From positions 97,092,001 through 97,156,000 of the forward strand of contig JANJGN010000016.1 in the NCBI GenBank assembly GCA_026770705.1: DNA of 64,000 bases, given 5' to 3'. Numbering within the stretch: the first letter of the stretch is position 1; every line of letters begins with the position of its first letter. Shown here piece after piece: positions 1-64,000 of this stretch. The translations under genes were made by a program, and so were the position numbers. This stretch comes from Isurus oxyrinchus (Eukaryota). The notes beneath the pieces are model-generated. The model made no database searches. It saw nothing but the letters and a program-made list of their open reading frames with translations, and was not told the origin of the DNA.

Positions 1-2493
1 TACAGAGTGGGTACACAGCGGTATAGAGTGGGCATATTGAGAGTACAGTACAAAGTGGGTACACAGAGTATATTAGTGGGTACACAGTACAGTAGAGTGG
101 GTACACAGGGTAAAGTACAGAGTGGGTACACAGCAGTACAGAGAGAGCATATTGTGAGAAAAGTACAAAGTGGGTACACAGAGAACAGTAGTTGTTACGC
201 AGAGTACAGTACAGAGTGGGTACACTGAGTACAGTACAGAGTGGATACACAGCAGTACAGAGTGGTCATATTGACAAAGTGGGTACACAGAGTATATTAG
301 TGGGTACACAGAGTACAGTAAAGAGTGGGTTCACAGAGTACAGTACAGATTGGGTATACAGAGTAAAGGACAGAGTGGGTACACAGATTTAAGCACAGCG
401 TGGGTACACAGAGCATAGTAGAGAGTTGGTATAAAGAGTATAGTACAGAGTGGGTACACAAAGTAAAGTACAGAGTGGGTATACTGAGAGTACATTAGAT
501 TGGGTACACTGAGAGTATGCAACAGAGTGGGTACACTGAGAGCATGTAACGGAGTGGGTACACAGAGAGAGCGGTGCACAGTGGATACACAGAGTACAGA
601 GTGGCTACACAGAATACAGTACAGAGTGGGTACACTGAATGCAATACAGAGTGGGTTCACAGCAGTGCAGTATAGAGTGGGTAAACTGAGAGTACTGTAG
701 ACTGGATACACTGAGAGAATGTAACAAAGTTGGTACACTGAGAGCATGTATCAGTGAGGGTACACAGAGAGTGCAGTGCAGACTGGATACACTGAGTACA
801 GAGTGGGTACACAGAATACAGTACAGAGTGGGTACACTGAGTACAATAAAGAGTGGGTACACAGCAGTACAGAGTGAGTATATTGAGAGCACAGTACAAA
901 CTGGGTACACAGAGAACAGTAGTGGTTACACATAGTACAGTACAGAGTGAGTACACAGGGCACAGTACAGAGTGGGTACACTGAGGAGACTAGTGGGTAC
1001 ACAAAGCACATTACAGAGTGGGTACACACAGTACAGCACAGAGTGTGTACACAGTACAGTACAGCGTAGGCACACTGACAGTGCAGTATATAGTGGGTAC
1101 AGAGTAAAGTACAGATTGGGTATACTGAGAGTACAGTAGATTGGGTACACTGAGCGTATGTAACAGAGTGGGTACACTGAGAGCATGTAACAGTGAGGGT
1201 ACACAGAGAGTGCAGTGCAGAGTGGATACACAGAGTACAGAGTGGGTACACAGAATGCAGTGCAGAGTGGATACACAGAGTACAGAGTGGGTACACAGAA
1301 TGCATTGCAGAGTGGGTACACAGAGTACAATACAGAGCGAGTTCACAGCAGTACAGTACAGAGTGGGTACACTGAGTACAGTACAGAGTGGGTACACCAT
1401 ACAGTACAGATTGGATGCACAGAGTACAGTACAAAGTGGGTACACAGACTACAGTACAGAGTGGGTGCACAGACTACAGGAGAGAGTGGGTACACTGCAG
1501 TACAGAGTGAGCATATTGAGAACACAGTACAAAGTGGGTACACAGAGAACAGTAGTGGTTACACATAGTACAGTACAGAGTGAGTACACAGGGTACAGTA
1601 CAGAGTGGGTACACTGAGTAGACTAGTGGGTACACAAAGTACATTACAGAGTAGGTACACAGAGTACTGCACAGAGGGTGTACACAGTACTGTACAGCGT
1701 AGGCACACTAACAGTACAGAATATAGTGGGTACATAGAGTAAAGGACAGAGTGGATACACAGAGTATAATACAGCGTGGGTACATAGAGGATAGTACAGG
1801 GTGGGTTCACTGAGACTATGTAAGAGAGTGGGTACACTGAGTACAGTACAGAGTGGGTACACAGTACAGTACAGAGTGGGTGCACTGAGTACAGTACAGA
1901 GTGTGTACACAGCAGTACAGAGTGGGCATATTGAGAGCACAGTACAAAGTAGGTACAAAGAGAACAGTAGAGTGGGTAATAGAGTATAGTAGTGGGTACA
2001 CAGAGTACAGTACAGAGTGGGTGCACAGAGTACAGTACAGAGGCGGTGCACAGAGTACCATACAGAGTGGGTACACAGAGTAAAGGACAGAGTGGGTACA
2101 CAGAGTAAAGGACAGAGTGGGTACACAGAATAAAGGACGGAGTGGGTACACAGAGCATAGTGGAGAGTTGGTATAAAGAGTACAGTAAGAGTAGGTATAC
2201 TGAGATTACAGTAGATTGGGTACACTGAGAGTATGTAACAGGGTGGGTATACTGAGAGCTAGTAACAGAGTGGCTACACTGAGAGCATGTAACAGAGTGG
2301 GTACACTGAGAGCATGTAACAGAGTGGGTACACAGAGAGTGCAGTGCAGAGTGGATACACAGGGTACAGAGTGGGTACACAGAATTCAGTACAGAGTGGG
2401 TGCACTGAGTACAGTACAGAGTGGGTACACAGCAGTACAGAGTGAGAATATTGAGAGTACAGTACAAAGTGGGTACACAGAGAACCATAATGG

Positions 2494-5400
2494 TTAGACA
2501 GAGTACAGTACAAAGTGAGTGCACAAGGTACAGTACAGAGTGGGTACACTGAGTAGACTAGTGGGTACACAAAGTACATTACAGAGTAGGTACACAGAGT
2601 ACAGCGCAGAATGTGTACACAGTACAGAACAGCGTAGGCACACTGACAGTACAGTATAGAGTGGATACACAGAGTATAATACAGTGTGGGTACACAGAGT
2701 ATAGCAGAGATTTGGTACACAGCTTATGGTACAGAGTGGGTTCACTGAGAGTATGTAAGACAGTGTGTACACTGAGTACAGTACAGAGTGGGTACACCAT
2801 ACAGTACTGATTGGATGCACAGAGTACAGTACAAAGTGGGTACACAGACTACAGTACAGAGTAGGTACACAGACTACAGTACGGAGTGGGTACACTGCAG
2901 TACAGAGTGAGCATATTGAGAATACAGTACAAAGTGGGTACACAGAGAACAGTAGTGGTTACACAGAGTACAGTAGAGTGGGTACACAGGGTACAGTAGA
3001 GAGTAGGTACACAGCAGTACAGAGTGGGCATATTGTGAGAACATACAAAGTGGGTTCACAGAGAACAGTAGTGGTTACACAGAGTACAGTACAGAGTGGG
3101 TACACTGAGTACAGTGCAGAGTGGGTACACAGTACAGTACAGAGTGGGTGCACTGAGTACAGTACAGAGTGGGTACACAGCAGTACAGAGTGGGCATATT
3201 GAGAGTACAGTACAAAGTGGGTACGCAGAGTATAGTAGTGGGTACACAGAGTACAGTACAGAGTGGGTTCACAGATTACAGTACAGAGTGGGTACATAGA
3301 GTAAAGGAAGCAGTGGGTATACAGAGTAAAGGACGGAGTGGGTTTAATGAGCATAGTAGAGAGTTGGTATAAAGGATATAGTACAGAGTGGGTACACAGA
3401 GTACAGCATAGAGTGTGTACACAGTACAGTACAGCGTAGGCACACTGACAGTACAGTATATAGTGGGTACTCAGAGTAAAGTACAGAGTGGGTTAACTGA
3501 GAGTACAGTAGATTGGGTACACTGAGAGTATGTAACAGAGTGGGTACACTGAGAGCATGTACCAGTGAGGATACACAGAGAGTGCAGTGCAGAGTGGATA
3601 CACAGAGTACAGAGTGGGTACACAGAATGCAGTACAGAGTGGATACACAGTGTACAGAGTGGGTGCACAGAATGCAGTACAGAGTGGGTACACTGAGTAC
3701 AATACAGAGTGGGTTCACAGCAGTACAGTACAGAGTGGGTACACAGCAGTACAGAGTGAGCATATTGAGAGTTCAGTACAAAGTGGGTACACAGAGAACA
3801 GTAGTGGTTACACATAGTACAGTACAGAGTGAGTACACAGGGTACAGTACAGTGTGGGTACACTGAGGAGACTAGTGGGTACACAAAGTACATTACAGAG
3901 TAGGTACACAGAGTACAGCGCAGAATGTGTACACAGTACAGAACAGCGTAGGCACACTGACAGTACAGTATAGAGTGGATACACAGAGTATAATACAGTG
4001 TGGGTACACAGAGTATAGCAGAGATTTGGTACACAGCTTATGGTACAGAGTGGGTTCACTGAGAGTATGTAAGACAGTGTGTACACTGAGTACAGTACAG
4101 AGTGGGTACACCATACAGTACTGATTGGATGCACAGAGTACAGTACAAAGTGGGTACACAGACTACAGTACAGAGTAGGTACACAGACTACAGTACGGAG
4201 TGGGTACACTGCAGTACAGAGTGAGCATATTGAGAATACAGTACAAAGTGGGTACACAGAGAACAGTAGTGGTTACACAGAGTACAGTAGAGTGGGTACA
4301 CAGGGTACAGTAGAGAGTAGGTACACAGCAGTACAGAGTGGGCATATTGTGAGAACATACAAAGTGGGTTCACAGAGAACAGTAGTGGTTACACAGAGTA
4401 CAGTACAGAGTGGGTACACTGAGTACAGTGCAGAGTGGGTACACAGTACAGTACAGAGTGGGTGCACTGAGTACAGTACAGAGTGGGTACACAGCAGTAC
4501 AGAGTGGGCATATTGAGAGTACAGTACAAAGTGGGTACGCAGAGTATAGTAGTGGGTACACAGAGTACAGTACAGAGTGGGTTCACAGATTACAGTACAG
4601 AGTGGGTACATAGAGTAAAGGAAGCAGTGGGTATACAGAGTAAAGGACGGAGTGGGTTTAATGAGCATAGTAGAGAGTTGGTATAAAGGATATAGTACAG
4701 AGTGGGTACACAGAGTACAGCATAGAGTGTGTACACAGTACAGTACAGCGTAGGCACACTGACAGTACAGTATATAGTGGGTACTCAGAGTAAAGTACAG
4801 AGTGGGTTAACTGAGAGTACAGTAGATTGGGTACACTGAGAGTATGTAACAGAGTGGGTACACTGAGAGCATGTACCAGTGAGGATACACAGAGAGTGCA
4901 GTGCAGAGTGGATACACAGAGTACAGAGTGGGTACACAGAATGCAGTACAGAGTGGATACACAGTGTACAGAGTGGGTGCACAGAATGCAGTACAGAGTG
5001 GGTACACTGAGTACAATACAGAGTGGGTTCACAGCAGTACAGTACAGAGTGGGTACACAGCAGTACAGAGTGAGCATATTGAGAGTTCAGTACAAAGTGG
5101 GTACACAGAGAACAGTAGTGGTTACACATAGTACAGTACAGAGTGAGTACACAGGGTACAGTACAGTGTGGGTACACTGAGGAGACTAGTGGGTACACAA
5201 AGTACATTACAGAGTAGGTACACAGAGTACAGCGCAGAATGTGTACACAGTACAGAACAGCGTAGGCACACTGACAGTACAGTATAGAGTGGATACACAG
5301 AGTATAATACAGTGTGGGTACACAGAGTATAGCAGAGATTTGGTACACAGCTTATGGTACAGAGTGGGTTCACTGAGAGTATGTAAGACAGTGTGTACAC

Positions 5401-6500
5401 TGAGTACAGTACAGAGTGGGTACACCATACAGTACTGATTGGATGCACAGAGTACAGTACAAAGTGGGTACACAGACTACAGTACAGAGTAGGTACACAG
5501 ACTACAGTACGGAGTGGGTACACTGCAGTACAGAGTGAGCATATTGAGAATACAGTACAAAGTGGGTACACAGAGAACAGTAGTGGTTACACAGAGTACA
5601 GTAGAGTGGGTACACAGGGTACAGTAGAGAGTAGGTACACAGCAGTACAGAGTGGGCATATTGTGAGAACATACAAAGTGGGTTCACAGAGAACAGTAGT
5701 GGTTACACAGAGTACAGTACAGAGTGGGTACACTGAGTACAGTGCAGAGTGGGTACACAGTACAGTACAGAGTGGGTGCACTGAGTACAGTACAGAGTGG
5801 GTACACAGCAGTACAGAGTGGGCATATTGAGAGTACAGTACAAAGTGGGTACGCAGAGTATAGTAGTGGGTACACAGAGTACAGTACAGAGTGGGTTCAC
5901 AGATTACAGTACAGAGTGGGTACATAGAGTAAAGGAAGCAGTGGGTATACAGAGTAAAGGACGGAGTGGGTTTAATGAGCATAGTAGAGAGTTGGTATAA
6001 AGGATATAGTACAGAGTGGGTACACAGAGTACAGCATAGAGTGTGTACACAGTACAGTACAGCGTAGGCACACTGACAGTACAGTATATAGTGGGTACAC
6101 AGAGTAAAGTACAGAGTGGGTTAACTGAGAGTACAGTAGATTGGGTACACTGAGAGTATGTAACAGAGTGGGTACACTGAGAGCATGTACCAGTGAGGAT
6201 ACACAGAGAGTGCAGTGCAGAGTGGATACACAGAGTACAGAGTGGGTACACAGAATGCAGTACAGAGTGGATACACAGTGTACAGAGTGGGTGCACAGAA
6301 TGCAGTACAGAGTGGGTACACTGAGTACAATACAGAGTGGGTTCACAGCAGTACAGTACAGAGTGGGTACACAGCAGTACAGAGTGAGCATATTGAGAGT
6401 TCAGTACAAAGTGGGTACACAGAGAACAGTAGTGGTTACACATAGTACAGTACAGAGTGAGTACACAGGGTACAGTACAGTGTGGGTACACTGAGGAGAC
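2494..6500. repeat. 1314-bp higher-order repeat, ~3 near-identical tandem copies
   Basis: Identical translated ORFs recur at an exact 1314-bp spacing (2765/4079/5393; 3513/4827/6141; 2613/3927/5241). Confidence 0.93.
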
Positions 6501-9500
6501 TAGTGGGTACACAAAGTACATTGCAGAGTGGGTACACAGAGTACAGCACAGAGTGTGTACACAGTACAGTACAGCGTAGGCACACTGACAGTACAGTATA
6601 TAGTGGGTACATAGATTAAAGGACAGAGTGGATACACAGAGTAAAATACAGCATGGGTACACAGAGTATAGTACAGAGTGGGTTCACAGAGTACAGTACA
6701 GATTGGGTATACAGAGTAAAGGACAGAGTGGGTACACAGATTTAAGCACAGCGTGGGTACACAGAGCATAGTAGAGAGTTGGTATAAAGAGTATAGTACA
6801 GAGTGGGTACACAAAGTAAAGTACAGAGTGGGTATACTGAGAGTACATTAGATTGGGTACACTGAGAGTATGCAACAGAGTGGGTACACTGAGAGCATGT
6901 AACGGAGTGGGTACACAGAGAGAGCGGTGCACAGTGGATACACAGAGTACAGAGTGGCTACACAGAATACAGTACAGAGTGGGTACACTGAATGCAATAC
7001 AGAGTGGGTTCACAGCAGTGCAGTATAGAGTGGGTAAACTGAGAGTACTGTAGACTGGATACACTGAGAGAATGTAACAAAGTTGGTACACTGAGAGCAT
7101 GTATCAGTGAGGGTACACAGAGAGTGCAGTGCAGACTGGATACACTGAGTACAGAGTGGGTACACAGAATACAGTACAGAGTGGGTACACTGAGTACAAT
7201 AAAGAGTGGGTACACAGCAGTACAGAGTGAGTATATTGAGAGCACAGTACAAACTGGGTACACAGAGAACAGTAGTGGTTACACATAGTACAGTACAGAG
7301 TGAGTACACAGGGCACAGTACAGAGTGGGTACACTGAGGAGACTAGTGGGTACACAAAGCACATTACAGAGTGGGTACACACAGTACAGCACAGAGTGTG
7401 TACACAGTACAGTACAGCGTAGGCACACTGACAGTGCAGTATATAGTGGGTACAGAGTAAAGTACAGATTGGGTATACTGAGAGTACAGTAGATTGGGTA
7501 CACTGAGCGTATGTAACAGAGTGGGTACACTGAGAGCATGTAACAGTGAGGGTACACAGAGAGTGCAGTGCAGAGTGGATACACAGAGTACAGAGTGGGT
7601 ACACAGAATGCAGTGCAGAGTGGATACACAGAGTACAGAGTGGGTACACAGAATGCATTGCAGAGTGGGTACACAGAGTACAATACAGAGTGAGTTCACA
7701 GCAGTACAGTACAGAGTGGGTACACTGAGTACAGTACAGAGTGGGTACACCATACAGTACAGATTGGATGCACAGAGTACAGTACAAAGTGGGTACACAG
7801 ACTACAGTACAGAGTGGGTGCACAGACTACAGGAGAGAGTGGGTACACTGCAGTACAGAGTGAGCATATTGAGAACACAGTACAAAGTGGGTACACAGAG
7901 AACAGTAGTGGTTACACATAGTACAGTACAGAGTGAGTACACAGGCTACAGTACAGAGTGGGTACACTGAGTAGACTAGTGGGTACACAAAGTACATTAC
8001 AGAGTAGGTACACAGAGTACTGCACAGAGGGTGTACACAGTACTGTACAGCGTAGGCACACTGACAGTACAGTATATAGTGGGTACATAGAGTAAAGGAC
8101 AGAGTGGATACACAGAGTATAATACAGCGTGGGTACATAGAGGATAGTACAGGGTGGGTTCACTGAGACTATGTAAGAGAGTGGGTACACTGAGTACAGT
8201 ACAGAGTGGGTACACAGTACAGTACAGAGTGGGTGCACTGAGTACAGTACAGAGTGTGTACACAGCAGTACAGAGTGGGCATAGTGAGAGTACAGTACAA
8301 AGTAGGTACAAAGAGAACAGTAGAGTGGGTAATAGAGTATAGTAGTGGGTACACAGAGTACAGTACAGAGTCGGTGCACAGAGTACCATACAGAGTGGGT
8401 ACACAGAGTAAAGGACAGAGTGGGTACACAGAGTAAAGGACAGAGTGGGTACACAGAGTAAAGGACAGAGTGGGTACACAGAATAAAGGACGGAGTGGGT
8501 ACACAGAGCATAGTGGAGAGTTGGTATAAAGAGTACAGTACAGAGTAGGTATACTGAGATTACAGTAGATTGGGTACACTGAGAGTATGTAACAGGGTGG
8601 GTATACTGAGAGCTAGTAACAGAGTGGCTACACTGAGAGTATGTAACAGAGTGGGTACACTGAGAGCATGTAACAGAGTGGGTACACAGAGAGTGCAGTG
8701 CAGAGTGGATACACAGAGTACAGAGTGGGTACACAGAATTCAGTACAGAGTGGGTGCACTGAGTACAGTACAGAGTGGGTACACAGCAGTACAGAGTGAG
8801 AATATTGAGAGTACAGTACAAAGTGGGTACACAGAGAACCATAATGGTTAGACAGAGTACAGTACAAAGTGAGTGCACAGGGTACAGTACAGAGTGGGTA
8901 CACTGAGTAGACTAGTGGGTACACAAAGTACATGACAGAGTAGGTACACAGAGTACAGCACAGAGTGTGTACACAGTACAGAACAGCGTAGGCACACTGA
9001 CAGTACAGTATAGAGTGGATACACAGAGTATAATACAGTGTGGGTACACAGAGTATAGCAGAGATTTGGTACACAGCTTATGGTACAGAGTGGGTTCACT
9101 GAGAGTATGTAAGACAGTGTGTACACTGAGTACAGTACAGAGTGGGTACACCATACAGTACTGATTGGATGCACAGAGTACAGTACAAAGTGGGTACACA
9201 GACTACAGTACAGAGTAGGTACACAGACTACAGTACAGAGTGGGTACACTGCAGTACAGAGTGAGCATATTGAGAATACAGTACAAAGTGGGTACACAGA
9301 GAACAGTAGTGGTTACACAGAGAACAGTAGAGTGGGTACACAGGGTACAGTAGAGAGTGGGTACACAGCAGTACAGAGTGGGCATATTGTGAGAACATAC
9401 AAAGTGGGTTCACAGAGAACAGTAGTGGTTACACAGAGTACAGTACAGAGTGGGTACACAGTACAGTACAGAGTGGGTGCACTGAGTACAGTACAGAGTG

Positions 9501-12500
9501 GGTACACAGCAGTACAGAGTGGGCATATTGAGAGTACAGTACAAAGTGGGTACGCAGAGTATAGTAGTGGGTACACAGAGTACAGTACAGAGTGGGTTCA
9601 CAGATTACAGTACAGAGTGGGTACATAGAGTAAAGGAAGCAGTGGGTATACAGAGTAAAGGACGGAGTGGGTTTAATGAGCATAGTAGAGAGTTGGTATA
9701 AAGGATATAGTACAGAGTGGGTACACAGAGTACAGCATAGAGTGTGTACACAGTACAGTACAGCGTAGGCACACTGACAGTACAGTATATAGTGGGTACT
9801 CAGAGTAAAGTACAGAGTGGGTTAACTGAGAGTACAGTAGATTGGGTACACTGAGAGTATGTAACAGAGTGGGTACACTGAGAGCATGTACCAGTGAGGA
9901 TACACAGAGAGTGCAGTGCAGAGTGGATACACAGAGTACAGAGTGGGTACACAGAATGCAGTACAGAGTGGATACACAGTGTACAGAGTGGGTGCACAGA
10001 ATGCAGTACAGAGTGGGTACACTGAGTACAATACAGAGTGGGTTCACAGCAGTACAGTACAGAGTGGGTACACAGCAGTACAGAGTGAGCATATTGAGAG
10101 TTCAGTACAAAGTGGGTACACAGAGAACAGTAGTGGTTACACATAGTACAGTACAGAGTGAGTACACAGGGTACAGTACAGTGTGGGTACACTGAGGAGA
10201 CTAGTGGGTACACAAAGTACATTACAGAGTAGGTACACAGAGTACAGCGCAGAATGTGTACACAGTACAGAACAGCGTAGGCACACTGACAGTACAGTAT
10301 AGAGTGGATACACAGAGTATAATACAGTGTGGGTACACAGAGTATAGCAGAGATTTGGTACACAGCTTATGGTACAGAGTGGGTTCACTGAGAGTATGTA
10401 AGACAGTGTGTACACTGAGTACAGTACAGAGTGGGTACACCATACAGTACTGATTGGATGCACAGAGTACAGTACAAAGTGGGTACACAGACTACAGTAC
10501 AGAGTAGGTACACAGACTACAGTACGGAGTGGGTACACTGCAGTACAGAGTGAGCATATTGAGAATACAGTACAAAGTGGGTACACAGAGAACAGTAGTG
10601 GTTACACAGAGTACAGTAGAGTGGGTACACAGGGTACAGTAGAGAGTAGGTACACAGCAGTACAGAGTGGGCATATTGTGAGAACATACAAAGTGGGTTC
10701 ACAGAGAACAGTAGTGGTTACACAGAGTACAGTACAGAGTGGGTACACTGAGTACAGTGCAGAGTGGGTACACAGTACAGTACAGAGTGGGTGCACTGAG
10801 TACAGTACAGAGTGGGTACACAGCAGTACAGAGTGGGCATATTGAGAGTACAGTACAAAGTGGGTACGCAGAGTATAGTAGTGGGTACACAGAGTACAGT
10901 ACAGAGTGGGTTCACAGATTACAGTACAGAGTGGGTACATAGAGTAAAGGAAGCAGTGGGTATACAGAGTAAAGGACGGAGTGGGTTTAATGAGCATAGT
11001 AGAGAGTTGGTATAAAGGATATAGTACAGAGTGGGTACACAGAGTACAGCATAGAGTGTGTACACAGTACAGTACAGCGTAGGCACACTGACAGTACAGT
11101 ATATAGTGGGTACACAGAGTAAAGTACAGAGTGGGTTAACTGAGAGTACAGTAGATTGGGTACACTGAGAGTATGTAACAGAGTGGGTACACTGAGAGCA
11201 TGTACCAGTGAGGATACACAGAGAGTGCAGTGCAGAGTGGATACACAGAGTACAGAGTGGGTACACAGAATGCAGTACAGAGTGGATACACAGTGTACAG
11301 AGTGGGTGCACAGAATGCAGTACAGAGTGGGTACACTGAGTACAATACAGAGTGGGTTCACAGCAGTACAGTACAGAGTGGGTACACAGCAGTACAGAGT
11401 GAGCATATTGAGAGTTCAGTACAAAGTGGGTACACAGAGAACAGTAGTGGTTACACATAGTACAGTACAGAGTGAGTACACAGGGTACAGTACAGTGTGG
11501 GTACACTGAGGAGACTAGTGGGTACACAAAGTACATTGCAGAGTGGGTACACAGAGTACAGCACAGAGTGTGTACACAGTACAGTACAGCGTAGGCACAC
11601 TGACAGTACAGTATATAGTGGGTACATAGATTAAAGGACAGAGTGGATACACAGAGTAAAATACAGCATGGGTACACAGAGTATAGTACAGAGTGGGTTC
11701 ACAGAGTACAGTACAGATTGGGTATACAGAGTAAAGGACAGAGTGGGTACACAGATTTAAGCACAGCGTGGGTACACAGAGCATAGTAGAGAGTTGGTAT
11801 AAAGAGTATAGTACAGAGTGGGTACACAAAGTAAAGTACAGAGTGGGTATACTGAGAGTACATTAGATTGGGTACACTGAGAGTATGCAACAGAGTGGGT
11901 ACACTGAGAGCATGTAACGGAGTGGGTACACAGAGAGAGCGGTGCACAGTGGATACACAGAGTACAGAGTGGCTACACAGAATACAGTACAGAGTGGGTA
12001 CACTGAATGCAATACAGAGTGGGTTCACAGCAGTGCAGTATAGAGTGGGTAAACTGAGAGTACTGTAGACTGGATACACTGAGAGAATGTAACAAAGTTG
12101 GTACACTGAGAGCATGTATCAGTGAGGGTACACAGAGAGTGCAGTGCAGACTGGATACACTGAGTACAGAGTGGGTACACAGAATACAGTACAGAGTGGG
12201 TACACTGAGTACAATAAAGAGTGGGTACACAGCAGTACAGAGTGAGTATATTGAGAGCACAGTACAAACTGGGTACACAGAGAACAGTAGTGGTTACACA
12301 TAGTACAGTACAGAGTGAGTACACAGGGCACAGTACAGAGTGGGTACACTGAGGAGACTAGTGGGTACACAAAGCACATTACAGAGTGGGTACACACAGT
12401 ACAGCACAGAGTGTGTACACAGTACAGTACAGCGTAGGCACACTGACAGTGCAGTATATAGTGGGTACAGAGTAAAGTACAGATTGGGTATACTGAGAGT

Positions 12501-14900
12501 ACAGTAGATTGGGTACACTGAGCGTATGTAACAGAGTGGGTACACTGAGAGCATGTAACAGTGAGGGTACACAGAGAGTGCAGTGCAGAGTGGATACACA
12601 GAGTACAGAGTGGGTACACAGAATGCAGTGCAGAGTGGATACACAGAGTACAGAGTGGGTACACAGAATGCATTGCAGAGTGGGTACACAGAGTACAATA
12701 CAGAGTGAGTTCACAGCAGTACAGTACAGAGTGGGTACACTGAGTACAGTACAGAGTGGGTACACCATACAGTACAGATTGGATGCACAGAGTACAGTAC
12801 AAAGTGGGTACACAGACTACAGTACAGAGTGGGTGCACAGACTACAGGAGAGAGTGGGTACACTGCAGTACAGAGTGAGCATATTGAGAACACAGTACAA
12901 AGTGGGTACACAGAGAACAGTAGTGGTTACACATAGTACAGTACAGAGTGAGTACACAGGCTACAGTACAGAGTGGGTACACTGAGTAGACTAGTGGGTA
13001 CACAAAGTACATTACAGAGTAGGTACACAGAGTACTGCACAGAGGGTGTACACAGTACTGTACAGCGTAGGCACACTGACAGTACAGTATATAGTGGGTA
13101 CATAGAGTAAAGGACAGAGTGGATACACAGAGTATAATACAGCGTGGGTACATAGAGGATAGTACAGGGTGGGTTCACTGAGACTATGTAAGAGAGTGGG
13201 TACACTGAGTACAGTACAGAGTGGGTACACAGTACAGTACAGAGTGGGTGCACTGAGTACAGTACAGAGTGTGTACACAGCAGTACAGAGTGGGCATAGT
13301 GAGAGTACAGTACAAAGTAGGTACAAAGAGAACAGTAGAGTGGGTAATAGAGTATAGTAGTGGGTACACAGAGTACAGTACAGAGTCGGTGCACAGAGTA
13401 CCATACAGAGTGGGTACACAGAGTAAAGGACAGAGTGGGTACACAGAGTAAAGGACAGAGTGGGTACACAGAGTAAAGGACAGAGTGGGTACACAGAATA
13501 AAGGACGGAGTGGGTACACAGAGCATAGTGGAGAGTTGGTATAAAGAGTACAGTACAGAGTAGGTATACTGAGATTACAGTAGATTGGGTACACTGAGAG
13601 TATGTAACAGGGTGGGTATACTGAGAGCTAGTAACAGAGTGGCTACACTGAGAGTATGTAACAGAGTGGGTACACTGAGAGCATGTAACAGAGTGGGTAC
13701 ACAGAGAGTGCAGTGCAGAGTGGATACACAGAGTACAGAGTGGGTACACAGAATTCAGTACAGAGTGGGTGCACTGAGTACAGTACAGAGTGGGTACACA
13801 GCAGTACAGAGTGAGAATATTGAGAGTACAGTACAAAGTGGGTACACAGAGAACCATAATGGTTAGACAGAGTACAGTACAAAGTGAGTGCACAGGGTAC
13901 AGTACAGAGTGGGTACACTGAGTAGACTAGTGGGTACACAAAGTACATGACAGAGTAGGTACACAGAGTACAGCACAGAGTGTGTACACAGTACAGAACA
14001 GCGTAGGCACACTGACAGTACAGTATAGAGTGGATACACAGAGTATAATACAGTGTGGGTACACAGAGTATAGCAGAGATTTGGTACACAGCTTATGGTA
14101 CAGAGTGGGTTCACTGAGAGTATGTAAGACAGTGTGTACACTGAGTACAGTACAGAGTGGGTACACCATACAGTACTGATTGGATGCACAGAGTACAGTA
14201 CAAAGTGGGTACACAGACTACAGTACAGAGTAGGTACACAGACTACAGTACAGAGTGGGTACACTGCAGTACAGAGTGAGCATATTGAGAATACAGTACA
14301 AAGTGGGTACACAGAGAACAGTAGTGGTTACACAGAGAACAGTAGAGTGGGTACACAGGGTACAGTAGAGAGTGGGTACACAGCAGTACAGAGTGGGCAT
14401 ATTGTGAGAACATACAAAGTGGGTTCACAGAGAACAGTAGTGGTTACACAGAGTACAGTACAGAGTGGGTACACAGTACAGTACAGAGTGGGTGCACTGA
14501 GTACAGTACAGAGTGGGTACACAGCAGTACAGATTGGGCATATTGAGAGTACAGTACAAAGTGGGTACGCAGAGTATAGTAGTGGGTACACAGTGTACAG
14601 TACAGAGTGGGTTCACAGATTACAGTACAGAGTGGGTACATAGAGTAAAGGAAGGAGTGGGTATACAGAGTAAAGGACGGAGTGGGTTTACTGAGCATAG
14701 TAGAGAGTTGGTATAAAGGATATAGTACAGAGTGGGTACACAGAGTACAGCACTGAGTGTGTACACAGTACAGTACAGCGTAGGCACACTGACAGTACAG
14801 TATATAGTGGGTACACAGAGTAAAGTACAGAGTGGGTTAACTGAGAGTACAGTAGATTGGGTACACTGAGAGTATGTAACAGAGTGGGTACACTGAGAGC
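4420..14900. repeat. 5015-bp higher-order repeat, ~2 copies
   Basis: Identical or near-identical ORFs at an exact 5015-bp spacing (4483/9498/14513; 6684/11699; 7997/13012; 8848/13863). Confidence 0.92.
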
Positions 14901-17900
14901 ATGTAACAGTGAGGGTACACAGAGAGTGCAGTGCAGAGTGGATACACAGAGTACAGAGTGGGTACACAGAATGCAGTACAGAGTGGGTACACTGAGTACA
15001 ATACAGAGTGGGTTCACAGCAGTACAGTACAGAGTGGGTACACTGAGTACAATACAGAGTGGGTACACAGCAGTACAGAGTGAGCATATTGAGAGTTCAG
15101 TACAAAGTGGGTACACAGAGAACAGTAGTGGTTACACATAGTACAGTACAGAGTGAGTACACAGGGTACAGTACAGTGTGGGTACAATGAGGAGACTAGT
15201 GGGTACACAAAGTACATTGCAGAGTGGGTACACAGAGTACAGCACAGAGTGTGTACACAGTACAGTACAGCGTAAGCACACTGACAGTACAGTATATAGT
15301 GGGTACATAGATTAAAGGACAGAGTGGATACACAGAGTAAAATACAGCATGGGTACACAGAGTATAGTACAGAGTGGGTACACTGAGTACAGTACAGAGT
15401 GGGTGCACAGTACAGTACAGAGTGGGTGCACAGTACAGTACAGAGTGGGTGCACAGTGCAGTACAGAGTCGGTGCACAGAGTATAGTACAGAGTGGGTAC
15501 ACTGAGTACAGTACAGAGTGGGTACACTGAGTACAGTACAGAGTGGGTGCACAGTACAGTACAGAGTGGGTGCACAGTACAGTACAGAGTGGGTGCACAG
15601 TGCAGTACAGAGTCGGTGCACAGAGTATAGTACAGAGTGGGTACACTGAGTACAGTACAGAGTGTGTACACAGCAGTACAGAGTGGGCATATTGAGAGTA
15701 CAATACAAAGTGGGTACACAGAGAACAGTAGAGTGGTTACACAGAGTATAGTAGTGGGTACACAGAGTACAGTACAGAGTGGGTGCACAGAGTACAGTAC
15801 AGAGTCGGTGCACAGAGTACCATAAAGAGTGGGTACACAGAGTAAAGGACGGAATGGGTACACAGAATAAAGGACGGAGTGGGTACACAGAGCATAGTTG
15901 AGAGTTGTTATAAAGTGTATAGTACAGAGTGTGTGCACAGAGTACAGTACAGAGTGGGTATACTGAGAGTACAGTAGATTGGGTACACTGAGAGTATGTA
16001 ACAGGGTGGGTATACTGAGAGCATGTAATAGTGTGTGTACACTGAGAGCATGTAACAGAGTGGGTACACAGAGAGTGCAGTGCAGAGTGGATGCACAGAG
16101 TACAGAGTGGGTATACAGTAGACAGTACAGAGTGGGTACACAGCAGTACAAAGTGAGCATATTGAGAGTACAGTACAAAGTGGGTACACAGAGAACTATA
16201 GTGGTTACACAGAGTACAGTACAGATTGGGTACACAGGGTACACTGCAGAGCCGGTACACTGAGTACACTAGTGGGTACACAGAGCGCATTACAGAGTAG
16301 GTACACAGAATATAGTACAGACAGGATACACAGAGTACAGTACAAAGTGGGTACACTGAGTACGATACAGAGTGGGTACACAGCAGTACAGAATGAGCAT
16401 ATTGAGAGTACAGTACAAAGTGGGTACACAGAGAACAGTAGTGGTTACACAGAGTACAGTACAGAGTGAGTACACAGGGTACAGTACAGAGTGGGTACAC
16501 TGAGTAGACTAGTGGGTACACAAAGCACATTACAGAGTGGGTACACAGAGTACAGCACAGAGTGTGTACACAGTACAGTACAGCATAGGCACACTGACAG
16601 TACAGTATAGAGTGGATACACAGAGTATAATACAACGTGGGTACACAGAGTATAGCAGAGATTTGGTACACAGCGTATGGTACAGAGTGGGTTCACTGAG
16701 AGTATGTAACAGAGTGGGTACACTGAGAGCATGTAAGAGAGTGTGTACACTGAGTACAGTACAGAGTGGGTACACAGTACAGTACAGATTGGATGCACAT
16801 AGTACAGTACAGAGTGGGTACACTGCAGTACAGTACAGAGTGGGTACACTGCAGTACAGAGTGAGCATATTGAGAATACAGTACAAAGTGGATACACAGA
16901 GAACAGTAGTGGTTACACAGAGTACAGTAGAGTGTGTACACAGGGTACAGTACAGAGTGGGTACACAGCAGTACGGAGTGGGCATATTGTGTGAACAGTA
17001 CAAAGTGGGTACAGAGAGAACAGTAGTGGTTACACAGAGTACAGTACAGAGTGGGTACACTGAATACAGTACAGAGTGGGTACACAGCATTACAGAGTGG
17101 GCATATTGAGAGTACAGTACAAAGTGGGTACGCAGAGTATAATAGTGGGTACACAGAGTACAGTACAGAGTGGGTACACAAAGTACAGTACAGAGTGGGT
17201 ACACAGAGTAAAGGACGGAGTGGGTATACAGAGTAAAGGACAGCGTGGGTACACAGAGCATAGTAGAGAGTTGGTATAAAGGGTATAGTACAATGTGGGT
17301 ACACAGAGTACAGTACAGAGTGGGTATACTGAGAGTACAGTAGATTGGTACACTGAGAGCATGTAACAGAGTGGGTACACAGAGAGTGCAGTGCAGAGTG
17401 GATACACAGAGTACAGAGTGGGTACACAGAATACAGTACAGAGTGGGTACACAGAATATTGTACAGAGTGGGTACACAGAGTACAGTATAGAATGGGTAC
17501 ACTGAGTACAATACAGAGTTGGTACACAGCAGTACAGAGTGAGCATATTGAGAGTAGTGTACAAAGTGGGTACACAGAGAACAGTAGTGGTTACACAGAG
17601 TACAGTACAGAGTGAGTGCACAGGGTACAGTACAGATTGGGTACACTGAGGAGACTAATGGGTACACAAAGTACATTACAGAGTGGGTACACAGAGTACA
17701 GCACAGAGTGTGTACACTGTGCAGTACAGCGTAGGCACACTGACATTACAGTATATAGTGGGTACACCGTTTAAAGGACAAAGTGGATACACAGAGTATA
17801 ATACAGCGTGTGTACATAGAGTATAGTATAGGGTGGGTTCACTGAGAGTATGTAAGAGAGTGGGTACACTGAGTACAGTACAGAGTGGGTACTCAGTACA

Positions 17901-18991
17901 GTACAGAGTGGGTGCACAGTACAGTACAGAGTGGGTGCACAGAGTATAGTACAGAGTGGGTACACTGAGTACAGTACGGAGTCTGTACACAGCAGTACAG
18001 AGTGGGCATAATGAGAGTACAGTACAAAGTGGGTACACAGAGAACAGTAGTGTGGGTACACTGAGTATAGTAGTGGGTACACAGAGTACAGTACAGAGTG
18101 GGTGCACAGAGTACAGTACAGAGTCGGTGCACAGAGTGCGTACACAGAGTATAGGATGGAGTGGGTACACAGAATAAAGGACGGAGTGGGTACACAGAAT
18201 AAAGGACGGAGTGGGTACACAGAGCAGAGTTAGAGAGTTGGTATAAAGAGAATAGTTCATAGTGGGTACACAGAGTACAGTACAGAGTGGGTATACTGAG
18301 AGTACAGTAGATTGGGTACACAGAGTATGTAACAGGGTGGGTATACTGAGAGCATGTAACAGTGTGGGTACACTGAGAGCATGTAACAGAGTGGGTACAC
18401 AGAGAGTGCAGTGCAGTGTGGTTACACAGAGTACAGAGTGCGTACACAGAATATAGTACAGAGTGGGTACACAGAGTACTGTACAGAGTGGGTACACTGA
18501 GAGTATAGTACAGAGTGGGTACACTGAATATAGTACAGAATGGGTACACTGAGTGCAGTACAATGTAGGAATACTGAGTATAGTACAGAGTGGGTACAGT
18601 GAGCGTACAGCACAAAGTGGTACACAGAATACAGTATAGAGTGGGTACACTGAGAGTACAAAGCAGAGTGGGTACACAGAGTACACTGAGGTAGAGGGAG
18701 AGTGCAGTGTTAGCACAGGGTGATTACAAGGAGATCACTGGGAGTGTACAGTAGATGTACAGCGAGAGTTCACAAAATGTACACTGAAAATGCAGTGAGA
18801 TTACAATGAATTAAGCACAGGAAGGGAATACTGACAGTACACTGAGTATATACTGAGCACACAGAGCACAGGGAGAATACCAGGAAATTTCAAGGAAAGT
18901 ACATACACAAGGAGTAGAGAGGAAAGAAGCATATTACAAGGACAGTACATGCAGAGAAAATACAATTTGAAATCCAGAATACAGCGCCTAC

Positions 18992-19111
18992 CTTGGTTGC
19001 AGGTTAAGACAATAACATAGTTCTCCACCATGGCCTGAGGTGCAATCCACTCAAGCACAGCTTCTGTGGGAGTCATGTTTACAACCTGCACGGCAAGTGG
19101 CTTGTCCATTG
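18992..19111 (-). CDS. TNR: Internal 120-bp exon encoding the N-terminal half of a fibronectin type III domain, tenascin-R-like
   Basis: Minus strand reads acceptor ctttccag|CA ATG GAC, peptide (A)[39 protein letters not shown], donor CAAG|gtaggc. Length 120 nt, phase 1 at both ends, as in the split FNIII exons of tenascins. The peptide resembles my recollection of the penultimate FNIII of tenascin-R (AMD.P...NITPTEALLQW.AP...VENYVIVLT). Paralog assignment is from memory. Confidence 0.8.
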
Positions 19112-19308
19112 CTGGAAAGGTATTGGGAATAGGATCAGTCACAAAGCCTTAATTTGAGCCAGCATCTCTCACTCTCCATCATCTTCAATACATGGTGGAA
19201 CCAATGAGGTATAAATCTATTTTAGATTTAATATTATTTTCAACCTGGTATTGTACATTGAGGCAGCGTTAATTAGTAATCTCATAGCATTGGGAAATAG
19301 TAATCATA

Positions 19309-19422
19309 GGGCTGCAGCAGTTCAAGAAGGCAGCTCACCGCCACCTTCTCAAGGGCAATTAGGGATGGGCAATAAGTGCTGGCCCAGCCAGCGAAGCCCA
19401 CATCCCATGCATGAATAAAAAA
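19309..19422 (+). mobile_element. Short 3'-terminal fragment of another non-LTR retroelement (CR1/L2-type tail) inserted in the CR1
   Basis: GCAGCAGTTCAAGAAGGCAGCTCACC...GGGATGGGCAATAAGTGCTGGCCCAGCCAGCG...ATGAATAAAAAA with an A-rich end. It interrupts the CR1 frame just after LGNSNH. Confidence 0.7.
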
Positions 19423-19952
19423 TATGTCATTGTTAAGTTTGAAAGTGACTTATTCCAGTCCCAATTGGGAATCTTAAGCTTGAACAAAGCCAATTACATA
19501 GGTTTGAGGGAAGAACTGGCTAAGGTTAATTGGATAAATAGACTAAATACATGGTGGTAAATAAATAGTGGGAAATATTTAAAGAAACAATTCAAAATAT
19601 TCAACAAAATTACATACCATTGAAAAACAAAACTTAAATAAGAGAGACTCGTCCGTGTCTCACTCAGGAACTGCAGGATAGTATTAGATTAAAAAGACAG
19701 GCTGACAATGTGGTAAAGAATTGTGAATACTCTGAGGATTGAGAGAGTTTTAGAAATCAGCAAAGGGCCATCAAAAAGTTGATAAAAAGGGAAAGTAAAT
19801 AGAACATGGGTGTAAACTAGCCAGGAATATAAAAACAGATTGGAAGAGCTTTCCAAGTATATAAAAAGGAAGAGAGTATCTAAAATAAATGTTGATCCCT
19901 TAGAGACAGAAATAAGGGAAATTATCATGGGGAACAAGGAAATGGAGGCATT

Positions 19953-20874
19953 TGTTATGAACACTAAACGCTGTGAGATAGTTTTCATTTTATTGGAATG
20001 GGGGAGAATGATGGAGTTGTCCTGATCTCTGCCTGGCAACAGGCCCATTAAACCTGGTTGCCATAGCGACAGGGAACCCAGGTCAAGCCCTAATGAGAGT
20101 CAGATGTGAGCTTAAACACCTGGGCATAAAGAAAGAGGCAGCTGGCCTTACTGCTGCAAAGGCTAACATACTCTCAGAGCCAAAGAGACCAAAGGATCTG
20201 GGGGAAAAGACCCACAACAGCTGCTGCTATGCCAAGCAGAAGAAAAGGGCTTATTTTTGGGTTACATACAGTACAGAGTGGGTACACATAGTACAGTACA
20301 GAGTGGGTATACTGAGTACAGTAGTGTGGGTATACTGAGTAAAGTACAGAGTGGGTACAGTGAGAGCACACTGCAGAGTGGGCATTGCATTGTCCTTTCG
20401 GCTGGTGAGGACAGAACTCTGTTCAAGAAAACATGGATGGTGAAAAGTCAGACACCACAAATCACCAGAGAGAACCTTGCCTTGGGGAATTTATTTGATT
20501 ATGCTCAAAGGATGAGTGAAGGAAACTTGCTTCAAAAGGACACTGTAATTTTCACTTTGGTGAAGCAGAGACAGGATCTTGTTAACACTGGGAGGAGGTA
20601 GATATTAAACTTAAGATTCCACGTCAATGGAGAGTGTATTCTAATGTATAAACACAGTGTGGGATTTTCAGTAATGTTAAGAAGTTAAAGGAGGGGTACC
20701 TTTTCTGTAGTGTATCAGTTGTCTATTAAGTAATGTTTAATCAGCGTTGATTTTCACTATTGTGTTACAGTAAAAGTCTTAAAACTTGAAATCTTGTCAT
20801 GTAATCCTCTCAGTTGATCACTAGAAAATTCATATCTCTTTTTGAAGTTATCAGTCTCTATGGGGAACATAACA
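19953..20874. mobile_element. Solo LTR (922 bp), Gypsy/ERV-type
   Basis: Terminal inverted repeats TGTTATG...CATAACA and a perfect 4-bp TSD CATT (19949-19952, 20875-20878). Removing it restores the CR1 peptide EMEALNKYF. Confidence 0.88.
20259..20385. repeat. About 5 monomers of satellite 1 embedded in the solo LTR
   Basis: TACAGTACAGAGTGGGTACACATAGTACAGTACAGAGTGGGTATACTGAGTACAG..., same orientation as the main array. Confidence 0.9.
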
Positions 20875-20975
20875 CATTGAACAAATATTTTATGGCCATT
20901 TTCATGGTACAAGATATAAATTTCATGTTAAAAATAGATGACAACCAGAAGAGTGAGGAACTTAAAGTAATTAAT

Positions 20976-21147
20976 CTTTGAGTATCACTGAGAAAAGCCA
21001 TATGTTGTCAAAGCTTCTTGTCTTGCAATCGTCAGGACAATTTGCAAGAATACCAAATTGAACAGGAACAACAATCCCTACTTCATGAGAAGAGAGTGCT
21101 GATTCATTGTTAAGAGGACTTTGATTGGTAGCTGATGACTAGTTAAC
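20976..21147 (-). mobile_element. Probable Penelope-like terminal fragment with a decayed hammerhead motif, inserted in the CR1
   Basis: Interrupts the CR1 peptide LKVIN|ISREK. Minus strand 21040-21005 reads TTGTC-CTGACGA-ttgcaagac-aagAAGCTTt-GACAA: 5-bp stem I, intact CUGANGA box, AAGCUU palindrome, mutated GAAA. Confidence 0.55.
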
Positions 21148-22234
21148 ATTAGCAGAGAAAAAAAAGCTAGTGGAAGAACTAAAATCCAAAAGACCACGAG
21201 GACTTGATAGCCTACAGTGTTCTAAAATAGATAGCAGGAAGAAACAGTGGATGACTATGGTTTTTCAGAATTCCCTGGAATCTAGAGCAGTCCCTGTGGA
21301 TTGGAAGTTAGCAAATGTAACAGTGCTATTCAAGAAAGGAGGGAGAGAGAAAATAGGGAACAACAGGCCAGTTAGCCTGCCATCAGTCATTGGGAATTTG
21401 TTGGAATCTATTACTAAGTCTTAACAGTGCACTTAGAAACTCCTAATGCAATCAGACAAAATCAACATGGTTTTACCAAAAGGCAAATTGTGTTTGCCAA
21501 ATTTATTAGGGTTTTTTGAGGATGTAACTAATAGGGTAGATAAAGGGGAACCAGCAGATGTAGTATACTTGGATTTTCAAAAGGCATTTTATAAGGTGCC
21601 ACACTAAAGATTAATACACAAGATAAGTGGTCATAGAGTTGACGATGATACATTATCATGCATAAAGAATTAGTTAATGGACAGAAAGCAGACATTAGGG
21701 ATAAAGAGGGCATTTAAAAGATGGCAGACTATGATGAGTGGAGTGCCACAAGGGTCAGTGCTGGCATGTCAGCTAGTTACAATCAATATTAATGACTTAG
21801 ATGTAAATACAGAATGTAATGTATCTAAAGTTGCTGATGATACCAAGCTAAGTGGAAAGGTCAGCTGTGGAGAGGACACAGAGAGGGTGTAAAGAGATAT
21901 AGTCAGGTTAGGTGAGTAAGCAGCAAGATGGCAGATGGGGTATAATGTGGGGAAGTGTGAAGTTATCCATTTTGGTCATATGAAAAGAGAAGCAGGATTT
22001 TTGTTAAAAGGTGAGAATCTTGGGTGGACTCACGTAAGGAACACAGAAAGTTAGTATGTAGGTACAGCAAGGAATTAGGAAGGCAAATGGTATGTTGGTC
22101 TTTATTGCTCATGTACCGGAGTACAAGAATAAAGAAGTCTTGCTACAAATGTACAGGGTTTTGGTGAGACCACATCTGGAGTAATGTGCAGTTTTGCTCT
22201 CCATATCTACAGGAGGGTATACTTGCATTACAAG

Positions 22235-22509
22235 TGTTGTAAGTAATTGACGAAGGTCGATAGGTCTTATTAAGGTATACATAGTCTTAGGTAGTTCAAC
22301 AGTAAGTACTAATTAACTATTAGAAACTATATAACAGATACCGCAAAGGTCCAAACTAGGAGCTCTCTCCATGCTTGATTCTGCACACAGATCTGTCCAA
22401 CACTACACTGACCCCTAGGTGTGGGTCATGTGTTCTCTTACATCACTGTGTGGGCGATACTGTACTCAGTACCATGTTAGCCCTTTATGTGCCTGATCTT
22501 TATAATACA
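22235..22509 (-). mobile_element. Probable short solo LTR (~275 bp) inserted in the CR1 3' region
   Basis: TGTTGTAA...TTATAATACA termini (TG...CA). CR1 sequence resumes on both sides (ACTTGCATT... / ...AAGGTTCACTAGA). TSD is not clean (CAAG vs GGAG); strand is tentative. Confidence 0.55.
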
Positions 22510-23019
22510 GGAGTAAGTACTGCAAAGGTTCACTAGATTGGTCCATGGGATGAGGCAGTTGTCCTGAGAGGCTGAGTATTGTGGGCCTATATTATCCAGA
22601 GTTACAAAGAATGAGAGGCGATCTCATCTCTAGAACACAGGGGCACAGTCTAAAGGCAAGTCATTTAGGATGGAGATGAGGAGAAATTTCTTCACTAAGG
22701 AGGTTGTGAATCTTTGGAGTTCTCTATCCCAGAGGACTGTGGATGCTCCATCATTGAATATATTTACGAATGGGAGAGAGGGATTTTAGTCTCTCAGGGA
22801 ACCAAGGGATATGGGAAATGGGAGGGAGAGTGGAGTTGAGGCCAAACATCAGCCATGCTGGTATTGGATGGCGGAGCAGGCATGGATGTGCCATGTGACC
22901 TACTCCTGCTCCTTTTTCCTAATGTTCTTACCATCATTATCATCAGTCTCTCCATCGTTACCACTGTCATCATCTCACACTGCCTGAGGGAAAGCCAGTG
23001 AGGGACCAGTGCCAGACAC

Positions 23020-23433
23020 ATAGAGGTAAAACCAGGCGGGGAGTCAGAGTGCGCAGAGAGGGAAAAAGGATGATAGTGCATCATTGCTGGAAAGCAGTAA
23101 GTGATTGGTTGGTGAGTATTTCTCCTTTTCTTTTTCTAGCACATAGTAGATCATGGATGGGTATCTGAGACCCGTTTGCAATTCCTGTGCCGTGTGGGAT
23201 TTTTCAGGACACTTCACGTATCTTGGGTGACAACGTGTGTAGGAAGTTCCAGCTCGAGCTCAGGATTTCCCAGTTTGAGGGGCGATGGAGTCACTGCCGA
23301 GGGAGGATGAGACTTTACTGAATCTCATAAACATTGAGAGTTCAGGGTAGTAGATGGATGGCCAACAGGGAGAATAGGAAGAGGCAGGAAGTGTAGGAAT
23401 CTGTGAGATGTGTGTCAGTCTCATATTAATACT
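23020..23433 (+). mobile_element. 5' UTR and start of ORF1 of a second CR1 LINE, interrupted by the ERV
   Basis: GTAAGTGATTGGTTGGTGAGTATT leader, then MDGYLRPVCNSCAVWD (CxxC zinc finger) and a LELRISQFE coiled-coil remnant typical of CR1 ORF1. Confidence 0.65.
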
Positions 23434-24018
23434 TGTGGAGGAATAAAATACATGTATAATTGTGAATGAAATAAACTACATGTATAATTGGAAAGGAAAT
23501 TAAAACACATGTATAATGAAATTACTGTAGAATGTCCCCAAACAGTCACGCAGCCAGCACATAAATTAGCAAATCAAAGGCCAGTGCTATCTTCCCAGAC
23601 TAAGGGGCTCCGGATGTCAGATACGGTTGCAAAATCCAAGAGAAAAAAAACTAATGTGTGTGCATTGCCCAAGATATCTAGCCATTAACATTATCTATTT
23701 GCTGAACATCGATTTGCTGAACCATCGACATTGTCCTATTTCCTGAACCATCGACATTGTCCTGTCTATTTGCTAAACCATTGACATTGTCCTGTCTAAT
23801 CGTTAAATCATTAACACTGATCGCTATCCTGAAACTATTGTAATTGCCCAAGTTTCTGTCACGAACCATTTGCTATATCTATGTGTGTAAAGAGGTGTTA
23901 GTCAGAGACTGGTTCACTCCGTTGTATGCGACTAGGCTCTCCATGATATCACAATTTTAATAAAGACTTCCCAGACAAGTCTCCAGGGTCTGAGTGTTCA
24001 CTCCGTTTTTCCGCGACA
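23434..24018 (+). repeat. ERV 5' LTR (585 bp)
   Basis: TGTGGAGGAA...TTCCGCGACA termini, AATAAA at 23959-23964, PBS 2 nt downstream. The first ~257 bp match 32555-32813 at roughly 94-95% by eye. Confidence 0.9.
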
Positions 24019-24020
24019 GA

Positions 24021-24038
24021 TGGCGACGAAGGTGGGAT
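24021..24038 (+). promoter_or_regulatory. Primer binding site complementary to the 3' end of tRNA-Ser(GCU)
   Basis: TGGCGACGAAGGTGGGAT; its reverse complement ATCCCACCTTCGTCGCCA matches the vertebrate tRNA-Ser(GCT) 3' end plus CCA as I recall it. Confidence 0.85.
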
Positions 24039-24378
24039 CCGACTGAAGTCCTGTGGCCTCTTAAGTTGGAGAGGTACCCTCTTAAATTGGAGAGGTAATT
24101 GAAAACCTGGACCGTCGGATCTCTGAAAAAGAACCCTCGCGGAGAAAGGGAGAGACTCTCCTAAGTTGGGGAGAGTACGAACTTCATCCTAGCTGAGAAG
24201 TGAAAGGGGGACGAAAAGCATCCTAGCTGAAAGGAAAAGTGCTTGAAAAAGGGTAGCTTACTGACCAGACTCAAAAAAACCCCAAGGAACTGGAGGACTT
24301 GTTAAGGAACTCTTACACCAGTGAGCGCATAGGGTAGGAAATGCGCTGCGCTGTTAATTGTATTTTCTTTTCAGAAAA

Positions 24379-26650
24379 ATGGGAGGTCTCAACAGCAGAG
24401 CGGGCTCTGCCACTCCCCCCGCTTCTCAAAGTACTAAGAACAAACTGAAACCAGCAAAACCGGATCTTAAATCAGGAACTTTGAAGATGGGTAAGAAAAC
24501 AAAAAAAAAGTAGTAGTGGAATACCCAGGGGTTCAAGTCCCCTGGAGGTGAAAAGTAAGTAATTTCTGTGTTTTCTTTTGTGTCCATTACAGTCCTGAAA
24601 TTGTCCAATATGTTTCTGATTGAGTTAAATGGACTCAAAAGTAAAGGAGAGAGATTCCCACCAACTGGAACTTTTAATTGGGAAAGATTTGAGCGCTTAT
24701 AATATGTTTTAAGGGAGGTAGATAGTCCGCTACTGAATTTTCTGTAACTTAAAAATAAATGAATTGATCTAAGTTACAAGAGCTGTTTGTGCTGAAGAGA
24801 GAGAGAGAGAGAGAAAGGGTACCCCCAGAGGGTTAATGAGTAATTGACAAGCAGCAGCAGAGAAAATGTGAGCTTTCGTCAGTTTGAAGGTCCCTATACG
24901 TGGAGCCTTCAAGATCCCTTTATTCTCCCCACTGCTACTTGAAGCTTCGTTTAGAGTTAAGTTTAATGTTATAGGAATATCGATACATACCTTTATCTAT
25001 GTGTTCGTTTGTGTGCAATGAAGCATTTGTATGTGAGCTTTAATGTGTTTTCTTCCCTGAATTGTCTTTTGTGTGTGTAGTTGAGCACTTTAGAGTCAAA
25101 AGCCCCCTGTTAGATTAAAGGAAAAGTTTATTCAAATATTCCAAAGTTTTGAGTATAAGGTTTGAGTTGAGATTTCTGGCAAAAATCGTAATTTGAAGGT
25201 AGTGTAAAGATAAAACAGGGCTTGCCTTTGTTTTGAACCAATCCTTGTACCACCCCCCTTGCAGACTAGTAGGGAATAACCCTCATCATCAGCTTCCAAG
25301 CTGATTGTGATTAATACATAGGAGTTAGTAATCTAAAATTCTGAGAAAAAGAAATTACTTGAAATTCAGAAGGATTCTAGGAAAACGAAAAGACATAAAC
25401 ACAAGGTCTAGATGGTTCCAATGGATAAAAAAGGGTTTCTTATGAAGAGATGAATTAAATATTAAAGGAAACCTGCTTTCCAAAAGCACTGGAATTTGAA
25501 TTGGGGACGGGACAATCTTGAGATGTAAAGTGCAGTGTAATTTAACAGGTTACTTTTGAATCACTAGGATACTAAGATAAAGAATGTGTCGATAAACATA
25601 CGGAAATTATAACTTGGATACAAATTATTACACATGAAAAAGAGGTTGTTTTAATTTTGATAGTGTAAATTACAGTTCTTACAAAGTTTAAAAATTTGAG
25701 GTTTGGTTCTTGATAAAGTTCTCAAAAGGGAATTTTCATTTTAAAAGATCTGACAACAATTGGCACTAATTCAAGTGCTGCAAGCTTTTGTGTTTGTAAG
25801 TCTTCCCAAAATATGAAGCTAAGCTCAAGACCTTGGCAAAATTTGGCAGAAATCCAATTTTTGGCTGAGTTAATGAATCTGAGATTATTCTAAAAGAAAA
25901 GGGTCAGACATAATTTAGTGGGTTACTTTTAAGACAATAAAATCTTTGAGAAGAAGAAAAGGAAGCAAAGCATGCCAATACCTGATTTCTGTTTTAAAAC
26001 TGGTATGAGAATACTTTATTGGATTGTAAAGTCTCTCCAGACAACCTGAACAAGATAAGCTGGTAGCTGTTGCAAGCGTAAACTGGTATGAGGAAAGTAG
26101 GAGAATGAGTCAGGGAAAGAGGACATAATGTACAAACTGTTTTAAGGGAAATGAATTTGATAATCTGGCCATCAACTGAGGCATTGGAACGGGGGAGATA
26201 AGCAAAGATCTAGAGACAGAGATCCCCATTAAAATGGAATAGTTAATATGGCTTAAAGAGTAAGGAAACATTTTAAACAATCAAGACAATAGAGAAACTG
26301 AACTCAAGAGATCCTTAGGATGATCATGATCAGGAAAGAAAAACTTAGAGGTAAAGCTATGAGGAATCTGTAGTTCAGGAATTGAAATATAAGGAGAAAT
26401 AATACTTAACAGCAATTTACCAAAATATGGATACAGGTAAAGGGAAAGCTGGAAAAAGGCTAAATAGATGTATTATTGATTATATTAATGTGCCTGTGAG
26501 CTACAAAAAGTAAAACCATAGGATTAACACCTTGATGACAGGCAGAGTTAAGCAGTTCTCAGAGAACCATCACTGGAAGTGAAGACACTGAGCCATTGAA
26601 AGAAAAGATAAGAAGGTGCATTGTAGAGTTGTTTAAGGAATTGAGATCTG
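24379..26650 (+). pseudogene. gag: Highly decayed gag-like region
   Basis: ATG GGA (MGGLNSR, myristoylation-type start) directly after a pyrimidine-tract/AG acceptor. RFPPTGTFNWERF at ~24652 resembles the matrix WP..GTF motif. The rest is A-rich with many stops; the 3' limit is uncertain. Confidence 0.45.
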
Positions 26651-26688
26651 ACATGAGACAGCAGCAGGAGAAAGTAAACTGGAAGGAG

Positions 26689-27220
26689 TGGGGGTGCCTA
26701 CCCAAATGGATTCAGATCAGGGAACTAATTTCACAGGCAGAGTCATTAAAGAAGTGTGTAATCTTATGGAGATTAAACAGAAATTCCATATTCCTTACCA
26801 TCTCCAGAGTCCAGGGATGATGCAAAGGATGAACTGAACTTTAAAAAAAATCAATCAAGAGACGGAACAGCCCAATATTCTAATGCGCTGTGGGCTACCC
26901 CAAGCAGGACCACCAGGTTCACCCCATTTGAAATGATAACAGGTAAGGGCCATGCAATTACCTGAAGGTATTATAGTAGGAGTTGTAGGGCCAGAGAGGA
27001 AAAATACAGGACAATGAAAGGGAATTAAATAGGCAATTACATAAGTTGAGAGAGGAAGTTAGCGACTGACAGATGATTAAGGATATGGATACAGGCAAAC
27101 CCAAAGAGCAACAATGGACCATACCAGGTAATTATGACAGGTGATTCATGCGCACTTGTAGATACAAGAACAAGAAGTAAATGGAGGTATTACACACAGT
27201 TAAAGTTACATGACAATTGA
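26689..27220 (+). pseudogene. pol: Integrase remnant 1 (core C-terminal half plus GPY/F tail)
   Basis: WGVPTQMDSDQGTNFTG...FHIPYHLQSPGMMQRMN*TLKK, then NGPYQVIMTGDSCALVDTRTRSKWRYYTQLKL. Confidence 0.85.
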
Positions 27221-28170
27221 CCAAGCGGTAACCCGGAGAACGGGAACCGATGTTAATGTCTCCACAGATCTACAATCCTGGTCGTGGGCCTTTCAGTACT
27301 GGCAACAAGGTCGGGGATCATCACAACTCATTCTGCACCGCAGGAGGAACTTTGGCACAGCATGGACAGTGCCGAATGCGACGCGCAATGGGGAATGATA
27401 AATGTAACGGTAGGAGAACAAATGCTTTCAAATTGTAGTAAGGGTTTGCTTCAGATCGAGCATGGGAGGTCCGCCACTACTCAGCCACCTCCCACCTCTA
27501 CTTTCACAGTCTGAGTAGAGGAAATTGAAGCCCCTCAAACCACACTGACTGATCCATCTTGTCCGACTATGCATCCAGGACCGACGAATGGTTTGGTACT
27601 GGTTAATCAGAAGTTTTGTATGGTAATGTACACCACGAGCTGGTACCCATAGTCTTTAATGTATCCGGGATCGTCCTGCCCCAATGGTACTCAACCCATA
27701 CCCAAGCACTCTATACGGCTCTGACGCGCCTGTTGCTGACTGAAGCAGTTCAGTTCAGTGGCGAGATGCGATTAGGCTTGGGAGGGAACCACGTTAAGCG
27801 CAGCCTGATAAATGACGCTGCTACAATATTCAATATAGGGACATCATTGGTTAACCCAAAGCCTGGTACCGTGCTCGAAAGTCATGCGGGGACTATCAAT
27901 AAATTAACTGAAATAGGGAAAAATATTTCAGACGAAGCAAGCAGGAATGATATATGTGACACCTATGGATCTTGGGCACTGGATCAAGCCCGAGAAAATT
28001 TAAGACAGAGTTAAGAAGGGGTAGTCCCTGTATGGGTAACTAATGAGCATTTATTAATCTCTCACAACACAGGAATCATGACTTGACCGGTTGCCAGCTC
28101 AGGGGTTTAACACGTGTATGTTGAATGTATAGTGAATAGTAATATGCTAATAGGCATTGTATTAGTAATA
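27210..28170 (+). pseudogene. env: env-like remnant 1, non-gamma type (possibly F-protein-like class I fusion glycoprotein)
   Basis: Lies directly after the integrase. LYGNVHHELVPIVFNVSGIVLP, basic cleavage site HVKR followed by hydrophobic SLINDAATIFNIGTSLVN, a heptad-like helix, then LIGIVLVIP(VIP) read across the Penelope TSD. No CWIC or ISD motif seen. Confidence 0.55.
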
Positions 28171-29894
28171 GAAACTTCCTTCTACCTCTCCCTGGAACAT
28201 AACCCCACCACTGAACATCAAGCCATTGTTTCCAGGACTGTCACTGACCTCATGTCCTCTCGGGATCTTCCTTCCACAGCTTCCAACCTGATAGTCGCCC
28301 AACCTCGGACGGTCCGCTTCTACCTCCTACCCAAAATCCACAAACAGAACTGCCCCGGTAGACCGATCGTGTCAGCTTGCTCCTGCCCCACAGAACTCAT
28401 TTCTCGTTATCTTGACTCCCTTCTCTCTCTCCTTGTCCAGTCCCTTCCCAGCTACATCCGTGATTCCTCTGACACCTTACATCACATCAACAATTTCCAG
28501 TTCCCTGGCCCCAACTGTTTCCTTTTCACCATGGACATCCAATCCCTCTATACCTCCATCCCCCACCAGGATGGTCTGAGGGCCCTTAGCTTCTTCCTCG
28601 AACAGAGGCCCAAACAATCCCCATCCACCACTACTCTCCTACGTCTGGCTGAACTTGTTCTCACACTGAACAATTTCTCCTTCAACTCCTCTCACTTCCT
28701 CCAAATAAAAGATGTGGCTATGGGTACCCACATGGGCCCCAGCTATGCCTGTCTCTTTATGGGGTATGTGGGACATTCCTTGTTCCAGTCCCAGTCCGGC
28801 CCCCTTCCACAACACTTTCTCCGGTACATCGATGATTACTTCGGTGCTGCTTCATGCTCTCGTCGGGACTTGGAAAAGTTTATTAATTTTGTTTCCAATC
28901 TCCACCCCTCCATCATTTTCACGTGGTCCATCTCTGACACTTCCCTTCCCTTCCCTGACTTCTCTGTCTCAATCTCTGGTGATAGACTGTCCATCAATAA
29001 CCATTACAAGCCTACTGACTCCCACAGCTACCTCGACTACAGCTTCTCACACCCTGCTTCCTGTAAGGACTCCATCCCATTCTCTCAGTTCCTTCGCCTC
29101 CGTCGCATCTGTTCCGATGATGCTACCTTCAAAAACAGTTCCTCTGACATGTCCTCCTTCTTCCTTAACCGAGGTTTTCCACCCATGGTCGTTGGCAGGG
29201 CCTTCAACCGTGTCTGGCCCATCTCCTGCGCATCCGCCCTCATGGCTTCTCCTCCCTCCCAGAAACATGACAGGGTCCCCCTTGTCCTCACTTATCACCC
29301 CACCAGCCTCCGCATTCAAAGGATCATCCTCCACCATTTCCACCAACTCCAGCATGATGCCACCACCAAACACATCTTCCCTTCACCCCCCTGTCGGCAT
29401 TCCGTAGGGATCGTTCCCTCTGGGACACCCTGGTCCACTCCTCCATCACCCCCTACTCCTCAACCCCCACCTATGGCACCACCCCATGCCCACGCAAAAG
29501 CTGTAACACCTGCCCCTTCACTTCCTCTCTCCTCACCGTCCAAGGGCCCAAACACTCCTTTCAAGTGAAGCAGCATTTCACTTGCATTTCCCCCAACTTA
29601 GTCTACTGCATTCGTTGCTCCCAATGTGGTCTCCTCTACATTGGAGAGACCAAATGTAAACTGGGCGACTGCTTTGCAGAACACCTGCAGTCTGTCCGCA
29701 AGAATGACCCAAACCTCCCTGTCGCTTGCCATTTTAACACTCCACCCTGCTCTCTTGCCCACATGTCTGTCCTTGGCTTGCTGCATTGTTCCAGTGAAGC
29801 CCAACGCAAACTGGAGGAACAACACCTCATCTTCCGACTAGGCACCTTACAGCCTTCCGGACTGAATATTGAATTCAACAACTTTAGGTCTTGA
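28171..29894 (+). pseudogene. Penelope RT plus GIY-YIG endonuclease, one frameshift near 29390
   Basis: FYLLPKIHK, GRPIVS, MDIQSLYTSIP, AMGTHMGPSYA, RYIDD; Cys linker CPRKSCNTC in the shifted frame; VYCIRCSQCGLLYIGET and PSGLN (GIY-YIG). Confidence 0.92.
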
Positions 29895-30277
29895 ACTCCC
29901 TCCTCCATCCCCACCCCATTTCTGTTTCTTCCCCCTTCCTTTTATTTTTTTCCAATAAATTATATAGATTTTTCTTTTCCCACCTATTTCCATTATTTTT
30001 AAATATTTTAAAATCTTTTATGCTCCCCCACCCTGACTAGAGCTATACCTTGAGTGCCCTACCATCCATTCTTAATTAGCACATTCATTTAGATAATATC
30101 ACCACCTTCAACACCTCTGTGTTCTTTTGTTCTGTTGTCTGTGACATCTTTTGATGATCTGCTTCTATCACTGCTTGTTTGTCCCTACAACCACACCACC
30201 GCCCTCCACTTCTCCCCCCTCCACAAACCTTAAACTTTAAACAAGCTTATATTTCACCCCTTCCTTGGACTCACTCA

Positions 30278-30316
30278 AGTTCTGTTGAAGAGTCATGAGG
30301 ACTCGAAACGTCAACT
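30278..30316 (+). ncRNA. Minimal type I hammerhead ribozyme-like motif in the Penelope 3' repeat (variant core CUGUUGA)
   Basis: AGTT-CTGTTGA-A-GAGTC-atgag-GACTC-GAA-ACGT-C^AACT: stem I AGUU/AACU, stem II GAGUC/GACUC, palindromic ACGU stem III, predicted GUC cleavage after 30312. Confidence 0.7.
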
Positions 30317-30404
30317 CTTTTCTTCTGCACCGATGCTGCCAGACCTGCTGAGTTTTTTCAGGTAATTCTGTTTTTGTATTGTATTAGTAATACCTGTCAT
30401 ACCT

Positions 30405-31015
30405 ATGTCAATGACATAACCCAGGCAAGACGCCCACAGTGACTGCTGGTACGGGACCCCAGGCATGGGGCCCATTTGTAGACCTACAAATGGACTTTAT
30501 ACAAATGCCTAAATGTATGGAATATAATTATGTTTCAGTTCTAGTATGTTTGTTCTCATGATGGATGGAGACATATCCCACCCGACGGAATGATGCTGAT
30601 GTTGTTGTAAAATTGTTGGTCATTTTACTGCTAAAGTGATAAAGGAACTGTTGAAGGCCTTACAATGCAACCATCACCTTTCCTGCCCATACTACCCCCA
30701 GTCTACAAGCTAAATTATGTGAAGAAACCAGTTTGAAAGGTACTGAAGCTCTACCCTTGGCACTCATGACTATGTGCTCTCACCCTAACTGTCTCAAGAG
30801 CTTGCATATACAGGTAGTAGAAGCTCAGAAGAAAGCCCACCATTGAAGATTGTCATCAATACCAGCCCAAGGACCTAGTCCTGGTAAAGACCTTCAGGAC
30901 AAAGAACTTTTTGGAACCTCGACGGGAAGAACATTTCCAAGTCATGCTCACCACCCAAATGGCCATAAAGGTTGAAGGATGCCCTTGTGGATCCATGCAT
31001 CGCGCATCAAGCAGA
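30405..31015 (+). pseudogene. pol: Integrase remnant 2 (gamma/epsilon-like)
   Basis: CQ*HNPGK, WGPFVDLQMDFIQMPKC, LVCLFS, PYYPQS, QPKDLVLVKTF, FQVMLTTQMAIKVEG, WIHASRIK. Confidence 0.88.
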
Positions 31016-31029
31016 CGCTGACCTTGGAC

Positions 31030-31200
31030 TTGTGCAAGAACTTTAACTGAGCCGTCAGAACGCTGACTCTGGTTTGAATCCTGTCCTGCGTGGTCCTTGC
31101 AGGGGCATGAACTACCAATTCTGCTGTTCAATGAATGCAGGCTGTAGCCTCGCAAGTTAATCAGACTAAATGTTGGATTTGTACTCATTTTCCTCTATGC
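31030..31200 (+). pseudogene. env: N-terminal fragment of a gamma-type env (env remnant 2)
   Basis: AVASQVNQTKCWICTHFP with CWIC at 31171-31182, shortly downstream of WIHASRIK. Confidence 0.7.
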
Positions 31201-31225
31201 AAAACAGCAGCTGAATTGCAAGAAA

Positions 31226-31325
31226 GGGTGGAAAGGACCCTAACTTGTGCTGCTAACAACTCAAAAGGCCCTGAAGATTAAAGGGAAGGAAGACTGGGTC
31301 CACACCACTCATGGTAAAAAACATT
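31226..31325 (+). pseudogene. pol: Integrase C-terminal remnant 3
   Basis: WKGP*LVLLTTQKALKIKGKEDWVHTTHGKK, matching the WxGPxxVLLTT...WxHxxxxK tail. Confidence 0.8.
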
Positions 31326-31371
31326 GTCCAGCAGTCCTAGAATTGTCATTATCAGTGAATTAACTTGTATT

Positions 31372-32525
31372 ATGTATTGGATACTGTTCTTTGTTATATT
31401 CCGCAGGGTATACCCAAGGGACCCTCACCCAAACACCTTTTCGTCTCTATGCCGCACCTATGCTAGAGAAGTAGGACAGGGTGCCTGTTGGATATGCGCC
31501 CAGACTCCCCAACATGGGGGAGAGACAGGTAATTGGCGTGCTGTTCCTCTAAATGACACTGAGTATGCTGACGTTCGAACTTTTAATATTGTAACACCGC
31601 AGCACAATATGTTTAGGGGTTAGTTCCGTTGATCGCCACCTGCCAATGGGTGAAACTATACAAAACATGGGATTAGGATTAGACCCCCACTAGAGCCGGT
31701 AAATGCTACTTGTTGGTGTTCCATCATTACACTCAGCACTTATGATCTGGGACGGAGCTCCTGTCATACTACAGTATCATACATCTTTGACCTATCTGTC
31801 CGAAAGCCCGCCGGTACTGAACATCCACCAGACTCTCTTAATGGTACATACTGGGTTTGTGGAGATAAAGCTTACCCCTAGTTGCCTGGGATGCCTCAAC
31901 TATCCCTTTTCTCTAATGTTCCTGTAGGAAATTGGGAAAAGAACGAAACCACTCCCACCTGGAGTGGCTGTTGCTACCTAACATACTTAAATCCCTATCT
32001 TCACCATATAAGTAAATCAGATATGCACTCACATCGGCGCCTACATCGCCATGGCATCTCGGAAACTGGATGATTGCTTTGCCCCCTTATGGATCGGCTC
32101 GTAATTCACGTGAAATTATCAACCTGGCAGCTGCGCTTGAAAAAGTTGCTAATTCAACGGCTGATGCTCTGATTAAAACATAGAAGCAGATCTCAGCTAG
32201 CACCACTAAAATGATAATATTACGCCTAACCGTATTACAGAACAGGATGGCCCTTGACTTCCTTCTAGCTGAAAAAGGTGGCACTTGTGCTATGATAGGC
32301 TCAGAGTGCTGCCCTTATGTACCCGATGTCTCTGAAAATATCACTGACTTGGGACAGCATGTCATGGACAAGGTACAAGAAATAAAGAAGGCTGGGGAAA
32401 GTTCGAGCAACTTTTAGAGAAGCTCACTGGTGGGGAGAGAAAGTTTATTCGCCAGGGACCCGCCTTTTCCTCATGGTTATGAACTCCCATATGATGAAGA
32501 AGATATTATTCCTCACTGGTGTTAA
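31372..32525 (+). pseudogene. env: Gamma-type env remnant 3 (SU plus TM ectodomain), disrupted, no membrane anchor seen
   Basis: MYWILFFVIF signal-like start, ACWICAQTP, NGTYWVCGDKAYP*LP, WSGCCYL, RRLHR furin-like site, ISD LQNRMALDFLLAEKGG, and CX6CC (CAMIGSECC). Confidence 0.9.
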
Positions 32526-32528
32526 TCT

Positions 32529-32554
32529 AAAAGAAAAGATTAACAAGGAGGGAC
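32529..32554 (+). promoter_or_regulatory. Polypurine tract
   Basis: AAAAGAAAAGATTAACAAGGAGGGAC directly before the TG of the 3' LTR. Confidence 0.7.
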
Positions 32555-32815
32555 TGTGGAGGAATAAAATACATGTATAATTGTGAATGAAATAAACTAC
32601 ATGTATAACTGGGAAAGTACATTGAAATACATGTATAATGAAATTACTGTAGAATGCCCCCAAACAGTCACGCAGCCAGCACATAAATTAGCAAATCAAA
32701 GGGCCAGTGCTATCTGCCCAGACAAAGGGGCTCCGGATGTCAGATACTGTTGCAAAATCCAAGAGAGAAAAAACTATTGTGTGTGCATTGCCCAAGATAT
32801 GTAGCCATTAACACT
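32555..32815 (+). repeat. ERV 3' LTR, truncated after ~260 bp
   Basis: Matches 23434-23690 and stops at GCCATTAACA, where an inverted Penelope tail begins. Confidence 0.9.
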
Positions 32816-32916
32816 ACAAGAACAGAATTACCTGGAAAAACTCAGCAGGTCTGGCAGCATCGGCGGAGAAGAAAAGAGTTGACGTTTCGAGTCCTCATGA
32901 CCCTTCGACAGAACTT
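32816..32916 (-). mobile_element. Penelope 3' terminal fragment containing the whole hammerhead motif (32877-32915)
   Basis: Reverse complement of 30277-30377 with few differences; core CUGUCGA, stem II GGGUC/GACUC; no TSD. Confidence 0.88.
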
Positions 32917-34529
32917 CAGGGTTGCATCTGGACAAGACTGGGACCAATGTCCTTGTGGGGAGGTATTGATTGTGGAGGGTTTAAACTAAATTGGCAGGGG
33001 GATGGGCACTGTCCTATAGAAGTAGAAAAGTGGACTATGGTGTATAAAGGAGTGAGGGTGTTGGACAGAACTAGAGAAGGCAGTCGCACATATTTGATAG
33101 GAGTGGAGTTAGAAGGACTATGACATATACAATGACAGGATTGCAATGCATGTATGTAAATGCACACAGTGTGGTGAATGAAGTTACTGAGCTACAGTCA
33201 CAAAGAGCTGTGTTGTTACAATAGTGGAGATGTCGTGAAAATGGTGAGGACTGTGTGCTCAATATTCAAGGTAATAAAGTGTTCTGAAAAAAATAAGGAG
33301 AGAGAAAAGGGAGCTGGGGTGACAGTACTGATTGGGGAAGAGATTGTCGTGTTGGAAAGAGGGGATGTCCGTGAGAGGGAAAAGACAGAATCCATTTGAT
33401 TGGAGTTCGGAAGTAAAAAGGGGATGAACACATGACTGAGGGTATTCTATAGACTCCAAATAGTGAGCGAGAGAGATAGAGGAACAAATCTGCAGGGAAT
33501 TGGCAGAGATGGACAAGAACTATAGAGTGGTGAATTTGGGGATTTTAATAACCCAAATATCGATTGGGATAATATGAGAGTAAAGGGTAGGGAGGGAGAT
33601 GAATTTCTGAAATGTGTTCAGGAGAATTTCCTTGATCAGTGTGTTGCCAGTCCAACTAGAAAGGAGGTATTGCTGGACCTGGTGCTGGGAATGAGGTGGG
33701 CCAAGGGACCAAGTGTCTGGGGGGAAGCATTTGGGTAACAGTGATCATTGTACCATTGTAATGGAGAAGAGCGAGCAACAATCTAAAGTAGATGGTCTAA
33801 ATGGTAAAAGGGCTCATTTCAATGGGAGAAGAAGGGAAAAAGCCAGAGTACCTTAGAACAAAATATTGACAGGAAAATCTATAACAGAACAATGGGGGAT
33901 CTTTAAGGAGGAGATCTTTCAGATATAGGCTAGGTACATTTCAAAAAGGGTGAAAGGGAGGGGCAATAAAGCTAGATATCCTTGGATGTCAAGGGAGATA
34001 GACAATATGATGAAACAAAAAAAAGGAGTGCGTGATGCATGTCAGGGGAATTCTTCAAGTGAGAACAAGGTCAAATACAATCGGTAGAGAGGGGAAGTGA
34101 AGAGGAAATAAGCCTGGCAAAGAGACAGAGTCTGAGAATAGAATGGCAGTCAACATAAAAGGGAATCCAAAAATCTTCTACCAGCGTGTAAATAGTAAAT
34201 GGGTAGTAAGAGGTGGAGTAGGTCTGATGAGGGACAGAGAGGATGAGATATGCTAAGAGTTGCAGGGCTAGGATAGCATAATTAATGAGTTCTTCGTATC
34301 AGTGTTTACCAAGGAGGAGGAATCAATAAAAATATTTGTAGCAGAGAAAGTGGAGGCAATGAGTAGTGTGAAAATTGAGAGGGAGGAATTATCGGGAAGG
34401 CTGGATATCCTTAGACTGGATATGTCAGCTGGTCCAGATGGCTTACATCCCAGGTAGTTAAAGGAACTGGGAGTGGATATATTGGGAGGGATTGTTATAA
34501 TCTTCCAGTCTTCCCTAGACACAGGGGAG
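32917..34529 (+). mobile_element. Continuation of the second CR1: end of ORF1 esterase, ORF2 endonuclease and linker
   Basis: GLHLDKTGTNVL...EGLN*, YVNAHSV, GVFYRL, GDFNNPNIDW, LLDLVLG, LGNSDH, NEFFVSVFTKE, GPDGLHPR, IIFQSSLDTGE. Ends abruptly before the RT domain. Confidence 0.87.
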
Positions 34530-37500
34530 ACGCATTGGCCTAGGTCTGGGTACGAGGGAGACGCAGTGTCCTGGGTCTGGGTACATGGGAGACACAGTGT
34601 CCTGGGTCTGGATACAAGGGAGATGCAGCGTCATGGGTCTGGGTACAGGGGAGATGCAGTTTTCTGGGTCTGGGTACAGAGGGGAAGCAGTGTCCTTAGT
34701 CTGGGTACAAGGGAGACGCAGTGTCCTGGCTCTTGGTATGAGGGAGATGCAGTGTCCTGTGTCTCGGAAAGGGGAGAAGCAGTGTCCTGGCGCTGGGTAC
34801 ATGGGAGACACAGTATCCTGGGTCTGGTTACAGGGGAGATGCAGTGTCCTGGGTCTGGGTACAGGGGCGACGCAGTGTCATGGGTCTGGATACAGGGAAG
34901 ACGCAGTGTCCTGCGTCTGGGAACAGGGAGATGACGTGTCCTGGGTCTGGTTATGAGGGAGATGCAGTGTCCTGGGTCTGGGTACAGGGGAGACGCAGTG
35001 TCCTGGGTCTGGTTACAGGGGAGATGCGTTCTCCTGGGACTGGGTAGAGCGCAGATGCAGTGTCCAGGATCTGGGTACAGGGGAGACGCAGTGTTCTGGG
35101 TTTGGGTACATGGGAGAAGCAGCGTCCTCAGTCTGGTTACGAGCAAGACGCAGTGTCCTGGCTCAGGGTACGAGGGAGATGCAGTGTTCTGGGTCTGGGT
35201 ACAGGGGAGAAGCAGTGTCCTGGGTCTGGGTATAGGGGAGATGCAGTGTCCTGGGTCTGGGTACAGGGGAAAAGCAGTCTCCTGGGTCTGGATACAGGGG
35301 CGTTGCAGTGTCCTGGGTCAGGATACGAGGGAGACGAAGTTTCCTGGGTCAGGATACCAGGGAGACTGAGTGTCCTGGGTCTGGGTATAGGGAGGATGCA
35401 GTGTCGTGCCTCTGGGAACAGGGGAGACGACGTGTCCTGGATCTGGTTATGAGGGAGACTCAGTGTCCTGGGTCAGGGTACGAGGAAGACGCAGTGCACT
35501 GGGTCTGTGTTCAGGGGAGATGCAGAGACCTGGGTCTGGGTACAGGGGAGACACAGTGACGTGGGACTGGTTACAAGGGAGACGCATTCTCCTGTGTCTG
35601 TGTAGAGCAGAGACGCAGTGTCCTGGGTCTGGATACGAGGGAGACCCAGCATCCTGGGTCTGGGTATGAGGGAGACGCAGTGTCCTGGGTCTGAGCACAT
35701 GGGAGACACTGTGTCCTGGGTCTGGGTACAGGGGAGACACAGTGTCCTGGGTCTGGATACAAGGGAGATGCAGTGTCCTGGGTCTGGGTACAGGGGAGAC
35801 GCAGTTTCCTGGGTCTGGGTACAGAGGGGAAGCAGTGTCCTTATTCTGGGTATAAGGGAGATGCAGTGTCCTGGCTCTTGGTATGAGGGAGATTTAGTGT
35901 CCTGAGTCTGGGTACAGGGGAGAAGCAGTGTTCTGGCTCTGGGTACGTGGGAGACACAGTATCCTGGGTCTGGTTACAGGGGCGAAGCAGTGTCCTGGGT
36001 CTGGTTGCAGGGGAGATGCAGTGTCCTGTGTCTGGTTACAGGGGCGACGCAGTGTCATGGTTCTGGGTACAGGGAAGACGCAGTGTCCTGCATCTGGGAA
36101 CAGGGAGATGACGTGTCCTGGGTCTGGTTATGAGGGAGATGCAGTGTCCTGGGTCTGGGTACAGGTGCAAAGCAGTGTCCTGGGTCTGGGTATAGGGGAG
36201 AAGCAGTGTCCTGGGTCTGGGTATAGGGGAGATGCAGTGTCCTGGGACTGGGTATAGGGGAGATGCAGTGTCCTGGGTCTGGGTACTGGGGAAAAGCAGT
36301 CTCCTGGGTCTGGATACAGGGGAGTCGCAGTGTCCAGGGTCAGGATACAAGGGAGACGGAGTGTCCTGGGTCTGGGTATAGGGAGGACGCAGTGTCCTGC
36401 CTCTGGGAACAGGGGAGACGATGTGTCCTGGATCTGGTTATGAGGGAGACGCAGTGTCCTGGGTCAGGGTACGAGGAAGACGCAGTGCACTGGGTCTGTG
36501 TACAGGGGAGATGCAGAGTCCTGGGTCTGGGTACAGGGGAGACACAGTGACGTGGGACTGGTTACAAGGGAGACGCATTCTCCTAGGTCTGTGTAGAGCG
36601 GAGACGCAGTGTCCTGAGTCTGGGTACAGGGGAGATGCAGTGTCCTGTGTCTGGGTACAGGGGAGATGCAATGTCCTGGTTCTGGGTACAGGGGAACGCA
36701 GTGTCCTGGGTCTGGGTAGAGAGTATACGCAGAGTTCTGCATCAGGGTACGAGGGAGACGCAGTGATCTGGGTCTGGGTTGGAGGGAGTCGCAGAGTCCT
36801 GGGTCTGGGTACGAGGGAGACGCAGTTTCCTGGGTCTAGGTACGAGGGTGACGCAGTGTCCTGGGACTGCGGATGAGTGAGACGCAGTGTCCTGTGTCGG
36901 GGTACGAGGGAGTCGCAGTTTCCTGGGTCTAGGTATGAGGGAGACGCAGTGTCCTCGGTCTGGGTACGAGAGAGATGCTGTGTGCCGGGTCTGGGTACAC
37001 GGGAGACGCAGTTTCCTGCGTCTCAGTACGGACCAGATGCGGTGTCCTGCGTCTGGGTACAGGGGAGAAGCAGTGTCCTGGGTCTGGTTACAGGTGAGAC
37101 GCAGTATCCTGAGTCTGGGTATGAACGACAGACAGTTTCCTGTGTCTGGTTATAGGGGAAATGCAGTTTCCGGAGTTTGGTACAGTGGGGAGGGATACGC
37201 TGTGTGCTGGGTTTGGGTACGAGGGAAACGCAGTGTCTTGGGTCTGTGTAAAGGGGACATGCAGTGTCCTGGGTCTGGATACAGGGGAGAAGCATTGTCC
37301 TGCTTCTCGGTAGAGGGGAAACACAGTGTCCTGGGTCTGGTTACGAGGGAGACGCAGTGTCCTGGGTCTGGGTACGGAGAAGACACAGTGTCCTTGTTCT
37401 GGGTACCGGGGAGACACAGTGTCCTGGGTTTGGGTACAAGGGAGACGCAGAGTCCTGTGTCTGGGTACAGGGGAGATGCAGTATCCGGGGTTTGGTACCG

Positions 37501-40500
37501 TGGGGACGCAGTGTCCTGGGATTGGGTACAGGGGGTATGCAGTGTCCCAGGCTGGGTACGAGGGAGATGCAGTGTCCTGAGTATGGGTAGAGGGTATATG
37601 CAGAGTCCTGCGTCCGGATACGAGGGAGACGCAGTGACCAGGGTCTGGGTTGGAGGGAGTCGCAGAGTCCTGTCTCTGGGTACAGGGGTGATGCAGTGTC
37701 TTGGGTATGGCTACAGGGGAGACGCAGAGTCCTGTGTCTGGGTACAGGGGCAACACATTTCCTGGGTCCGGGCACATGGGAGACGCAGTATCCTGGGTCA
37801 GGGTTCAGGGGTGACGCAGTGTCCTGGGTCAGGGTTCAGGGAAGACGCAGTGTCCTGGGTCTGGTTACGAGGGAGAGGCAGTGTCCTGGGTCTAATTACA
37901 GGGGAGACACAGTGTCCTGTGTCTGGGTACAAGGTAGATGCATTGTCTTGGATCTGGGTACAGGGGAGGTGCAGTGTCCTGTGTCTGGATACGACGGAGA
38001 CGCTGTGTCCTGGGTCTGGGTACAGGCGAGACGCAGTGTCTTGTGTCTGGGTACGAGGGAGTCACAAATTCCTGGGTCTGAGTACGAGGGAGAAGCTGTT
38101 TCCTGGTCTGGGTACCAGGGAGACGCAGTGTCCTGGGTCTGGGTACGAGGGAGATGCAGTGTCCTGGGTCAGGGTACGAGAGAGAAGCTGAGTGCTGAGT
38201 CTGGGTATGAGGTAAACGCAGTGACCTGTGTCTGTGTAAAGGGGAGATGCAGTGTACTGGGTCTGGTTATGGGGGAGACGCAGTGTCCTGGGTCTGCGTA
38301 CAGGGGAGACGCAGTGTCCTGAGTCTGGGTAGAGGGTATACGCAGAGTTCTGCATCCGTGTACGAGGGAGACGCAGTGTCCTGGGTCTGGGTTGGAGGGA
38401 GTCGCAAGGTCCTGGGTCTGGGGATGAGTGAGACGCATGGTCCTTTGTCTGGGTACGAGGGTGATGCAGTGTCCTGGGTCTGGGTACGAGGTAAATTCAG
38501 TGTCCTGGGTCTGTGTAAAGGGGAGGTGCAGTGTCCTGTGTCTGGATACGATGGAGACGCTGTGTCCTGGGCCTGGGTACAGGGAAGACGCAGGGTCCTG
38601 AGTCTGGGTAGAGGGTATACGCAGAGTCCTGCGTCCGGGTACAAGGGAGACGCAGTGACCTGGGTCTGGGTTGGAGGGAGTCGCAGTGTCCTGGGTCTGG
38701 GTACGACGGAGAAGCTGTTTCCTGGGTCTGGGTACGAATGAGAAGCTGTTTCCTGGGTCTGGGTATGAGGGAGATGCAGTGTTTTGGGTCTGGGTACGAG
38801 AGAGAATCTGTGTGCTGGGTCTGGGTATGAGGTAAATGCATTGTCTTGGGCCTGACTACATGGGAGACGCAGAGTCCTGTGTCTGGGTACAGGGGAGACA
38901 CATTTCCTGGGTCCGGGCACATGGGAGACGCAGTGTCCTGGGTCTGGTTACAGGGGAGAGCCATTGTGTTGGGTCTGGGTACAGGGGAAACGCAGTGTCC
39001 TGGGTCTGGGTATGAGGTAGACGCAGTGTCCTGGGTCTGGGTACGAGGGAGATGCAGTGTCCTGGGTCGGGGTACGAGGGAGACGCAGTGTCCTGGGCCT
39101 GGGTACAGGGGAGACGCAGTGTCCTGGTTCTGGCTATCAGGGAGATGCAGTGTCCTAGTTCTGGTTTACAGGGGAGATGCAGTATCCTGATTCTGGGTAC
39201 AGGGTAGACGCAGTGTCCTGATTCTGGGTACAGGGGAAACGCCGTGTCGTGAGCCTGGATACAGGGGAGACGCAGTGTCCTGGGTCTGTGTATGAGGGAG
39301 ACGCAGTATCCTGGATCTGGGTACAGGGTTGATGCAGTGTCCTGCATCTGGGTACGAGGGAGACGAAGTGTCCTGGGCTTTGGTACAGGGAACACGGAGT
39401 GTCCTGGGTCTGGTTACAGAGAAGATGCAGAGTCCTGGGTCTGGGTACAGGTGAGATGCAGTTTCCTGGGTCTGGTTACAGGGGAAAAGCAGTGTCCTCG
39501 GTCTGGGTACGACGGAGAAGCTGTTTCCTGGGTCTGGGTACGAATGAGAAGCTGTTTCCTGGGTCTGGGTATGAGGGAGATGCAGTGTTTTGGGTCTGGG
39601 TACGAAGGAAACGCATTGTCCTGGGCCTGGTTACAGGGGAGACATTTTGTCCTGGGTCTGGGTATCAGGGAGACGCAGTGTCCTGGTTGTATTTACAGGG
39701 GAGATGCAGTGTCTTGGACCTGGATACGAGTGAGACGCAGTTTCCTTGGTCTGGGTACTAGGGATACGCAGTGTCCTGTGTCTGGGTATGAGTGAGACAC
39801 AGTTTCCTTGGTCTGGGTACGAGGGTGACACTGTGCTGGGTCGGGGTACGAGGGAGACACAGTTTCCTGGGTCTAGGTTCGAGGGAGACGCAGTGTTCCG
39901 AGGGTGGGTACGAGAGAGACGCTGTGTTCTGGGTCTGGATACCAGGGAGACGCAGTATCCTGGGTCTGGGTACGCGGGAGACGCATGTTCTGGGTCTGGG
40001 TACAAGGGAGATGCAGTTTCCTGGGTCTAGGTACGTGGGAGACGCAGTGTCCTGGGTCTGGGTACGAGAGAGAAACTGTGTGCTGGGTCTGGGTACGAAG
40101 GAGAAGCAGTGTCCTTCGTCGGGGTATGAGGGAGAAGCTGTGTGCTGGGTCTGGGTATGAGGTAAACGCAGTGTCCAGGGTCTGTGTAAAGGGGAGATGC
40201 AGTGTCCTGGGTCTGGGTACAGGGGAGACGCAGTGTCCTGAGTTTGGGTAGAGGGTATACGCAGAGTCCTGCGTCCGGGTACAAGGGAGACGCAGTGACC
40301 AGGGTCTGGGTTGGAGGGAGTCGCAGTGTCCTGGGTCTGGGTACGAGAGAGAGGCTGTGTGCTGGGTCTGGGTATGAGGGAGACGCAGTGTCCTGGGTCT
40401 GGGTACAGAGGAGACACAGTGTCCTGGTTCTGGGTACCGGTGAGACACAGTGTCCTAGGTTTGGGTACAAGGGAGACGCAGAGTCCTGTGTCTGGGTACA

Positions 40501-43500
40501 GGGGAGATGCAGTATCCAGGGTTTGGTACCGTGGGGATGCAGTGTCCTGGGTTTGGGTACAGGGGGTATGCAGTGTCCAAGGTTGGGTACGAGAGAGATG
40601 CAGTGTCCTGAGTCTGGGTAGAGTGTATATGCAGAGTCCTGCATCCGGGTACGAGGGAGACGCAGTGACCAGGGTCTGGGTTGGAGGGAGTCGCAGAGTC
40701 CTGGCTCTGGGTACAGGGGTGATGCAGTGTCCTCTGTCTGGGTACGGGGGTAGACGCAGTGTCCTCGGTCTGGGTATGAGGGAGACGCAGAGTCCGGGTT
40801 CTGGTTACAGGGGAGACGCATTGTCTTGGGTCTGGGTACAGGGGAGACGCAGTCTCCTGTGTTTGGGTACAGGGGAGACGCAGTGTCCTGGGTCTGGGTA
40901 CAGGGGAGAGACATTGTCTTGGGTCTGGGTACAGGGGAAACACAGTGTCCTGGGTCTGGGTACGAGGGAGACACACTGTCCTGGGTATGGGTACGAGGGT
41001 GACGCAGTGTATTGGGTCTGGGTATGACGGAGATGCATTGTCCTGGGCCTGAGTTCAGGGGTGACGCCATGTCCTGGTTCTGGCTATCAGGGAGACACAG
41101 TGTCCTGATTCTGGGTACAAGGGAGACGCAGCACACTGATTCCTGGTACAGTGTCCTGGGTCTCGGTACGGACCAGACGCGGTGTCCTGCATCTGGGTAC
41201 AGGGGAGAAGCAGTGTCCCGGGTCTGGTTACAGGGGAGACACAGTATCCTGGGTCTGGGTATGAGGGAGAGGCAGTTTCCTGTGTCTGGTTACAGGGGAG
41301 ACGCAGTATCTGTGGTTTGGTACAGAGGGGATGCAGTGACCTGGGTCTGGGTTGGAGGGAGTCGCAGAGACCTGGGTCTGGGGATGAGTGAGACGCAGTG
41401 TCCTGGGTCTGGGGATGAGTGAGACGCAGTGTCCTGGGTCGGGGTATGAGGGAGAAGCTGTGTGCTGGGTCTGGGTATGAGGTAAACGCAGTGTCCTGGG
41501 TCTGTGTAAAGGGGAGATGCAGTGTCCTGGATCTGGTTACGAGGGAGAGGCAGTGTCCTGGGTCTAATTACAGGGGAGACACAGTGTCCTGTGTCTGGGT
41601 ACAAGGTAGACGCATTGTCTTGGTTCTGGGTACGGGGGAGCTGCAGTGCCCTGTGTCTGGATACGACGGAGACGCTGTGTCCTGGGTCTGGGCACAGGCG
41701 AGACGCAGTGTCTTGTGTCTGGGTACGAGGGAGACACAAAGTCCTGGGTCTGAGTACGAGGGAGAAGCTGTTTCCTGGGTCTGGGTACGAGGGAGACGCA
41801 GTGTTTTGGGTCTGGGTATGACGGAGATGCATTCTCCTGGGCCTGGTTACAGGGGAGACACTTTGCCTGGGTCTAGGTATCAGGGAGACGCAGTGTCCTG
41901 GTTCTATTTACAGGGGAGACGCAGTGTCCTGGGCCTGGATATGAGGGAAACGCAATTTCCTTGGTCTGTGCACTAGCGATACGCAGTATCCTGTGTCTGG
42001 GTATGAGCGAGACACAGTTTCCTTGGTCTGGGTACTAGCGATACGCAGTGTCCTGTGTCTGGGTATGAGCGAGACACAGTTTCCTTGGTCTGGGTACGAG
42101 GGAGACGCAGTGTCCTGGGTCTGGGTTGGAGGGAGTCACAGAGTTCTGGGTCTGAGAATGAGTGAGACGCATGGTCCTGTGTCTGGGTATGAGGGTGACG
42201 CAGTGTCCTGGTCGGGGTACGAGAGAAACGCTGTGCGCTTGGTCTGGGTACCAGGGAGACGCAGTGTCCTGGGTCTGGGTACGAGGGAGATGCAGTGTCC
42301 TGGGTCAGGGTACGAGAGAGAAGCTGTGTGCTGAGTCTGGGTACGAGGTAAACGCAGTGCCCTGTGTCTGTGTAAAGGGGAGATGCAGTGTGCTGGGTCT
42401 GGTTATGGGGGAGACACAGTGTCCTGGATCTGGGTACAGGGGAGACACAGTGTCCTGAGCCTGGGTAGAGGGTATACGCAGAGTTCTGCATCCATGTACG
42501 AGGGAGACGCAGTGTCCTGGGTCTGGGTTGGAGGGAGTCGCAGGGTCCTGGGTCTGGGGATGAGTGAGACGCATGGTCCTTTGTCTGGGTACGAGGGTGA
42601 TGCAGTGTCCTGGGTCTGGGTACGAGGTAAACTCAGTGTCCTGGGTCTGTGTAAAGGGGAGGTGCAGCGTCCTGTGTCTGGATACGATGGAGACGCAGTG
42701 TCCTGGGCCTGGGTACAGGGGAGACGCAGTGTCCTGGTTCTGGCTATCAGGGAGATGCAGTGTCCTAGTTCTGGTTTACAGGGGAGATGAAGTATCCTGA
42801 TTCTAGGTACAGGGTAGACGCAGTGTCCTGATTCTGGGTACAGGGGAAACGCCGTGTCGTGAGCCTGGATACAGGGGAGACGCAGTGTCCTGGGTCTGTG
42901 TATGAGGGAGACGCAGTATCCTGGGTCTGGGTGCAGGGTTGATGCAGTGTCCTGCATCTGGGTACGAGGGAGAAGCAGTGTCCTGGGCTTTGGTACAGGG
43001 AACACGGAGTGTCCTGGGTCTGGTTACAGAGAAGATGCAGAGTCCTGGGTCTGGGTACAGGTGAGATGCAGTTTCCTGGGTCTGGTTACAGGGGAAACGC
43101 AGTGTCCTCGGTCTGGGTACGACGGAGAAGCTGTTTCCTGGGTCTGGGTACGAATGAGAAGCTGTTTCCTGGGTCTGGGTATGAGGGAGATGCAGTGTTT
43201 TGGGTCTGGGTACGACGGAGACGCATTGTCCTGGGCCTGGTTACAGGGGAGACATTTTGTCCTGGGTTTGGGTATCAGGGAGACGCAGTGTCCTGGTTGT
43301 ATTTACAGGGGAGATGCAGTGTCCTGGACCTGGATACGAGTGAAACGCAGTTTCCTTGGTCTGGGTACTAGGGATACGCAGTGTCCTGTGTCTGGGTATG
43401 AGTGAGACACAGTTTCCTTGGTCTGGGTACGAGGGTGACACTGTGCTGGGTCGGGGTACGAGGGAGACGCAGTTTCCTGGGTCTAGGTTCGAGGGAGACG

Positions 43501-46500
43501 CAGTGTTCCGAGGGTGGGTACGAGAGAGATGCTGTGTGCTGGGTCTGGATACCAGGGAGACGCAGTATCCTGGGTCTGGGTACTCGGGTGACGCAGTGTC
43601 CTGGGTCGGGGTACAAGGGAGACGCAGTGTCCTGGGTCTGGGTATGAGAGAGAAGCTGTGTGCTGGGTCTGGGTACAAAGGAGACGCAGTGTCCTGGGTC
43701 GGGGTATGAGGGAGAAGCTGTGTGCTGGGTCTGGGTATGAGGTAAACGCAGTGTCCAGGGTCTGTGTAAAGGAGAGATGCAGTGTCCTGGGTCTGAGTAC
43801 AGGGGAGACGCAGTGTCCTGAGTTTGGGTAGAGGGTATACGCAGAGTCCTGCGTCCGGGTACAAGGGAGATGCAGTGACCAGGGTCTGGGTTGGAGGGAT
43901 CCCAGTGTCCTGGGTCTGGGTACGAGAGAGAGGCTGTGTGCTGGATCTGAGTATAAGGGAGACGCAGTGTCCTGGGTCTGGGTACAGAGCAGACACAGTG
44001 TCCTGGTTCTGGGTACAATGGAGACGCAATCTCCTGGGTCTGGGTACAAGGGAGATGCAGAGTCCTGTGTCTGGGTACAGGGGAGATGCAGTGTCCTGGG
44101 TCTGGGTATGGGGTGATGAAGTGTCCTGGGTCTTGGTACGAGGGACACGCAATGTCCTGGGTATGGGTGCAGGGGAGATGCAGTGTCCTGGGTCTGGTTA
44201 CGAGGGAGATGCAGCATCCAGGGTCTGGGCATAGGGGAGGCGCAGTGTCCTGGGTCTGGGTACACTGGGAATGCAGTGTCCTGAGTCTGGATACAAGTGA
44301 GACGCTGTGTCCTGGTTCTAGGTACGATGGAAAAGCTGTGTTCTAGGTCTTGGTACAGGGGAGGCGCAGTGTCCTGGGTCTGGGTACGAGGGAGATGCAG
44401 TATCTTTGGCATTCTTACGAGGGAAACGCAATGTCCAGTGTCTGTGTATGAGGGAAATGTAGTGTCCTGGGTCTGGGTACAGGGGAGTGCCATTGTCTTG
44501 GGTCTGGGTACAGGAGAAACGCAGTGTTCTGGGTCTGGGTAGAGGGTATATGCAGAGTCCTGCATCCGGGTATGAGGGAGACGCAGTGATCTGGGTCTGG
44601 GTTGGAGGGAGTAGCAGAGTCCTGGGTCTGGGTACGAGGGAGACGCAATTTCCTGGGTCTAGGTACGAGGGTGACCCAGTGCCCTGGGACTGTGTATGAG
44701 GGAGGCGCAGTGTCCTAGGTCTGGGTACGAGGTTGACGCAGTGGCCTGTGTCAGGGTACGAGGGAGTCGCAGTTTCCTGGGTCTAGGTATGAGGGAGACG
44801 CAGTGTCCTCGGTCTGGGTACGAGAGAGATGCTGTGTGCCGGGTCTGGGTACGCGGGAGACGCAGTTTCCTGCATCTCAGTACGGACCAGATGCGGTGTC
44901 CTGCGTCTGGGTACAGGGGAGAAGCAGTGTCCTGGGTCTGGTTACAGGTGAGATGCAGTATCCTGGGTCTGTGTATGAACGACAGGCAGTTTCCTGGGTC
45001 TGGTTACAGGGGAAACGCAGTTTCCGGAGTTTGGTACAGTGGGGAGGGATACGCTGTGTGCTGGGTTTGGGTACGAGGGAAACGCAGTGTCTTGGGTCTG
45101 TGTAAAGGGGACATGCAGTGTCCTGGGTCTGGGTGCAGGGGAGAAGCATTGTCCTGCTTCTCGGTAGAGGGGAGACACAGTGTCCTGGGTCTGGTTACGA
45201 GGGAGACGCAGTGTCCTGGGTCTGGGTACAGAGGAGACACAGTATCCTTGTTCTGGGTACCGGTGAGACACAGTGTCCTGGGTTTGGGTACAAGGGAGAC
45301 ACAGAGTCCTGTGTCTGGGTACAGGGGAGATGCAGTATCCGGGGTTTGGTACCGTGGGGACGCAGTGTCCTGGGTTTGGGTACAGGGGGTATGCAGTGTC
45401 CAAGGTTGGGTACGAGAGAGATGTAGTGTCCTGAGTCTGGGTAGAGGGTATATGCAGAGTCCTGCGTCCGGGTACGAGGGAGACGCAGTGACCAGGGTCT
45501 GGGTTGGAGGGAGTCGCAGAGTCCTGGCTCTGGGTACAGGGGTGATGCAGTGTCCTCTGTCTGGGTACGGGGTAGACGCAGTGTCCTCGGTCTGGGTATG
45601 AGGGAGACGCAGAGTCCGGGTTCTGGTTACAGGGGAGACGCATTGTCTTGGGTCTGGGTACAGGGGAGACGCAGTATCCTGTGTCTGGGTACAGGGGAGA
45701 CGCAGTGTCCTGGGTCTGGGTACAGGGGAGAGACATTGTCTTGGGTCTGGGTACAGGGGAAACACAGTGTCCTGGGTCTGGGTACGAGGGAGACACACTG
45801 TCCTGGGTCTGGGTATGAGGTAGATGCAGTGTCCAGGGTCTGGGCACGAGGGAGTCGCCGTGTCCTGGGTATGGGTACGAGGGTGACGCAGTGTATTGGG
45901 TCTGGGTATGACGGAGATGCATTGTCCTGGGCCTGAGTTCAGGGGTGACGCCATGTCCTGGTTCTGGCTATCAGGGAGACACAGTGTCCTGATTCTGGGA
46001 ACGAGGGAGACGCAGCGCACTGATTCCTGGTACAGGGGAGACACAGTGTCCTGGGTCTCGGTACGGACCAGATGTGGTGTCCTGCATCTGGGTACAGGGG
46101 AGAAGCAGTGTCCCGGGTCTGGTTACAGGCGAGACGCAGTATCCTGGGTCTGGGTATGAGGGAGAGGCAGTTTCCTGTGTCTGGTTACAGGGGAGACGCA
46201 GTATCTGTGGTTTGGTACAGAGGGGATGCAGTGACCTGGGTCTGGGTTGGAGGGAGTCGCAGAGTCCTGGGTCTGGGGATGAGTGAGACGCAGTGTCCTG
46301 GGTCTGGGGATGAGTGAGACGCAGTGTCCTGGGTCAGGGTATGAGGGTGAAGCTGTGTGCTGGGTCTGGGTATGAGGTAAACGCAGTGTCCTGGGTCTGT
46401 GTAAAGGGGAGATGCAGTGTCCTGGGTCCGGTTCTGTGGGAGACGCAGTGTCCTGGTTCTGGTTACAAGGGAGACCCAGTGTCCTGGATCTGGGTACAGG

Positions 46501-49500
46501 GGAGATCCATTGTCTTTGGTCTGGGTATAGGGGAAACGCAGTGTCCGGGGTCTGGGTACGAGGGAGACACACTCTCCTGGGTCTGGTTATGAGGTAGACA
46601 CAGTGTCCTGGGTCGGGGTACGAGGGAGATGCAGCGTCCTGGGTATGGGTATGAGGGTGACGCAGTGTTTTGGGTCTGAATATGACGGAGTCGTGTTGTC
46701 CTTGGTCTGGATACAGGGGAGATGCAGTGTCCTGGTTCTGGCTATCAGGGAGATGCCTTGTCCTGGTTCTGGTTTGCAGGGGAGACGCAGTGTCCTGATT
46801 CTGGGTACAGGGGAGATGCAGTGTCCTGATTCTGGATAAAGGGGAGACGCAGTGTCATGGGGCTGGATACAGGGGTGACGCAGTGTCCTGGGTCTGTGTA
46901 TGAGGGAGATGTAGTGTCCTGGGTCTGGTTACAGGGGAGACACAGTTTCCTGGGTCTGGGTACAAGGGAGACACAGTGTCCTGGGTCTGGGTACAGGGTT
47001 GATGCAGTGTCCTGCTTCTGGGTACGAGGGAGACGCAGTGTCCTGGGTTTTGGTACAGGGGACACGGAGTGTTCTGGATCTGGTTACAGGGAAGACGCAG
47101 TGTCCTGGGTCTGGGTACAGGGGAGATGCAGTTTCCTGGGTCTGGTTACAGGGAAGAGGCAGTGTCCTAGGTCTGGGTACTGGGGAGACGCACTGTCCTG
47201 GGTCTGGGTACAGGGGAGACGCAGGGTCCTGGGTCTGGATACGGGGGAGATGCAGTGTCCTGGGTCAGGGTTCAGGGGTGACGCAGTGTCCTGGGTCAGG
47301 GTTCAGGGGAGACGCAGTGTCCTGGGTCTGGTTACGAGGGAGAGGCAGTGTCCTGGGTCTAATTACAGGGGAGACACAGTGTCCTGTGTCTGGGTACAAG
47401 GTAGAAGCATTGTCTTGGTTCTGGGTACAGGGGAGGTGCAGTGTCCTGTGTCTGGATACGACGGAGACGCTGTGTCCTGCGTCTGGGTACAGGCGAGACG
47501 CAGTGTCTTGGGTCTGGGTACGAGGGAGACACACTGTCCTGGGTCTGAGTACGAGGGAGAAGCTATTTCCTGGGTATGGGTGCCAGGAAGACGCAGTGTT
47601 TTGGGTCTGGGTATAACAGAGATGCATTGTCCTGGGCCTGGTTACAGGGGAGACACTTTGTCCTGGGTCTGGGTATCAGGGAGACGCAGTGTCCTGGTTC
47701 TATTTACAGGGGAGACACAGTTTCCTGGGCCTGGATACGAGGGAGACGCAATTTCCTTGGTCTGTGCACTAGCGATACGCAGTGTCCTGTGTCCGGGTAT
47801 GAGCGAGACACAGTTTTCTTGGTCGGGGTACGAGGGAGATGCAGTGTCCTGGGTCTGGGTTGCAGGGAGTCGCAGAGTCCTGGGTCTGGGAATGAGTGAG
47901 ACACATGTTCCTGTGTCTGGGTATGAGGGTGACACAGTGTCCTGGTCAGGGTACGAGAGAAACTCTGTGTGCTTGGTCTGGGTACCAGGGAGACGCAGTG
48001 TCCTGGATCTGGGTACGAGGGAGATGCAGTTTCCTGGGTCAGGGTACGAGAGAGAAGCTGTGTGCTGGGTCTGGGTATGAGGGAAACGCAGTGACCTGTG
48101 TCTGTGTAGAGGGGAGATGCAGTGTGCTGGGTCTGGTTATGGGGGAGATGCAGTGTCCTGGGTCTGGGTACAGAGGAGACGCAGTGTCCTGGGTCTGGGT
48201 TGGAGGGAATCGCAGGGTCCTGGGTCTGGGGATGAGTGAGACGCATGGTCCTTTGTCTGGATACGGGGGTGATGCAGTGTCCTGGGTCTGGGTACGAGGT
48301 AAACTCAGTGTCCTGGGTCTGTGTAAAGGGTAGATGCAGTGTGCTGGGTCTGGTTATGGGGGAGACGCAGTGTCCTGGGTCTGGGTACAGGGAAGACGCA
48401 GGGTCCTGAGTCTGGGTAGAGGGTATACGCAGAGTCCTGCGTCCGGGTACAAGGGAGACGCAGTGACCTGAGTCTGGGTTGGAGGGAGTCGCAGTGTCCT
48501 GGGTCTGGGTACAGGGGAGAGCCATTGTCTTGGGTCTGGGTACAGGGGAAACGCAGTGTCCTGGGTCGGGGTACGAGGGAGACCCAGTGTCCTGGGCATG
48601 GGTACGAGGGTGACGCAGTGTTTTGGGTCTGGGTATGATGGAGACGCGTTGTGCTGGGCCTGGGTACAGGGGAGACGCAGTGTCCTGGTTCTGGCTATCA
48701 GGGAGATGCAGTGTCCTAGTTCTGGTTTACAGGGGAGATGCAGTGTCCTGATTCTGGGTACAGGGGAAATGCCATGTCGTGAGCCTGGATACAGGGGAGA
48801 CGCAGTGTCCTGGGTCTGTGTATGAGGGAGACGCAGTGTCCTGGGTCTGTGTATGAGGGAGACGCAGTGTCCTGGGTCTGGGTACAGGGTTGATGCAGTG
48901 TCCTGCATCTGGGTACGAGGGAGACGCAGTGTCCTGGGCTTTGGTACAGGGAACACGGAGTGTCCTGGGTTTGGTTACAGAGAAGATGCAGAGTCCTGGG
49001 ACTGGGTACAGGTGAGATGCAGTTTCCTGGGTCTGGTTACAGGGGAAACGCAGTGTCCTCGGTCTGGGTACGATGGAGAAGCTGTTTCCTGGGTCTGCGT
49101 ACGAGGGAGAAGCTGTTTCCTGGGTCTGGGTATGAGGGAGATGCAGTGTTTTGGGTCTGGGTACGACGGAGACGCTTTGTCCTGGGCCTGGTTACAGGGG
49201 AGACATTTTGTCCAGGATCTGTTTATCAGGGAGACGCAGTGTCCTGGTTGTATTTACAGGGGAGATGCAGTGTCCTGGACCTGGATACGAGTGAAACGCA
49301 GTTTCCTTGGTCTGGGTACTAGGGATACGCAGTGTCCTGTGTCTGGGTATGAGCGAGACGCAGTTTCCTTGGTCTGGGTACGAGGGTGACACTGTCCTGG
49401 GTCGGGGTACGAGGGAGACGCAGTTTCCTGGGTCTCGGTTCGAGGGAGACGCAGTGTTCCGAGGGTGGGTACAAGAGAGACGCTGTGTGCTGGGTCTGGA

Positions 49501-51047
49501 TACCAGGGAGACGCAGTATCCTGGGTCTGGGTATGCGGGAGATGCAGTGTCCTGGGTCGGGGTACAAGGGAGATGCAGTTTCCTGAGTCTAGGTACGTGG
49601 GAGACGCAGTGTCCTGGTTCTGGGTATGAGAGAGAAGCTGTGTGCTGGGTCTGGGTATGAAGGAGACGCAGTGTCCTGGGTCGGGGTATGAGGGAGAAGC
49701 TGTGTGCTGGGTCTGGGTATGAGGTAAACGCAGTGTCCTGGGTCTGTGTAAAGGGGAGATGCAGTGTCCTGGGTCTGGTTATGTGGGAGACGCAGTGTCC
49801 TGGGTCTGGGTACAGGGGAGACGCAGTGTCCTGAGTTTGGGTAGAGGGTACACGCAGAGTCCTGCGTCCGGGTACAAGGGAGACGCAGTGACCAGGGTCT
49901 GGGTTGTAGGGAGTCGCAGTGTCCTGGGTCTGGGTACAGAGCAGACACAGTGTCCTGGTTCTGGGTACAATGGAGACGCAGTCTCCTCTGTCTGGGTACA
50001 AGGGAGACGCAGAGTCCTGGGTATGGGTGCAGGGGAGATGCAGTGTCTTGGGTCTGGTTACGAGGGAGATGCAGCATCCAGGGTCTGGGCATAGGGGAGG
50101 CGTAGTGTCCTGGGTCTGGGTACACCGGGAATGCAGTGTCCTGAGTCTGGATACGAGTGAGACGCTCTGTCCTGGTTCTAGGTACGATGGAAAAGCTGTG
50201 TTCTGGGTGTTGGTACAGGGGAGGCGCAGTGTCCTGGGTCTGGGTACGAGGGAGATGCAGTGTCTTTGGCATTGTTACGAGGGAAACGCAATGTCCAGTG
50301 TCTGTGTATGAGATAAATGCAGTGTCCTGGGTCTGGGTACAGGGGATACGCAGAGTCCTGCGTCCGGCTACGAGGGAGACGCAGTGTTCTGGGTCTAGGT
50401 TGGAGGGAGTCACAGAGTCCTCGGTCTGGGGACGAGGGAGACGCAGTTACCTGCGTCCGGCTACGAGGGAGACGCAGTGTCCTGGGTCTGGTTACGAGGG
50501 AGACGAAGGTCCTGGGTCTGGGTACAGGGGAGACGCAGAATGATGCATCAGTGTATGAGGGAGACGCAGTGTCCTGGTTCAGGGTACGATGGAGTCGCAG
50601 TTTCCTGGGTCTAGGTATGAGGGAGACGCAATGTCCTGGGTCTGGGTACGTGGGAGGTGCTGTGTGCTGGGTCTGGGTATGAGGAAAATGCAGTGTCTTG
50701 GGTCTGTGTAAAGGGGCGGTGCAGTGTCCTGGGTCTGGCTACGGGGGGAGACGCAGTGTCCTGGGTCTGTGTACGAGGGAGACGCAGTGTCCTAAGTCTT
50801 GTTACAAGGGTGATACTGTGTCTTGTGTCTGGGCACGGGTGTAGACGAATTGTCCTCGGTCTGAGTATGAGGGTGATGCAGAGACCTGTGTCTGGGTACA
50901 GAAGAGACACAGTGTCCTGGTTCTGGGTACAGGGGAGATGCAGTATCCTGGGTCTGGGTACAGGGGTGATGCAGTGTCCTGGGTCTGGGTACGAGGGACT
51001 CGCAGTGTCCTGGATATGGGTACAGGGGAGATGCAGTGTCCTGGGTC
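34521..51047. repeat. Satellite/minisatellite array 2, 31-bp G-rich monomer GCAGTGTCCTGGGTCTGGGTACAGGGGAGAC
   Basis: Continuous 31-bp periodicity over ~16.5 kb; blocks re-duplicated at irregular offsets (3610, 4136, 4884, 7854 bp between matching ORFs). Confidence 0.97.
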
Positions 51048-51051
51048 TTGT

Positions 51052-54000
51052 TTGACTCCCCACCAACTGCACACTGTATACTGACCCCCCAAAAACTACA
51101 CAATGTATACCGACCACCCAATACCCAAAGACTGCATACTGAACCGCCACTAACTACACGCTACATAGTGACCCCCATTAACTACACACTATATACTGAC
51201 CCCCCGCTAACTACACACTGTATACTGACCCTCGACTAACTGCACACTGTATGCTGATCCCTCACTAACTACAGGCTATACACTGAACCCCCACTAACTA
51301 CAACAAAAACAGAATTACCTGGAAAAACTCAGCAGGTCTGGCAGCATCGGCGGAGAAGAAAAGAGTTGACGTTTCGAGTCCCCACTAACTACAAGCTGTT
51401 TACTGACTCCCCACAAACTGCACACTGTTTACTGAGCCACCACTCACTGCACATTGTATATTGACCCCTCAGTAACTACACACTGTATCCTGACAGCGCA
51501 CTAACTACACATTTTACACTGACCCCCAACTAACTACACACTGGACACTGACCCCACACAAAGAACACAGTGTATAATGACCCCCCACCAACTACAAAAT
51601 GTAAACTGACCCCCCACGAACCACACACTGTATACTGACCACTCACTAACTACACGCTGTATACTGAGCACCCCACTAATTACACTCTGTATACTGACCC
51701 CCCAACAACTATACGCTTTACACTGACACCCCACTTGCTACACACTCTATACTGACCCCCCACTGACTACACGCTGAATATTGACTCCTCACTAACTACA
51801 CACTGTATTTGGCCCCCCACTAACTACACACTGGACACTGACCCCAAAATAACTACACACTGTATAATGACCCCCCCGTTACCTACAGACTGCATAGTGA
51901 CCCTCCACTAACTACACGCTATACAGTGACCCCCCACTAACTACATACTGTATACTGACCCCCTACTCAATACACACTTTATACTGACCACCCACTAACT
52001 ACATGTTGTATACTGACCACCCACTAACTGCAGACTGTATACTGAGCCGCCACGAACTACACGCTGTGTACTGACCCATCACTAACTGCACATTTATCCT
52101 GACACCTCACTAATTACACGCTGTACACTGACACTTCTCTAACTACACGCTGTACACTGACCCACCCCCACTAACTACATGCTGTATATTGACTCCCCAC
52201 CAACAGCACACAGTATACTGACCCCCCAAAAACTACACATTATATACCGACCTCCCACTAACTACACATGGTATACTGACCCCCCTACTAACTACACGCT
52301 GTATACTGACCCCCCATTAACGACACACTGTATACTGACACCCAAATAACTACAGGCTGGACACTGACCCCAACTAACTACACACTCTATACTGACAACC
52401 CACAAACTACACGCTGTATACTGACAACCTATTAACTGCACACTGTATACTGACCCCCAACGAACTACACGCTGTGTACTGACCCATCACTAACTGAACA
52501 CTTTACACTGACACCCCACTAATTACATGCTGTACACTGACCCCTCTCTAACTACACGCTGTACACTGACCACCCCACTAACTGCATGCTGTATATTGAC
52601 TCCTCACCAACTGCACACTGTATACTGACCCCCCAAAAACTACACATTGTATACCGACCTCCCACTAACTACACATGGTATACTGACCCCCCTACTAACT
52701 ACACGCTGTATACTGACCCCCCACTAACGACACACTGTATACTGACATCCAAATTACTACAGGCTGGACACTGACCCCAACTAACTACACACTCTATACT
52801 GACCACCCACTAACTACACGCTGAATATTGACCCCCCACTAACTACGCACTGTATACTGACACCCCACTCAATACACACTTTATACTGACCCCCCACTAA
52901 CTACACATTGTATACTGACACCCCATTCAATACACACTTTATACTGACAACCCACTAACTACACGCTGTATACTGACCACCCACTATCTGCACACTGTAT
53001 ACTGACCCCCCATGAACTACACGCTGTGTACTGATCCATCACTAACTGCACACTTTATACTGACACCTCACTAATTACATGCTGTACACTGACCCCTCTC
53101 TAACTACACGCTGTACACTGACCACCCCACTAACTGCATGCTGTATATTGAATCCTCACCAACTGCACACTGTATACTGACCACCCCAAAACTACACATT
53201 GTATACTGACCTCCCACTAATTACACATGGTATACTGACCCCCCTACTAACTACACGCTGTATACTGACCCCCTACTAACGGCACACAGTATACTGACAC
53301 CCCACCAACTACAAACTGTATACCGACCCCCAGCTAACTATAGCCTGGACGCTGACCCCAACTAACTACACACTGTATACTGACTCCCCAACAACTAAAT
53401 GATTTACACTGACACCCCACTAACTACACACTCTATACTGACCCCCTACTAACTACACGCTGAATATAGACCCCCACTAACTACACGCTGAATATTGACC
53501 ACCCCACTAACTACACACTGTATTCTGGCCCCCTCACTCAATACACACTTTATACTGACCGCCCACAAACTACATGATGTACACTGACCACCCACCAACT
53601 GCACACTGTATACTGACACCTTACTAATTACACGCTGTACACTGACCCCTCTCTAATTACACGCTGTACACAGAACCCCGCACTAACTGCACACTGTATA
53701 TTGACTCCCCACCAACTGCATACAGTATACTGACTCCCCAAAAGCTACACATTGTATACTGACCTCCCACTAACTACACATGGTATACTGACCCCCCTAT
53801 TAACTACACGCTGTATACTGACCCCCCACTAACGACAAACTAGTACACTGACACCCCACCAACTGCACACTTGATACTCACCGCCAATTAACTACAGGCT
53901 GGAAACGGACCAAAACTAACTACACACTGTATACTGACCCCCCAACAACTAAACGATTTACACTGACAACCCACTAACTACACACTCTATATTGACCCCC

Positions 54001-57000
54001 CACTAACTACAAGCTGAATATTGAACCCCCACTAACTACACACTGTATTCTGGCCCCCCACTAACTACACATTGGACACTGACCCCACACTAACTACACA
54101 CTGTATACTGACCCCCCACTAACTAACGCTGTTTTCTGACTACTCACTATTTAAACGCTGTATACTGACCCAAAACTAACTACACACTGTATGCTGACCC
54201 CCCACTAACTACATAATCTACACTTACCCCACATTAACTACACACTGGACACGGACCCCCAACTAACTACACATTGGACACTGACCACCCACTACCTACA
54301 GAATGCATACTGACACTCCACTAACTACACGCCCTATACTGACACCCCAGTCACTACACACTGGTCACTGACCCCCTATTAATTACACACTGTATACTGA
54401 CATCCCAACTAGCAACACACTGTATACAGACCTCCCACTAAATACACACTTTATGCTGACCCCTCACTATCTACACGCTGTGTACTGACTCTCACTAACT
54501 ACCCGCTGTACAGTGACCCCCCACTTACTACACGCTGTACATTGACTCCCCACAACCTGCACACTGTTTACTGACCCCCCAACTCACTGCACGTTGTATA
54601 CTGACCCCCCTACTAACTACACGCTGTATACTGACACCCCCAATAATTACACACTGTATACTGACACTCCAACAACTGCACGCTTTACACTGACACCCCA
54701 TTAGCTACACACTCTATACTGACCACCCACTAACTACATGCTGAATATTGACCCCCCACTAAATACACGCTGTATACTGACCAGTCACTAAGTACACACG
54801 GTATTCTGGCTCCCCACTAACTGCACACTGGACACTGGCCCCCCAATAATTACTCACTGGACACTGACTCACAAGTAACTACACGCTGGACACTGACCTC
54901 CCCTTTACTACACACTGTACACTGACTCCCACTAACTAAACACTTATACTGACCCCCCAACAACTACACGCTTTACACCGAGACCCCACTAACTATACAC
55001 TCTATACTAACACCCCACACACTACACGCTGAATATTGACCCCCACCCCCAATTTAGTACACACTGTATACTGATATCTCACTAATTGCACACTGTATTC
55101 TGGCCCCCCACTATCTACTCACAGTACAATGACCCCCCTAAAGCTACACACGGTATACTGACCACCCACTAACTACACACAGTATACCAACCCTCGACTA
55201 ACTGCACACTGTATAATGACCCCCAACTAACTACATGCTGGACACTGACGCCCCAAAAACTACAAACTGTATACTGACACCACCCCACCCCCACGAACTG
55301 CACACTATATACTGACCCCCCACCTATATACACACTGTATCCTGACCCCCCACTAACTGCACACTGTATACTGACCCCACACTAGCTTCACGCTGTATAC
55401 AGATGCTTCACTAACTGCACGCTGTATACTGACCCCGCACTAACAACACGCTGTGTACTGACCCCGCACTAACAACACGCTGTATACTGATCCCCCACTA
55501 ACTACACGCTGTATCTTGACTCCCCACAAACTGCACACTGTTCACTGACCCACCACTCACTGCACGTTGCATACTGACACCCCAGTAACTACACACTGTA
55601 TAATGACAACCCCAATATCTACACACTGTATAATGACCCCCAACTAACTACAGCCTGTACACTGACCCCCCACTAACTACAAACTGCAAACTGACACCCC
55701 TACTAACTACACACTGTATACTGACCCCCAACTAACTACACGCTGGACACTGATGCCCCACTAACTACAAACTGTATACACAACACCGCCCCCCCCCAAC
55801 GAACTGCACACTATATACTGACCACCCACTAACTTCACACTTTATACTGACTCCCCACCTATATACACACTGTATCCTGACCCCGCACTAACTGCACACT
55901 GTATACTGACCCCACACTAACTTCACGCTGCATACAGACACTTCACTAACAGCACGCTGTATACTGACCCCGCACTAACAGCACGCTGTATACTGACCCC
56001 GCACTAACAATACGCTGTATACTGACCCCGCACTAACAATACGCTGTATACTGACCCCGCACTAACAATACGCTGTATACTGACGGCCCACGAACTACAC
56101 GGTGTTTATTGACTCCCCACAAACATGCACACTGTTCACTGACCCACCACTCACTGCACATTGTATACTGACACCCCAGTAACTACACACTATATAATGA
56201 CACCCCAAAATCTACACACTGTATAATGACCCCCAACTAACTACACCCTGTACAATGACCCCCCACTAACTACAAACTGTAAACTGACCCCCCTACTAAC
56301 TACACACCGTATACTGACCCCCCACTAACTACACACTGGGTATTGACACCCCACTAAATACATGCTGAATATTGACCCCTCACTAACTGCACAATGTATA
56401 CTGACCCCACACTAACTACACACTGGACACTGACCCCACACTAACAACACACTGTATAAGACTCCCCTATAGCTACACAATGTATACTGACCACCCACTA
56501 CCCACAGACTGCAGAATGACCCTCCACTAACCACACACTATATAGTGACCCTCTACTAACCACACACCATATAATGACCCTCGACCTACTGCACGCTGTA
56601 TACTGACCCCTCACTAAATACAAGCTGTTTATTGACTCCCCACAAACTGCACACTGTTTACTGACCCACCACTCACTGCACATTGTATATTGAGCCCTCA
56701 GCAACTACACACCTTATACTGACACCGCACCAACTACACATTTTATACTGACCCCCAACTAACTACACACTGGACAGTGACCGCACACAAAGAACATACT
56801 GTATAATGACCCCCCACCAACTACACAATGAAGAATGACCCCCCACTAACTACACGCTGTATACTGACCACTCACTAACTACACGCTGTATACTGAGCAC
56901 TCCTCCACTATTTACACACTGTGTACTGACCCCCCAACAACTACATGCTTTAAACTGACACCCCACTAGCTATACAATCTATACTGACCCCCCACTGACT

Positions 57001-60000
57001 ACACGCTGAATATTGACCCCTCACTAACTACACACTGTATTCTGGCCCCCTATTAACTAAACATTGGACACTGACACCACACTAACTACACGCTGCATGC
57101 TGACCCCCCACTAACTAAACAATCTATACTTACCCCACACTAACTACACACTGGACACGGACCTCCAACTAACTACACACTGGACACTACCCCCCACTGC
57201 CTACTTACTGCATACTGACCCTCCACTAACTACACGCACTATACTGACCCCCCAGTCACTACACACTGGTCACTGACCCGCTACTAATTACACACTGTAT
57301 ACAGACCACCCAACTAGCTACACACTGTATACTGACCTCCCACTAAATACACACTGTATGCTGACCCCTCATTTTCTACACGCTGTGTACTGACTCCTCA
57401 CTAACTACACGCTGTACACTGACCCCACACTTACTACACGCTGTATATAGACTCCCCACAACCTGCACATTGTTTACTGACCCCCAACTCACTGCACACT
57501 GTATACTGACCCACCACTAACTACACGCTGGACACTGAGTTCCCACTAATTACACATTGTATACTGACCCCACTACTAACTACACGCTATACAGTAACCC
57601 CCCACTAACTACACACTGTATACTGACTCCCCACTCAATACACACTTTATACTGACAACCCACTAACTACACGCTGTATACTGACCACCCACTAACTGCA
57701 TACTGTATACTGACCCCCCACGAACTACACGATGTGCACTGACCCCTCTCTAACTACACACTGTACACTGACCCCCCCACTAACTGCATGCTGTATATTG
57801 ACTCCCCACAAACTACACACTGTATACTGACACCCCAACAACTACACGCTTTACACTGACACCCCACTAGCTACACACTCTATACTGACCCCCCACTAAC
57901 TACATGCTGAATATTGACCCCCAACTAAATACACGCTGTATACTGACCAGTCACTAAGTACACACGGTATTCTGGCCCCTCACTAACTACACACTGGACA
58001 CTGGCCCCCACTAATTACTCACTGGACACTGACTCCCAAGTAACTACACACTGGACACTGACATCCCCTTTACTACACACTGTATACTGAACTCTCACTA
58101 ACTAAACACTTATACTGAAACCCCAACAACTACACACTTTACAATGACACCCCACTAACTACACACTCTATACTGACACCCTGCACACTACATGCTGAAT
58201 ATTGACCCCCCCCCCCAACTTACTACACACTGTATACTGACATCTCACTAACTGCACACTGTATTCTGGCCCCCCACTAACTACTCACAATACAATGACC
58301 CCCCTAAAGCTACAGATGGTATACTGACCCCCCACTAACTACACACTGTATACTAACCTTCGACAAACTGCACACTGTATACTGACCCCCAACTAACTAC
58401 ACGCTGGACACTGACGCCCCACTAACTACAAACTGTATACTGACACACCCCCTGACCCCCAAAGAACTACACACTATATACTGACCACCCACTAACTACA
58501 CACTGGACAGTAACCTCAAACAAACAACACACTGTTTAAGACTCCCCTATAATTACACACTGTATAATGACCTCACATTTCCTACAACCTGCATAGTGAC
58601 CCTCCACTAACTACACGCTATACAGTAACCCCCCACTAACTACACACTGTATACTGACTCCCCACTCAATACACACTTTATACTGACAACCCACTAACTA
58701 CACGCTGTATACTGACCACCCACTAACTGCATACTGTATACTGACCCCCCACGAACTACACGATGTGCACTGACCCCTCTCTAACTACACACTGTACACT
58801 GACCCCCCCACTAACTGCATGCTGTATATTGACTCCCCACAAACTGCACACTGTATACTGACCCCCCACTAACGGCACACAGTATACTGACACGCCACCA
58901 ACTACACACTGTATACTGACCCCCAACTAATTACAGGCTGGACACTGACCACAAGTAACTACACATTGTATACTGACCCCCCAACAACAAAATGATTTAC
59001 ACTGACACCCCACTAACTACACACTCTATACTGACCCCTCACTAACTACACGCTGAATATTGACCCCCCACTAACTACACACAGTATTCTGGTCCCACAC
59101 TAACTACACATTGGACACTGACTCCACACTATATACTGACCCCCCCACTCAATACAGACTTTATACCGTCCCCGCACTAACAACACACTGTATACTGACC
59201 TCTCACTAAATACACGCTATACGCTGACACCACGCTAACTACACACTGCATACTGACCCCCACTCAATACACCCTGTATACTGATCCCCACTAACTACAT
59301 GCTGTAAACTGACCTCCCACCAACTGCACACTGTATATTGACTCCCTACTAACTGCGCACTGTTCACTGACCCACCACTCACTGCACATTTTATACTGAC
59401 ACCCCAGTAACTACACACTGTATACTGACACCCCAATATTTACACACTGGACACTGACTTCCCACTCACTTCACACTGTATATTGACACCAAACCAACTA
59501 CAAACTGTATACTGACCCCCAACTAACTACATCCTGTAAACTGACCCCTCACTAACTACAAACTGTAAACTGACTACCCCACTAATGACACGCTGTATAC
59601 TGACCCCCCACTTACTACAAACTGGGTACTGATACCTCATTAACTACATGTTGAATATTGACCCCTCACTAACTGCACAATATATACTGGACAACCACTA
59701 ACTACACTCTAGACACTGACCCCACACTAACATCACACTGTATAAGACTTCCCTATAGCTACACAATGTATACTGACCACCCACTACCCCCAGACTGCAT
59801 ACAGACCCTCCACTAACTACACGCTATATAGTGACCCCCCACAAACTACACACTGTACACTGACCCTTGACTAACTACACCCTGTATACTGACCCCTCAC
59901 TAAGTACATGCTGTACACTGACCCCCCACAAACTACAAGCTGTATATTGACTCCCCACAAACTGCACACTGTTTACTGACCCACCACTCACTGCACATTG

Positions 60001-63000
60001 TATATTGACTCCTCAGTAACTACACACTGTATACTGACACTGCACCAACTACACATTTTATACTGACCCCCAACTAACTACACACTGGACACTGACCCCA
60101 CACATAGAACACACTGTGTAATGACCCCCCACCAACTACACAATGTATACTGACCACTCACTAACTACACGCTGTATACTGACCACTCACTAACTACACG
60201 CTGTATACTGAGCCCCCCAACAACTACATGCTTTACACTGACACGCCACTAGCTACACACTCTATACTGACCCCCCACTGACTACACGCTGAATATTGAC
60301 CCCCTCACTAACTACAAACTGTATTCTGGCCCCCTATTAACTACACATTGGACACTGACACCACACTAAATACACGCTGCATGCTGACCCCCGACTAACT
60401 ACACAATCTATACTTACCCCACACTAACTACACACTGGATACGGACCCCCACCGCCTACAGACTGCATACTGACCCTCCACTAACCACACGCACTATGCT
60501 GACCCCCCAGTCACTACACACTGGTCACTGACCCGCTATTAATTACACACTGTATACTGACCACCCAACTAGCTACACACTGTATACTGACCTCCCACTA
60601 AATACACACTGTATGCTGACTCCTCACTATCTACACGCTGTGTACTGACTCCTCACTAACTACATGCTGTACACTGACCCCCCACTAACTACACGCTGAA
60701 TATTGACCCCCCACTAAATACACGCTGTATACTGACCAGTCACTAAGTACACACGGTATTCTGGCCCACCACTAACTACACACTGGACACTGGCCCCCAC
60801 TAATTAATCACTGGACACTGACCCCTAAGTAACTACACACTGGACACTGACCTCCTCTTTACTACATACTGTATACTGAACTCCCACTAACTAAACACTT
60901 ATACTGACCCCTCAACAACTACACGCTTTACACTGACACCCCACTAACTATACACTCTATACTGACACCCTGCACACTACATGCTGAATATTGACCCCCC
61001 CCCCCCCCCCCTCAACTAACTACACACTGTATACTGACATCTCACTAACTGCACACTGTATTCTGGCCCCCCACTAACTACTCACAATACAATGACCCCC
61101 CTAAAGCTACACACGGTATACTGAACACCCACTAACTACACACTCTTTATTGACCCCCCATTAACTACACACTGTGTACTAACCCTCGACTAACTGCACA
61201 CTGTTTACTGACCCACCACTCACTGCACATTGTATATTGACTCCTCAGTAACTACATACTGTATACTGACACTGCACCTACTACACATTTTATACTGACC
61301 CCCAACTAACTGCACACTGGACACTGACCCCACACAAAGAACACACTGTATAATGACCCCCCACCAACTAAACAATGTATACTGACCACTCACTAACTAC
61401 ACGCTGTATACTGAGCCTCCCCACTAATTACACATGGTATACTGACCCCCCAACAACTACACGTTTTACATTGATATCCCACTAGCTACACACTGGAAAC
61501 TGAGCACACACTAACTACACGCTGAATATTGACCACTCACTAACTACACACTGTATTCTGGCCCCCCACTAACTACACTGTGTACCCCGACCCCAAACTA
61601 ACTACACACTGTATAAGTCTCCCCAACTAACTGCACACTGTATAATGACCCCCCACTCAATACACACTTTATACTGACCCCCACTCAATACACACTTTAT
61701 ACTGACCACCCACTAACTACATGTTGTATACTGACCACCCACTAACTACACATTGTATACTGACCACCCACTAACTGCACACTGTATACTGACCCCCCAT
61801 TAACTACACGCTGTGTACTGACCCATCACTAACTGCACATTTATCCTGACATCCCACTAATTACAAGCTGTACACTGACACTTCTCTAACTAAACACTGT
61901 ACACTGACCAGCCCCCCCCACTAACTGCATGCTGTATATTGACTCCCTACCAACTGCACATTGTATACTGACCCCAAAAAAACTACACATTGTATACCGA
62001 CCTCCCATTAACTACACATGGTATACTGACCCCCCTACTAACTACACGCTGTATACTGACCCCCAAATAACTACAGGCTGGACACTGACCCCAACTAACT
62101 ACACATTCTATACTGATCACCCACTAACTACACACTGCATATTGACACCCCACTAACTACACACTGTATACTGACCCCCATTCAATACACACTTTATACT
62201 GACAACCCACTAACTACATGCTGTATCCTGACCCCCCACTAACTACATGCTGTATACTGACCACCCACGAAATACACGCTGTGTACTGACCCATCACTAA
62301 CTGCACACTTTATACTGACACCTCACTAATTACATGCTGTACACTGACCCCTCTTTAACTACACGCTGTACACTGACCACCCCACTAACTGCATGCTGTA
62401 TATTGACTCCTCACCAACTGCACACTGTATACTGACCACCCCAAAACTACACATTGTATACCGACCTCCCACTAACTACACATGGTATACTGACCCCCCT
62501 ACTAACTACACGCTGTATACTGACCACCTATTAACTGCACACTGTATACTGACCACCCACGAAATACACGCTGTGTACTGACCCATCACTAACTGCACAC
62601 TTTATACTGGCACCTCACTAATTACATGCTGTACACTGACCCCTCTCTAACTACACGCTGTACACTGACCACCCCACTAACTGCATGCTGTATATTGACT
62701 CCTCACCAACTGCACACTGTATACCCCCAAAAACTACACATTGTATACCGACCTCCCAAAAACTACACATGGTATACTGACCGCCCTACTAACTACATGC
62801 TGTATACTGACCCTCTACTAACGGCACACAGTATACTGTCACCCCACCAACTACACACTGTATACTGACCCCCAACTAACTATAGGCTGGACACTGACCC
62901 CAACTAACCACACACTGTATACTGACCCCCCAACAACTAAATCATTTACGTTGACACCCCACTAACTACACACTCTATATTGACCCCCTACTAACTACAA

Positions 63001-64000
63001 GCTGACTACTGACTCCCCACTAACTACATGCTGAGTATTGACTCCCCCACTAACTACACACTGTATTCTGGCCCCCCACTAACTACACGCTGTATACTGA
63101 CCACACACCAACTATACACTGTATACTGACCCCCCACTAACTACACGCTGTATACTGACACCCCACTCAATACACGCTGTATACTGATCGCCCACTAACT
63201 ACACGCTGTATATTGACACCCCACAAACTGCACACTGACCCACCACTCACTGCACATACTGTCAGTATACATACTGACACCCCAGTAACTACACACTGTA
63301 TACTGACACCAGCCACTACACACTGTATACTGACCCCCAACTAACTACATCCTGTACACTGACCCCCCCACTAACTACAAACTGTAAACTGACCCCCCTC
63401 ACTAACTACACACTGTAGACTGACACCCCACTAACTACACACTGGGTACTGACACCCCACTAACTACATGCTGAATATTGACCCCTCACTAACTGCACAC
63501 TGTATTCTGGCCACCCACTAACTGCACACTGGACACTGACCCCACACTAACAACACACTGTATAAGACTCTTCTATAGCTACACAATGTATACTGACCAC
63601 CCACTACCCACAGAGTGCATACAGACCCTCCAGTAACTACACGCTATATAGTGACCCCCTACTAACTACACACTGTATACTGACCCCCCAGTAACTACAC
63701 ACTGTATACTGACCCCACACTAACTACACACTGTATACTGACCCCCCACTAACTACACACTGTATAATGACCCTCGACTAACTACACACTGTATACTGAC
63801 CCCTCACTAACTACACGCTGTACACTGACTCCCCACAAACTACAAGCTGTATATTAACTCCCCACAAATTGCACTCTGTTTACTGACCCACCACTCACTG
63901 CACATTGTATATTGACCCCTCAGTAACTACACACTGTATACGGACACTGCACAGCTACACATTTTATACTACTCCCAACCAACTACACACTGGACACTGA
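51052..64000. repeat. Satellite/minisatellite array 3, ~29-bp C/A-rich monomer CTGACCCCCCACTAACTACACACTGTATA; continues beyond window end
   Basis: Continuous ~28-29-bp periodicity with a variable C-run; more diverged than array 1. Confidence 0.97.
51303..51381 (-). mobile_element. ~79-bp Penelope 3' terminal fragment inserted in array 3
   Basis: CAGAATTACC...TTTCGAGTCC is identical to 32823-32894; flanked by a duplicated CCCACTAACTACA (~13-bp apparent TSD). Confidence 0.88.

Follow-up and report, generated by a model that had tools for sequence, protein, structure and literature searches.

Three tandem integrase-envelope modules from distinct donors in a defective provirus of the shark Isurus oxyrinchus

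Within a 64,000-nucleotide stretch of Isurus oxyrinchus DNA (contig JANJGN010000016.1, positions 97,092,001 to 97,156,000; hereafter the window), one LTR pair encloses three integrase-env modules, arranged in tandem and all in sense. The modules come from three distinct donors, and the provirus, which later received Penelope-like insertions, is defective and has lost its coding capacity. One module carries an envelope with features resembling the paramyxovirus (measles-type) fusion protein F, and the one copy examined suggests that very distant retroviruses swapped sequence.

Results

Anatomy of the provirus

The window consists mostly of satellites, and the locus is a 16-kb island flanked by long ones; the features of the provirus are listed in Table 1. 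That three integrase-env modules lie between one LTR pair had been claimed in a first-pass annotation of this DNA; motifs, Pfam matches and the LTR comparison confirm this, and all of the motifs it named are present in plus-strand frames where it had placed them. The 5' and 3' LTRs match over 260/586 nt with 94.3-95% identity (about 5.0% divergence), the 3' LTR being cut short by a Penelope fragment. The earlier view that there are no internal LTRs is also upheld, as the 5' LTR matches the 3' LTR only and all of its other matches in the window are at most 25 nt long, with E>1. A single primer-binding-site-like sequence follows the 5' LTR, with no second one in the element; its tRNA may be that for Ser. 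The 3' LTR end and the adjoining flank, where one side of a target-site duplication of the whole provirus would lie, are lost.

With Penelope excluded and a full-length 3' LTR assumed, the element measures 7,484 nt (about 7.5 kb), and no second copy of the mosaic lies within the 64-kb window. Pfam, run on 17 translated stretches of the window, recognised no protease, RT or capsid in the element, and the complete gag-pro-pol-env order that is the criterion for a replication-competent retrovirus is absent from it. The region 24021-26683 gave no credible Pfam match in three frames, 24400-24780 gave no PDB match, and a search of 19000-35000 against Rfam returned a single match with E 0.098, far below the cut-off.

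Table 1. Features of the provirus and of the later insertions, in window coordinates.
Feature	Position	Strand	Basis or remark
5' LTR, TG...CA	23434..24018	+	585 nt
Leader and 5' region, partly AT-rich, possible gag remnants	24019..26687	+	Composition; no capsid, protease or RT recognisable
Primer-binding-site-like 18-mer starting TGGCG	24021..24038	+	Two bases past 5' LTR
IN1, integrase core to C-terminus, frameshifted	26688..27230	+	Pfam, PDB, by-eye Loki comparison, P0012 tail
env1, 5' 60% of a putatively F-like (Loki-type) envelope	27250..28170	+	In-frame internal gap, stops, one frameshift
Target-site duplication of Penelope, 15 nt, left copy	28156..28170	+	Repeat comparison
Penelope-like retroelement, 5'-truncated, RT and GIY-YIG	28171..30377	+	573 codons free of stops; inserted later
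Target-site duplication of Penelope, right copy	30378..30392	+	Repeat comparison
Junction J1, env1 to IN2	30393..30405	+	Breakpoint ambiguous within ~12 nt
IN2, class I integrase, zinc-finger end to C-terminus, internal gaps and frameshifts	30406..31020	+	Pfam, PDB
env2, signal region to CWIC of gamma-type envelope, then cut	31030..31200	+	Shuffles vs env3, motifs
IN3, class I integrase C-terminal tail	31223..31325	+	Pfam, PDB
env3, gamma-type envelope with CWIC, ISD, CX6CC	31348..32430	+	Pfam, motifs; stops and frameshift, no membrane anchor
Short purine-rich tract	32544..32554	+	Immediately 5' of 3' LTR; read from sequence
3' LTR, first ~260 nt only	32555..32810	+	Match to 5' LTR
Penelope 3' end fragment where rest of 3' LTR lost	32811..32919	-	93% to 30274-30382

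Module 1 carries an envelope of a shark-only family

The integrase of module 1 matches Pfam rve at E 2.6e-4, under the curated cut-off, and its core matches solved integrases in the PDB (best E 6e-10); a homolog search with the 59-aa core returned no candidate. The motifs FHIPYH and TPFEM occur as in the integrase of lokiretroviruses (Loki), and by eye the core and post-core motifs are alike. This likeness was rejected as discriminating evidence because HIV integrase is equally close (23/49 to HIV, 23/51 to one Loki entry, the latter a by-eye count). The IN1 C-terminus differs from the Loki form, being short and of GPY type. All three integrase pieces had been described earlier as tails; this holds for IN3, while IN1 runs from core to end and IN2 starts at the zinc-finger end and reaches the C-terminus.

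The env1 piece belongs, at 35% identity, to a shark-only family with apparently intact members in several shark genera (alignments and host counts leave out P0008, P0018 and P0022). One such member, P0010, comes from Mustelus, is 714 aa long, has 7 cluster members and an RSKR cleavage site, and lacks ISD and CX6CC. The env1 of the window corresponds to residues 167-423 of P0010, interrupted by an in-frame gap, and about three more codons lie beyond Penelope, at 30393-30404. No displaced 3' part of env1 was found in the window (the profile ends at 292/501; next match E 0.63). It has a basic cleavage site, VKR, and the motif inventory found no CWIC, ISD or CX6CC. Pfam matched 0/12 and 0/9 members of the family, and a PDB search with it gave no match, foamy Env included. 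Likeness to the PF00523 fusion glycoproteins, a mark of Loki Env, is hinted at for P0010 by Atlas features that scored 0.91-0.93, including the Fusion_gly and Baculo_F clusters, though with a recognition value of 1608, below the tool mark of 2300; the window piece of env1 alone gave nothing above 0.79. By eye, the motif order and spacing of the family agree with those of Loki Env. The earlier annotation had seen env1 and missed its probable F-like (Loki-type) character, which sets it apart from known orthoretroviral env.

A Chiloscyllium member of the family, P0012, carries an IN1-type tail. None of 1000 shuffles scored as well as its match to the IN1 tail, compared with 622/1000 for IN2 and 78/1000 for IN3, and because the P0012 tail matches only that of IN1, we conclude that IN1 and env1 arrived as one block. 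Judged from sequence, module 1 is of a different origin from modules 2 and 3, and a Loki-like env family, unnamed so far, seems to exist in sharks. The donor of module 1 may alternatively have been a foamy-like ERV. In the available text of PMC7947760, lokiretroviruses are defined by RT phylogeny and scored in 0/6 chondrichthyan genomes; a tether next to RNase H is a further mark of the group. An RT next to the shark F-like env loci would bear directly on whether sharks have lokiretroviruses.

Modules 2 and 3 resemble class I retroviruses

Motifs and profiles mark modules 2 and 3 as unremarkable fragments of class I retroviruses, with an MLV-type integrase tail and a gamma-type env. IN2 matches rve at E 1.6e-3, below the curated cut-off, and its tail matches MLVIN_C at 7.5e-8, above the cut-off, as well as PDB entry 2m9u ('Integrase p46') at E 3e-3; its N-terminal piece gave no relevant PDB match. 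The IN3 tail matches the same two references more closely (MLVIN_C 6.1e-10, above the curated cut-off; 2m9u 'Integrase p46', E 3.6e-7). None of 1000 shuffles was as good as the match between env2 and the N-terminus of env3, and env3 matches TLV_coat at 2.6e-7, above the curated cut-off. The motif inventory places CWIC in both env2 and env3, and ISD and CX6CC in env3 only. The proteins nearest to both envelopes are from sharks, that nearest to env3 being a Carcharodon protein (85% in TM). env2 and IN3 are pieces of 30-50 residues.

No membrane anchor of env3 was found in any frame, the hydropathy maximum being 1.11 versus 2.99 in P0017. The end of P0016 before the anchor was considered as a shared deletion and dropped, as it may be P0016's own stop codon.

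Relations among modules, junctions and coding decay

The integrase tails share 46-60% DNA identity, compared with 95% for the LTRs, which bears out the first-pass annotation in its claim that this is not a tandem duplication; since the IN2 and IN3 tails are only 60% identical, modules 2 and 3 are no recent duplication. Between the tails of IN1 and IN3 there is a weak resemblance (15/1000 protein shuffles, 0/300 DNA shuffles). Of the two profiles, one of the env1 family and one of the gamma-type envelopes, neither picks up the other group (best E 0.07, n=6, and 0.4, n=5), in agreement with the earlier claim of at least two envelope classes, the env1 family on the one hand and the gamma-type env2 and env3 on the other.

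Both env1 and env2 end at junctions, the second of which (J2, env2 to IN3) lies at about 31200-31228. The junctions sit in non-repeated sequence, and the longest repeats at them are 9-11 nt, to unrelated places, with the Penelope duplication as sole exception; the lack of visible junction homology is a point against template switching. All three modules begin inside integrase, IN1 and IN2 about 560 and 630 nt upstream of env; random deletions would do so with a chance of about 0.004, a rough figure on assumed lengths. Penelope lies within about 12 nt of J1, for which the rough chance is 0.014. This position and the DNA loss at the 3' LTR fit local rearrangement as well, and count against a mosaic made by template switching.

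All three envelopes are broken. In hand-picked frames we counted 17 stops in 1,015 codons, where 3.1-5.5 are expected from LTR divergence; 3/17 lie in the loosely anchored start of env2. Modules 1, 2 and 3 are similar in this respect (6/421, 5/234 and 6/360). Because 11/17 stops are TGA, allowing for CpG decay leaves only a weak excess; TAA and TAG together number 6 versus 1.9-3.9 expected (P 0.01-0.19). With this reservation, the counts hint that all three modules may have lost function before the examined copy integrated.

Discussion

Origin of the mosaic

We favour, with moderate confidence, a non-autonomous mosaic of the Harlequin or recKoRV type, built by serial template switches in which pol-env junctions were kept and not replaced. 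IN3-env3 and the LTRs, together with the primer site and the purine tract, would come from a class I backbone with a gamma-type env. In helper particles, the polymerase making the minus strand would have passed from the IN3 tail to the env of a second class I virus without long homology. In another round it would have moved from the integrase of that virus to a Loki-like viral env, and from IN1 it would have returned to the 5' region of the backbone. Every jump would thus lead from the integrase of one genome to the env of another, adding a pol-env junction instead of swapping it, with most of gag-pol lost meanwhile and about 7.5 kb left. Three donors would need at least two rounds, and hence mobile intermediates. 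The copy would then have landed in a LINE, decayed and later received the Penelope insertions. We infer the template switching, the order of events, the mobility and the derivation of the LTRs from the env3 donor. Of the earlier proposal of an element assembled from three retroviruses, the non-autonomous mosaic stands as the best reading, for one copy with one LTR type and three donors. The available text of the literature consulted offers no precedent for co-packaging of Loki-like with class I RNA.

The same order could have arisen in place if two same-sense proviruses had inserted into a class I provirus and deletions had taken the four inner LTRs and most of the coding sequence, without the product ever being mobile. 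In favour of this, the 3' LTR has clearly lost DNA, Penelope adjoins J1, long satellites enclose the 16-kb locus, mosaics are known to arise by secondary integration (PMC4724089, available text), and distant lineages would need no co-packaging. We nevertheless think this unlikely: two insertions on one strand and three deletions, each ending in integrase, would be required (a rough 0.001), decay in the inner modules, which should be younger, is no lighter than in module 3, and an LTR remnant, a second primer-binding site and a displaced env1 half are all absent. The first-pass annotation had already set aside simple nested proviruses; consistent with this, no leftover LTR and no displaced second half of env1 is present. 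Less probable still is a nest whose outer-LTR transcript was spliced from cryptic donors to env acceptors in integrase, losing its inner LTRs, and whose RNA then re-integrated. Since env splice acceptors lie in IN, this would account for modules that start inside integrase and for the absent LTR traces, and equal decay of the modules fits; however, the starts of IN1 and IN2 lie well ahead of env, by about 560 and 630 nt, and the J1 interval contains no AG exon end.

Satellites dominate the window and could invite an assembly chimera of three loci, which we regard as very improbable given junctions in non-repeated sequence, an LTR pair and a Penelope duplication that are coherent across J1, and Penelope ORFs without a stop in 573 codons. 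We give less credence again to a replicating virus with several envelopes, which is the serial env capture suggested earlier if taken in a functional sense. While anamniote ERVs often exchange their env (10.1101/2021.11.23.469661; PMC10536682), env1 and env2 end at junctions, env3 lacks an anchor, and RT, protease and capsid are unrecognisable in the element; with the envelopes cut or anchorless and no recognisable pol 5' of IN, there is no sign that a captured envelope was ever used. Least credible is that one pol-env junction was duplicated in tandem long ago and the copies then diverged. Homology does link the IN2 tail to that of IN3 and env2 to env3, and the tails of IN1 and IN3 show a weak likeness, but 60% identity stands against 95% for the LTRs, the two envelope profiles miss each other, and for module 1 the idea is contradicted by shark relatives of env1 with their own IN tail.

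If the template-switch mosaic is taken further, the element could represent a once-mobile shark ERV family recording RNA recombination between a lokiretrovirus-like and two class I viruses, with three junctions in tandem; we put this forward only tentatively, as possible and rather doubtful. If true, it would mean recombination across the deepest retroviral split and an intermediate for exchanging one fusion-protein class of envelope for another. Should the junctions recur at other loci, Loki-like and class I viruses would have shared particles or transcripts in one host, which would bear on how Loki and other retroviruses came by unrelated envelopes, a standing question in the available text of PMC7947760 and PMC9040795.

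Comparison with known systems

The motifs of env2 and env3 recur in ERVs with a gamma-type env from cartilaginous fish (10.1101/2021.11.23.469661; 10.64898/2026.05.06.723177), but in our element the envelopes are fragmentary and stacked in one provirus. Module 1 resembles lokiretroviruses, as far as the available text of PMC7947760 describes them, in its basic env cleavage site, its apparent F-like features and, by eye, Env motif order and spacing, whereas the shark family has an extra Cys-rich N-terminal region. Foamy Env is F-related too, and foamy-like ERVs occur in a chimaera (PMC11468914, PMC5512871, available text); in the PDB, foamy Env has no sequence match to P0010's family.

With recKoRV (KoRV x PhER; PMC6112702, available text) the element shares backbone ends kept around a foreign internal segment in place of coding sequence; both encode no intact virus and depend on a helper. 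recKoRV has two donors and is young, with breakpoints mapped in many copies, while the shark element has three donors and old decay. Co-packaging with jumps of the polymerase has been given as the origin of Harlequin, a mosaic ERV of humans that belongs to class I (PMC4724089, available text), and a matching LTR pair without a third LTR is one of the two Harlequin-type criteria in that source. The key criterion is that several copies share identical junctions in different flanks. Both elements are defective mosaics of several ERV groups with one LTR type. The donors of Harlequin, which is multicopy, are all class I, whereas the shark element has a Loki-like donor and was seen in one copy. The known mosaic ERVs described in the available sources join members of one class, or a class I env to a class III pol. 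Unlike Harlequin, the shark element keeps three pol-env junctions in tandem.

Structure of the provirus and its surroundings

Satellites make up most of the window, and the element sits in a unique island between arrays, embedded in LINE debris that is presumably CR1-type (reverse transcriptase upstream, E 4.8e-12; endonuclease downstream, E 0.002). Larger exact repeats seem to be present within the 25-nt-unit satellite (1-18700), where identical blastn scores recur every 1,314 nt. An exon-like ORF on the minus strand at 18801-19148 matches fibronectin type III weakly (E 0.03), and the provirus may therefore occupy a host-gene intron in antisense orientation.

Without its internal Penelope insertion, and with a full 3' LTR, the element would be ~7.5 kb long. 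Over the 260 nt at the start of the 5' LTR, the 3' LTR differs from it by 13 substitutions (5.0%, 95% interval 2.7-8.4%) and two one-base gaps; these differences (23434-23693 against 32555-32816) comprise 8 transversions and 5 transitions, a ratio unusual under neutral decay. The LTR U3 contains short tandem repeats at 23429-23517 and 23712-23798, with units of 28 nt and 26-30 nt. The 3' LTR breaks off at a minus-strand Penelope 3' fragment, and its missing ~325 nt were found nowhere in the window; the element's target-site duplication is therefore unreadable. The internal Penelope is a second and younger insertion.

Nothing in the element is recognisable as protease, RT or capsid; Pfam searches, in three frames, of the 2.7 kb that follow the primer site yielded no credible match, and a PDB search of one stretch of this 5' region gave none. 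A short reading-frame remnant at 24390-24780, 3' of a splice-acceptor-like site (24363-24375), has neither Pfam nor PDB support and carries an FPPTGTF motif that may be matrix-like. The unassigned stretch from 24780 to 26687 is AT-rich and CpG-poor (o/e 0.10-0.28) and may hide further donors.

Features of the element and its surroundings
Feature	Position	Strand	Remarks
Satellite, 25-nt units	1 to ~18,700
5' LTR	23434-24018		TG...CA ends
Primer-site-like 18-mer	two bases 3' of 5' LTR
IN1	26688-27230		weak rve match (Pfam); strong match to solved integrase cores
Penelope element	28171-30377		15-nt duplication at insertion; 0 stops in 573 codons
IN2	30406-31020		weak rve match and MLVIN_C above cut-off (Pfam)
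env2	31030-31200		homologous to env3 start (0/1000 shuffles); ends just past CWIC
IN3	31223-31325		MLVIN_C above cut-off (Pfam)
3' LTR start	32555		short purine tract before it
Penelope 3' end, short	32811-32919	-	93% to internal copy; marks loss of 3' LTR end
Satellite, 31-nt units	34,525-51,048
Satellite, 29-nt units	51,053-64,000
Penelope 3' end, short	51303-51384	-	95% to internal copy; 250 nt into 29-nt-unit satellite

Origins of the three modules

Comparison of the modules all-against-all by blastn gave no match longer than 29 nt, overlapping segments aside, and the integrase tails agree at 55/91 (IN2/IN3), 52/87 (IN1/IN3) and 41/89 nt (IN1/IN2), with shuffles at 53-55% and the LTRs at 95%. 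The blastn result and tail identities far below that of the LTRs make duplication a very unlikely origin of the modules, in agreement with the first-pass annotation, which had denied a tandem duplication. Its claim of at least two envelope classes is also supported, as profiles of the env1 family fail to pick up gamma-type envs, and the reverse.

Nine proteins among 1.84 billion representatives are related to env1 at E<=0.001 (identity 32-42%), and all eight with named hosts are from sharks; a search with a full-length family member gave nine shark proteins among 6,454 candidates, including P0010, a Mustelus protein of 714 aa. This shark env family with F-like features comprises the database relatives P0010, P0011, P0012, P0001-P0007, P0009 and P0013-P0015, and its hosts are Mustelus, Chiloscyllium, Scyliorhinus, Heterodontus and Pristiophorus. 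Apparently P0010 is intact, with a signal, cleavage site and C-terminal hydrophobic stretch, and its 7 cluster members suggest that its element is young and multicopy. The env1 of the provirus corresponds to P0010 residues 167-423, with ~45 residues missing internally, and then ends; the family profile found no further env1 pieces in all six frames of the window. In the Chiloscyllium protein P0012 an integrase tail precedes an env1-family env, and shuffles matched this tail as well as the module tails did in 0/1000 cases for IN1, 622 for IN2 and 78 for IN3. Because P0012 joins an env1-type env to a tail that matches IN1 only, IN1-env1 is a single block. The origin of module 1 differs from that of modules 2 and 3.

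Env3 carries CWIC, ISD and CX6CC, and no membrane anchor was found in any frame. Seven relatives were recovered among 275 candidates, of which the five named come from four sharks and one teleost. The best, P0016 from Carcharodon carcharias, shows 85% identity to env3 across TM and 56% across SU, and has two insertions in common with it that are absent from the other four named relatives. Together with the shark relatives of env1, this protein points to a shark host.

Class of the module 1 envelope

Atlas features place P0010 at 0.91-0.93 to clusters with Fusion_gly, Baculo_F and Gypsy families, and 10/10 of its best family-bearing matches agree, a result rated weak by the tool (recognition 1608; a third of shuffles likewise reach full agreement). 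By eye, P0010 has the same motifs in the same order as lokiretrovirus (Loki) Env entries in the accessible part of the PMC7947760 supplement, with hand-counted spacings between four anchors of 49/53, 49/45 and 57/54 residues (Loki/P0010); FHIPYH and TPFEM of IN1 also occur in the Loki integrase entries there. Against this, Pfam detected no fusion family in the 12/12 and 9/9 env1-family members searched, a PDB search with the family gave no match, the IN1 core resembles HIV integrase as closely as it does Loki integrases, and the lokiretrovirus integrase has a tail form unlike that of IN1. Since the evidence for an F-type envelope is thus mixed, we call the putative module 1 donor Loki-like, short of assigning it to the lokiretroviruses. 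Cartilaginous-fish foamy ERVs are reportedly the subject of published work, which may describe this donor. A further point against a Loki assignment is that foamy Env, too, is F-related according to the available text of PMC11468914. The available part of PMC7947760 gives zero lokiretroviruses in three orectolobiform, one carcharhiniform, one rajiform and one chimaeriform genome (column read via the Fig. 1 legend); Chiloscyllium and Scyliorhinus, both screened in that study, contain the env1 family.

Assembly of the mosaic

The element runs from the backbone 5' end through IN1-env1', IN2-env2' and IN3'-env3 to the backbone 3' end. Its left-hand breaks all fall in env, except at the join to IN1, where the break is in the unassigned 5' region, and its right-hand starts all fall in integrase. 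We propose that minus-strand synthesis would switch template from the integrase of one RNA to the env of another, and that such a switch would add a pol-env junction with no replacement. As a retroviral particle packages two RNAs, assembly of the mosaic would take at least two rounds.

The alternatives begin from nested proviruses, reduced either by deletion, which we consider unlikely, or by splicing, which is more doubtful still. Neither a third LTR nor another primer site is present, and the displaced half of env1 is absent; these observations favour template switching and bear out the earlier statement that internal LTRs are lacking. They also uphold its rejection of simple nesting, though nesting followed by deletion keeps a small share of the probability. 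Decay is equal across the modules, with stops at 6/421, 5/234 and 6/360 codons in modules 1, 2 and 3, which again favours template switching. The total of 17/1,015 exceeds the 3.1-5.5 expected from LTR divergence, an excess that is only suggestive because 11/17 stops are TGA, 1/3 LTR CpG sites differs, and TAA and TAG alone give P 0.01-0.19. Counting against template switching are the lack of demonstrable homology at the junctions, the loss of DNA at the 3' LTR, the internal Penelope insertion (28156-30405 region) within ~12 nt of the env1/IN2 join (rough chance 0.014), and the single copy examined. The feature is real, a defective mosaic ERV.

Comparison with known systems

Among titles and abstract openings, with few subscription journals covered, we found no description of a provirus with three pol-env junctions, no Loki x class I recombinant and no shark lokiretroviruses. 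In their accessible portions, published accounts cover Harlequin and further mosaic HERVs, re-integration criteria and 'env snatching' (PMC4724089), recKoRV (PMC6112702), frequent pol/env recombination in anamniotes (10.1101/2021.11.23.469661; PMC10536682), gamma-type envs of sharks (10.64898/2026.05.06.723177), lokiretroviruses (PMC7947760, PMC9040795, PMC12440569, PMC13524379) and further comparisons (PMC5512871, PMC8672886). Beside these systems, the element is unusual in retaining three pol-env junctions in tandem and in having a donor with an F-like envelope.
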